Source: Bispira polyomma (taxonomy: Eukaryota). From it: DNA of 64,000 nucleotides. Under the pieces are notes generated by a model. It saw only the letters and a list, made by a program, of their open reading frames with translations. It ran no database searches and was not told the DNA's origin. Of the stretch, positions 1 to 64,000 are shown piece by piece; within the stretch, counting starts at the first letter, position 1; the number at the start of each line of letters is the position of its first letter. A program made the translations under genes and the position numbers. The stretch spans positions 28,644,001 through 28,708,000 of the forward strand of contig OZ287751.1 in NCBI GenBank assembly GCA_965649765.1, read 5' to 3'.

Positions 1-1814
1 CAGTAATCTAATACAGTATCCTGGGTTAGCAACCTCGCCTACCAAGAACCAGTGTAAAGAGCGGGTTTGTAACAAAACTGTTTTGTTAAACTTCTTTTTA
101 TTCCAAAAAGAAAAAAAAATTAATCTGGCAAACCAATTATTATTTCACTTCAATAGCCCTTGTTCAAAAACACTGGGTATTCTTTCTAAAATAAATATAT
201 CTAGGTCTATAACCTCAAAGTATATTCCAGATTAAAACTGAGACACCAGTGTTGGCAATTAGTTTTCCAGGTCAATAATTAATTTATTCGACTGATTATA
301 AAAACGTTAATAGATTATTCGCCTGATTTATTACTAGATAAATTAGGACCATCAGATATTTTAATCTGGTAAAAAATTATCAATGAAAAATAGGAGTAGA
401 GAGGGAATATTTTTACACTTTTTGGCAGTGTGGCACCTTGTCGGAGGTATGAGCTCTACTGAATGCCTATCCAGTTAATATACTAGTTTCTGTCTTTCCA
501 CTCTCATGGCATCATGTCTTAATGTCACAGGGCACAGAGAGTTGATATACCCGTTAAATAGTACTGGAGATGCCAAATAAACCCACAGCCCGAGGGTGAA
601 ATTAGACCATGACGTTGTACACAGACACCCCCAAATGAATATTTGTACCATATACAAACTTCCTCTGCCTCACAGTTTCTGAGAACTAGTTTCTAACAAA
701 CTTAATCACTGGCCATCCGCCCACCACCCCCCCCCCCCCCCCCGATTGAAAACAATACCCTAGAGTGTATGTATAGCGTTGTGGGTGTAAATAACTTTAC
801 CATTGAACCCCTTTAAGTTCAACCTCCAGGGACTTATAGAAACAAGCAGCACTTCAATTTAACTCGTTAGATTTGATTTCAAATCATTTGAAAGAGAAAA
901 GGCTATTGTGGGACTACATGTAATTGCTCCACATGATCAAAGGGAAATCGTTTTTAAACAAGAGTTCTACTTTAAAAAGGGGGTTCGGCTGTACATGTAT
1001 GTTACTATTTTAATCTTCAACAATAAGTAGTAGTAGTAGTTAGTAGTAGTAGTAAGGACCCATACTAGGAAAAGGCCACTTAACAAGTTAACAACCTAAC
1101 AACGATGCAACTTAAAGTCACTATACAAAAAGTAACACCAGTCATGTGAACTGAATTCATTTACAACACAATACTGCTCAATATAAACTACAGAAAGAAA
1201 ATAAAATAACTGCCCTGTGGCTGAATGATTATCCATAAAATGTAATTGAAAAAAAAACAATAAAGCATTCAGGTGGCAACTATAAATAGTATAGTACCTG
1301 TAGAACCTCCCTTATCCAAACAACCCATTAGTGAAGAAGATTTTGGGGGCTGGCTACTAGAAGATGACACTGTAGTATACATAGTATACATGCATCAATA
1401 GTTAAAGTTTGACAACTGGAAAACGGTTTAGAGAGCGTAAGGAATCTAAAAGTTACCACTGTATCAGAAATTTGCCCCCTCGCTTTCCAAAAACATCGGA
1501 GGGCACAACAAAAGAAACAATTAATTTCGCAAACAAATGTAAAATTTTTGATAAATGTATTCAACAAAATTCCCATTATATGTGTAGTAACATTATTTCC
1601 ATTCGACATGAATTAGCCATTTTTTGACATATGGTGATAATCGATTAAACGCTAGTGAATAATCCATTGATTTGATTGATACTTTGATCTATTGGTATAG
1701 CCATAACCAGTTTGGATAACAGAGGCTCTACTATACTGGTCAATGATAACAAATGTGACCTCAAGAACCACCTTTTTCATACACGTTTTCCTATGGTTTT
1801 TAAAGTCTTCATCT

Positions 1815-1871
1815 CTATTGCTTCTTTTTCTTACTGCTGCCAATATTTTTCAATGCCCACTCAATACCCTC
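1815..1871 (-). pseudogene. ARL3: ARL3-like terminal exon (EGIEWALKNIGSSKKKKQ*)
   Basis: ttttag acceptor, phase 0; resembles the ARL3 C-terminus (DGMxWVxKN...KKK). Confidence 0.8.
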
Positions 1872-2678
1872 CTAAAACAAAATCATATTGATATGTCAAA
1901 AGTAAAAGTCTACTGTACAAAATAATCATCATATACAAATATATTAAAGCAACAAAAACTGAATGTCCGAATAGACAAACTGTTCGTCAACTCCACCAGG
2001 GGGGAAATGAAAAAAAATATACAAAGAAATGTTTCATGAATTATTACATGAGGATGGGAACCAATTGTAAAATAATTTGTAGCAACTTCTATGGTTGTTA
2101 CTAGAGGTCAGATAACGATAACAGGCCCAGCAAGTACCTGACAAACTTTTTCACATGAAGAAAGAAACTGGAATTCAATCACCAGAAGTGAGAGGCTAGT
2201 GATTTTAAAGCAGACGCTTATAACCACTAGGCAAGTACCTGTCAAACTTTGTCACATGAAAAAGGAATCTGTGGAATTCGATCCCCAGAGGTGAGAGGCC
2301 AGTGATTTTAAAGCAGATACTTATAACCACTGCGAGGATTGTAAAAAGACACTGTTAACTAAATAACCTAACCTACGTTATGTGGAGTCAATGATGTCTT
2401 GCCTGGTGACACACCTGCGTCAAGTTGACACAAGTTGTTGGTAAAACGTGTACAGTAGGACATCTTTAATTATCTCAACATAGTGAGAGAAGAACAAATA
2501 TATTGTTCAGACAATAGAAAAAGTTCATAAACTAGGAAACATTTTACTATAAAACAGTTAGAAAAAAAATACAAATTTTGGAAAGAAGAAATAAAATTGT
2601 CTTCATAATACCAAAAAAATTGGATATTTTTAGAAGTTTGGATAAAGGAGGTTCTATAGTTTAAATTAAATACTATAC

Positions 2679-2865
2679 CTTGATTCCTTCCCCAGATAGT
2701 GCAGAACAACTCTGAATTTGCCTATTTCCTATCCTTTATCTGATGTAATTGTAATCCTTCTGCTATTTCAGCACTTACTGCAGCATTGAATAAGTCTTGT
2801 TTATTTGCAAATACCAACACTGGCACACCCGTTAGTTTTTCTTCATCCAATAAGTTACTCAGTTC
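2679..2865 (-). pseudogene. ARL3: ARL3-like penultimate exon with 1-bp insertion (frameshift/stop)
   Basis: [25 protein letters not shown]...[15 protein letters not shown][tagg]QIQSCSALSGEGIK. The Trp codon tgg has become tagg. Acceptor ttcag, donor gtatag; 187 nt = 186+1. Confidence 0.85.
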
Positions 2866-3355
2866 CTGAAAAATATATTCTGTTATATACAAGTTGAGAT
2901 TTTGTACAAGTTGCAACTTTTTTAACATTGTACAAATTGCAACTTGTACAATCTACATATTAATCTTTTACAAGATGAGATCTACATTTAGTTAATCTTA
3001 TGTTTTTGTTAATTGTTCTTGGATACATTTGCAAGTCATATCAGGCTTATTCACATTATATTATGTTGTAAGATTTTTTTTTATAAGAATAAAATATTCA
3101 CGCAAATTTTAACTACTACTTGTGTATTGTGAATTTCTTATGATGAAATTAATGTCTATACCAGTAAATATGCGACAATATGCATAAAGCGTGATCGCTT
3201 ATAGTTTCTGTCAATTTGCATAATGCCTTGATAAAATGATATGATGGGAATCTCCGGGAAATATATTTCTTGCACGATGTTCAAAATCCATGTCAAACAC
3301 ACAGTATCAAGCATGATAGGTTATTATTTACACTCTTACATCAATCTTTCTACAA

Positions 3356-3358
<3 letters not shown>

Positions 3359-3386
<28 letters not shown>
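3359..3386. repeat. (GA)n microsatellite
   Basis: Uninterrupted GA run. Confidence 0.95.
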
Positions 3387-3388
<2 letters not shown>

Positions 3389-6300
3389 ATCTGTTGCCAC
3401 TGCTAAGAGTACCAAGAGAAAACCAAGAGGCAAGATACGGCGACTAGTGAAGGGGACTGATTTAAATGTGGTTTCATTTAGCCTTAAAAATAAGTGCATA
3501 TATGCATATTTTATTAAATCAACTACTCTAACTGTAAATAGCATGGTACTTACATAACCCTAATGGCCGCCAGGTTCACCTTTATTCCAAATTTCAAAAA
3601 CTTTACGACATCTCACTTTAGCAATGGTTACAGCACCTTGAGGTGCTGAGTGTACACGTTGAAGGCAACAGGTGTCAGGTTAACCTGCACATTAAGGGGT
3701 TCCTGTTGCTCTTGGTGTAACCTTATCTGTATGTAAGACCTTTAGTTAATTCCACCTTAACTTGTGTGTATATTTAATTATTGATGTTTAATATAGATAT
3801 GTAGGACTTTTGTCACCCTTGGATTAATAAAAATATATTCCCTCCTTCTGCTTATCACTCTGAACTTCAAGGTCACCTGTAGGGATTAATACTGATGCGA
3901 GGACTGCCACGACAAATGATTCGGGACACAAACAACACCAACAGTAGATGGTAGATTCAAATGATATGTGTTTTTTTTTTTTATCCTTTTGAGTATACAT
4001 ACAGTTAGCATGAATGATGTATCTTCAAGATGTCTTCATTAAAAGGGAATAGCAGGTTAAGGGTAACACCTATTGTTTTTTACTTGATGTGCAGGACTAT
4101 TAGGAAACAAGGTATTTAGCATATCTTTGTCACAGAATGTTCTGGAATTTTAAGCAGGTTTGGAAGCTATAGTTTGCCAGATTTGTGGTTTTATAGCCTT
4201 GTACACAGTTTAGTGCATTGTGAAATCTAAAAAAGTGAGACCAAACATTCACTGGTGTGAAAATGGTGAAAGTATAAAATCACCTTTTAAAATTAATTAG
4301 AATGAATATCAGGCAATATAGCGTGACACTTCTTGTTTATGGTCTCTTCAAACAAAAGCTATAAAAGCTTTCCTTCTTCAGTGATCATTATAGAATAATG
4401 ACTGACTGGTTTCTCTCACTGAAATTATGTATTTTATTATCATGCAAATATTTTAGCTTTTGACTTTTTTAGTTCGTTTTATAGATGTTTTATGGGTTTA
4501 TGTCACCAAAGAATTTTATCACGTGTTGAAGTTTGAAAGAAAACTCTTAGTTTTTAATATTTTATTTTACCGTTAAGAATATTTTTGATTTTCATGTGAA
4601 ATTTTTACTTTTAAGTTTTAAAATTCCAGCTCCAGTTAAAAATATCCTCAATTTACCACTTTTCAGAAAGTGAATTATCATATTCGTATTCAGACTTTGA
4701 CACTTCTTGATTGTGTTTCAATTACTTTCTATGATACTTTGGCCTGTAAATCTTTAAAGAAAGGTATTCTAAATTGGCTCTTTTATTCAAAAGAATCTTG
4801 AAGTGCTATAGTCCCAGTTACATGAAACAATAAAAAGTAGAATTTTTTTTTTCTTTTTTTTTTGACTAACACAAACCTAACAAATTGTTATTCCAATTTG
4901 GTAACTTTAAATAATTCAAATATAATTTTATGCCCCATATTTTTATCATTTAATTGTTTGTTTTTTTTAATTAGTGACATTTTATTCTGGCTAAAACTAA
5001 CTGCAGTGGTGGCCTTGTGTTTAGAAGACCCTGATTCACAATAACTGTCCTGTCACCAATGTGGATTTGAATCCTGTTCGTTATTTAAAGAGGGAAAGTT
5101 TAGCAGGAGTTTGCCATAGGTATGTGGTTTACAGTGCTGAAGAGCACTGGTTTCTTCAACCAGTAAAACTGGCTACCACGGTATAACCTAACCTGTTCAA
5201 TTACAATTCCTGCTGAAACCTCTGACAAAGAATGTGATGTAGTTACTGTATTCAGACTTATGCTATCTTCCTTTATCTGGTATTATAAATTCTTATGAAC
5301 CTTTTAGCCAACCTGCACCACAAACTGTCATTCTCCTAACTGAAGAGACAGGCTTGAAGATCACTCTCAATGTCCCCAAGGTTCTTTGGCCTGCGACTGG
5401 AGATAGGACCCATTACCAAAGGACTGCTATGTTAAGTCGTAATCCAAGCCACTATATGTCCACCTTGGCTCCTCAAACTGGGATCAAAACCCAAGTCCCT
5501 TACCCCCCCCCCCCCCCCTTAAGCGGGTATGTTACCCACCACTAGGCCACAGTCGTAGATTATCAAATCTTGTTCTGTCCATAATGCATCAGTGATTATA
5601 TTATTAAATGTACCCGGGCTTTTACAATGTATATAAGCATAAATCAAATTGAACAAGAGTACCATATATTGCATGTAAGGTAAAGAAAAAGGAACGCCTT
5701 ACAATATACACTGTCATCCTGTGTCACCAGTGTACACCGAAGTCCCATTATAAACATTAATCAAAAAACATAGATATGGTGGTCGTTTAGTAGCTCCAGG
5801 GTAATCAAACAAAGAAGTACAATACATCTAACGTTTGACCTCAGGGGAAGCAAAATGACCTTAAGAATTGTATGAGTAATGCTGAATACATATGTCAGTA
5901 TTTATGCAGCAACTAACATCTTCGATCATGTATTTCTTCAGTTGTTAAATTAAAAGCAACTTCATTCACAGTTTTTGCAGCACAGTGCAAAATCTAAAAT
6001 TTGGTTGACTCATTTGGTACAATTACTATTTAAGAAAGTATTTGACACTAAATTGAATAAAACACACATCTGACAAAGACATGTTAGAGAAGCACGTAGT
6101 ACTACATCAAGGTGAAACTGTTTTGTTTACAACAAGGTTAGTGTGTAAACATCAACAAGATAGTAGAATACTTCGCAACTATGACTCATTGGGATGCTTG
6201 ATATCTAGAAAAAAAAATCTAAAGTTTGAGCTGAAGTAGCTTCTTATTCTTTAAATTGATTGGTTACTGGTTATTACTTCGTGTTCTCTAAATTGCAATA

Positions 6301-6847
6301 AATTAAAGAGTATTATTATTATTCATGAAAGAAAATTCCCCTATTTTAATGTTAGAAAACCTTTGTACACGTTGTTTTTGTTTGTTTAGTTTTAACATAA
6401 TCAATTTGTGCATGTACAAGGGGAGTTCAAGACACCACTTAAGCTCCAAAGTTAAGAGTGATAATCAAACCAACTCTGGTGATTCAGTCCCTGTAAACAA
6501 ATGGTGTCAGTTGTACGAATGGTACAAGATACATCAACACAATCATTATTTTTTAATTTGAAAATGCACTCTCTTCAACAGACCTAGTGTCATTGCTATT
6601 TTTACTATTTTATTATTTGAAATTAATTTTGTAACACATTATGCTATTCTATACTTTTTCACAGATCTTTTGGGTTCCATTGATATATCACTTTTTAACT
6701 TTCATTTCTTTCAGAAATACCTGACAGGTTAGGTTTGAAGACATTTACTTTTTACCAAGAATTTATTTAGACACTTGAAAGACCTGGCGAAGTTTCAAAT
6801 AAAACAGCATAATGTATTTAGGTTCATAGTTTTCTATGCATACAATT

Positions 6848-7065
6848 GGGGGCTCGGTCGTGTAGTGGTTAACGATGTCGCCTCCCACCTGTGAGGTCGT
6901 GGGATTAAATCTAACCTTTATGTGGGAAAATTGGCAGTTACTTGTCGATGACAGTTGGTTTACAGTGAAGACTCTTGAATCTATACACTGCTTTTCTCCA
7001 CCAGTAAAACTGCCCGTCGTAATATGATGTACACAATCCGTTAAAAGATACTTTAAACCTCAATC
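6848..7065 (+). mobile_element. Older tRNA-derived SINE related to family A (similar remnants at about 5005-5200, 12650-12842, 37295-37520)
   Basis: tRNA-like head plus gtgggaaa..ggcagttactt..ccaccagtaaaactg central block. Confidence 0.7.
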
Positions 7066-8169
7066 AATCAATATATGCATGTACATATTCTTTCACAACT
7101 TTGGTTTCTGTCTTAGTTGTTGTAAAGGCATTTGTTGAATTATTTTCACAGTACAGATGTACTTGTTTATCAAAAACTATGCTCTTCATTAATTTCATGT
7201 ATACAAGCAATGGTCTAGTTATTTCCAGCGCTAGAATAATATTTTGCACCTGTGTTCACACATATAATGTTTTCTTAAAGGCACCGTCTATATTTACACA
7301 CACACACATATATATAAGGTAAAAACTAATTTCAGAACACTATACTATCAAAGAGTCTTAACTGATATCTGCTTTTAAAAAACCAACCCTATATATGGAC
7401 AAGACGAGACTTTCTAAAGAGTGTTTACAACCAAACTGCCCCCCTCTATAAGATCTCATTACTCTGGGTTTTTTTCTTTGCCATATTATTCTTGTAATTG
7501 GTGATTTAAATGACTTAACTTTCTATCACCTGGTATAATGGCTATTATCTGTTTTTATTTCCAGAGCTTACACATTTAGTCTATGTTGGTACATTGTAAT
7601 ACTATCAATAATCATTTATGTACACTACATAAATAAAATCAATATTGAGCTTCCTGTAAGAACACTATACCATCTATTTTAAGTATAATACAGTATATTG
7701 AGGTTAGGTTTCCTTAAGAGGTTTGGCATGGCTCCTGCCAAGACTAAAGTACACAGTGTGTAGGTTCCACAGATGTGTATGATTTATGTGTTTTGTGTAT
7801 GACTTGGTGAATGTTGTTTTCAGCATTGACTCTTTTTATCCCTCTGGTTTTTTGGTTCTGTGGTGGAATATACCTCTATGTTTTATGTCATTGAACAAAA
7901 GATAAAGTCTCCGTTTCACTGTAATTCATTTTTTTCTTTTTTTTTTTGTTTAACGTCTGGTGGTTATTGAAGCATTAAGTTGGAAAGACAGGTTTTTTCA
8001 GCTGGCTAGGTTGAACGAATCTGGAGACATATATATATTAATCAGACATTTTATTTTTAGTTACCAGTCATATTTTCCAAGGCACCCACTGGAACCATTA
8101 TTATAGAAGGTTTATTAAAGCCTCAACAGGGGGTTTGGTCACAGTTTACAGTGTTGTTTCTTGGACCCC

Positions 8170-8302
8170 ATTGGTTCAGCAACTGTGATGTAAGTAGAGT
8201 TGACTCACCATCCCATCATTGCCTTTATATAAAGGAGTTGTCAGTGGTCGTTGTATCACTCATATGGTGGAGATACATACGTAGATCTCTTCCTAATCAC
8301 AG
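8170..8302 (+). promoter_or_regulatory. Putative TEP core promoter and non-coding first exon
   Basis: Reverse CCAAT (ATTGG 8170-8174), AP-1 site TGACTCA 8201-8207, TATATAAAG from 8226, initiator-like TCACT with A at 8258 (32 nt from the TATA), then donor cag|gtaaga at 8302/8303. The ATG exon has its own acceptor, so an upstream UTR exon is expected. Confidence 0.6.
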
Positions 8303-9824
8303 GTAAGAGCTGCTTGAACTTTTTAATCTTCAGCAAAATAAGATCTGTTTTAAATATATATAACCCTAATTGCAGAATTAGTAAAAGAAAAATGTATTGT
8401 TTTCTGACATCAACAAATGTATACCACATATTAAGAACTGGAATTATATTAGTTTTAAATTTTGCAAAGTATATTTTGCAATAACTAATTAGTATAATAA
8501 GCAACCCTTTCAGTAGAAAAAAAGAGCTCTGTTAAGTTAGATTTTTTTCAGAAGAGGTGTAAATTCACGCTCCAACCCAAAAAAATTCTTGATTGTTTTA
8601 TCTTGTTAACTAGGTGTCCTGTTCAAGTAGAATCCCTCTGTATAGATTCCTTGATATTTGACTTACTCAGAATATAGTGTACAATCTGATCCATGCATGG
8701 TCTGCTGTAAGCCTAGTGGCTAGGGAGTTGGTCTGGTCATCAGAAAGTCTAGGGTTCCCTACACTATAATGGTTTTTGAGGATAACATCATCGGGCAAGA
8801 TATGAATAAGCCATTATCTGCTGATAACGACTAATTGGCTATATGTATTAGGGTCATGATTAATGATTTATTGCTTCTGATGTTTCACATTAGGAGATAA
8901 GGTCTGTTAAAAATATACAATATATAATATGCAATAAGTATATAGTGAAACCTTAATTGTAAACTGTTTGATATATCCAGATGACAGTTCTATAGACGTT
9001 TATTAGACTCACTGTAAATGTACCGGGCCCGTATTCACTAATGGTCTTAGCCAAGTCTAAGGCTTAAATCTAGTATACTTTTGTGCTAGATTTAAGCCTA
9101 AAACTTGGCTAAGTGTGTAAGTAAATACGGGCCCAGGTTCCAGCTCAATAGTTTGTATTATTATATTCTTTTTCCAGTCTTAATTTTTCATTGGTGGCTG
9201 TACTTTTATGATGGTTATGACGAAATGAGTAATCAAAGCTATATATTAAGCTATTCATTGAATCTTATACACGTTATTTCATTTCATGACACATTACGAA
9301 TCTTAATATGTATTACCCAATTTAACAATGGTACTTGACTAGTGGCCTATAAAAAGGGAGACAGATGTTTGAAACTGTAGTTTTCAATAGTTAATGGTTT
9401 TAATAGTTTTGAAAAATGTCTAATAAAAATACTGAAATTTTGTAATAAACTTAAAACTATCCATGAATCACTGATTTCTTTCATATCAAAAAATTTACCT
9501 AGCTTCTGAAATATTGAAAACATTTTTCGGTTCTTCAATTTTTAATAAAAAATTCAGCAACACACTACACTGTAGTTAATTTTAAATTTTATTCTTATTT
9601 GCCTTCCAGATATGAGAAAAAATGCACCACTAATATCACATTTTTAAACGAAGCCTGTTCTATAGCAGTTGTGCTTATAATGTCTGTAGCCACTCTGGAA
9701 AAAAATGTCCTCCGGTACATATTCTTCTCTGTATGCTCCGTGTACATGGCCAAGTAGCTAAATAAAAGCTGATGCTTGCACTCAGTAACTGTTTGTGTTT
9801 TGTTCTATAGAAGTTGATGCTAGC

Positions 9825-9898
9825 ATGAACCTTCAGATGCTTACCTCTCTGGCCTTAGTGGCTATATTCTTGCTGGTGGAGAGCACTGAGGCTAAAAG
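9825..9898 (+). CDS. TEP coding exon 1 (signal peptide [24 protein letters not shown])
   Basis: Acceptor tatag at 9810, ATG at 9825, hydrophobic core followed by T-E-A; phase-2 donor ag|gtaggg matches the next exon. Confidence 0.85.
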
Positions 9899-12800
9899 GT
9901 AGGGAACTTCTACAGTGGTGGAATCAATACAATGTATATGTAGAGTCGTGTGAGAAGATGTAACTAGTGGAAATCTAGAATTATAACGATCTTGTTAAGA
10001 GTTTCTAAAATTAACTCTTGGAATTTGAGAATACATTTTGTATATTTAAATAATTCAGTAACGAGTTTCTTTCATTATATACTGTAAACTAAAATAGCGA
10101 CAAAGGCTATGCCTATCACGTGTCTAGACCGAGTTTTCTGTCCTCAACAATGCTTTTATCTTTACTGATGGGAGGAACACATGCTTAGGGGACAGAGCGG
10201 TTACCATAAACAAAACTTCACAAATCTTTACTATCTAATTATTGGTAACGGCTAAATAGTGTAATACTGTAATATCCAGTACTTTAATAAATGGTAATTA
10301 TATCTCATGGTGTCACAATAATTCATTTAACTTATGCATTTGAAGTTTGTGTTAATTTTAATGGTTTTAACTGGTACAAATAGGACAATAAAAGGGTTCA
10401 CCCAATAAAAGAAATCTTAAATATAATTTTAGGCCAGAAATGCAATGGTAAAGTTTTACCATCTAAATATTTAAGGCTAGTATTTTTTAATTAAAGAACA
10501 ACTAACCGTTTCTGCTAAATGACTACACTAATCTGTATGTAATTAGAAGCACACAATTTTGTATACAGTTTGTATGATGAAAAAGGTACCAAGAAAGTAC
10601 AAGTATAACTTGCGAAATGAGAATTGCACTGAAAAGAAACAGTACAAAAATTGGAGGCAGTGAAGTCTAGTTTCAGCTCTACTTACGACTTAATAAATAG
10701 TAAAGAACCTCTATTATCTGAACATGTCGGGGGGAGTGTGATTCTGTTGGGACAAAAAAAAATGTTCATGCAAAAAGAAGAAGTACTTTAGTATCAACGA
10801 ATAGGATAATGTGTAAATGGGTTAAAATGTGTTAAAATTGAACATTCAGATAAGAGAAGTTCAGATAAGAGAAGTTCAGATAATAGAGGTTCTCTTTTAC
10901 TGTACATTACTTGAATATTATCACAAATACATGGCTGGGGTACAAACTACAGTGGAACCTCTATTATCCAACCCTCTATTATCTGAATATTTCATTTTAC
11001 GGACTTAATTTCACTCTCCCAAACTTTTTTTTTACTATATTTTGTTTCATACTAAAGTGCCACTTCTAGTTTATGGACCCTCTGTTATCCAAACAAATTT
11101 TCACTCTCCCAAGGTGTCCATAAAATAGAGGTTCTACTGTACCACAAGTTGACAGTATAGTTGGTTCTTGTTGATTCAATGGTTTTCTAAATTCGATAGT
11201 TGTCGCTTCCCACCATTAATCAAATGTATTTTGTATCATTAACAAGCCGACATAATCCTTTAAATGTCTTGATTATTATATAACTTCAGTTTTCACCAAG
11301 GAATATATTTTTAATGATGAAATAAACCCTTAAAGAAAAAGTTAAAACTATCGAATTTATGAGACACAAGCCTGCTATAACTTGAATGTTTCCATTTTCT
11401 TTTTGATTAATTGTATATGGCTCTTTTAATAGATCTACTACACAAACATATCAGCCATATCTAAAAAGAAAAATGACTATTTTTGTACACATGTCTTCTG
11501 TACAAGTTTAATGATGACATGGCCTTGTCTACGACCTAAATGCATGGTATATTTCTAATGGAAAAGAATGGAAGTGTTACATTAGAATCTTAGCACCAGG
11601 TCGAAGTGATGTACATGTACAACTATACATCTCTTGTTATTTTGTCCTTGTTCATTAATACTATAACCTTCCGGAGACAAATATCTATACAAATCTATAA
11701 TATACATAGATATAATACACATGTCCTGAACAAATTTACATGTTCAAAACTAGGCCCCTGTTTATCTGTAAAAAAGATTTTCATTGGTCCTATAATAATT
11801 AAATTTCTCAAGATGATGCATCTGTGGTATAAAAAAAAACTGGCTCAAAGAAAATATAGTTTAGGAGAGTGACAAGTTCATTCATATGGTAATGTTTGGT
11901 GGGAAAATGATCATCATGTAAATCAATCTCTGAGAAAAATAAATACTTAAGAATTTAAAGAATTGAAATGACGTGTATACCACACATTGAAATAAAATAA
12001 TGAATTTTTAAAATGTTGACTTATTTGGTAAGGAAAGAAAAACCAGAAAATTAAAAAAAATATATTACTATACCTTATTAAATTGTGTAAAAATAACTTT
12101 ATAAACTTAATTCCACTCTTTCAAATTTATGTTTTCCTATTGTTTTATACAGAAATGCCTCTTATATTATAGGAACCTTCTTGTTATCTGAACAAAATTT
12201 GGTTTTCTCCCCAACATGTTCAGATAATAGAGGTTCTACTGTAACACTGGAGATCCCACCTAACTCTTGCCATGTTTTAATACGACTGACACCAGTGACA
12301 GCAGATTGTAGTGTTTTCAAGTGACTGTGTGATTTTGGTCAGAATAAAATATTTCTATGTTAACAGCCAGTGCCGAACAATTTGTTTGCTACTAAAGGGC
12401 TCTACAGACTTCCCACGACACAGCACTACATAAACATAGAAACAAGACAATAATAATTGAATATTAAGACTCGTCCCAGCACGACACTGGACGACACTGC
12501 AATTGGCCTGTGAGAAATCTACAAAAAAAAACGTGCCATGTCATGTCGTGGGAAGCCTGTAAAGCCCTTTAGGAAACACACTTAGTATGACCATTATAAG
12601 AGTGATAGGATGGGTGTTATCTATCAGCTATCTGCTACATAGAATTTAGAATTTAGTTGGGCTTTACGTCGCTTTTAACAGCTTAGGTCACATAAGAACG
12701 GTCAGATTCAATGGTGGAAGGAACCAGTGCTGAAGCACAAAACTTTCCCACATAAAGGAACGAACAGGATTCAAACCATTATTGATGAGAGGGCCAGTGA

Positions 12801-15800
12801 TTGTGAAGCGGTTACTTCTAACCACTGGGGCCACCGTGGTCCTTTATCTGCTATACAGAAACACAGGCATAGTCTTTGTGCAGATTTGCTGACAGGATCT
12901 TGTCTATTATTTTTTTTTAGTAACTATGTGGTCATAGTTCCTTCAGTGGTTCGACCAGGTCGTACCCTGGACATTAGTGTTCAGGTGTTCAAGGAGGGTG
13001 TTCACCAGGTCAGTGCTAAAATGTTGTATGAGAATACGCGGGACAGATCCGTTGAGACTGTGGCAGAGAATTCTGGCTTTGTAGGTAAGCTGGGTTTTTT
13101 ATCAGCCTGATGTTTTTGTTCATTCTTACTGTGGCATTGTGCATGTTTAATGTGCCTTATTGATTGTGAGACATCTATTAAACAGTGGTACTGAATTTTA
13201 TAGTATTTAATGTTAACATAATAAAGTGCTATATTTTGAGAAATGTTATTTTATAACAGAAGTTAAGTAGTAGAAGTGTATGGAGTTTTATTAAAACATA
13301 TTTTGTTGACTGACTTTTCAATACACAGTATGGGTTGCAAAAGTCTTCCAATCTTTTTACAGCCTTATTTTTAATGTGGACAATACTTATAAAGGTATTA
13401 AATGTCCAAATACACATATAATTATCTTGGTAAAAGTGTCCAAAGTGTGCTAATTGTAAAGAAATGCGACACCTGAAAACGTTAGCTCATTCCCGTGCTA
13501 TGAATGCAAAATTAAGTGTAAGGATATTGTACATAATATTCATCACAGAGATTTTTTACTTGTGAGCAATATTCTCGAATAGTTGGTGGTCTAGTGAAAA
13601 AAAAACCAAAAAAACTTCATATTTATTATATAAACACCAAGTGGCACTACATTATGTAAACTTAGTGGAGTATGGGGGCCTTTAGGCCTGAGTACCCATT
13701 AAGTTTACATAATGTAAGTGCCACAAGGTGTTTATCTATTATATAACCCAACCCAACCAAAACAATATTTTTGAATGAAAATTTAAATCAAATTAAGAAT
13801 GCTTCTTTAAATATTTACTTTATTAAATGGTAGAAAAAAATGCTACCACTACATTATTTTGAACACTTCAATGGAAATGCGCCTTAGGTTTTATATAAGG
13901 AGAATTTCAAGGTATGGTGTAGTACTAAAGTTCTATGACTTAAGAATTGTAGGCTGGTGGCTTAAAACTATTTGCAAATCAAGCATCCATTTGATCAGTT
14001 ACTGAAGTTTTGTCTTAATATCAATATTTGGTTTTTATGCCAAGTTCTCCTCTGAGTCTACTTTATAAAATGTTAAAGACACAGATACCCTGAGTGATTT
14101 GACCCTGTAAGGTCATAGATATGGTGCCAAAGGTGAAGATAAAGTTTAGGGTAATTAGAGTTGGAAATAGTGGATTTTAAAAACCAAAAGGTCACTTAAA
14201 TGTCAAACTACATTAAAGTGTCTATGACCTCCACTGTGTACATTCAGCAAACCTTAAAGGTCAATTAGAGGTCAAACTATACTCAAATTGCCTGAGAACC
14301 AATGTTCCAATTCAAAATGACCAAGAGCTGTGGTAAACCAGATATTTTAAAAATGGAAGACACTAAGGTCACACTACACTTAAAGTGTCAAAGACCTAGT
14401 GTAACAAACATCACACTAAGGTCACATTGCACTCAAAGTGTCTTAGACTAAAGGAGAAGCCATTTCCTCAATATCATTTTTTGTAACCATTTTTGCAAGA
14501 TCACAAATGATGACAAATGAATACATTCCTCTTTCATAATATGTTGTGTATACATATGTATATATAACTAAAATTTGTTTTTATAAGGACACTAACTAAT
14601 TTTCACACAACACTGTTTCCTTTGAGGCATTAAATTCAAAAAATTACATTCTGCCAAATAGAAAACCACTAGAAGAACGTTTAAAGTTTAAAATTAGGTT
14701 ATAAAGCAAAACATGGCAACTGAAACTTGCATATAAAAATCATATTCTAGGCCCCATCGCTCTTTATTTTGTCAGTTAAGAATTAGTACCTTACCACTTG
14801 AAATTGAGTTTGTCAGACACTAGTATGTCAATTTTAATGACATAATTTGTAAACTTTGCAAGGACAGAATGAAATTTTGTAAACTTTGAATGTATAATAT
14901 AGAAGATGAAATGTACTTCTTTTGGTATTGAAAATTTGCTAGAAAATATCTAAACATTTGAATAAACTTAATTTGGGTTCATCACCATCAGTAATTTATT
15001 TATCAGTGTGGTAGATCACTCCAAATTAAATATATGAATTCTGTTTCAGAGTTATGGTCTGAAAGAAATTCTAAATTGTATAGTTACCTGATTTCGCCCT
15101 ATCAAAAATATTAAAACAGCAACCTCACTGTTTTAATCAGTGCACATCATTTTTTAACCGCAAGAGGTGTTAAAAACCGCTAGTAACACTACCACAGTAT
15201 TGTATTAATAGTAGTATTTCAGGTAATAGAAGTTCTATTGTACACATATACTTAAATACCGTAATTTCTGTAATAAATGCCCGGGGCTTTCCATTTTTCA
15301 AAAAAGGGTGGCATTTGTTAAAGGCGACAATGTTGATATGTGGTAGAGTAACATAGAGTAAGGAATCTAAAATTGGCCACTGTATCTGAAATTGGCCACC
15401 TAGAAAATGTTTTGTTTTTGGTAGAATTGTGGTAATATTTGCCTTAGTTACCCAATTCCAGTTATTTTTCGCCAGTTTTTATTGATTTAGCCTAAATTTT
15501 AGGGGTAGCAAATTTCAGATACAGTGGCCAATTGTAGATTTCTTACTCTATATTGGTAAAAATCATAGTAATATCATCATCATGTATTACACAGTTGAAC
15601 TATCCACAAACATCCAGATTCTTAAACATTATGGGTCAAATATAATTTACATGTAGACCTACATTATCATACAATGATCTAATGCAAGTCACCATTTTGA
15701 CATTTTAAAAACTGCCTGAAGGCGAGACATAGCGATTCCCATAATGCTTTGTGTAGTACCCGCTAAGATATTGGCATTTGGTGATCAAAAAAAAAATCTC

Positions 15801-18800
15801 AAAATGGGGGGGGGGTATTATTAGAGAGAGGGGCCTTTATTACAGAAAATATAGTATGTCGGATATTATAAAAAAAAATTTTAATATCTCACATGAAGCA
15901 GCTAGAACTATCATTAATACTGTCACATTATGACACAATTTTACACACAACATACAACACAATTTTACACAACATACACAAATTAATTAAAAAGTACAAT
16001 AACGGTGTTTCACGAGATACACAACTTACAAAATCACAATCACTACTAGTGTACTATCGGGTAAATGTTTTCTATATTTCACTTTAATAAAAATTTGATG
16101 TTTGGCAAATATGTAATCATTTTCAAATATACAGTAATTTATGTAAATAAATTGGCAAATAGTGCCAAATTCTGTTGGAATTGACTTTGTCGATTCATGT
16201 CAATACTCAAGCAATATAATTGTTCTTCATAATTTGTTTTAAGTCTCCTTTGTAATTCAATTAACTTGGCAAGGTAGCCTTTACTGCACATGTGAAGATA
16301 TAGTATTTAGTTGTTACTAACAAGGTATTAATTTGGATGAAGTTGTTGTTACTGTTTATATGACCTAGTATAATCTATGTCGGATATTATATCTTTGTTG
16401 TAACTATCTGATTTTTTTTTTGGCAGAGATGCAAGATATCATTACACTGGAGGTAAGTTTATTTATTTTACTTTAGTAATTAATAACACATATACAAAAC
16501 TAAAAAGCTATTGGGTAGAGTGCATACCTCACCCAAGGGATTAATACAGTGTCATAAGGGTGGGACAAATCCTGGATCTACACATCTGCACCGATATCAA
16601 CCTTATCATTTAATGGATTTGTCCTCGGCCCAACTCCTTCCACCATATTGCATGGAATTAGTTTAGTTGTTTTGTGTGTGTATAATTCTGAAGACAAACA
16701 AACGAACCAACTAACAGACATAGGCAAAAAATATAATATCCCTTAAGCAGAGGAAATAAGTGGTATTCAATATTTTCTCACAAAATGGTCAGGAATTCCT
16801 ATTAAAGAGTGAATTAAAGGGTAAGTATATTTACTTCTGTTGTATGGCAATACACATACCTTGCAAGCAAGATATATTATCTATTTAATAAAGGAAATTT
16901 CATCAGTTTATGATATAAATTTGAGCTCAATGCCTACTTTATATGACTTTATATGACTTTATATATTTTTTTTAAATATCTCAAAAGCTCCACAGAATTC
17001 CACTACATGGGATCCTTCCTAAATCTGTACTTGTTTTGGTAACCTTAGGGTACAAATTACTAGCTGTCACACCTTTTGAATCTAGGATAAAAGCAACAAG
17101 CCTGTATAATATGAATATATATTAGGGGATTAAGATTTTTTTTTCTAGATAATTGAAGGTTCATGAAAAAAAGAGGAGGCTTCTGTCGAAAACACTAGAA
17201 TCGGGATGTATTAAGGTTTTATGTCACTTTCAATGCCTTTGGTCTTATTGCGACAGCCAGATTTATGGGTGGAGTACTATATGTGTTGGAAACCACCGAT
17301 ATCTATGGCATTTTGGTACATCATGAAAGTTTCCTTCTTGAAGAAAAGGCAGTGGGTATTTAATCCCACATTCCTTAGACATGAGAGCTAGGCTGGAACA
17401 ATAGAAAGAATTACATTTGGGATAGTAGGAATGAATTTGTAAAATCAAATTTGGGACTCATATAAGTTCAAATAATAAATACATCAGCTTTAAATAAAGC
17501 TTGAGTAACTGAAGAATTCATTTTACTCTTAATATTAAGGTTTTCATTTTCTATACAACATAGAAGTTTGATCATGATCTCTGTTGCGCTATTATTTTTA
17601 TTATCTACCACTGTGATCAATAGTGGGTAACACACTTGCTTTGGGGAATGACAGTTTTTGGTGCTGGTTGGCTGTACTTGGGCAATCGAGAAAAGTATAA
17701 TTACCACTTCGAATATCAGATAAAGGTAGATCAATGTGCTGAGTACATAAAATGTGCAAATACCCTAAGATACACTGACTGCCTTTGTTGAGGCTTAAAT
17801 TTTCCATTTATTCTGTAGATACCTGAACAACTGACCGGGTCTCAGTATAGAGTCTATGTACAAATAACAGACCCTGAAGACAACATTTACTCAATGAATG
17901 CTACAGTGACTGCTGTGTTAAAAACACTTAGCATTTACCTGATCACTGACAAAGCCAAGTACAAGCCTGGTAGTCTAGGTAAGCTATTTGATATTTATAG
18001 GTTAGTGTTAAGAGTACAGTGATCCAAGGTCTCTAAAGTGGTGGTTCCACATTCAAGTATGATTGGCAAAATGGGCCCAATTTTGAAATCGGGGTGGTCG
18101 TGGCCAAAAAAAATCAATAATGTATTATTTTGAGTGGGAAAATGAAAGTGTGGGGCGACCGTCTAGATCGAACTGATTGCATTTCGTTTTGACAGGACAT
18201 CGACCATGATCGAACTTGAAGTCCGTATTTAAACAGCCCCGGCCTACCCAACCCAGGTAAGGATCAAACTTACTAGTGTTGGATTAGCTGTATCGCTCTA
18301 GGATCGAATTTACTGGCGATAGGATCGACTGTATCAGCGATAGGACCTGACAAATCTATACCTCTCTGTCTATCATGATCGTACTTGTAGTAATCAAGGT
18401 CAGGACTGCTATGGCAAAATAACTGACAAAGTGGTCTCACATTCTTCCAGACTGCTTCGTTCACCCCGTTTTCCCCCAAACTACACATATTACTAGGCCA
18501 GTGCTAGGACAGGCCTGGAGAGAGATAAAAACTATCAGACAGAACGTACCGACAATAAGATTGAACTTATTCGGCGATGCCGGCCTTCCCGGTTTTAGGG
18601 GTCCGGGAGCTAGTCCGGGGGACTTTTTGAAAATATTAAACATGTTGAATATCCTTCCCGACCACCACGTTCGCCTCGTTTTTGCTCCCGCACCTATATT
18701 AACTCACTCCAGACCTCAAAATCTAGAAGGTCGGGGACCAAATTGGCATAGTGGAACCACCATTTAAGGGACCGAGTAAAATAGAGTAGTTATTTGAGGC

Positions 18801-21800
18801 CCTGAAGAGACCGAGTAACTGTACCCATTTTTTTTTTAAAAAAAAGGGTGCCAAAAGGATTTTAACCTAATAGTACTGTTGTACCAGTTACAATCTGTTT
18901 TACTTAAAAAATATATATGTGTCTTTTAAGTCAGTCCTTTTTTGGTTCTCTTTAATGATCTGAATAAGTGTAAAAAAAGACGTATGCACTTATACTTTTC
19001 AACCTTTTCGTCATATGTCCTATGTCTGGTGAGTTTAAGCTTTAGAGAATGGTTAATTTATTTTGACACGTTACAAATCCTTTAAGTTATTAAGTATTAT
19101 TATTATTATTTTCAGTACAACTGAGAGCAATGGCTGTGTATTCTGATCTTCTGCCTTACACCGGAAATCTGGACATTATCATCACGGTATATACTTTTTA
19201 TGAACAGTAGACTCTGTATAAATATGTATAAACGTGTCCAATATACACAGGATTTGGTTTTATTAGTATAGTTAACTTCTTCCTAATTTAAAACTAAAAT
19301 TTTGGAATGTTGGGACAAGAAAATTGGTTCCAGTTACCGTAAATTTTGTATGGTATTGCCAAGAGTTAAAAACTTGGGACCTTCTGATCACCAGACCAAC
19401 TCCCTAACTACTAGGCCACATGAAGATAAAGTTTCATAACATTTAGTCAGTGTACTTAACCGTTATATTAGATCAATATGTGATCAAACAGATGACCTAA
19501 AAATAAAATATTTTAGCAAAAGTCAGATTTTGGTTAATCTCTTAATGTTGATCCTTTTTTTTGTTCCTTATTTACAATTATTTAATTCTGGTTAAAATGT
19601 TGTCTTAGTGCCTTATTGTTTGTTATAACAAAAACAAGAGCTGAAAAATTTGAAAATAATAACCAAGATATGCTTCTGTTACCTTGACAAAGGATTACAG
19701 TAATATTTTTTGACAAAATTTTGTATCTTAATAACCAAGGCACTGGATAAATAGGAAGTACATATTCTAATGCTAAATCCTGATAAAACATACTATAGTA
19801 GGGTAGACGTAATGTCTTGGAATCATAAAGCAGCTGGTCTGATGAGCAGAAGGTCCCCTGGTCTATTCCTGGTACCGGCCACTAGTTTTATTGGTGAGAT
19901 AACATCATTGGGCAAGATGTGTACACACGTTTGCCTAGCGGCTTGGATTACCACTTAAAATGGCAGTCATCTGTCACTGGGTCCTATCCCCAGTGGCAGG
20001 ATAAAGATTCTTGGGAACGTTGATTATTGATCATCCTCAAGCCTCTCTCTTCAGTTAGGAAATGACAGTAGCTGAGGCAGTTGACTGTTGCAGTCAGTAA
20101 AGGGTTTGCAGTGTAAACTAAGGTGATATCAGGCTGATTAGGGTGATATCAGGCTCTATCTAAACCAACATTTACATGCACATATTGCTAGAGCTTTACA
20201 TTCATATTTGTATTCCTTAGGATCCCAACAAAAGCCGTATAAAGCAGTGGTTAGAAGTGAATGAGAGTTCGGGGGTGGTGAGCAGAGAACTCCAACTATC
20301 TGACCAGCCTGTCCTTGGTACATGGACCATTGAAGTCACCACAGCAACGGTATGAAGTCTCAAAACTCTACTTAATTAAATGGCCTACCTAACCTTTATA
20401 TTGATCCCTATATTTATTGATGTATTTCAAATCGTACTCTGGGTACATTTAAAAATACCAAAGTATCATAAACAACAAAAAACAAAAATATTTCAGTTTA
20501 AGATATATAAAACACTACAGCATTTAGCTTTAATTTATTCAAAGGTCTTCTTCTAGCATACAGGACTCTTATTTCAGCCCAATTAAATTTTGTATTATTT
20601 AAACCCCTTATATATTAGACTAAGTAAGTGCTGAATATTAACCACTTTAATTTTGTGGCCTAGTGAGTAACACTCGCTTAAAACGATTTCAGCTTAGGAT
20701 GACCAGATACTGTGAAGCAGATACAATGTGGCTCTGATAATCACTTAAAATGACGGTCATTCGGTCCTTTTTTTTTCTAGTGGAAGTCTAAAGATCCTTA
20801 GGGACGGACATTGATCGATCGTCATTAATTTTTAAAATAAAGTATACTGTTTTAATCGGGTATCCGGTTACCCAAATATTTGGATAGCAGTGTAATAAGT
20901 GACAAACTTAAAGGCCCTCAGGGACCTACTGGTATCAGTAGTTCTTTTACATATCTGTGATACAATTAACTTTCCAAATAAATCCTTTAAAAGTAAATAA
21001 TTATTTATTACAGAGAGAAAAGAAAAGCCTGCAATTTACAGTGCTTGAATATGGTCAGTATTTCTTTCTTTTTTATTTAATTTACTTCTTGGTTGTTTAC
21101 AAATTTTCATATTTTTTCCAATCTTCCGAATGAACATTAAACTTTATTAGACATCACATAACTACAATTTCTAGTGTTTACTGGGTTTTTTTTGTGAAAA
21201 ATTACATTACTGAAAGAACTATATCCACTGGGTATCAAGTACACTGCAGACAAAATTAGTCTATTTCCGTCTATGTGTATACAGTTATATTTACCGTAGC
21301 GTACAAAATTAGTACAAGTAGCATATATTTGTGTATTAAAAGTGAAATTGTCACTAATATAAGCCCATAGGGGCTGGAAACTCTGGTTTTGTTAATGTTC
21401 TTTGTTATCAATATATTGATGTTCTAGTGTGACAGAAATAAACGAATAAACTATATCACTTATCACTTCGACTTTCCCTCCACAAACCAAGAGTATATCT
21501 AATCTAATCTAACTTTTATAGCGCTTAATCTCTCCTTCTTAGGAGATTCTAAGGTGCAGGACAGCATCCTTATTCAATTTTCATTTCCGTTAGACAAGCA
21601 TGGGTCAGCACCATGGAGACGCCGGTTGAATTTAGGGCTATGGTGGAAAAACCTTGTCGAATAGGTAGGTTTTGAGTTTTTTTGAGGATTTGAGTGAGGT
21701 TGCACAACGAATTTCGGCAGGTAGTTCATTCCAAAGTGTTGGAGCATCATGGGCAAAGCTATTGTTAAACTGATGTTTAGATTTGTGTACTGCTGAGATA

Positions 21801-24800
21801 AATCTTGGAACAGTCAGGTAACCTTTTTCCAGTCTGCTCCTTCTGGTATTATGACTGCATGTGTAAAGTGTGAGGTATGGATTCCAGTATGCTGAAAGGT
21901 CATAATTTAAGAATTTGTAGACTAAGGTAGCTGTTTTGAACATACATCTAAACTCAATGGGTAACCGGTGGAGATTTCTTCAAACAGGAGTAACACGGGA
22001 GTACTTAGAATGGTTGGCCACCAGTCTGGCTAACGATTTTTGGATTTATTGCAACTTACGGATGTCAGCCTTGAATAAACTTCTATAAAGAGAATTACAG
22101 TAGTCAAGACGACTTGTAACCAGGGCATTTGCAACTATAGTAGCAGTACTGGCTGACAAATAGCGCCTAACCCTTCTTAGATCCCTCATTTGGATGAAGC
22201 AAAACTTGCAAACTTTATGAACTTGTTTGAAGAAGGAAAACATAGAATCAAACCACACCCCCAGGTTCTTGACAGCACTTGCAGGGTACACCATGTTTCC
22301 TAAAATATTGACTGGGAAAAAATCCTTCAATCTATCAGCCTGTGCTCTTGCTCCGAATAGTATAAACTCAGTCTTATCCGGGTTTAATTTAAGCTTGTTG
22401 GCAAACATCCATTTTTGAACATCACTGAGACAACTTTTTAGACTGTCGAGAGCAGTTGTGGCATTTTTATATGAGAGATGAGCATACAACTGTGTGTCAT
22501 CAGCATAAAAGTGGTACTTGATATTGCTATGTTTGCTGACGATATAGCTGAGCGGAGTAGTGTACAAAGAAAACAAGATTGGGCCCAGAAGTGACCCTTG
22601 TGGAACACTAAACTCAAGCCTCAACAACGCTGACAGAGTGGAGCCTATTTTGACAGACTGAAATCGATTTGAGAGATATGAAGTAAACCATTCGAGAACT
22701 GTACCATGAAAGCCGAACCAGGACGATAAGTATTTGATCAAGGTAGTATGATCGATAGTATCGAAACCTGCCGACAGGTCGAGGAGGACTAGTGCTGTAG
22801 GTTCACCTTTTGAAAGAGATATATGTACTTCATTTTTGATGGATAGATGGGCTGTTTCAGTGGAATGGCCCTGTTTATAAGCAGACTGCAGTAGATTTAT
22901 ATCTGTCTATAGTAATTACAATTATAAGTTTTTATAACCATACTGTATCCACTGTTTTTCAGTTCTTCCCAAATTTGACGTGAAGTTAAGCCTGCCAAGT
23001 TATATGTGGTCTGAGGACAAGAGTTTGACAGTAGGAGTGAAGGCCATGTAAGTGTAATTTGTAGTATTACCTCTGCAAAAGAGGTTATGTTTTTACCCCT
23101 GTCTATTTGTTTGTTTGTTAAAAGGATTTCACAAAAAAAGCACTAAAACAATTTTTAATAAACTGTGTAAGTTTTACTAAAGATCCGGATAAAGCTAAGT
23201 AATGTAATGGTCCAGATAGTCTGAGCTGCTTTAGTGTTTACATTGTTGATTTTTCTAGTATGCACTCTGTGTGCTGGATATTATATAATGTACTCATACT
23301 ATTACAGCAAGTACTGACAGAGTAATATTCTGTACTTTAATGAATAATTTCATATAGGTATATCTAAAACGGCAAAACCTACTGGAAATGGGTGTTTTGC
23401 TCAAATACATTGTTATTCAGGAGCATTTATTACTGGTTTTGTTGCATTTGAGTTAAAAATCAAGTTTAACTATTAAACCTAAAACTGTGCTTAAAAACTA
23501 TGATTGATACACTGTTTTCCTACTGGTGGCTGATTGCAAAAATCTTAGCAAACAAACTTATCTTTATTCCAAAGAAAAGAATCACTGATCGTGGAATAAT
23601 TTATATGCAGAGTCCCATAGCTAAAACGTGGAATCCAAATAACTTTTTTTTAAATCCTATTTTGAAATTGTTGCTTAGCCTTGCATATGTCAGTATACAC
23701 ATATTATATATATATACTTCCATTGCTAAGCATGCTTTACATTGTTTTTACTACAAAATTAAAAACATGGTACATATAATATACTCAGAAGCCTTTAAAT
23801 CATGATCTCTGAAGACGGACTAATCAGTGGCTGAAACCCAAGCGGTATGCATTGCCATTGAAGTGTCACAAAGAATGGTAGCAAAGAATGTAGTGGTAGT
23901 GTTATTACTACCATTAATTAAAGTAAATATTTAAAGTCGCATTCTTAAGGTAATTATTTTTACACTTCATTCAATAATGGTATTTTAGTTGAGTTTCACA
24001 ATAGATGAACACCTCGTGGCACTTAGTCATTATATAAACTTAACGGGTACTTGGACCTAAAGGCCGTCGCACACCATTATAAGTTTACATAATTGGTGTT
24101 TATCTATATGATGTATAACCAAGCCTTAAAGAGGTATTGTATTTCATAATATACAGGTATACATTTGGTCAACCAGTCAAAGGCCAGGCGGATGTCATGA
24201 TCAAGCTACAAACCTATAGTTCTTACCAGACAGAGATGTACGACTTGCCAACAATACATAGGACCATTGAAGTAAGAATTGAACACAGAGGAATTAAGCC
24301 TCTCATTTATTGGACAGTAGAACCCCTGTTATCTGAACATCTTGAAAGAGCCACATTTTGTTTGGATAATAGAAGATTTCTGTAAAAGTAAAAGAGGCAT
24401 GATTTCTGTATAAAACAACAGGCAAACCAAAATTTGAGAAAGTGAAAATAAGTTCATAGAATTGAATATTCGGATGATAAAAGTTCAGATAATAGAGTTT
24501 CTACTGTAGAAATAAAGTTCAAGGGCAAGGACTTTATTGGCGAAGAAAGGACTGATTTACGGCGGAATAATGGACAAGGGCTGGCAGGCCTGAGTCCATT
24601 ATGCCGGAAGACTGTCTGTTATTCGACAATAAAGTAGAAGCCTGTGTACTTTATTTCTATTGGAAAGACTGACAACAGTATATTTTAAAGCAAATAATAA
24701 GATATAAGATATTTTCCAAGTTACTGTGAACTATTTTTGTAGCTACTGACGGAACTATTTATCCGTGATCTGTTCTTCCAGATAAAGTACTGTTACGGAC

Positions 24801-27800
24801 GGCTTTTGTGTTCGATGCGCACTTCCGGTCTTTCTAATGTACTATATGGTACTTGTGCAACAGAGGATACATTTTATTTGTTATCATCTGTGTTATGGCT
24901 GGAACATCATGTATGAATTATTGAAACTAAGGCTGTGCTGCTGAAGTAATAACACTGTAATTTACTCAGTGTTTAATTATTCCCAAATGAATAAAAAGCT
25001 ATTTTTGGTCAACACAAGTCTTTATGTGCATACGTTTTACATTGTAATACAGTAATCGTACATTGCAGTTAAAAAGTTTTTTGGGGGTAAATTAATAAAA
25101 ACTGGACAACATGCAAGTAGTACATTCTAAAGGTACAAATTAAATGGAAACAAAATTACACAATAAAGTAGGGAAGTTGAACTATCTTAGGAAAAGGAAA
25201 AATTGGTAAAATATGAAATTAAAATGATTATGATTTCAGAAGCTCATAAAATTGAGATGGACAATTTTAAATCTGCACATTTAAATTAAGTTTTACATTT
25301 AGTTTGTAGTTTAGATATACAGTGGAACCTCTATTATCTGACCATATAGGGAGAGTGAGATTTGTTTGAATAATAGAAGGTCGGTAAAACAGAAGGGGCA
25401 TTTTAGTATAAAACCATAGCAAAAAATAAGTTTGGGAGAATGAAATTGAGTTCGTAAAATTGAATGGTCGGATATTAGAGGGTCGGATAATAGAGGTTCT
25501 ACTGTATATGAATATATTATTGATCTAAAGTAATGTTAATGTGTTAAAAAATGAGTTATAAGAACATACAGTATTGAACCTGTATTATCCGAACAAGGGA
25601 AAGCAAGGTTTTGTTAGGACAATAAAATGTTCATAAAATATGAGACGTATGTCTGTATAAATCAAAAAGGAAAAAATAAATTGGTCAGACTGACAAGAAT
25701 TAGGAGTTCATCAAATCGAATATATGGCTGCCATAAGTTCGGATAATAGACGTTCTAATGTAATACCGCTATAATTTTTGTGTAGACTTTTCTGCACTTG
25801 TGGTCTCCATTGGAGTTAGACTGATGTGATGAGAAAGTCCTGGGCCCGTATTGACAAAGGGACTTAGCCAGGTCTTAGGCTTAAATCAGTATACTTTTGT
25901 GCTAGATTTAAGCCTAAGACCTGGCTAAGTCCCTTCGTGAATATGGGCCCCAGGTTTGACTCCCAGTTAGGGTAGTTGTTCTGGTGATCACAAGGTCCCT
26001 GGCTAAACTTACACTAATAGTGCTGGTTCATTGGTGGGATAACATGCTTAGGCAAGTTGTAAACACGCCACAATTGCCTACAGATGATGACCCAGGCTAT
26101 GTTGTAGAACTATCTATTTTCAGAGAACAATCACCTATCACAGGATAGTCTATAAATAGGGAGATATATATATAACTGCTGCAATACTACTACTACTGTT
26201 GATAATAATAATTATTATGTCTATTTTACAGCTTGAGAAAGGTAAAGCTATGGTCATCTTGACCACAGAAGAACTGGTTAGTTTGGCAGGTACAACAAAG
26301 TGTTACTCATCTATGTGTTATTCAGACCAAGTGTGTGTCAGAGACTACGCGTTAATGGAGAACCTCCTGGCGTAAGTACAGACTTATGGGACAAATAGCT
26401 TTCACATTTAAGGTTTATAAGTCCCCCCGACAATCATTTTATACACACTGGGAAGATGGCCAAACATTGATCAGATACAGTAAATGTGTGTGTGTAGGTT
26501 TATAGAGTAAGGAATCGAAAATTTCACACTGTATCTCAAATTATCCATCCCTAAAATTTAAGCCAAATCAATAAAAACTGGCGAAAAATAAGGCAAGTTA
26601 AAGGTAAAATAGTCACAAAATTCTCAATTTCAGCAAATATTACCAACAATTCTACCACATTTTGTTGGTGGCTAATTTCAGATATAGTGGCAAATTTTAG
26701 ATTCCTTACTCTAGTGTCTGGCTGTCTCTCCTGATGAAGTCTCATCACACTGTACAATGTTTACCCCCAGCCTTGATTCCTCCACTTTATCAACCAATGG
26801 TTCACTCTCAGCTGCCACATATGACACAAAGACTAAGTTAAAATGCCATAGGTGAATCCGGTACCCATTAATACATGTAAATCGTCTGATATCACCTCTA
26901 TTGAGGTCAGCCGACTTTACAGTTGATACCCCCAGCCTGGGTTCTTTTGCTTTTCAACCAATTGTTCAGTCTCAGCTCCCTCAGGAAGCATACTAGCTGT
27001 GCCGCCACATTCGGCGCACAATGGCTAACACCCATTAGTGCCCAGGTACACCTAGGTAGAGAGGGACAATTTTGTGTAAAGCACCTTGTCCAAGGGTACA
27101 ATCTCCAGGCCTGCAGCGAGGATCGAACCAGGCCTCTCAGATCCAAAGTCCGACACTCTAACCGCTAGGCGACAGAGACAAGACTACATCTGGTTGTCTT
27201 GCATGAAAAGTGGTTTTCGATATTATGTAGATCGTAAGTTGTCAAGTGCATAAATGTATCTGTAAAAATTGATATATGATTTATTTAATATAACAAATTT
27301 TGCAAAATAAAAGATGTTACAAAATGAAAAAACAAATAGTAAATGTTTAGTAAATGTAAATTATTTATGTATATTTTGTTCCAATCGAAACACAGTGACT
27401 TCTATGTTTGTAATGCAGACATCGCACTATTCTTGTGAGTGCTGTTGTCAAGGAGACATTAACTGGCAAGAATTACACAACAGATGGCTCCGTTTCCTTT
27501 GTAAGATACCCCTATGTTGTCTCATTCATGGATTTTACCCCCACAACTTTCAAGACTGGTCTGCTTTGGTCCGGAATGGTAAGATTGCACAGCATCCCTA
27601 TATATCCTTATACACATACTTAGCCAATGTAAGCCAATCAAATTGCATTTTACATTTTATTTTCAGCCAATGAAAAATCTTGTAAAATCACATATGAAAA
27701 TCAAGTAATATTACAATTGTACAAACTTAAGGTACAATGCACAAATCATCCTATTATTATAGAATTCTATTACAAGTGTTATAGTGTAAAATATGTGGTG

Positions 27801-30800
27801 CAATGGTTAATATCTTAATAATAACACAAATTTTAGAATTAATTATTCTTTTATATTGGATTTTTGATTTTTAACGCGCCTTATTGATGCGAGGCATCTC
27901 CTATTAAGCGCAACAACAGAGTCATTAAACCAATAGAGAAGTCCAAAGACACAGCCAAGGTTGTAAGGAAGGATGTGGGGGTGTATAGGGAGGGAAATAT
28001 GGGAATATGTGAGTGTGAAGAAATGGGTTTTAACCTTTTTTAAACCCAGAAAGTGTTTCAAGTGATCTGAGCTCAAGTCAGAGACCATAGGGGCAGCAGA
28101 AGAGAAAGCTCTCGATCCAGCCTTCTTGGTGGGTTTGAATTTGAATTCGGATATTTAACGTCCACTCTAGTACCTGTTTAGGTTATATTGGGACGGGTAG
28201 TTGGAAACGCTGGAGAAAACACTGCACACAGTTGATCAAGGTTCTGCACTGGAACCAGCAGCCCACAGTAAGGAACTACCACCTTTCCCACAAAGGCATC
28301 GACAGGATTCGAACTCGCGCCGCCCAGAGGTGAGAGACCAGTGATTGTGAAGGGCAATGCTTGCTAACCACTAGGCCACCGCGGGCCCCCTTCTTGGTGG
28401 GTCTGGTAGAGAAAACAGAAAGTCTTTTTCCTCTCTTAAGTCCATATTGCATTAGTAAGGCAAAAGTTAAGCCTTAAAATTGAATATGTGTATATATAAA
28501 GGTAAGATCATCAAACCATATTGCTCTGACCTTAGGTTTATATAATCATATAAACAGTAAAATCTGCAATACTGAACACCTCGAATAGTAACTCCTCTTT
28601 ACCGCAAACAATTTGGTTGGGTCTACTACTATATGAAGGTTTTTCTGTAAACCTTAATGTAGTATAAAATTTTGTTTTAGTGATATAATCAATTAATCCT
28701 GTCTTCATTCTTTTAAAGCAAGACAATTTTGACTTTTTATAACAACAGTTTGTTTTACATACGGAACCTACAAAATACATATTGAGATATTGACCTTAGA
28801 TCAATTGAAACACTTTCTGGGTTTAAGAAAAAGCTCAAACCCATCTCTTCATACTCACTTATCCCCCTTAGTTCCCTCCCTGTACACCACCACATCCTTC
28901 CTTATGACCGTGGATATGTTTTTTGACTTCTCGATACGTTAATTGATTCTGTTGTTGCACTTTAGAAGATGCCTCGCATAAATAAGGCGCATTAAAAATG
29001 TATGATACAATACATGTACAATATATTTTAAAGGTAAAACTTTGATGTTAAGCTTTAGAAGTTGCCTCGCATCAATAAGGCACTTTAAGAATGCATAATG
29101 CGATGCAATATATTTTGAAGGTAAAGCTTTGATTTGTGATTTTGATCCATAAAGTCATCCAAATGACAGGTACATAAGAGAAATCATGGGTCATTGTAAT
29201 AATGGCAGTTTCTTAGCCCTTTATTGCTATGTGTTACAGATTTGGCTGAAGAAAGTAGATAATAGTGCAATCAGTGCTCAAGATCTACTGAACCATAAAG
29301 GTGAAGCTGAACCACTGAAAGTAACATTCAGCTGTACTGTCAAGTAAGAACATGTCTTCATTCTGAGTTCTCATGTTTATTTATTTATTTATAAGTTTTA
29401 TGTAACTTACAAGTTACAACAACTGTGGATGGGTAGGAGAAACACAGAAAAGGGTATAGTTGGTAAAGCTTTCATTATAATAAGAGCAAACCATGCACCA
29501 GCTTTCTGCAAATCTAGTGCAAACTTTCTGACACACATGATTCATCGTCTTATTTCAAAACCTATGCCTGCAAAAGTGGGGGGTGAGAGTGTTACTTGTA
29601 CATCACCGAGGCCTCAGTTTTTACCAGTGGTGAATGAATATTCTGTAGAAACCAACTTGTATCCTAAATGATGATTGGTTGAGTTACAGAGTTTATATAT
29701 CTGATATAATATAAAACTACAAATATACATAGGGTTGGGACAAAAGGCACTTTTAAATGTCAAAAACCTCTATATAAAAACCATATAATAATGATTTAAC
29801 ACTATGTAAAGCTATAATTTTGATTATTTTGTCAACTTAGAAAAGGAATAATCCACTTCTAGCTGGAATTTGTGCAGAGTAGTAGCAAATTTTGAGGATT
29901 ATAAACACTCTTTTCTTTGTGGTCAAACACCTCAAAACTTAGTATAACTTGGCATATTTACCTCTGTACAGACGTATAATAATCCTATAATAGTTTTGGC
30001 TTGTGGTTAGTCCTGATCATTTTTACAACTTTGTCAATGATGTAGTGCTTTAGAAGATGCCTGGCATAAATTAGACACGTTAAAAATCCATCATATCATA
30101 ATATAGAGACGTAAAGTGAAGAACGTACTGACAGAAATCAATATTGAAAACACATGCTTCTTTATGCCTATGAATTAAATTACAGAATAATATATTTTAT
30201 TTTTGAGAAATCTACATTTCATACATTAAAACGTGTGTCGACCAATATTGTGACCCGGACACTATTGTGACCGCCCGTGTATGTGGAATGTAGGAGCATA
30301 TCGGTTCTTACTTGTATGTCCTATGTGTTCACTGATTTAATTCATGATTTTATTCAAATTTGAACCTAAGACAAGGCAAGTTCTCTAAAAATTGAATTTG
30401 CTTAAATAGAACTCTATTCACAAAGATTCTTATTCTTAAAATTTCTTATTAAAGTGTATCTTTAAATTTCACTCTATTAGAAGGAAAGTGTTTTCTAGTC
30501 TTTGAGGTTGTTTCCCACCTTGGCATCTAATACTATCCAAAATAATTACTTGGCATGTTTGTGATCCCCAGTGGTCTAGTGGTTAGGGTGTTGGTCTGAT
30601 GATCAGAAGGTCGCCAGTTCTATTCCTGGTACCGGCCGCTAGTTTCATTTGGTAAGATAACATCCTTAGGCAAGATGTGAACTCAAGTTTGCCTAGTGGC
30701 TCGGATGACCACTCAAAATGGCGGTCCTCTGTCACTGAGTAATATCTCGAGTGAGATTAAAGATCCTTGGGGACGTTGATAAATGGTCATCCTCAAGCAC

Positions 30801-33800
30801 CTGGGCGCCCATAGTGGCTGCCCTTAAGGAAGCGCATTTGAAAGGACGCTATCCTCTGTAAGTGCACTATAACAAATGTCCTGTTTCATTTGTTCTCCAT
30901 GCACTTCCTGGTCTTTATGATATCTGATAATTATTTAAATATAATTCCTTTGCTTTTTTTAGTTCATATATGGATGATAAAGAAACATGGGAACTCTACA
31001 TAGAGCCAAGTGGTTTTATACCAATTACAGCTTTGCCCCATGTGAATGCTACTTACTGTGAAGTGAATGTAAGTGTTTTCCCAGCATGTTGTACACACAT
31101 TACAATTGAACTTATTCTTTGATAAAAATAGCTAATGTTTTAAATTAGTGTACATGCCATTTCTGTGTGAAACAATACAGTTCAATAATATCAACATAAC
31201 AACAATACATTGTCAAGATAATGTTGCAAGATTATTTTTATTGTAACCAAGTGAACATAGTTTTTATGACAGAGCTCACTTTTTGTATATTCTTTACTTT
31301 ATTTTGTGCACAAATAGTTGAGTTAAACTTTTCGTTTGTAAAACTTTCATGTAATTAGTACGAGAAATGAAATAAATAGATATACCAGAGTACTTAATAT
31401 TTGCATGCATAAGTTTTATTTATACATATTTTTGTCATTTTTAGATTCAAAAAGACAAACTCCAGAAATGCACACTATATACTGTACAAGTGCAAAATTT
31501 CACCAGAAATTCATTTTACCTATTTCAGCTAATGACCTTGAATAGCGAAAAATTATTCCTGTAAATTAGTTAAAAATAGTAAAATTTCTTCAAGCTAAAA
31601 TCTTCACAGTAGTCATTTTCATATTCTAAAGGATGAACTCCACATGAAATCCTCATTGGTATTGCACTCCATGTCTCAGAAATCTTTAATATTTAAAGAA
31701 CATGTAATCAAAAACATCCAGGTCAGAAACAATCATTTGTAATTAATAGCAGCATTCAGAAGAGTTTGGTAAACCATAGCGAGTCTTACATTCTGCCGTT
31801 GTTTTACTTCATCTATCACAGGTGCAATTTAAGTACGCTGAGACCACGAGGAGATTGTCCAAGTTTTTATCACAAGAGAAGAACGGCCTGCAGGTGACAC
31901 TACTTGACCAGGAGGGTCCTGTACAGGTCAGCTGATTTTTAATAATCTGGAAATATATACACCCAATCATCTGTCCCGTTTAGCAAGATTTCTTACTGTT
32001 ATTTTGGTGGTGGAATCGTGAAAAGGCAGGCTAAACGGCGATTTTGTAATAAAAATAATTTGCAAGTAGTTTCTCATAAACCCAAACTGTGGAATGACCT
32101 TCTTCAAGATAAATGTCTTGCTTCTAATCTTACCAGCTTAAAAAACTTGTTTGGCAAAGCCTTCCCTACCATAGATTCTTTTGCTAGCAATCACCTGTTG
32201 TCTTCTTGGTGTTTATCCTTTTGCTGGTTTAGAATGTTAAAATATGGTTTCTGCTTAGAATGTTGTGCCTTAGCTTTTGCTAGCGCAAAGATTAGGCACT
32301 TGATTTCTTTATTGATTGATTTTATAAATCTTACTCTCTCAATTGTGTTCAGTTGCCATATTCTCCAAACACGCTGAAGCTCAGACTCAACTTAAATGAA
32401 AGGACCACTGTGGCCTAGTAGTTGGCAAGCATTGCGCTTCACAATCACTGGTCTCTCACCTCTGGGATCAGCTGGTGTGGGTTTGACTCCCGTCGATGCC
32501 TATGTGGGAAAGGTGGTAGTTCCTTACTGTGGGCCGCTGGTTTCATTGCAGAACCTTGATCAACTGTATGCAGTGTTTCCTCCAGCGTTTCCAACTACTC
32601 GTCCCAATATAACCTAAACAGGTACTAGAGTGGACGTTAAATATCCCAATTAAAAAATAAAATCAAGTTTAATGAAGGTTATGTGTCAACTCTTGTATTT
32701 TGAGATACTCATTATGTCTGACCATTAGATTAACCCTTTTGACCCTTATGTTGTTGCCTAGCAGCCGATGGCATTCGTTACTCCAATAACCTTCTTGTCT
32801 GTCGGTAAGCAGGCAACACCTCAGAATTATGAATTTTTTTTTCCTTCCATTCCTCCCAAAAGGAAATGGTTAGGTACAAATTAGACTCCTTTGTTTAACA
32901 AATGACACGTGAGGCCGTTATTGAATGCCAGAAGTTGTCTGTGGTGTTTGTTTCAGTGACTCCAGTTATCTGTAATACCTACCACGCCAAAAAATTCCTT
33001 CAGTTCCTGGCGATAGTTTTCTCTTGGTGTTGAAAGGGTTAATGCTAAACTCACTCTGGTCAGCTATAAGGAGCTAGAATCATAGTTGAGCTTGATATTT
33101 TTAAGGAACATTGCTACAAGGTTTGTAACTAATATTAGAAATACCTCTACGTGTTTTGTCATCTGAAGTAACTATTATTAGTCTGGTAGCTGGTATATAG
33201 TGGGTAATTTTATCAGGCACATATGTTGTTTTCACTCTGAAAAGGGTAGTGCTATCTTGGAAATAATATGCAAGGCCTTCATGGATTGGTTTGAAGCAAT
33301 GAACCCGTTCAAACTGAGGGGCGTCATATATTTTATATCAGGCAATTATCAGGTACAGCCGTCATGTTGAAAATAATATGGAAGGCCTTCAAGGAATGGT
33401 TGAAAGCAATCGATCCAGCCAAATCCTGTTTGCATGTGCAAGCAATCAGTGCCTCGGCCATATATATACATAGACATGTATTTATACCTTATAAGTTGTG
33501 TGTATTTTGATGTTTTTTAGCCTGACACCACAGTACTGTTCAATGTCATTACAACTGTTAGCACAAAGGAGATTTATATTCAGGTGAGATCAATTAAAAA
33601 ACAAGATCAATGCGTAAAAACAGTTGTATAATATCGGGTCTTAAGGTAAAATATGAATGCAATTTGAAGTGTAACTTAAGGGTTCAGTAACGTAAACACA
33701 AAAAGACGATGGAGATAAAGTACGATGCTTTACGAATGCCCATTTCTACTGTATATAACAACTATGATGGCTTTAAATATATACTTTAGTGAGGTATTTA

Positions 33801-36800
33801 ACTATTTTTATATGTCCAGACAAATTAAAAGGTTAACACTTTGCTCTAAAACTATAAAAACACTCATATAATGATTCTTGTATTGTGACGTCACACAATT
33901 TGAAAATCTATGTAGAACGTCATATCTGTAAACAAATCTCGCAGAGAGCCTTTTCTATTGTGACATAATACGAGTATTGATCCAGCATATATCAATACAA
34001 AATATATGCTACACAATTTTATAAAACATGTATATTATTTCTAGTGATTTACATTTTTCAATATGTTTCCTAATTTTATAAAAACAAAGAATATAAAACA
34101 TCTTTCTGTTTAGAAGAGTGTAAGTGTAATGTTTTTTCTAAAATAAGCTGGGTTTTTTTTCTTTTATTAAAAAACGAATTCATTCAAAATAATACTGATG
34201 TTTTCCTTTTTCTAGTCATGTATAATACTTCAGTATTGATCCCTTATTGATATATGAATTGTGTCACGATTGTGAAGTATGTACTTTAAAAATATTACCC
34301 ATTTTAGTTACAATTTTACACACTGCTACATGCATTGTATGTCTCAAGATACCTATTAAACTGATACGTAAAATATATGAATTAGTATACAATTAGAATA
34401 TATGTCATTCTTTATTATTTCTACTCATACAAATGTGAATATGTTATCCATAAATCGACTTTAAGGCCACCCCAAAAAAATTGTGCTGTTTCTGAGAAGC
34501 TCGACTTCTCATAACGTGGTTATTGGCGTTCATTTTATGCGTTTACGTTAATAAAGCCTTAAGGCTTTAGTGACGTAAACACAAAAAACGATCGCCGCTA
34601 AACCACGTTGTGAAGGAATCACTGTCTAGAAACATACACTACATTGTTATAAAGGCCTCAAAGTCAATTTTTAAATACGATTTTTGCTTTATGAGTTGTG
34701 ATAATGATAGAGGACAGATTAAAAACAATTCAAGTCGAATTTTATAAATTTTAACACTGATTTTAACAATTTATCAGCAACAAATACTATGTATAAGAAG
34801 GTGTAAAATTGTAACAAAAACATCAATATTTGTCCAAGTACACCCTCCACAAACGTGACACAATACACATACCAAGAAGGTATTAATACTGAAATATTGT
34901 ACATGACTAGAAAAAGGAAAACATTAGCAATATTTTGAATGAATTCGTTTTTTCATAAAAGTACAAAAACGGGGATAAATAGAAAAAACATTAAAGTTAC
35001 ACTCTTCTGAACAGAAAGATACTTTGTATTCTTCGTTTAAAAAACATAAGGAAACATATTTAAAAATGTAATTCATTCAAAACAATATACACGTTTTATA
35101 AAGTTGTGTAGTATATATAATATGTTTATATATGCTGGATTAATACTCGTATTGTGTCACAATAGAAGGGGCTCTCTGCGAGAATTGTCTACAAATATGA
35201 CGTTCTACCACAGATTTCAAATCGTGTGACGTCACAATACAAGAATCGTTATACGGCTTTTTTTATTAACTATGCAATAAAATAATGAAGTTTTAAATAG
35301 TATTTGAATATAAAAATATGTAAAACGATCATTAAATAACCATTTTATGACTGCTGTAGTAAGTATATGTGCTAAAGTTACAATTCGTAAATGCAATATG
35401 ATTTATCGGCAACGTGTTTGTGTGTTTACATTACTAAAGCCTTAAGAGATAACAGAAGTAGTGGCATGATGCCTGACATTTCCTTTATATTTTCAGAGAT
35501 CTTTGTATTTAGTAATACCCTGACCAGACTAAAAAAAATAATTAATTTCTCCGCATTAATATATTAAATTACAAAAAAGGATTACATTGTTTTACTAGAT
35601 AGAATACATATAAAAATGCTCACAGGTGGGATTATGACACTTACTAAGGTCTGGAGTACCTCCAATAATGAAACAATAGATGAAAAAAAAGTACATAAGT
35701 TAACAAGGGTTCGACCAATAATGGTCCGGGACTATTTCTATGTCCAGAAAAATGACCCCCTGTTTTTCTATTAAAAATCATCTTGTGATTTTGTGATTTT
35801 ATGGGTACACGTAAAGAAAAATGAATATTTAAAATGGCTCAAGGGTGAGATCACCACACATACCACCAATCAAATGTTTGCAGAGAACCACCAGATAATC
35901 CAAAAAGAGAAAATACTTTCTTAGTCAACAAAGGGTCAATGTGTATATCGGTCCTGCACTTGTTTCGTAAGCTGTGAGTCATAATTTTTAAACTAACACT
36001 CCCAAAAAATCATGTTATATATTGTATTGTGATTTTTTTTCTCTCACAATAATACATTTTCTTTGTTCTACAGTTCATAAGTAAAGGGAAAATTATCGAC
36101 CAAAGGACACACACTGAAAATGAAAATATGACAGAATTTGATATTGCTGTGGTGATGGACAAGCACCTTTGTCGTAAGCTCGCTCCCAGTCCTCGTATTT
36201 TTGTCTGGATGATCACCGAATCGGAGGAATTCATTGTGGACAGTTTAGACTTCTCTGTGGATGGGGCTTTTACCAATAAGGTATGAAGACAAAAGTAGAT
36301 TGTCGCTTGTTCTGTGAATGGGGCTTTTACTAATAAGATATGAAGACAAAAGTTAATAGTCCCTATTTGTTCTGTGAATGGGGCTTTTACTAATAAGGTA
36401 TGGAGACAAAAAAAACTATTCCCTTGTTGTAATATTGCGTATGTTGCTCTTGATTAATTATACTCACAATATTTCTATTTTCTATCAATAAAAATCACAA
36501 TTTTATTATTTAAATATGGGAAAACCGTGATCTTTGACTTTCAGAGCCCCTTACTTCACGTACACTGACTATACTTTTGTGACTGTTTTTGCCAGGTTTC
36601 TGTGGGGTACTCCAGTCCAGAGACGGAACCAGGCCATGACATGCGTGTTACAGTAGAAGCCAGTCCTCAGTCTTATGTGGGTCTGCTGGCTGTGGATCAG
36701 AGTGTCCTGTTACTGGGAGGAAGTAATGACATCACTCAGCAACAGGTGGGGCTTTAAGATCATTAGCAACATAACAAAATCTAATAATTGTAAGTGTCCC

Positions 36801-39800
36801 GTGCTTGTTTAAAGTAATATTTGTTCTCAGGGAAGTGTAGCAAAAATTTCTGTGATTTAGTACTCACTTTAATTCATCTTTAATTTTTAAGTTTTATTAA
36901 TGCTTACAAGTACATTTATTTGTTAGCTCAGGTATTATATTCTAGTAACAAGATGTAATGTAATATCTTGTAGTAATGTTTAATACCGAGATGCAATGTA
37001 ATATCTTGTAGTAATGTTATACCAATATAATATCAGTGTATATCAGCGCATTAAACACTCGGGCTGCCCGGGTCTCCCCTTTACCTCTACTGTTAAACAT
37101 GTGACTATTTAACTCAAGATTCGCAAGAACCACGGTTCGAATCCCAGCAGAAGCAAGTTTCTTTATCAACTGAAGGAACAAAACTGATAAAGTGGTCACT
37201 CTCTTGTTAAATAATATAAGTAAAACGTTGCTCGAATACTTTGTCACTTTTGGTGTCACATCTTAGTGCGCCAAACCTATATCAGGGAGAAGCTTGTTAG
37301 TGTGGGGTTGACACTTGCCTGCCACCTCTTTAGTTGTGAGTTCAAATCTTGGCCCCAGGCATGCATGTGGGAAATCTGGCAATAGACTTGCTGAAGGCTG
37401 GTAGTTTGTGGTGCAGTCATCTTGACCATCTAATCTGTACTAATCCTTACTAGTAAACTGCTCATCCTGATACAGTACAAATGTGTAGAAAGTAAGGTAA
37501 ACCCTAAGGTAAACAAACAGGTTGTTATGACTCTGTTAATGGTTACACCAGAACTTACTATGATTACTACTGGTGTCACTGTCCAGTATGTATGATATAT
37601 TGGTAGGTGTTATCAGACCTAGGTGGTATAATGACTCTGGTAATGGTTACAACAGACCATACTATGGTTACTACTGGTATCTGACTGTCCTGTATATATG
37701 ATATTGGCAGGTGTTGTCAGACCTAGGAGGCTATGACTCTGGTAATGGTTACAGCAGACCGTACTATGGTTACTACTACTGCTGGTGGCCAATTTACAGA
37801 GGAGGAAAAGACACTGCCGAAGTCATCAGAGTAAGTCACTGATATTTTATTTATTCAGGTATAATTTAACTTCTTTAAGTAGAACTATGTTAAGCCAATT
37901 TGTCTTTAATGTGGAGAAAAAGCTGAGAGCTTCAAATTTATTTTTTTAATAAGGTAAGTGGAAATGCCATTTCAGTAGAAGTATTTCTCTTGGTCTCTTG
38001 CCTCAGGTTTAATTTACAGAGCTTCAACTGTATTCATATTAGTGTACCCGACCATGACTGGTAATTCCCCAAATCCTTTTTTTCTGTAACTGAGTACCAG
38101 ATCATATAACATTATTTATCACCCACACATGTACTGTAGTCAGTAACAAGTGAAAACATTACTTCACAAACCATACTAAAGCACTGCATACATATATATC
38201 TTCATGTAGAAGTTACACATGAATATTAAAATGCGGTATGCTATACCTGTTATTTGTACTGCAAATAATAACACATTTAGCAATGTTATTTGGCACCCTA
38301 TTTAAGGAAGTAAACAGATGGTGTGCGCTGAATTACTGTAAGAGTTGGATACCTGCCCATTTAAAGCATTAAGTACCAATTACCGGGAAGTGACATTGAG
38401 AATCCTAGTTAATGTAGCACTACATTGATGATTATAATACATCCTCTTTTTGCTAAATGTTTTGTCTAAATTTGATTTGTCCTTCAGTTACCTATGCAAG
38501 TTAAATTGGTTATTGTTACTGTAAACTTGATATATATTTTTTTTATTATTGGCAAATGAAACATTCTACCATTTAATAAATATTGTTAGAAAAATAGACA
38601 GAACAATTTATGGGTAACTAAACCTTATAGTCTAGATATTATACCCACACTAAATACAATTTACTTTTTTTTCATCATAGTTCTCTATTAGTAAATTAAA
38701 GAATTATGTATTCAGTTCTGATTATCTGAGGTGCTATTGTAATAGTGCTAATATATGTAAGTACTATATATTTATTGTGTTACACTCCAGAATGCAGGTT
38801 TACAAGTGATGACTGACAGTTTGATCTATCAGTACAGATGTAAGTATTGTATAATGTTAGTAAACGTTTTCAATGCATATATTTCTTGCTATATATGCAT
38901 GTTACATAGTGCAACTTCAAAACCATGCTGAAACAGGCAAATGCAATAACTCAATAACTTAGATGGCCTTTTTGAACTGGTCTGGTTATTCATGTATATT
39001 TCCCAGTAGGAGAAGAACATATTAAAATCTGGTCCAGAAGTTGCTAGTGATGGCTGGGTGAAAGAAATATTTATTAACAAAAAGCAGACACTATGCAGCA
39101 CTGTTAGTACTGAGTTAAAAACATTAAAGTAAAGTTTTGTATGGATACCGATCAAATCAATGAGATTAAAGAGCAAAACTAATTTGGAGTGGACTTCTAA
39201 TTAAACAGGTCAAAATACATTTTGTATGACAAACTTAAACAAAGTAAGGTTTTGGAGAACATGACCTATTCTAGAGAGGTATGGTCTCTTTACAGTTCTA
39301 CAAGAGTTTGAATTTGAATTGGGATATTTACCGTCCACTCTAGTACCTTTAGTAGGTTATATTAGGACGGGTAGTTGGAAACGCTGGAGGAAACACTGCA
39401 TACAGTTGATCAAGATTTTGCACTGAAACCAGCTTTCCACATAGAACTACCACCTTTCCCACATAGGCAACTACGGGAGTTGAACTCACGCTGCCCAGAG
39501 GTGAGAGACCAGTGAAGCACAATGCTTGCTAACCACTAGGCCACCGTGGCCCCTAGTTCTACAAGAGACTATTACAACATGAAAGTGTGGTAACCACAGC
39601 ACAAAGGTGTCACTCTGGTTGATATACCTCCATCAAAGTATATCAGTGGAAATATTACATCATGTCACTGAAAATATGTGTTGTAATGCCACTTTTGACA
39701 GATGAACATACATGTATCTTTACTTCAAACCATCATAGTAGCTGTTGGGTTATGGTAATATCCCCATGTCAGGGTGACTGTTTGGGTGGCTAGGTATAGG

Positions 39801-42800
39801 TGTTTCTTCCTGGTCGGGACAAGGTAGTTTATATTGGTACAAATATTCATTCAGTGTACAGTTGAACAACAATATTGTCTGAATTGTGAGTTTGCCCTTT
39901 GACATTAAAAAAAAAGACCTTGACCTAAAAATCCTTTGTCTGGCCTAGATTTTGACAACTTCATGTCACAGGAAGCATGCAATACTTTATTACAAATATT
40001 TGTTTAAGGGTGTAGATGTGCAACATTTGACCTTGGAATTATGAAATGAACTTAAACAAAACATTTTCAGACTGCTATATGTCAGTAATAACAACTTACC
40101 AGACACAAAAAGTTTACATTTGGTTTAAACATCTACGCGGAGTACAATTGTGCAACATTCTTGTGCGACTTTATTTGACGTAGTGATGACCTGAACTTTA
40201 AAATCTTTAAATGCCATTATATCTCATTGACAATTTGTCACAGGGTGTTGGGTTGTGGCTTTTCTAGTTTGTTTATGTTAACAACAGTATAAAGTTGAAA
40301 GTGTTATCGTAACTAAATACAGTAGAATTTCCATTGTATGCACTTCTATTTTTCGAATTTTGATTTTCTGACTTCCACATATATTGACAAGTAATCTTGC
40401 AAAGGAAAAAGCACAGTGTGCTGAAGAGAAAACCAATTTCTTTCTTTTGAATTGTTTTCAGTGGAATGTTTACACCATTAAAAATAATCATCTCTTTACA
40501 TCTCCTCGAACACTAATGACACTTGAGTTCACAGAGTTCAAAGTTAAACAAAAGATACGCTTGTCGACTATAATATCATCAAACCGACAAATGTATGATT
40601 CTTTGATTGTAAATTGCCACTGTCCCTTTGTGGTCAGATAATAGAGGTTCTACTGCACATGTATCTGTCTTATCACATAGTTTTTGTTTCACTTTGTATT
40701 GGGTGTAGGTACTATGCCTTGTATTCAGTAGACTGTATGTTAGGACGACTATTATCCAAACTTCTGCTGTCCTAATATTCAATTTTGATGAATTCAATCT
40801 CACTCTTCTAAAATAAGGATTTAATATTGTATGATACTGAAATACCTCTTCTATTCTAAAAACCTTTTCATTATTCAGACAAATGCTCACTCTCCCAAGT
40901 TGTTCGGATAAAAGCATTGTGTACTGAAAATCTATATATATAAATAAAAATAAAGCACATTTAATGTGCAGAACCACTTATAGATCAAAATCTATATAAA
41001 ACTCGACATATTTAAAATACAGCATGTATTTGAATGAGATCTATTTATCTATTTATTTACATTAGATTGCTACAATTGTGGACGAGTTGGCCCCCTTGGT
41101 GAAAGGGGACAAGCTGGTGCTCCTGGTCTAATCCGTGGACAAGCTGGTTCCCGTGGTGAGCCTGGTGGTGCCCCTGGTGCTCCTCCAAGAACTGATAATG
41201 TAGATTTACCACCAGAATCACCTATTCGTGAAACAGATGACATACTGAAAGAGCCACAACGGATCAGAACAGAGTTCCCCGAGACTTGGTTGTGGCATGA
41301 TCTTGTTGCAGGGTGAGTCTCAGATATTACATCCAAGGTTTTAACATTACCTGAATGTACACAGGTTGTCCTAAGAGCATACCTTATTCATCTAAATAAA
41401 TGCACCCCTTCCTCCTCTTCCAGCTCTGACTTCTTAATTTGTTACAAATATCTTATATTTGGACAAAACTGTCGACCATTTCAGACCGATTTTGAGTGTT
41501 CAAATTTCAGCATGTAACATTTTGTAATTTGAACTTTACAAAATGACAAATTTTTTAGTAAAAACGATGTTTATAGGCAGAGAGAGAAGATTGCCATGAA
41601 AAAACATGACACGGCTGTGTCAGCAATTGTGAATGACAGAAAACTTCTGTAAAAATCACCATATATACCATATACACATGTGCGATTTTTTGTCAGTAGA
41701 TGCCTGGTGGAAAATTATATAGTTCCTCCAGTAACATATAATATTCCTATGAATACAGTAGAATTCATTTACCGCAATTATTTTATATATTCTATTAGAA
41801 TCGGAATAACACATTCCAAACCTACGATATACAGTAACTTTTACCACTCTTGGAGGGTAGGAACACTCGGGCTTCACCTTCGGGTTACTACACATCCAAT
41901 GATGGTAAATATTACCGTATACCATGGTTTGTTATGTGTTATTTCTTAATTGATTAAGCTCATTTATTAGCGCGAGTATTTAAGTAAGGTAAATGATGTT
42001 GTTAGAAACACCATTTATTTTGATGAAATGTTACCAATTTTAGGGGTTCACATTTTAGCGTGAGATGGTTTTAGTATCAGATGAATAAACACATTTCAGT
42101 ATAAGCTTTCCAAATTGCCAATTTTTAGCGGAAACGATGTATAGAGATATTTAGAGAGAGTGGTCACAGTAAATACAACCTTAAAGCTTTAATTACCACT
42201 CAACTACACCTCCAATCCTTGGTGTCAAATAGTTGCTCCCCCGTCACTTGCAAAAAGCATCACCCTGGGCATTTATTTGGATAAATACCCAAGTTCAAAC
42301 GGAATCTACTATGAAAACACCTTGTTCTATTATAGATCAAGGAGTTTTCAAAAGAAAATATCATACGTTGTAGTTGTATTACATTTCTTAATTCTAGAGC
42401 AGTTGATAAATAAAGGTGGTGTGGGAATCATTTACAATTTCCTCGAAAAATAATATATTTGTGGCTTATATTATTCATATTACACATACAGTTGAACCCC
42501 TTTAAGTCAAATCTCAAGGAACCAGAAAAAAACTTTTACTTAAGCAGGATTTCCACTTGTCAATTTTAAAGGAAAATGCCTCTGTGGGACTAGAAATTCT
42601 GCTCCACAAAAAGGATAATTGAGTTAACAAAGTTCTACTTAAAGGGGTTCAACTGTATAGTAGTATCACTGATAGACCCGATAGTAAGGGGTGACACAAC
42701 AGTTGTATTAATTACAATATAGTATCAATGATGTAAATATATCTGTTACCTGTTTAATATATGTGTCTATATATATACAAACCTAGCCGTAAGTCATTTA

Positions 42801-45800
42801 CTTGGACTCAAGTCCCTGACACTATCACCTCTTGAGTAACAAGTGTCATTGTGTGTACTTGCATGCAGCTGTAATTACATTATAGTATGCATGTTCTAAA
42901 CACATCTACTGTCACCTGCATACGTTATATGACACAATGACAGATCTTATTGCAAGGCATCTACACAGACTTAAGTCCTTGTTCTGAAAATAACTGTAAT
43001 TATATTAGAGTATTCATGTTGTAACCATACCTATTGTCTGTGGTATATATGTATATTACTACAAACCTGATGGTACAGTTTCCTTCCTGTCTCATATCCC
43101 TGATAGGTCCATCAACTCCTGGGTAGTTAGTGATAATGTTTGGTTTTACTGTCTACAGCTCTGTAACATTATAGTATTATATCTATCTGTTTATAGGCCT
43201 GATGGAAAGGTCTCTCTCCAGACTAAAGTCGCTGATACAATCATTTCCTGAGTGGCTACTGTTATTGTTTGGTTTTACTGTATAAAGTTCTGTAACGGTC
43301 TTACAAATTATACCATAGTATTATGTATACATGTATCTATTTATAGACCTGATGGAAAGGTCTCCCTGCAGGCTAAAGTCCCTAATACCATCACCTCCTA
43401 CTGTGGTTACTGTTATTGTTTGGTTTTACTGTATAAAGCTCTGCAATGGGGATACAAATTATACCATAGTATTATGTATACATGTATCTATTTATAGACC
43501 TGATGGAAAGGTCTCTCTCCAGTCTAAAGTCCCTGATACCATCACCTCCTACTGTGGTTACTGTTATTGTTTGGTTTTACTGTATAAAGTTCTGTAACGG
43601 TAATACAAATGATAAGATTGTATTATATATACATATATCTATTTATAGACCTGATGGAAAGGTCTCTCTGCAGACTAAAGTCCCTGATACAATCACCTCC
43701 TGGGTGGCTAGTGCTTTTGTTTGGTTTTACTGTATAAAGTTCTGTAACGGTCATACAAATGATACTTTAGCATTATATATACATGTATCTATTTATAGAC
43801 CTGATGGAAAAGTCTCCCTGCAGGCTAAAGTCCCTGATACCATCACCTCCTGGGTGGCTAGTGCTTTTGCTCTACATCACCAAGATGGACTGGGTATAGC
43901 GCCTAACACTGCCAAGGTATGGCCTTTGAAACAACTACATGTATATAGAGATTTTTTATCTGATGTAAGATCAGTAAACCTCTACTGTCCAAACTTGTTT
44001 GGAAAGCAAGACTTAAATAATAAGAAGAGTCAGTCATCAAATAGAAGAGCTATTTTAAAATTAGTACAAGACAAAGTATATTGCAATTTCAGATGAAAGG
44101 GGTTCAAAAGATCCAATATGGAATAATAGAAGGTTAAACCAGTAACTGAAACAAGTAATTCTGGTACTTAAACATGTGCATATTCTAAAATCAATCACTA
44201 CTTTCAGCTGACTGTCTCTTGTAATAAGACACCAGGGTTCACTGTATCCCTACTGTCAGCTGAGTGTCTCTTGTAATATAACAACAGTTTTTTACTGTAT
44301 CCCTACTGTCAGCTGAGTGTCTCTTGTAATATAACAACAGTTTTTCACTGTATCCCTACTGTCAGCTGATTGTCTCTTGTAATAAGACAACAGGGTTCAC
44401 TGTATCCCTACTTTTAGCTGATTGTCTCTTGTAATATAACAACAGGGTTTCATTGTATCCCTACTAATGGCTGACTTTCTCTTGTAATATAACAACAGTG
44501 TTTCACTGTGTCCCTACTTTCAGCTGACTGTCTCCAAGCCTTGGTTTGTTTCCCTGGATCTTCCCTACTCAATGATTCGAGGTGAAGAAGTTGCCCTGAA
44601 AGTCAATGTATTCAATTACCTGACAGAAGATATCCGTGTATGTATTATAAATGCATACAGTTAAGTACAGTATTCAATTACCTGACAGACGATGTCAATG
44701 TATGTATTATTATTTTTTTAATTCATATGGTTTCTACTTCACCCTAGTCATCCTTTACCTTACCCACAGGTTGCTGGTTCGACTCCCACTAATTCTGTTC
44801 ATACCAACTGGAATTACTGGCAATACTGTTACTTCAACTTAAGCAGGATTGGAGATAAAAGGATATGCCAACATCTAATGTTTTTCCGGGGTTTTTTTCC
44901 AATGCTTTTTAGTCACACACTCAGGTAGTATCTAAAGGATGTTATTTTTTTATTTGCTCCCCCCTAACACTCTACATAAACCTAATTCTTGCTCTTTCAG
45001 GGTGTTGTTACACTGAAAGCTTCCACCGAGTTCAATGTGCGTCACCCTAGCTTTGGTGGAAAACCAATGGGAGGTGAAGAAGTCATGAAGGAGATCTTTG
45101 TAAGTACAGGAAGGAATAGAACATCTGCCCATATCTAAAATTGACTACCTGTAGCATTATATAAAATAGTTCACAGAATTTGTATATCTATGTAAACTTA
45201 GATCCATTGCTTTATCTTTCTCCATTCTATTTTTGTTTAGAAAGTTGAACCCTGGTCACAAATGTCACATATATGATGGATTTCTTACTGTCCTTATTCT
45301 TTTAAACTAGGTCTTCTAGGTTGAAAGAAGTTAAACTAGAAGAATGGTCTTTATGCTCATCAAAAGTACACACTGTCATTGGTCAAGAAGATTTAACATT
45401 GTTGAACCTATTCTAATGTTGTGACAAATTAGTGACTTTGTTTTAGTGTTATGTGTTAAATTGGATAATGTTCATTGTTTTTCTCATGCATATTTTTACA
45501 CATATTACTTTTTCAATAAACAAGATGTTTTGTTTTGTATGTATAGTTATTAGAGCAACTATCATCAATGTGTACTTTTCAATTGAAAATTTATATCAAA
45601 GAGTAATGAGTTTATCAAACGCTCATAGATATAAAATATAATAACTTTTTGAAGTGTGAATATGCTGGCACCATCAGACACTCAAATGGGTTAAAATTGT
45701 CTAATTTACTGTACCATCTGTCTCATATACAGGTTGAATCAAGGCATTTTATTGTTGCCTCAGAATCAAAATATATCATTATTATCTTATTACAGGTGAA

Positions 45801-48800
45801 ATCAAGGGATCTTATTCTTGCCTCAGAATCAGAATATACTATTCTCATCTCATTATAGGTAGAATCTATTAGGTAGATAGGTAAATCTTATTAATTTCTC
45901 AGAATCAGGCTAGTATATAATTCTTAACTTATTACAGGTAGAATCAAGGGGATTCTATTGTGTTTCTCAGAATCAGGCTCTACCATTGTCATCTTATTAT
46001 AGGTAGAACCAGGAGATCTTATTCTGGCCTAATCAGAATATATCATTCTTTTCTTATAACAGGTAGAAACAGGTGATCTTATTCTTGCCTCAGAATCATA
46101 ATATATATCATTCTTATCACAATACAGGTGGAATCAGGAAATCTTATTAATTCCTTAGACTTAGGTTAATTCTTAACTTATTACATGTAGAATCAATGGA
46201 TCTTATTCTTGCATCAGAATCAGAATATACCATTCCCATCTTATTGACTTCCTCAGAATCAGGCTATATCATACTCAACTCATTACAAGTAAAATCAGGA
46301 GATGTTATTCTTGCCTCAGAATCAGAATATACCATTCTTATTGTATTACAGGTAGAATAAAGGGATCTTATTCTTCCCTTAAAATCAGACTATACCAAGC
46401 TTATCTCATTACAGGTAGAATCAGGGGATCTTGCCTTAGAATCATGCTATACCATTCTTATCTCATTACAGATAGAATCAGAACATCGTATTGTTATCTC
46501 AAAATCAGGTTGTACTTTTATTTTATTACAGGTAAAATTAGATCTTTTTCTGGCCTCTGAATCAGAAGAAATTATTGTTTTCGTATTACAGGTACAATCA
46601 GGTGATGCTACACTTGTCTCTTTCTGGATTGTACCTCTTGTACTGGGCGAAGTGTCTCTGACTGTGGAAGCCAGATCTACAATGGCTGCTGATGCACTTA
46701 CAAGAACCATTCTAGTTGAGGTAATAGAGTCCTTAATACAGGACTATATATAGGAAAGTCTTTTGGTAGGAACCATGTAATACAGGAAATTCTTTCAGTA
46801 TATACCAGGCAATAAGAAATTATGTCAGTATAGGCCATGCAATATAGGACACTCTTTCGGTATGGACCATGTAATACAGGAAACTCTTTCAGTATATACC
46901 AGGCAAAATGGGACACTCTTTCAGTATGGGCCATGCAATAAGAAATTATATCAGTATAGACCATGCAATAAGAAATTATATCAGTATAAACCATGCAATA
47001 TAGGACACTCTTTCAGTATAGGCTATGCAATAAGAAATTCTATCATTATAGACCATGCAATATAGGAAACTCTTTCAGTATAGACCTTGGAATATAGGAA
47101 ACTCTTTCAGTATAGGCCATGAAATATAGGAAACTCTTTCAGTATAGACCATGGAATATAGGACACTCTTTCAGTATAGGCCATGCAATATAGGAAACTC
47201 TTTCAATATAGGCCATGCAATACAGGGAAACTCTTTCAGTATAGAACATGGAATATAGGAAACTCTTTCAGTATGGGCCATGCAATAAAAAATTCTATCA
47301 GTATGGACCAGGCAATATAGAAAACTCTTTCAGTATAGACCAGGCAATATAGGAAACTCTTTTAGTATAGACCAGGCAATATAGGAAACTCTTTTAGTAT
47401 AGACCATGCAATATAGGAAACTCTTTCAGTATAGACCATGCAATATCGGACACTCTTTCAGTATAGGCTATGCAATAAGAAATTCTATCAGTATAGACCA
47501 TGCAATATAGGAAACTCTTTCAGTATAGACCATGGAATATAGGACACTCTGTCAGTATAGGCCATGGAATATAGGAAACTCTTTCAGTATAGACCATGCA
47601 ATATCGGACACTCTTTCAGTATAGGCCATGGAATATAGGACATTCTTTCAATATAGGCTATGCAATATAGGAAACTCTTTCAGTATAGACCATGGAATAT
47701 AGGAAATTCTTTCAGTATAGACCATGGAATATAGGACAAGCTTTCAGTATAGGCCATGCAATATAGGAACTCATAAACTTATAATCCAAAACCATTAGTT
47801 TATGAGGTCGGCTGTTCCTCCTGAAAATCATGCACTACCTAATTTATATTGAAATAATTATGTAACAAATAAACATCTCCAAAAGAGATAGTTTTGCAAA
47901 AGGTTACTCAGTCTGTTTATTAATGTATATATACATTTACCTTGCAAGTAAAATGTTTGTATATAAAGGGAATATATAATGTGTTGCATGATAGTGTGAA
48001 TATATTACTGACTTTGGCAAGGTATACAAATGTTTGGACAAACTATTATATTTTCAAAGACAGTTCACATACCTAGGCTAGGGCCCGCATTCAAGATCCA
48101 AGCCACGGTAACGTTGCAAAATATCACCGAGATCATTGATGGACTAAAATTCATTGTGTATATTGTAATTTTTGTCACAAACTAAAAAAGGGGCTGTTAT
48201 TGAAGAAAACAATCATGTTAATCTATGGCGGTATAACATAATGGAATTTACATACTGCTATGCTTTTTCACACAATTAACCTACACAAGTCACTGTTTTA
48301 ACAACGTTTACACTGCTTGAAGGAGAGATGTAATAAAATCATATTTAACTTTTAATGTTACAGTAGTTCCTGCGGAAATTTTGGTATTTATAGACTTAAA
48401 TATGTCTTTAGAGGTGGATGGCTATAATGAGAGAGGCGCCTTTATTATAGAAAATACAGTATTTGTGTATATGCAGCAGTCATGATGGGCAGTATTTACA
48501 AATTGTTCTTTGGTGGCATTACAGTAAATGTATAATAAGCAAAATTAATGCCCTCATGAATGCCACTCGATCGAGGACTGCCAATTTGTCATGATATGGC
48601 GTGACACCACGACAGTTTTGACAATGTTAGTTCAAACCCCTGTAGAGCTTATTGATTAATGTTGAATAGCTTTAAAAGTACACAATTCTCTAGGAGGTCA
48701 ATTTTCTAGGAGGTCAGTTCTCCGGGTACCATTCTCCACAGTCTTACCCCCCTCCAACTTAAAGAATAGCAACATGTGCTACTTCTATGTCATTTGTAGC

Positions 48801-51800
48801 TCCGATAAATGTTAAATGGAACATTTGTGGAACTCTACATTAATTTAACAAAAAGCTACAAGATTTTACCTCCCCAGATTTAGAGGTTATAGTTGAAATA
48901 ATACTGCTTAGATGCATAGTACAGTATCTAAAGTGATATTTTATTGTTTCAACCTAACAGCCAGAGGGCGAGGAACAAGAACATGGTGTACCAGTCCTAA
49001 TCAGTCTGCATGACGGTGACCAGTCACAACAAGAAGTGATATCCATAGAGTATCCTAGTGAGGTGGTAGACGGTTCTCAGAGGGCTCTGTTCACAGCCTA
49101 TGGTTGGTTTGTTTATATAATCATTGACTAAATATGGGTGATGTTCTAGTGTCCCAAGGTTCAACAAGAAGTGGTATCCATAGAGTATCCAAGTGAGGGG
49201 GTGGTAGACAGAATTCAAAGCTAGTGCTCTCTTTACAGTCTTTGGTTTGTTTATTACAAGAAGTTGTATCCCTACAGTATCATAGTGAGGGGTGGTAGGT
49301 AAATTTGGTTAAGTTAATATCCCCTTGTATTTTGAGGACAATCGGCAGTCTCGCTAAGGTAGTTTCTTTTAAAATCTACCCTGTAATAGGTGAAAATCCT
49401 CCTTCAGTAAAAGTATTTCTGTTCATCCCTTGAGGCTTGACTTTAAAGGGGCGTTAACTGTATCACAAGGGTAACTGTATGGATTTATCTTTCCATATGA
49501 AGAGCATTCACAAAATTCTCTTTTGGCCATGTGCTCTTTTTAACCCACAGACCATTGGCACTTGTTGGTGTATAGTGTCATCTATTGTGTGAGCCTGCCT
49601 ATTGGATGAGTGACTCAATTGTCTGAACTATATCTCAGGAACTGCTTGTTACAGGAAGTAAATATTTGATACAACTATTCCTTGGGATGGAGAGCCATGG
49701 ATTAACAGTTTGCAACCTAATTGTAATGACTTTTAATCATTTTGACTTTTGCCCTTGAAGTTATGACCTTAAAACTATTCCCTGGAATATATGTCAGGGA
49801 TTAAATATTAAAAGAGTTTCATTTTTAGTACAAATATGCCTTGATACTGTGAATGCTATTTTTAGAATGCAATGCTAAATAGCCTATAATTATGGTTTTA
49901 TCGCTGTATTCTGGAGCATATACAGTTGTGTGCATATCAAGTGTCTGAAAAACTAGAACTACCATAAGTTATAAGTTCAGACTTGTATTCAGAAAATATA
50001 AATGGTTCAACTATTGGATATGTGTGTAAACCATGAATCGGTTCAAAGACTTGGTTTCTTCACAACAAGCAATATCATGCAAAGTACAGCACAGCTTAAT
50101 GACATTTGATTCAGTGAATGGCATGAACAAGAGGGCTCATACAGCTATTGGTCCATCTCAGCTTGAGTTTCCGCCGATTTTATCAAATTGATTTAAAAAC
50201 CGAAAGGAATATTATCAAGAACGAAGATGATTTGTGACAATATTTTACAGTTTGGACGGATCTCAAAATCAATATATCAGTGCCATAAGTAGGACATCGT
50301 CACAAATATTACACATTGTAAAGATAATAACTCCTCAAATTGGACCCTTGACATATAAAAGAAACATACTTCACTGAATATAATCAGATAAGAACATTTT
50401 TTGTTTTTTAATTCAAAAGCATGGAGACAGATGATAGGTGATATGAATTTGTGTCTGAGATTTTCTTTCTAAGTGTAACTATGCCATTTTCAGGTGACCT
50501 TATGGGTCCTTCGCTGGGTGGTCTGGACAAGTTACTAAGGATGCCTTACGGCTGTGGTGAACAAAACATGATCAATTTTGCCCCCAGTATCTACATTTTG
50601 TCTTACCTGAAGCAGACAGGTACCGTGACACCTGAGATAGAAGCCAAGGCTATCAGAGTCATGGAATCAGGTAATACAAACTCTGTTGTATATTACTGTG
50701 GTTTTTTAAGTATCAGTCCCTCCAGACAGTCCTTGTGGGGTTGGGGTTTAGTTACTGATAAAATAGATCTTTATTAATGTGCCCTAAATATGCAACATCA
50801 ATGGGATAATTAACAGGATAATCAATAGTATAGTCCTGCAACACAGTATTATAGTCACTCAAAAGGTATAAATTAAATGGTTAAATATTAAAATTGAAAA
50901 CAGCAATTGATAGCTTTAATATATATTTGTACCTAAGTCTGTAGTGACAAGCATAAAGATAACCAAGACATTAGTGCAGTTTCTAATACAATCTGCAACT
51001 CCAACCATTAAGTCTAATTTCTCTTTAACTACATGTACAACCAATTTCTTGCTCCCAGTATTCAAACATACTAGTTTTAAAATAGGTGAAATTAGGAGAT
51101 AGCCATAAGAATTAAGAACTAAACCCTGTGTATGTTGGACATTCCACTTTTACTCTATTTTTATCCTAATTTTTTTGATGCCTAGGTAGGGGCCGTGGTT
51201 GCCTAGTGGTTAGCAAGCATTGCGCTTCGCAATCACTGGTCTCACTTCTGGACATCGACAAGCGTGGGTGCGCCTTCCGTCGATGTCTATGTGAGAAAGG
51301 TGGTAGTTCCTTACTGTGGGCCGCTGGTTTCAGTGCAGAACCTTGGCCAACTGTATGCAGTGTTTCCTCCAGCGTTTGCAACTACCCGTCCCAGTATAAC
51401 CTAAACAGATTCTAGAGCAGACGTTAAATATCCCAAGTCCAAAAAAAAAAAAAATTTGATGCCTAGGTTATCAGCAAAGCAGACGACATTTGTTACTCCC
51501 AGACAGTGCCTATGTCTGTCAGCAAGCAATAACCACCCCCAAAAAATTATTTTAGTTTTCATTAGTTCCTCGAAATAGGAAATTGTTAGTACAGCAGACT
51601 CCTTTTTAAAAAAATTATACGTGTTGAATAAAACATTAGCCAGTGGTGTGTGTTATAGTGACTCCAGCTATCTGTAACCTATTACCAAAACATTTCCTTC
51701 AGTTCCCGGTGATAGTTTTCTCTGTGGTCGAAAGGATTAAAAAGATCTATTTGTGAGTTATTTTTACTTTAGGGTATCAAAGAGAGCTTTCATACCACAG

Positions 51801-54800
51801 GAAAGATGGAGCATTCAGTGCATTTGGTGAAAGTGATGCCAGTGGCAGTACTTGGTCAGTAATCCATGCAATAATATATATAACCTTAATCTTACAGTGC
51901 TATCTTCAAGCTGAAATTTTAACTGCAGAAACATTCACTTTTTTAGTATTGCTAAGACTGTTATTGAATTGGGTCATTTGTATTATTTTAAAACTCCCCT
52001 TTCTTATGTTTCTTAATAAAATGCATGTATTTTACAGTTGGGAGCTCTCCTGACAAATTAATAATGGCAGTAAGCAAGAGTGTTCTGTGGAATTCCTCTT
52101 CACGTCATTAGAGGCAGTATAATTAGACTGTTATAAAATTATCATGATCAAACAAATAAAACAAATACTTACATATGAGTATGTACAGTCTCCTGAGTTT
52201 TGCCAACCCTTCACCACCTCCCTATTCTAAAATAAAACTCAATGTTAGCATCAAAGGAAACAGCTTTGATGGATATAATGCACAATCGAGTTACACTGAG
52301 TCTACTCTACTGTATTGTAGCTTATTAGGCATAGTTAGGTATACTTTGTATCACAAAAAATTTGTAGTTCATTGTGAATTCATTTGTCATGCTTATGCTG
52401 AAAAGTAAATCAAATTTCACGTTTCATATTTTAAGTGCGATGACTTAAATATGTAAATATGTGTATGTATATTCACTTCTTTGATAACAAAACCACAATA
52501 ATGCTATCAGTCATTTGAAGAATATTCACCTATAGTAGCTCTGATATTAACAAGTGACCTTGACCTAGAATTTACCAGTTGTGTCAGCTGACACTGATAG
52601 TGACTCTCATCAAATGCTTCTTCTTCTGTCTATTGCACAGGCTTACCGCCTTCGTCATACGGTGTTTCCACCAAGCCAAGCCTTACATCACTATCGACCA
52701 GACCATCATCGACCAAGCTGTGAGGTTTATCATACGATACACTGGGGAAAGTAGAGAGTTTACGGTAATTATGCAGATATACACCTCTAAAGTAAAGATC
52801 ATTATACTGATGTTGAGATAAACTTGTAAAGTAAAGATTATTGTAAAACTCTATTATAGAAACTCGATCTCTTTTGGAAATCTTTATGGTTAAAAGATAC
52901 GTCCTTTTCTACAGAAATTGCAGATTATTTAAAAAAATGCCATGTCTTCTTTCTGGCCCTTTTGTATTTAGAAACCAAAGCTTTAGTACCTGATCGAAAC
53001 CTGCTATATATATGCAGTAGAACCTCTGTTATACAACCTTCTATTGTCTAAATATTCGATTTTATGAACTAAGTTTCACTCTCCCACATCTATGTTTCCC
53101 TACTTCTTTGTGCATAAATGCCACTTCTTTTTTATGAACCTTTTATTTGTCCGAACAAAAAAGTTATTGCTTTTCCAACATGTTTGAATAATAGAGTTTC
53201 TACTACGTATCAGAATTTCTACTGTTACAATGTCAATATAAAATAGCTATTGTTATTAATATTATACATTCTTATACTTTAGTGGAGAATCTTAATTGAG
53301 TTCAGTGGGACGTAACATGTATTAATATTATTATTTTCTAAGTTAAATATGGTTAATGGTGAGTGTGGTACCTGTGTTTCCGTAAAGACGTTTCTCCGAT
53401 TTATTGAAGCTGAGTGCTCCACCCTCTACATGTATCTTTGTGATGTTTGTATGTTTACAGGAACCAGGCCGGGTGTCCAATTCTAGGTTACAAGGTGGAA
53501 GTTCTAAGGGTGTTAGTTTGACTGCTTACATCACAGCCAGTTTGCTGGAGAATAAAGAGGACCTTTCTTCAGTAAGAACATTAATTGTCTAGATTTTTAT
53601 GTTGCACTTTAATACTGCACTGAAATAATTTTAGGAGTCAACCCCTTATGTTGATAAGTTTATTTTCCATTAATGATCCAAAAAAATATGTAATCCTTCA
53701 AAGATTTTTTAAGGTCCACCCTCTTACTTGAGAATCCTGCTCAGGTACATATAAATTTATTTCTCAGGTTTGACGTAAAGGGATTAAACTGTGTTTAAAG
53801 GTGTAAAAACCATGGACATGGACCTCTTTTGTGTTAATATTAACCCTTTGTTGTTAGCCAGCAGCCAACAGCATTTCTCACTCCCAGAACCAGTCCCAGA
53901 AACTTTGTTTATTTCCCATTGGTTCCTGACAATGGAAAATTGTTGGTGCAGCAGAATCCCCCATTTAAAAAAATTAAAACGCGAGGTCGTTATTGAATGC
54001 TGGAAGTATTCTGTGGTGTGTGTTTCAGCAAGTCCAACTAGCTGTAACCTATTAAGGAAAAAGTTCCTTCAGGTGCCACTGATAGTTTTCGCTTATTAGG
54101 TTTGAAAGGGTTAACAACATGAAAGTCAAGTAAAAGCATTATACACATCTGACTCATTATCAAACTATAACTCTACATCTAACTTTCTTACCCCACAATC
54201 ATTAATGCCTTGAGGGAATATTGTTGTACAAATGTTGAGTATGCAGGCGGGTGGGTAGTCTGGCGGTTGTCTTCCTTAACTGGACTAGATCTCAAAAGAA
54301 CTTTTAACTGGAGTTCATATTTGATCAAAAATAGTCATTCAGGAGTACAGTTGTGTAATATCTCTTGATCTGACCTTAATTTGACCTTTGACTTTGAAAT
54401 TATGAGCCTGTCCTTTGAAATCTTGTCTGAACTAGATCACAGGAACTACATGTCACAGGAAGTACATATTTAGTTTACATATCCAAAAATAAATGTAGAT
54501 GTGGAACATCATTGTCTGAAGTTATTTTGTCCTTAGACCTTTGACTTTTACCTTCGAATTTTGTGTGGGTAATATATCTCAGTAATTGCTTCATACATCT
54601 CAAAGAAGGTTTAGAGGTGCTACAAATATTCTCTGGGAAGCATTGTTGTGCAATATCAATCCTCATTTTGAGCTGAAAAACATTTTTTGGGGCTACAGTT
54701 GAGTAACTTTTATTAGCCGAAATAACTGGGTTATTTAAAATATTCTCTGGGGAGCATTGTTGTGCAATATCATGGTTTGTCCTCATTTTGACCTGAAAAA

Positions 54801-57800
54801 CATTTTTTGGGCTATAGTTGAGTAACTTTTATTAGCCGAAATAACTGGGTTATTTATATAAATCATGTGGTGATCAAGTTTCAGAAACCTTAATTTCTAC
54901 ACAATTGAATTCAATAAACTTTACCTATTTTTGGTGATCTAGTCAGGTCCCATTTTGGTTATATGCATTTTTAGTACCTTAACTTATTCACATGCAAAGT
55001 TCTATGTCATGCATGCATAAGTCTACAAAATAACAAATAGTCTTTGATTTAAGGTATTTATATTGTATTGTTAGTTTTAGAGACTTTATTCTGTACACCA
55101 ATTTGGTACATTTGCCATTGAACTTGCAGGATATTTTCTATTCTGCTGAGAGAGCGATTCAGTCAGCCATCATATATCTAGAAGGTCAATTAGAGGACAT
55201 TAAAACTGACCCTTATGTCCTTTCACTGGTGACCTACACATTAACACTGGGAAAGAGCCCCAAGGCTGCTCAGGCTTTGCAGTATCTAAATGATCTGGCT
55301 ACAAATAATGGTAAGTGAAGCAGACGCTATCTAATCTAATCATACTTTTATAGCGCTATATCTTCGTACAACAAATTCTAAGGCGCAACTAACCTAAGCA
55401 TTAATCAAAAAAAAAAATGTGGAATGGATGGTGGTCATAACCAGAAAGACTACCGGGATGGTTGCAACGGCCTAGGGGGAAAGGCCTGTTCGAAAAGATA
55501 GGCCTTCAGCTTACTCCTAAAAGAGGAGAACGTTTAAGCCAAGCGAACATGATCAGGCAGGCTGTTCCATATGAAGGGGCCATCGCGAGCAAGGCAATGA
55601 TTAAAATGTACTTTGGATTTGAGGATGTGGGGGTTGAAACTGGGAATATTAACATATAATTTATCAGGGTTACTGTGCCTAGTCCTGACTGAGCATGTAT
55701 ATTTGAAGAGATGGGGGCTGAAATAGGTGGGTGATCCAGAATTTAGAAATTTGTATATAATTGTTGCAGTTTTGAAAGCAACACAATATTTTATTGGGAG
55801 CCAGTGTGGAGTGACTTGAGTACAGGAGTAATATGAGAAAATTTATTTCTAAACCAATCAATTTTAGAAATTTATTACTTAACCAATTAATTTTAGAGAA
55901 TTATGTTATAATAAGTAATGTTGTATTGATTATCATTTATAACCTCTTTTATCCTTATTGGTAGAACACAATTTTGTTTAGATAACACAGAAAGTTTATT
56001 AAATAGACAAATTTAGTATAAAACAATAGGAAACTGGCTATGTTGGGAGAGTGAATTTACATATTTGAATATTTGGATAATAGAACTTTTGATAGTAATA
56101 GAGGTTATTTTGTATAAACTCATAAACAATCTAACCTCCATTATACACAATAAGTGTTAAAAGTTGATCAGTGCATGAATATAATTATGTCGTTGTTTTG
56201 CCTTACTTTCGATACCACACTGAGTCACTCCCTTTTTTTAATTGTACAGAATACTGAAAAAAGCAAAGCTTTCAAAGTAACTTTCAAGGAAACACAGTCA
56301 ACATGCTTTATATGAAAATATAACTACCAAGTCACTACTAGCAATGACATGTTTCTCAAATACGAAATGAAAGAGTAGCATCTCCTTCAAACAACTTACA
56401 TACTTTATGTACAAGAACAAACACAATTAAATTAAGTTTTATTTAAATTTTATTACTTTAATATGAGTAATAACAGCATCGGGGGGGCTTTGGATTATTT
56501 TTTCACACATTTATTAAAGAAATCAATTTGGATATGTGTAACATAGTGTGAAATCATGGTAATATGTATCAATTCAATTATCTATAGACTATCTAGATGC
56601 TTAACTGTAACACAGATTTTGACATTTGGTAAAGCTTGAATTGCAAAGTGGTAGATGCTAAAATGTGGAACACTTAAAATCAGTCCAAGAAGGCTCACAA
56701 CTTATTTGTAAACAACAGTTGTCCTTTAAAAAGACACAGGCGAACAGTATGATATACAGTCGAACCCCTTTAAGTAGAATTCTGTTAAGTCATATTCCCT
56801 GTTATGTGGAGACAAAATTGAAGTCCCATGAATGCCTTTTCCTTTCAAATTTACCCTGTTAAGTGGAAATCCTGCTTAAGTAGAGGTATTATTCCTGGTT
56901 CCTTGAAGTTCTACTTAAAGGGGTTCAACTGTACACAAACATTGAATATGATTACTATATACTCAGACAAATCTGACACCCTTCAGTTTAAACAGGTCGA
57001 TTGCTTCCATACTCAGTTTGAACAAGCCGATTGCTTTCAACCAATTCATGAAGGCCTTGCATATTATTTCTAAAATGGCGTTGACTTTTTCAATGGCGGC
57101 ACCCTTTTCAGAATGAAAACAACATGAGACTGCACCTTTTTTTTCATATATATATATATGTCACAGGCCAAATTAAAATTCAGGCGGATTTTAAATCAAA
57201 ATTTTAATTTGGTCTAGGCAGATTTTAAATCCGCCTAGGCGAGATTAAAATTTTGATTTTGCCTAGGCCGAATTAAAATTTCTAAGTTTGTCTAATAGAA
57301 TTTTAATCTCGCCTAGGCGGATTGACCAATCTGACATATACACACATATACATTACAATACAATATATAGACATACGCACATACATAAAAGGAACAAAAG
57401 ACATACTGATCTTGATTTAAAATAAAAAATTAATGAATGACATTTTGTATAAAAATCCAGTTTTACAGAATTAATCAATAATTTTTAAAGAGAAAGGAAG
57501 GTAAGGTTTGATTCTTACAATAATATAAAAATGTGGCTTAAGGTTTCCACCAATTTATTATTCACCCCTTTAAATTTGTAGAGGTTGTATAAAGCCTTAG
57601 TTCTTCTTTATTTCGATTGAAAAAACATGGTAGAATATAGGTTTATTTTTTAGTATTTATGACCTTGCTATATCAATTGACTTACACGATTGGATCATTG
57701 ATTTTTCTGTTGTGCTTTACAAGATGCCTAGCATCAATAAAGTGCGTTGAAAATGCATAATAATAATAATAACAGTATTTATGTGAAAAATATGGTATTT

Positions 57801-60800
57801 TTAGGCAGAGAGACTTATTGGAAGAAGGAAGAGGAAGAGAGAGAGATTGAGCCATACTATTGGTGGAGGTATCGCCCAGCCAACGCCTACAATGTAGAGA
57901 TGACATCGTACAGCCTCCTCACTTATACAGAGATGGGCAAGGTAGTAGAAGGTTCTAAAATCGTGTTCTGGCTGGCGAAACAAAGGAACAGCTTAGGGGG
58001 ATTCAGATCTACACAGGTGAGCCAATGCTACATTTCGTTGTTCTACTAACAGTATCTATCTTAAGGTGCTATGATGTGTAAGATTATTACAATTTAATAA
58101 ATGCAGTTGAGCCCCTTGTCCCTGGTAACAACCCTTTTTCTGTCCACCACAATATGACTACTGAACAATGACTTTAGTTGTTGCGCTGTATGGAGAATAA
58201 AAGCATTTACGGATTAGATTAGTCGAATCTCAAGGGACCAGGAGAAGTACATCTACTTAAGCAGGATTCTCACTTAACAGTGAGGCGATACTGTGATAAT
58301 GGCGATAGTGTGATTATGATAAAGCACTGAAGGATTTGTATTATTTGAAGTTGTATAATCCAAATATTGATCAGTTTATTAAACTTTTTTTGCACATAAT
58401 ATTTTGAACTTTATAACGATGGATGGCCTAGTGGTTAGATGCATTTACTGGAGACCTGACGGAGGTGTAGTGATAAGACACTTGCCTCAAACTCCTGCTG
58501 TCATGGGCATGCTGCATATGATATACATTTGGCAGTAGACTTGCTGATGGATGATAGTTTTGAAAAGAAAAAAGGGACGTTTCCCTGAAATAAACAAATA
58601 GATGCACTTACTTTTGCACAATCCCCCAAACTCAAACTGTGACACTATTATACTACAAGTAAATCATCACATCTATTATTGTCATACTGAAAGATTCTGA
58701 CTCTTCAGATGATAGAGGTTTGTAACCTTTCTGTGTGTATATGTTTTTTAGAGTTGAACTAGAATATCTGCATTCTATTTTATATCTTCCAAAGTTTTAG
58801 TAAGCCACCGTTGGTATGGTACTGGAGATACTATTTATTGCCTGATATGTATGTAAATCACAAGGTATATAACCTAATACTTTGTTATATAGGACACAAT
58901 AATTCCTCTACAAGTCAGTTTAAGTAGAATAATATAGGTATGGGCACAGCATAGATCTTCAATACTTTGTTATATAGGACACAATAATTGCTCTACAGGT
59001 CAGTTTTAGTGGGCTAATAAAGGTATGGGCACTGCCATAGATCTTTTTACAGTTCCAAATTAATGACAGCACTGCGCATGTCTGCTATTAATTCTGGGAA
59101 AAAGTCCCCCCCCCCATAAACAATCAGATGTCAAAGTTTGAAGACACCTGTGAGCTGTTCTTACAATAATTAACTATTAAATATTTAGGTACTAAAAGAC
59201 ACACGTTTAGATTAATTACAATACAAATTGACCATTGTATGCGGAATAAGGGGATTAGCTTTACCCATAATGCATAGCATGTTCCCACTGACTCCTTAAC
59301 CATAAGAAGGTCTATATGAGGATCGGCGTTTCCCGTTTGTTTTAAATGTGAAAAACGGCAATTTTTATTGGTAAAAAATTGAAGTATTCTAAAAAATAAT
59401 CCAGTTGAATATAAACAGATTGTGTGTTAAAAATTAATCAACAGCAATATAAACTGCTTAGCATTTTTTTAAATGCCTATATTTTTGTGAGGTACAACTA
59501 CTTTTAGTTTGGTACTGTGGGCTTTCTTACGTCCTCGATATCCCATGCATTGACCATACATACAGTCTAATTAGATATAACTCACAAGGTGTATATGTCA
59601 CTTTATTATACAGGACACAGTGATTGCTCTCCAGGCCATGTCAGATTTCCAGTCTGCACTAGGAGTGACCGAAGAACAAGAGATCAACATCCACTTGCAA
59701 GTAGATGACGTGGAGCACACCTTCCAGACCATTAACTCAGACAACGCACTTCTACTCCAGTCTTACGAGGTAGGATCTTGCCGGACTGCTAAGGCTATAG
59801 CAAAGATTTGAATTATATCAATTTAGTGGCACCCCCTTAAAGAGGTTTATATCAACCAATTTGAAACCTAAATTATTGTACAATGTATTTCTTTTTTGCT
59901 TAAAAGTCAAATAGTGGGACATGTATTTCTTTATTTGTGGTCACTTCCATGGCCTAGTGGTTCGACTCCTGGTGAAACAATAATGGTCAATGCTGGTTAC
60001 ACTCTTGACCAACATTTGTACACGCCATTGCTGATGATGACTATTTAACTATGTATTAGGATTACAAATGTTATTATTATGAATTTTCAACGCGCTTTGT
60101 TGATGCTAGGCATCTATTAAAGCGCAACAGTAGAATCAGTGATCCAATCGTAAAATCCATGGGCATAGCAGAGTTGTAAGGAAAGAGGTGGGAGCGTGCA
60201 CAAGGTAAGCTAAGGTGGGTAGGCAAGGTTAAACAGATGGGTTTTAAGCTTTTTTATAAAACAGATGAGTGTATCAACTGATCTGAGGTCAACTGGGAGA
60301 CTGTTCCATAACAAAGGAGCTGCAAAGGAGAACGCTCTGGATCCCGCCTTCCTGATGGGTCTGACCGAAGAAACAGAGAGTCTGTTGCCTCTCTTGCGGT
60401 CACTAAAAGAGAAAAGGGAAGCCAGGTAGGAGGGCCATCGAGTGACTACAGCCTTAAAAGTGGTGGTGTGTATTTTGAACGAAATAAGAGAGTGAATAGG
60501 TAGCCAGTGTAATTTTTTGAGGTAAGGATTGACATCTAATAATGATTTTTTGATTTTGATGGTGTTCTTTAAAGATGTCTGACATCAGGATGGCATGTTA
60601 AAATATACAATAGAATAATAAAACTGTTATACCTCTTTCTTCAGGTTCCCTCAGCCATTCATAATGTCACCATAGAAGCCACTGGTAAAGGGATTGCCTT
60701 ATTGCAGGCGAGTTTTTTCTGGTATTTACATTCTACAAACAAAATCAACAGAAATATTTTTCCTTTATTTGTTTGAAAAAGAAACAAGTGCTACTTGTGA

Positions 60801-62716
60801 ACTGGTAAACTTAATCAGAAAATTTATATTCCTTCAGAATATTCATTTCAAACGGATCATCTTTACCCATTTGAGATTTTGTTTCAGACTATTGAGTCAG
60901 TCATTAGAGCAATAAACTCAAAGTGAACACATACTGTTATTGATGAAACTCTTATTAGCACATTTTGAACCTTATATATATTAGAGCATTTTAATTCCAA
61001 CAATTTACAATAAGACATCTCGCAAAGATCAATCAAGAACAGTGTCACATTAAAAATGAAATAATACCAATTTTATACATGTGTAGGCAACTTAGCTTTT
61101 CTTACCGTTCTCTTCTCCAGATGAACATTTTCTACCACCAGTTGGAAGGGGAATCTGAGGAAGGGCTGGAGATTAATGTGGTATCAACATCAGCAAACCA
61201 AGAGGTTCAAACACAAGTTTGTGTTAGGTAAGGTTTCTCAGAAAAGCTCTGAAAGTATTTATGCCAAGGCGACAACTGTATTGCTAAAGCTGGTTTTCTT
61301 TCTATAAATTTTGGGCATAATTTGTTTGCATGGTGTCATCATAAGAATAATGTAATGATTTTCATAAGGTATAGCAACACCATATATCACACCTGCTGTT
61401 GTTTATGCTAAGGCAGATGAAATGTTGTATTGCCATATTTATCCGAATAAATTCCCTGGGGTGATGCAACAATGGCCACTAACTGATAAAAACACAAAAA
61501 CGCTTTTGTGGGACAACAGACATTTTCTTCACTTAAAAAAAGAAAACCAACTAAAGATAGTTCACCTTAAGGTTTTGACTGTAGTTAAAATATATTTTTT
61601 TAGTCCTAATTTTAACTCCCCTTTGGGCAATGAATCTACAGTACAATGTTGTATTATCATAGTTGTTTTGTATAATGTCACACAGATGAGAATTGGTCAT
61701 TAATATGTCATATATATTCAATTCCATTGGTCAATGAGTGTTCAGGTACTATGGTTGCCAAATTTTACTCAAACAAAGTTATTCTAGCATGATCATGCAT
61801 CCGGTTCAGATGTGCAATGAAATCATAAAACCGAGTTGCTCCATGACAAATATCAGTCTTATCAAAATATTATTACATATTCTAGTAGTCTTACCTTGAA
61901 CATTTCAATGTTTAGATGGGTTCGTGAGGAGGAAAGTGGAATGGTTGTTATAGAGATGGGCCTTCCTACTGCTTACGTACCTGTCACAGAGACTCTGTTA
62001 GCAGAGTATGGTCACCTAGGACTGAAGAGATATGAAGTGACTGACAGAAAGCTGGTTCTCTACTTGGATGAGGTAATTCAGCTCCTGTGCCTTTAACTTA
62101 TCCCACATTTTAACAAGAGTTGTCTTTTAAAAAAGACATAGGTGCACAATAGTGTGAAATACAATAACATTGATGTGGCCACTATATACTCAGGCCCTAG
62201 GCTTCACCTGACAACAATAAATCTGATACCATTCATTTTGGACGATTCGATTGCTTCCAACCAATCCATGAAGGCCTTACATATTTTATGACGTCAACCA
62301 TATTTTTCTTACCCTTTTTTGGAATGACAACAATATCAGGCTGTGCCTGAATAAAAACATATACTAAACTATTTGTGAACACAGCATCTGACATACAGTA
62401 GATCGAACCTCTATTATCTAAACATGTTACTGGAGAGCAAAATTTTGATGGTTCATCAAAAAGAATAAGAATTTTAACCCATATAGGTTGTAATCTATGG
62501 GTTATAATATTAACCCAACCTGTTAGTATGAATGTCTGTGTGCATTGATGAAAATATTCCCGATTGTATCTGTACAATACTAATACAAGACCTGTGTGTT
62601 TACTATTTGACAGGTGACAGTGAGTGAGTTGTGTATGTCAGTGACATCTGTCAATGTATCTCCTGTGTCCAACTTGCAAGAGGCTATGGTCCTTGTCTAC
62701 CAGTACTATACTCCAG
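9825..62716 (+). CDS. CD109: Thioester-containing protein (alpha-2-macroglobulin family, CD109-like / invertebrate TEP); 36 coding exons in window, 3' end beyond window
   Basis: Hand-spliced exons chain with consistent phases (35 GT donors, 1 GC donor) into about 1463 codons with no stop. Family motifs: signal peptide, [96 protein letters not shown], and a C-terminal receptor-binding/MG8 region. The symbol means 'CD109-like'; orthology is not established. Confidence 0.95.
10950..11139. mobile_element. Tc1/mariner-pogo-type MITE (CAGT termini, TA TSD); family copies also at about 10700-10902, 24314-24505, 25320-25504, 25569-25760, 53015-53205
   Basis: ta|cagtggaacctctattatc ... atagaggttctactg|ta. 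Confidence 0.85.
12393..12571. mobile_element. MITE with TIR taaagggctctacagacttcccacgaca
   Basis: About 28-bp imperfect TIRs. Confidence 0.75.
12921..13084 (+). CDS. TEP exon 2 ([20 protein letters not shown]..., MG1)
   Basis: poly-T-ag acceptor, g|gtaagc donor, typical MG1 start. Confidence 0.92.
16427..16452 (+). CDS. TEP exon 3, 26-nt microexon (EMQDIITLE)
   Basis: T-tract-ggcag acceptor, gag|gtaagt donor; supplies the phase 1 to phase 0 change needed between exons 2 and 4. Confidence 0.8.
17819..17978 (+). CDS. TEP exon 4 (IPEQLTG...[12 protein letters not shown])
   Basis: MG2 TDKxxYKPG motif; canonical splice sites. Confidence 0.93.
18034..18767. mobile_element. GC-rich non-autonomous DNA transposon with TIR tggtggttccac
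   Basis: tggtggttccac ... gtggaaccacca termini; abrupt rise in GC and CpG; no credible ORF. Confidence 0.7.
19116..19186 (+). CDS. TEP exon 5 ([24 protein letters not shown])
   Basis: ttcag acceptor, acg|gtatat donor, phases fit. Confidence 0.9.
20221..20349 (+). CDS. TEP exon 6 ([10 protein letters not shown]...[11 protein letters not shown])
   Basis: MG2 DPxxxRIKQW and LGxW motifs. Confidence 0.93.
21014..21053 (+). CDS. TEP exon 7 ([13 protein letters not shown])
   Basis: Joins exon 8 to give F-T-V-L-E-Y-V-L-P-K-F. Confidence 0.9.
21497..22891 (-). mobile_element. 5'-truncated L2/CR1-group LINE, reverse transcriptase and C-terminal region, decayed
   Basis: [59 protein letters not shown]; in-frame stops; (atcta)n tail at about 21497. 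Confidence 0.93.
22963..23047 (+). CDS. TEP exon 8 ([14 protein letters not shown]...)
   Basis: EYVLPKF hallmark motif. Confidence 0.93.
24157..24271 (+). CDS. TEP exon 9 (YTFGQPVKG...)
   Basis: MG3 YTFGxPVKG motif. Confidence 0.93.
25320..25504. mobile_element. Tc1/mariner-pogo-type MITE
   Basis: Intact TIRs flanked by TA. Confidence 0.85.
25842..25950. mobile_element. ~110-bp near-perfect hairpin MITE (also 9024-9134)
   Basis: gggcccgtatt...aata(t/c)gggccc, fold-back arms of about 45 bp. Confidence 0.8.
26232..26371 (+). CDS. TEP exon 10 ([10 protein letters not shown]...[13 protein letters not shown]...)
   Basis: tttacag acceptor; only the gc|gtaagt donor at 26371/26372 gives the phase 2 that exon 11 needs. 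Confidence 0.85.
26503..26713. mobile_element. MITE with TIR tagagtaaggaatc (also 15354-15550, partial at about 1430)
   Basis: Long imperfect terminal inverted repeats. Confidence 0.75.
26885..27178 (-). mobile_element. tRNA-derived SINE with CORE-like block
   Basis: ggttcgatcc B box followed by tgtacccttggacaaggtgctttac, resembling the CORE domain. Confidence 0.65.
27419..27578 (+). CDS. TEP exon 11 (...VKETLTGK...TPTTFKTGL)
   Basis: VxExLTG and FKxGL motifs of MG3/MG4. Confidence 0.92.
27860..28445 (-). mobile_element. L2-like 3' fragment (same family as 60076) interrupted by a SINE
   Basis: Colinear similarity with 60076-60400 on both sides of the SINE. Confidence 0.75.
28135..28388 (-). 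mobile_element. tRNA-derived SINE family A, 14-bp TSD
   Basis: A/B-box head; TSD ccttcttggtgggt at 28121-28134 and 28389-28402. Confidence 0.88.
28785..29005 (+). mobile_element. L2-like 3' tail, opposite orientation
   Basis: Reverse-complement match to 27860-28080. Confidence 0.7.
29240..29343 (+). CDS. TEP exon 12 (IWLKKVDNS...)
   Basis: Canonical sites, phases fit. Confidence 0.85.
30570..30880 (+). mobile_element. tRNA-derived SINE family B (relatives at about 5290-5550, 8705-8860, 19830-20110, 25795-26110)
   Basis: tggtctagtggttag head; shared gataacatc..ggcaagat and taaagatccttggggacg blocks. Confidence 0.7.
30963..31068 (+). CDS. TEP exon 13 (SYMDDKETW...YCEVN)
   Basis: Canonical sites, phases fit. 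Confidence 0.85.
31822..31926 (+). CDS. TEP exon 14 (VQFKYAETT...GPVQ)
   Basis: Canonical sites, phases fit. Confidence 0.85.
32402..32662 (+). mobile_element. tRNA-derived SINE family A
   Basis: tggcctagt..ggtttgactcc head, shared body, A-rich tail, degenerate TSD. Confidence 0.85.
32734..33038. mobile_element. piggyBac-type MITE (TTAA|CCC...GGG|TTAA); copies at 53844-54110 and about 51150-51740
   Basis: Termini, TSD and shared internal sequence. Confidence 0.75.
33521..33583 (+). CDS. TEP exon 15 (PDTTVLFNV...IYIQ)
   Basis: ttttag acceptor, cag|gtgaga donor. Confidence 0.87.
33680..35441. mobile_element. Two 879-bp non-autonomous TTAA-target DNA transposons in inverted orientation sharing one TTAA
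   Basis: TTAA at 33676-79, 34559-62 and 35442-45; TIR ggctttagtaacgtaaacac; internal sequences are reverse complements. Confidence 0.8.
36074..36280 (+). CDS. TEP exon 16 (FISKGKII...[10 protein letters not shown]...[14 protein letters not shown])
   Basis: MG5 SKGxI, LAP and DS motifs. Confidence 0.92.
36596..36745 (+). CDS. TEP exon 17 (...EPG...[20 protein letters not shown])
   Basis: MG6 / linker hallmark motif. Confidence 0.95.
37711..37830 (+). CDS. TEP exon 18 ([40 protein letters not shown], linker)
   Basis: ggcag acceptor, aga|gtaagt donor, 120 nt. Confidence 0.9.
38791..38839 (+). CDS. TEP exon 19 ([16 protein letters not shown])
   Basis: AGLxVxTD motif preceding the bait region. 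Confidence 0.9.
39307..39554 (-). mobile_element. tRNA-derived SINE family A, 13-bp TSD
   Basis: TSD agttctacaagag at 39294-39306 and 39555-39567. Confidence 0.88.
41066..41312 (+). CDS. TEP exon 20: bait region with Gly-X-Y run, then [10 protein letters not shown]
   Basis: attag acceptor, gg|gtgagt donor; translates [41 protein letters not shown]...[18 protein letters not shown]. Confidence 0.93.
42489..42655. mobile_element. Second CAGT/TA MITE family (also about 801-991, 56757-56931, 63778-63953)
   Basis: ta|cagttgaacccctttaagt ... acttaaaggggttcaactg|ta. Confidence 0.85.
42670..43870 (+). repeat. ~150-bp tandem array derived from the exon 21 acceptor and 5' half
   Basis: Exon-start copies at 42676, 42781, 42944, 43065, 43197, 43347, 43498, 43649 and the real exon at 43799. 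Confidence 0.92.
43799..43916 (+). CDS. TEP exon 21 ([23 protein letters not shown]...GLGIA)
   Basis: VPDTITSW hallmark; the only repeat copy that continues to a donor. Confidence 0.93.
44195..44535 (+). repeat. 52-53-bp tandem array derived from the exon 22 acceptor
   Basis: Six copies of ccctactttcag|ctgactgtctc upstream of the real site. Confidence 0.92.
44524..44637 (+). CDS. TEP exon 22 ([21 protein letters not shown]...FNYL)
   Basis: MG7 LPYSxxRGE and FNY motifs. Confidence 0.95.
45001..45099 (+). CDS. TEP exon 23 (GVVTLKAS...KEIF)
   Basis: Canonical sites, 99 nt. Confidence 0.88.
45712..46606 (+). repeat. ~60-63-bp tandem array derived from the exon 24 acceptor
   Basis: About 13 copies of ttattacag|gtagaatcagg(g)gat; the real site reads tattacag|gtacaatcaggtgat. 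Confidence 0.9.
46592..46720 (+). CDS. TEP exon 24 ([15 protein letters not shown]...[12 protein letters not shown])
   Basis: MG7 end motif DAxxxxxLVEPEG spans exons 24 and 25. Confidence 0.92.
46770..47770 (+). repeat. 32-bp minisatellite, about 31 copies
   Basis: Unit gtatagaccatgcaatataggaaactctttca. Confidence 0.95.
48961..49102 (+). CDS. TEP exon 25 (PEGEEQE...[13 protein letters not shown])
   Basis: CUB segment VxGS motif; phase-1 donor. Confidence 0.92.
50494..50670 (+). CDS. TEP exon 26 with intact thioester motif GCGEQ (50550-50564)
   Basis: [18 protein letters not shown]. Confidence 0.98.
51189..51454 (+). mobile_element. tRNA-derived SINE family A, poly(A) tail, 14-bp TSD
   Basis: TSD tttgatgcctaggt at 51174-51187 and 51455-51468. 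Confidence 0.9.
51773..51854 (+). CDS. TEP exon 27 ([19 protein letters not shown]...GST)
   Basis: Thioester-domain hallmark. Confidence 0.96.
52641..52764 (+). CDS. TEP exon 28 ([13 protein letters not shown]...)
   Basis: STWLTAFV hallmark. Confidence 0.96.
53461..53571 (+). CDS. TEP exon 29 ([13 protein letters not shown]...[11 protein letters not shown])
   Basis: Catalytic-loop region and LTAY motif. Confidence 0.95.
54626..54856 (+). repeat. Local tandem duplication, about 115 bp x2
   Basis: atattctctggg...aataactgggttattta occurs twice. Confidence 0.85.
55130..55310 (+). CDS. TEP exon 30 (...[14 protein letters not shown]...)
   Basis: Thioester-domain helix motif. Confidence 0.93.
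55329..55815 (-). mobile_element. L2-like LINE 3' fragment
   Basis: Same (atcta)n tail and ttttatagcgct end as the 21.5-kb element; remnant of LHWLP...LFEQAFPP. Confidence 0.75.
56757..56931. mobile_element. Second CAGT/TA MITE family copy
   Basis: TIRs and TA TSD. Confidence 0.85.
57805..58016 (+). CDS. TEP exon 31 (...VEMTSYSLL...[16 protein letters not shown])
   Basis: VExTSY and GGFxSTQ hallmarks. Confidence 0.96.
59614..59769 (+). CDS. TEP exon 32 ([10 protein letters not shown]...NALLLQSYE)
   Basis: STQ|DTVIALQA hallmark. Confidence 0.95.
60076..60535 (-). mobile_element. L2-like LINE 3' fragment (second family)
   Basis: Translates [11 protein letters not shown]...[17 protein letters not shown]...KKLKTHLF. 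Confidence 0.85.
60645..60707 (+). CDS. TEP exon 33 ([21 protein letters not shown]), GC donor
   Basis: AxGxGxAxxQ motif; donor cag|gcgagt. Confidence 0.88.
61121..61227 (+). CDS. TEP exon 34 (MNIFYH...QVCV)
   Basis: Canonical sites, phases fit. Confidence 0.88.
61916..62072 (+). CDS. TEP exon 35 ([14 protein letters not shown]...LVLYLDE)
   Basis: Receptor-binding/MG8 domain motifs. Confidence 0.94.
62614..62716 (+). CDS. TEP exon 36 (...[17 protein letters not shown]); gene continues past window
   Basis: VYxYYxP motif; phase-1 donor g|gtatgt; no stop codon reached. Confidence 0.92.
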
Positions 62717-64000
62717 GTATGTATGGAAACATGCCGTATTTTCTGCAATAAAAGCCCCCTCTCTAATTATAGTACACCCCCCCTACTTTTCAAGATATAT
62801 TTAAATCACCAAAGGCCTATATTTCATCAAGTCCCACACTAAAATATAATGGGAAATCGCAAGCACAGTCAAGCATCTTTCGCATTCTGTGGGTAGTTTA
62901 TTTGTTTTATACATAAATTACATTCTGTGAAGAGATCATTTTGTAGTGAATGTAAATTGTACATTGTTACATACTTATTATGCCCCCCTCAAATCAGTAT
63001 TTACCAGGGGTGTGACATCTATAGGCACCTGGTTAGTCAAAATCAGGCCAAATTTGTTGAGAAACCAAAGTAAAATTAGCGATTTGGGAACTCCAAAACC
63101 ATGTACATTCTTCTGGTGCTGCAGCAGACTTAAGGCCCACCGACAGTGGAGGTCCACCTAGAATTTAATGGTTAATATTTCTTAGACAAGTCTTTAATAT
63201 TTTAACATGAATACTGTCATATTGAAAGAAACAGGACACACAGAATGGGACAATATATATTGATAACCTTTTAAAAACATATTATTTTGTCGTATATTGC
63301 CCATTTTATGTTCATGATAAAGACATAAATTTTGATAAATTTTGCAAAATGTTAAATTCATAATTTACTCTGATATAACATATGTTCACTGCTGTATATA
63401 AATGACAGAGAAACCTCTCATGAAATCAGAATAAACATGGACTATTTAACCCCTTTGCCACTGATGGAGAGTAATTCTACTATACCGAGGGAGAAAACTT
63501 TGACCCACTTTCATGACATCGCAGATGATGTTTTTGCTACTACTTATTAGCTCACAAATTAAGACATATATTTAATTCAATACCAGAAATAGCGGCAAAC
63601 GATGCCCGTGATTCTTTAAATACACTTGCGTTTAATATTAAAGATAGAAGCATTGTTGGGTGTTTGCAAGCATTAAAACTTCCTAGATATACAATACTCT
63701 CAATCAACTGTGGTTTTTTGTGGAAATATTAAAATTATGATAGATATAATTAATCCAATTTACTGTATATATTTATACAGTTGAGCCCTGTTAACTGGAA
63801 TCTGAAGGGACCACAAAAAAAATTTCTACTTAACAGAAATTCTACTTAATAGTGGTAAATTTTAAATAGAAATATAGCAATTGGCCTTAAAATAACTTCA
63901 ACTTAACAGGTAATTCCACTTATCAGAATTCTAATAATAAAAGGGGTTATCTGTATAATGTACATTATTAAGATATATAGATAGAAAACTAGAGATAAAA

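Follow-up and report, generated by a model that had tools for sequence, protein, structure and literature searches.

The window, by which we mean the whole analysed stretch of 64,000 nucleotides from Bispira polyomma, contains no N and carries a gene for a thioester protein (TEP) whose first coding exon, at 9825, encodes a likely signal peptide and which extends past the end of the window (Table 1). The gene was searched as separate exons, with homologs mapped by tblastn exon by exon, and the splice phases form an unbroken chain from 22963 to the stop, given one probable GC donor near 60707. Exon-wise Pfam searches returned PF07703, PF00207, PF07678 and PF07677 in that order, and the marks of the alpha-2-macroglobulin (A2M)/TEP superfamily were found, namely the domain order, the CGEQ motif and a variable bait ending in an Arg...Phe plug motif. 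In the summed exon-wise tblastn scores CD109-like proteins ranked highest compared with A2M or C3, and the best PDB match of the thioester exon was human CD109, by a small margin. These results agree with the CD109-like identity proposed in an earlier note on this DNA. The thioester motif (GCGEQ at 50550) is intact, and as far as can be read from the sequence the gene encodes a CD109-like thioester protein and is apparently intact.

Table 1. Features of the B. polyomma thioester protein gene and related collagen-like baits
Feature	Position	Strand	Content or basis
First coding exon, signal-peptide-like	9825-9898	+	read from sequence
MG1-MG5 exons, minus two small unplaced exons near the 5' end	12921-36280	+	homolog tblastn, phases
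Bait-region domain exon (PF07703)	36596-36745	+	Pfam, E 2e-9
Linker exon ahead of the bait	37711-37830	+	sequence, homolog mapping, phases
AGLQVMTD exon, N-terminal bait boundary	38791-38839	+	sequence, phases
Single bait exon, 247 nt	41066-41312	+	CxxC, Gly-X-Y run, acidic/Pro-rich spacer, RxxFPETWLW plug motif
Cys-x-x-Cys, directly upstream of the repeat	41068-41079	+	read from exon translation
11 Gly-X-Y triplets (6+3+2)	41080-41184	+	three diverged 27-30 nt unit copies and a partial fourth
Conserved C-terminal bait motif, Arg...FPETWLW	41266-41295	+	role of segment from PMC9156758, PMC9352918
A2M domain (PF00207), two exons	43799-43916, 44524-44637	+	Pfam
Thioester exon, GCGEQ at 50550	50494-50670	+	sequence, Pfam; best solved relative human CD109
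Exon carrying Asn in place of the catalytic His	53461-53571	+	homolog alignment
MG8/receptor-binding domain exons (PF07677)	61916-62716	+	Pfam, tblastn, phases
EGF exon and hydrophobic GPI-signal-like tail, past the window end	L006:97-2441		sequence, Pfam
Cyprinid Gly-X-Y A2M baits			P0297 Carassius auratus; P0003/P0271 Labeo rohita; P0294 Puntigrus tetrazona

Downstream of MG8 the gene continues with an EGF-domain exon (L006:1548-1658; Pfam E 3e-10), for which the nearest homolog, P0031, gave no Pfam match, and ends in a tail (L006:2332-2441) that is hydrophobic, preceded by small residues and followed by the stop, and that reads like a GPI signal. Inspection of exons 60645-61227 found no polybasic run that could form a furin site before MG8. 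The column of the catalytic His, which usually but not universally lies about 100-110 residues past the thioester, holds Asn in this protein, as it does in 7 of 123 homologs (His in 96), a combination that would amount to A2M-like chemistry on a CD109-like scaffold. Tandem copies of acceptor and exon start were seen upstream of several exons (37520-37710, 43050-43830 and 44200-44523). The introns contain part of a LINE-type reading frame resembling reverse transcriptase on the minus strand (21638-22741) and, ahead of the bait exon, a short interspersed repeat of very high copy number as judged by read depth (39307-39553).

Canonical acceptor and donor sites flank the bait exon, and its splice phases match those of the AGLQVMTD exon and of the first A2M-domain exon on its two sides, which confirms the placement of the bait between AGLQVMTD and FPETWLW. 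A six-frame profile scan detected no other bait exon in the gene. The encoded bait is about 77 residues long, a length within the range of the homologs, and contains nine Arg/Lys residues. Its translation bears out the 11 triplets with two one-residue interruptions that had been described, the runs of six, three and two triplets being split by one inserted Arg and one inserted Gly; the reported 30-nt-spaced duplication was likewise located, as 12-nt copies at 41107 and 41137. When both strands were scanned, no second Gly-X-Y run of at least 5 triplets was found in the window. In three DNA runs, made on two samples of one study and possibly on the source material, single contigs span 39528-41822 with zero differences, thereby ruling out an assembly slip as the source of the repeat; these runs are DNA-like, free of splice joints, and attest to its presence only. 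No RNA run containing the region was found.

The Gly period of the bait is not explained by amino acid composition, with p about 1e-4 or lower. When the 69-residue part of the bait was shuffled, none of 200,000 shuffles matched the observed count of triplets or of Gly(i,i+3) pairs, and the longest run had a p value of 3.7e-4. Shuffling the Gly-rich stretch of 36 residues alone gave p = 7-8e-5 for the triplet and Gly(i,i+3) counts, and for the longest run p = 0.007.

With regard to the origin of the repeat, the 27-nt units at 41080, 41107 and 41137 share 17-18 of 27 nucleotides pairwise in a register of 27-30 nt, indicating that the run grew by local tandem duplication. Neither the repeat DNA nor its protein matched elsewhere in the genome in searches that give a lower bound; together with the internal duplication structure, this led us to reject the capture of a collagen exon and to prefer a local origin. 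Across the three units, positions 1-2 of the Gly codons vary in none of six columns and those of the X/Y codons in 8 of 12 (Fisher p 0.013, a contrast that is partly circular since the register had been chosen on Gly). This divergence of X and Y with the Gly codons kept hints at selection on Gly.

To see how common such a bait is, we compared it with the baits of CD109-like homologs, mostly of invertebrates, in a sample of 114 distinct sequences centred on P0031. None of the 114 has a Gly-X-Y run longer than 3 (poly-Gly not counted), and the other Gly-rich invertebrate baits consist of poly-Gly rather than Gly at every third residue. P0031 itself, the nearest full-length relative with about 50% identity by exon, lacks any Gly-X-Y run and retains the His. 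The Cys-x-x-Cys at the bait start recurs in 11 of the 114 baits (abalone, mussel and a sponge-labelled record), all of them free of a Gly-X-Y run. No collagen-like bait exon was found among the B. polyomma paralogs examined, including one on the same chromosome with at least 12 tandem bait-exon copies (one shortened). A representative search yielded no close ortholog (best match 67-69% on the thioester exon), nor did a search with P0031, and the bait exon as query gave one match. In a metagenome scan none of the five loci found was collagen-like, and the Atlas returned no usable match. We found no description of Gly-X-Y baits in macroglobulins or TEPs in the literature covered, a scope outside which most subscription papers fall, including older work on carp A2M. 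The bait is a genuine feature, beyond chance and rare, of an otherwise ordinary CD109-like gene.

The paralog with tandem bait exons lies at L021, L020 and L003 (G000:C4:42.46-42.49 Mb) and resembles BgTEP2-type mutually exclusive splicing. Every copy ends in FPETWLW; some copies have upstream stops and may be decayed, and two more (L002) lie in a neighbouring gene. Five near-identical TEP copies are located on C7 (G000:C7:63.98-66.56 Mb), four of them spaced by about 380 kb, and a close copy at C2:5.36 Mb; this set (L028-L031, L034, L035) represents either recent segmental duplication or assembly redundancy. The C7/C2 paralogs also show, at their bait exon, the tandem acceptor and exon-start copies noted above. 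The mitochondrial contig is read with the invertebrate genetic code, has its genes distributed over the two strands and contains an atp6-nad5-nad4L-nad4 block, a pattern consistent with an annelid.

Collagen-like baits were, however, encountered elsewhere in the family. Among 116 distinct fish A2M baits, collected around a Labeo protein in a way that favours Gly-X-Y baits, four cyprinid sequences (Table 1) contain non-poly-Gly runs of 8-9 triplets, or 9-12 when all Gly-X-Y triplets are counted. These runs of 8-12 triplets are unbroken, and they differ in length and in their X/Y residues with the register held. They scored 14.7-23.8 bits against Pfam Collagen, and the Labeo run is present in genomic DNA (L010:7788-7890). 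Loach relatives (P0327) have GPGGY-type repeats in the bait, a Gly periodicity that is not that of collagen. The cyprinid A2M clade is a stronger case of a collagen-like bait than that of the worm, and it shows that an extended Gly-X-Y bait is not unique to the worm within the family. Both baits have a Gly-X-Y run at the bait position and match Pfam Collagen weakly, but the cyprinid proteins, which are database models, belong to the vertebrate A2M branch and have longer, unbroken and Pro-richer runs, and no sequence evidence points to a shared origin. A bait exon of CD109 type in the genomic DNA of another animal (P0389, L014) encodes a shorter Gly-X-Y run, is 49% identical to the B. polyomma exon over 63 residues and has identical exon phases; this likeness may reflect either shared ancestry or convergence. 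Taken together, the cyprinid and P0389 baits mean that the B. polyomma bait is not unique, and the fish parallels raise the chance that the Gly-X-Y pattern is selected. A wider reading, which we hold only tentatively and rate below even chance, is that traps of the alpha-macroglobulin family have repeatedly and independently evolved gelatin-mimic baits against microbial collagenases (in an annelid, in the CD109-type exon of at least one further invertebrate and in a cyprinid A2M clade), and that these would form an undescribed class of natural inhibitors, displayed here on the cell surface.

As for the proteases that such a bait might attract, clostridial collagenases favour substrates that have Gly in both P3 and P1' and Pro in P2/P2' (PMC3985423). 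By sequence match the bait contains two strict sites of this clostridial pattern and seven with both Gly only, so the predicted fit to bacterial-collagenase preference holds at the level of sequence. Two strict sites are also reached in two abalone baits and in many fish baits. The substrate consensus of matrix metalloproteinases (MMPs) has Pro at P3 and a hydrophobic residue at P1'. The only Pro-x-x/hydrophobic match in the repeat is P-G-L/I (the slash marks the cut), in which P1 is atypical, and GPLG is followed by Glu rather than by a hydrophobic P1'; the MMP-site suggestion of the earlier note is only partly right. A short natural collagen-like MMP site, PEGL, is present in the human A2M bait (PMC8267569), so the principle of a collagen-like bait is already known in miniature. 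Since the nine Arg/Lys would allow trypsin-like enzymes to cut as well, the bait cannot be collagenase-specific.

Against this background, we consider that there is about an even chance that the bait is an unfolded, gelatin-like segment that biases, rather than restricts, the trap towards collagenolytic proteases. Human CD109 is a monomeric, GPI-anchored trap that becomes conjugated to the protease once its bait is cleaved (PMC12927315), and in this family the bait sequence sets the range of inhibited proteases (PMC8267569). The gene product would be a monomeric CD109-like protease trap of the secreted pathway, probably GPI-anchored, with one fixed bait. This bait would be an unfolded loop and would imitate, in its N-terminal half, the Gly-X-Y pattern of single-stranded collagen (gelatin). 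Enzymes with a preference for the bond between Y and Gly, such as bacterial M9-type collagenases and gelatinases, would cleave it efficiently, and trypsin-like enzymes could do so at its arginines. Any cut would break the chain, let the C-terminal plug leave its channel and expose the thioester. Given that a His near the thioester widens reactivity to hydroxyls (PMC9156758), the Asn at this position suggests a preference for amines; the thioester would then react chiefly with amines on lysines of the attacking protease and fix it to the cell surface, where the GPI-like tail and the lack of an evident furin site before MG8 would keep it. We infer the GPI anchor, the monomeric state, the amine preference and the bias towards collagenolytic enzymes, be they microbial or the animal's own. 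The Gly period beyond chance, the absence of runs longer than 3 from the 114 homolog baits, the recurrence in three fish genera and the fit to clostridial collagenase preferences argue for the gelatin-like bait, while the run-free P0031, the nine Arg/Lys that leave the bait open to many proteases, the poorly matched MMP consensus and the small number of strict sites (two) argue against it.

Baits are unstructured, fast-evolving and often rich in Gly/Pro, so an expansion with a 9-nt period is possible in the absence of selection for mimicry. The run could on this account be a generic flexible spacer, a by-product of the 27-30 nt tandem duplication, with the arginines or the flanking residues as the working sites. 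The tandem origin is clear in the DNA from the unit identity of 17-18/27 nt, A2M still folds when given a Gly-Ser bait and can be made inhibitory by single basic residues (PMC8267569), and Gly-rich baits are common, some fish baits having the GPGGY-type periodicity and the nearest relative having no Gly-X-Y run at all. We regard this explanation as the main rival, less likely than the gelatin-like bait, as all Gly codons were kept when the X/Y codons diverged, the other Gly-rich invertebrate baits are poly-Gly, and three fish genera repeat the pattern with its register retained.

The strand might alternatively serve as a binding decoy that draws to the trap modules which bind collagen or gelatin, whether they belong to microbial adhesins, to collagenases or to gelatinases of the host, the activating cut being made elsewhere in the bait. 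The weakly matched catalytic consensus sites are in line with such a role, and surface anchoring through the GPI-like tail would suit it. Many collagen-binding domains, however, require a triple helix, which is unlikely for this run, and we judge the decoy improbable.

The triple helix itself deserves consideration because the triplets are typical of collagen, a Cys pair lies directly upstream of the repeat and the fish runs are longer and without breaks. Collectin-type N-termini also have a Cys pair just upstream of the collagen run. A true short helix, nucleated by a disulfide knot of the Cys-x-x-Cys, could trimerise the protein or shield the bait until a helix-unwinding collagenase arrives. 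The bait, however, scored 15.5-17.3 bits against Pfam Collagen (PF01391; cut-off 27.2), and it is poor in imino acids, with no more than six triplets in an uninterrupted row. Moreover, both bait ends are fixed in one subunit, in which the C-terminal one passes through a channel (PMC9352918, PMC9156758), CD109 is monomeric (PMC12927315), and the Cys-x-x-Cys occurs in 11 homolog baits that have no Gly-X-Y run. A single-sequence, single-chain model of the bait showed no fold (pTM 0.12), which is weak evidence as a trimer is beyond such modelling. In keeping with the earlier note, the run is probably too short and too broken for a stable triple helix, and the helix reading seems to us still less probable than the decoy. 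An integrin-type GxOGER motif in GPLGER was dropped, its third position not being Pro and a helix being required for integrin recognition.

That splicing removes the repeat from the mature protein through an internal acceptor is hardly credible: in-frame AGs exist at 41204, 41216 and 41237, but the pyrimidine tract of the acceptor at 41066 surpasses those of the other in-frame candidates (11 vs 4-8), the stronger internal acceptor at 41190 is out of frame, a bait of about 77 residues fits the homolog range, and the open frame and the retention of Gly speak for coding.

Returning to the gelatin-like bait, its interest lies in the fact that the natural targets of invertebrate CD109-like proteins and TEPs are mostly unknown, their baits usually being too variable to read, so a bait that copies collagen predicts the target class specifically and at little cost. 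If this reading is true, selection wrote a substrate mimic into the bait more than once, which would point to host inhibitors of bacterial collagenases and offer natural templates for collagenase-selective A2M-type inhibitors, which have so far been engineered only. Fish plasma is easy to obtain, and the cyprinid baits provide an easier test system than that of the worm.

Compared with known systems, the B. polyomma protein resembles human CD109 (PMC12927315) in the order of its domains, in where the bait lies, in the thioester and in a hydrophobic tail at the C-terminus, whereas the Gly-X-Y bait, the Asn at the His position and the EGF domain before the tail are its own; unlike in human CD109, no polybasic furin site was seen leading into MG8, and surface release after cleavage would not be expected. 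BgTEP2, BgCD109, CfTEP and Drosophila TEP2 (PMC7016707) belong to the same subfamily and also carry the bait on one exon that ends in FPETWLW, but their bait exons are variable whereas the B. polyomma exon is single and collagen-like. With human A2M and the engineered MMP-selective A2M baits (PMC8267569) it has in common that the bait sequence picks the trapped protease. Human A2M, in contrast, is a soluble tetramer whose bait offers one short site in a diverse loop of 39 residues, with no extended Gly-X-Y.

Follow-up and report, generated by a model that had tools for sequence, protein, structure and literature searches.

Introduction

In the thioester proteins C3, C4B and A2ML1, a histidine at the catalytic position confers reactivity towards hydroxyls (PMC7864068), and a second account, which divides the family into three branches with the CD109-like proteins forming one of them, concurs on this chemistry (PMC9156758). 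When the histidine of A2ML1 was exchanged for asparagine (H1084N), reactivity with glycine was kept and reactivity with glycerol was gone, and thermolysin was trapped by the wild type and the mutant alike (PMC7864068). According to the same source, hydroxyl reactivity depends on further factors, wild-type A2M still esterifies tyrosine, and the catalytic-residue trait is possibly neutral. Other residues are on record at this position: C4A carries Asp (PMC7016707), Asp also replaces His in the snail protein BgTEP and in fly TEP2, and Ser is reported in mollusc A2Ms (PMC2935394, PMC7016707).

The roles described for these proteins are varied. Human CD109, a His-type protein that is cleaved at a furin site and shed from its anchored MG8 domain, is a protease inhibitor (PMC12927315), and inhibition of a bacterial metalloprotease by fly Tep2 and Tep4 depends on the thioester (PMC12846816). 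Human A2M, which has Asn at position 1088 and an amine-biased thioester, circulates in this account as a soluble tetramer and does not need a covalent bond to trap proteases (PMC7864068). The Asp-type BgTEP, by contrast, turned up together with parasite antigens, and phagocytosis requires the Asp-type fly TEP2 (PMC2935394), and therefore loss of His does not imply trapping. Literature searches covering few subscription papers listed none that deals with an annelid CD109 carrying Asn or with a TEP whose bait is collagen-like.

Here we analyse a window of 64,000 nucleotides from Bispira polyomma, positions 28,644,001-28,708,000 of a contig referred to below as C4, within a genome of 1.035 Gb. 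The window holds a CD109/iTEP-type gene in which Asn stands in place of the catalytic His. We consider it likely that the product is a surface-anchored protease trap that bonds lysines in preference to hydroxyls, and that the replacement is a recurrent one-base retuning of the chemistry and not a switch to A2M function.

Results

The exon model, which was guided by tblastn with 17 homologues and is a prediction throughout, places 36 coding exons of the gene on the + strand of the window (9825..62716); an exon at 21014-21053 completes the 38-exon model, the last two exons of which lie just past the window end, at window-equivalent positions 64097-64183 and 66332-66444. The predicted product of about 1,528 aa is free of internal stops, and all introns are GT-AG but one, a GC-AG intron after 60707. 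The join that results from this non-canonical donor, predicted at 60707-60709, agrees with the nearest relative, P0240. The predicted order of parts begins with a signal-peptide-like hydrophobic N-terminus in the first coding exon (9825..9898, + strand; mean hydropathy 2.17 over residues 6-20) and continues through MG domains, one bait exon, an intact thioester motif GCGEQ (50550..50564, + strand, with its Cys at 50553-50555) and the receptor-binding MG8 exons (61916..62716, + strand), the first of which matches Pfam A2M_recep at E 1.9e-8. It closes with a cysteine cluster, a small-residue site and a hydrophobic tail (final 17 residues, mean hydropathy 1.99), a GPI-like ending from which the protein is predicted to be anchored at the cell surface. 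The 1,528-aa model aligns over its whole length with CD109-like proteins, at 30-36% identity, and has the full MG-bait-CUB-TED-MG8 chain with a signal peptide, its size lying within the range of about 1,400-1,550 aa usual for this type.

Human CD109 (PDB 8s3o, 9fx2) is the top solved-structure match to both exons of the thioester domain (TED), and it shares with the window protein the spacing of 114 residues from the thioester Cys to the catalytic position, a predicted GPI tail, and the bait and thioester architecture. It differs in having His where the window protein has Asn, in the Gly-X-Y richness of the window protein's bait, and in its furin site, since no basic furin cluster occurs at either linker of the window protein, including the one at which human CD109 is cut (PMC12927315).

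Several other features lie within and around the gene. Five tandem arrays (36254-36428, 37526-37777, 43167-43860, 44194-44534 and 45728-46565, with periods of 57-60, 104, 151, 53 and 63) are apparently made of an exon edge together with its splice site, the 151-base array containing incomplete copies of the first part of exon 43799. A 32-base intronic minisatellite of about 31 copies occupies 46748-47769, and very high-copy short intronic repeats at 51190-51420 and 55340-55400, with a summed contig depth of 10^5 to 10^7, are probably SINE-like. On the minus strand an intronic remnant of a LINE-type reverse transcriptase spans 21641-22906 (Pfam RVT_1 E 1.3e-23), and shorter 3' fragments similar to it lie near 55537-55842 and 60213-60584. 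The neighbouring gene, which runs in the opposite direction, encodes an Arf-family GTPase, presumably ARL3-like (exon 2725-2952, minus strand; Pfam Arf E 3e-11).

The catalytic loop of the thioester domain is encoded by an exon of 111 bases on the + strand (53461..53571), bounded by a tttacag acceptor directly upstream and a gtaaga donor. Its first part (53461-53499, + strand) encodes [13 protein letters not shown]. At the position of the catalytic His stands the Asn codon AAT (53479..53481), one base from CAT, and at +2 from it is Arg (53485..53487), a place held by Asp or Glu in the majority of His-type relatives. Numbered along the spliced model, the thioester Cys falls at residue 991 and the Asn at residue 1105, and the exon aligns ungapped with residues 1050-1079 of human CD109 (8s3o) so that His faces Asn; the first-pass annotation had placed the Asn about 114 residues past the thioester Cys from the letters alone, and the model and alignment bear this out. 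By match ranges the Asn also corresponds to A2M position 1088 (6tav: query 3-30 = 1084-1111) and to chain position 1066 of A2ML1 (7q1y: query 3-35 = 1062-1094), the latter presumably being precursor position 1084 once a signal of 18 residues is added. A2M 1088 and A2ML1 1084 are the catalytic positions as numbered in PMC7864068, occupied by Asn in A2M and by His in A2ML1. The exon matches positions 135-166 of Pfam TED_complement at E 0.00085, short of the curated cut-off. A contig of 973 bases over the codon showed 0 differences in 3/3 DNA runs, which come from a single study and no more than 2 samples; this agreement is not independent because the runs are possibly the assembly's own source. 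No RNA run was listed for the region, a result that carries no information on expression. The wording PGRVIH..QGG, earlier attributed to the His-bearing loops of C3, C4B and CD109 together, was found literally in CD109 alone. C3 and C4B are not known to have more than the His in common with that loop.

For family placement, trees were built on the C-terminal half (model residues 772-1325): 377 proteins were fetched, of which 334 cover the region, and adding the window model and six fragments of paralogues gave 341 rows, reduced to 307 unique ones and to 220 after thinning at 80% identity. The sister of the window protein is the His-bearing P0240, for which the MG3-MG5 region gave no closer named orthologue above ~34%, and in the unrooted tree, which has no C3 outgroup, the window protein falls in a clade with four paralogues from its own genome and the CD109s of Lamellibrachia, Ridgeia and Helobdella (SH-aLRT 98), a placement that fits an annelid source. 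In a 50-row IQ-TREE analysis a single branch (SH-aLRT 95) set the 13 A2M-like rows apart from the rest, and a tree constrained to hold the window protein among the A2Ms was 74 log-likelihood units worse and was rejected (p-AU 0.0035; LG+G4, quick search, with the A2M set picked with an earlier tree in view). Judged by these sequence comparisons the protein is of the CD109/iTEP type and does not belong to the A2M branch, as the first reading had held in assigning it a CD109 scaffold. It has the thioester in its TED, the full chain and the tree position of this type and lacks the catalytic His, an absence that does not bar membership because 65/188 scored CD109-like rows are also without it; nor is Asn at the A2M 1088 position diagnostic of A2M, because only 9/30 A2M-like rows carry it.

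Loss of the catalytic His turned out to be common. Among the best 150 representatives at 50% identity obtained with an annelid CD109 query, the site holds His in 95, Asp in 21, Asn in 15, Ser in 10, other residues in 8 and a gap in 1, so that 54/150 have a non-His residue, which is Asp, Asn or Ser in 46/54; the residues that occur there across relatives include N, D, S, Y, A, T, F, R, K and L. The 189 non-A2M rows of the tree divide into His 123, Asp 23, Asn 17, Ser 14, other 11 and gap 1, and when the loop columns are left out of tree building the 188 scored CD109-like rows require at least 37 His/non-His changes and at least 16 Asn/non-Asn changes. Close sisters are split between His and Asn, as with two Biomphalaria proteins and with Xenopus laevis (His) and X. 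tropicalis. The X. tropicalis CD109 (P0116, P0108) has the NSRLQGG loop of the window protein, identical and on the same scaffold, by a separate origin of the Asn and without a Gly-X-Y bait. A single origin for seven Asn-bearing CD109s was rejected (p-AU 6.6e-6). Asn on a CD109 scaffold is thus not unusual, and neither can it serve as a signature of A2M: the 30 A2M-like rows comprise 20 with His, 9 with Asn and 1 with Asp, and the A2M-like gene of this very genome (contig C2, 5.35 Mb) has His, the reverse of the scheme proposed earlier.

In C3 the acid at +2 probably partners the catalytic His. Among representatives with an intact thioester it is present in 63/93 with His and in 4/14 with Asn, and it was lost together with His in about 17/35 independent pairs as compared with 0.3 in the opposite direction (median p 3e-5), a joint loss that is consistent with a genuine loss of the catalytic pair. 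The first matches also hinted at a coupling of Asn with Arg at +2, which was not supported among the representatives (2/14 vs 2/93, p=0.08); only the loss of the +2 acid held up.

Several iTEPs resemble the window protein in lacking His and keeping the thioester intact, namely Biomphalaria BgTEP (Asp1054), Drosophila TEP2 (Asp) and the Ammothea TEP BAR45605 (Asn), and CD109-like proteins of Patella, Saccostrea, Anneissia and Lingula combine Asn with an intact thioester; within this group the residue and the bait differ, and several members have a cysteine-rich C-terminus that lacks a hydrophobic anchor. The change from His to Asn is an ordinary, recurrent variant of the family, and the residue alone marks no new function. 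Since loss of His in iTEP/CD109 proteins is already published for the Asp-type BgTEP and TEP2 of the fly, and databases hold many cases, the single substitution matters little.

The bait region is encoded by a single exon (41066..41312, + strand) that ends in the conserved motif FPETWLW; it is the only FPETW-type exon in the window, where no alternative bait exons for this gene were found. It contains a Gly/Pro/Arg-rich segment of 36 residues without Lys (41080..41187, + strand) with 10 interrupted Gly-X-Y triplets, a number reached by 0/20,000 shuffles of a segment that was picked by eye. The match to Pfam Collagen (E 0.02, 15.1 bits) stays under the 27.2 cut-off, and the uninterrupted Gly-X-Y run of a collagen triple-helix domain is absent. 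Baits could be extracted for 123/220 rows, and the window bait has the most triplets of these 123; such a survey under-samples because many relatives splice alternative baits and databases give one isoform per gene. Runs of at least 3 triplets occur in 6/39 non-His and 7/84 His proteins (p=0.34), and P0257, of the same annelid-type clade, pairs His with an 8-triplet Gly-X-Y bait, so that the collagen-like bait does not lend the independent support to a protease-directed Asn that had been claimed for it. Lamellibrachia P0006 (Asp, with a Gly-rich repeat) was considered as a parallel case and set aside, its repeat being an extended N-terminal array of low complexity in an incomplete model.

Discussion

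The reading that we favour, with reasonable though not high confidence, is that of a tethered trap of CD109/iTEP type. A protease would cut the Gly/Pro/Arg-rich bait, and the cleavage would bring about a conformational change exposing the thioester between Cys991 and Gln994. Lacking a His that could form an acyl-imidazole, this bond would then react mainly with amines of the attacking protease. The window protein is likely to be amine-only because A2ML1 H1084N loses its glycerol reactivity, and the proposed shift of the chemistry towards amines was accordingly a fair one (PMC7864068). The same cannot be said of convergence on A2M function: protease trapping is already present in His-type human CD109 and A2ML1 (PMC12927315, PMC7864068), and since these proteins and also fly Tep2 and Tep4 act on proteases, trapping is probably a standing function of the family that the window protein probably inherited. 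Human A2M, at whose catalytic position the same residue stands, belongs to another branch. It follows that the His/Asn residue is unusable for calling a thioester protein an opsonin or a protease trap.

The sister P0240 has His and no Gly-X-Y bait, and therefore both traits differ on the branch of the window protein. Gly-Pro sites resemble collagenase targets, and the bait is the richest in triplets of all those scored. Together these points would suit a history in which the Asn and the collagen-like bait evolved together and turned a hydroxyl-tagging opsonin into an A2M-like trap for collagenolytic proteases. We think this quite unlikely, as the two traits show no association across relatives, P0257 carries a triplet-rich bait with His, and His-type CD109 and A2ML1 already trap, His widening and not blocking this activity (PMC12927315, PMC7864068). 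Nor do we give better prospects to the idea that the protein is a tag of the C4A kind, forming amide bonds to surface proteins of microbes or parasites instead of inhibiting proteases; the Asp of C4A (PMC7016707) and the association of Asp-type BgTEP with parasite antigens and of TEP2 with phagocytosis (PMC2935394) speak for it, but the predicted GPI tail and the lack of a basic furin cluster suggest tethering to the host cell, a situation better suited to a trap than to a soluble opsonin.

About as unlikely, in our judgement, is that the substitution is near-neutral, the main role of the protein being non-covalent (for example as a signalling co-receptor) or the gene being a paralogue under relaxed constraint. 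The many residues seen at the site, with four different ones among five paralogues of this genome, would be expected on such an account, and trait neutrality is allowed for in PMC7864068; however, the thioester and the entire reading frame are intact, and the replacements concentrate in Asp, Asn and Ser. Inheritance of a trapping function with a retuned thioester is the reading that we prefer.

The genome holds four further CD109-type genes on C4, a lower bound as for all our genome searches, each with GCGEQ intact and with His (42.50 Mb), Ala (42.86 Mb), Tyr (35.75 Mb) and Tyr (35.64 Mb) at the catalytic site, so that with the Asn of the window gene five paralogues have four different catalytic residues. 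The His paralogue has at least 15 copies of a bait-type exon (C4:42,450,900-42,487,500), mostly Asp/Glu/Pro-rich and one with a stop, an array of apparently alternative bait exons similar to the cassette of scallop and abalone TEP isoforms. It is conceivable, if unlikely, that the CD109 paralogues have split thioester chemistry and bait design among themselves in the manner of C4A and C4B, Asn going with one collagen-mimic bait and His being paired with 15 or more alternative baits of acidic composition, beside the Ala, Tyr and Tyr forms, in which case the Asn gene would be a tethered surface trap for collagen-cutting proteases. Five paralogues with four catalytic residues, together with a His-type A2M-like gene, make a natural panel for relating chemistry, bait and target. 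A divergent family member without the thioester, with GSAEQ in its place, lies at C4:70,053,107-70,053,280 and resembles the macroglobulin complement-related (MCR) type.
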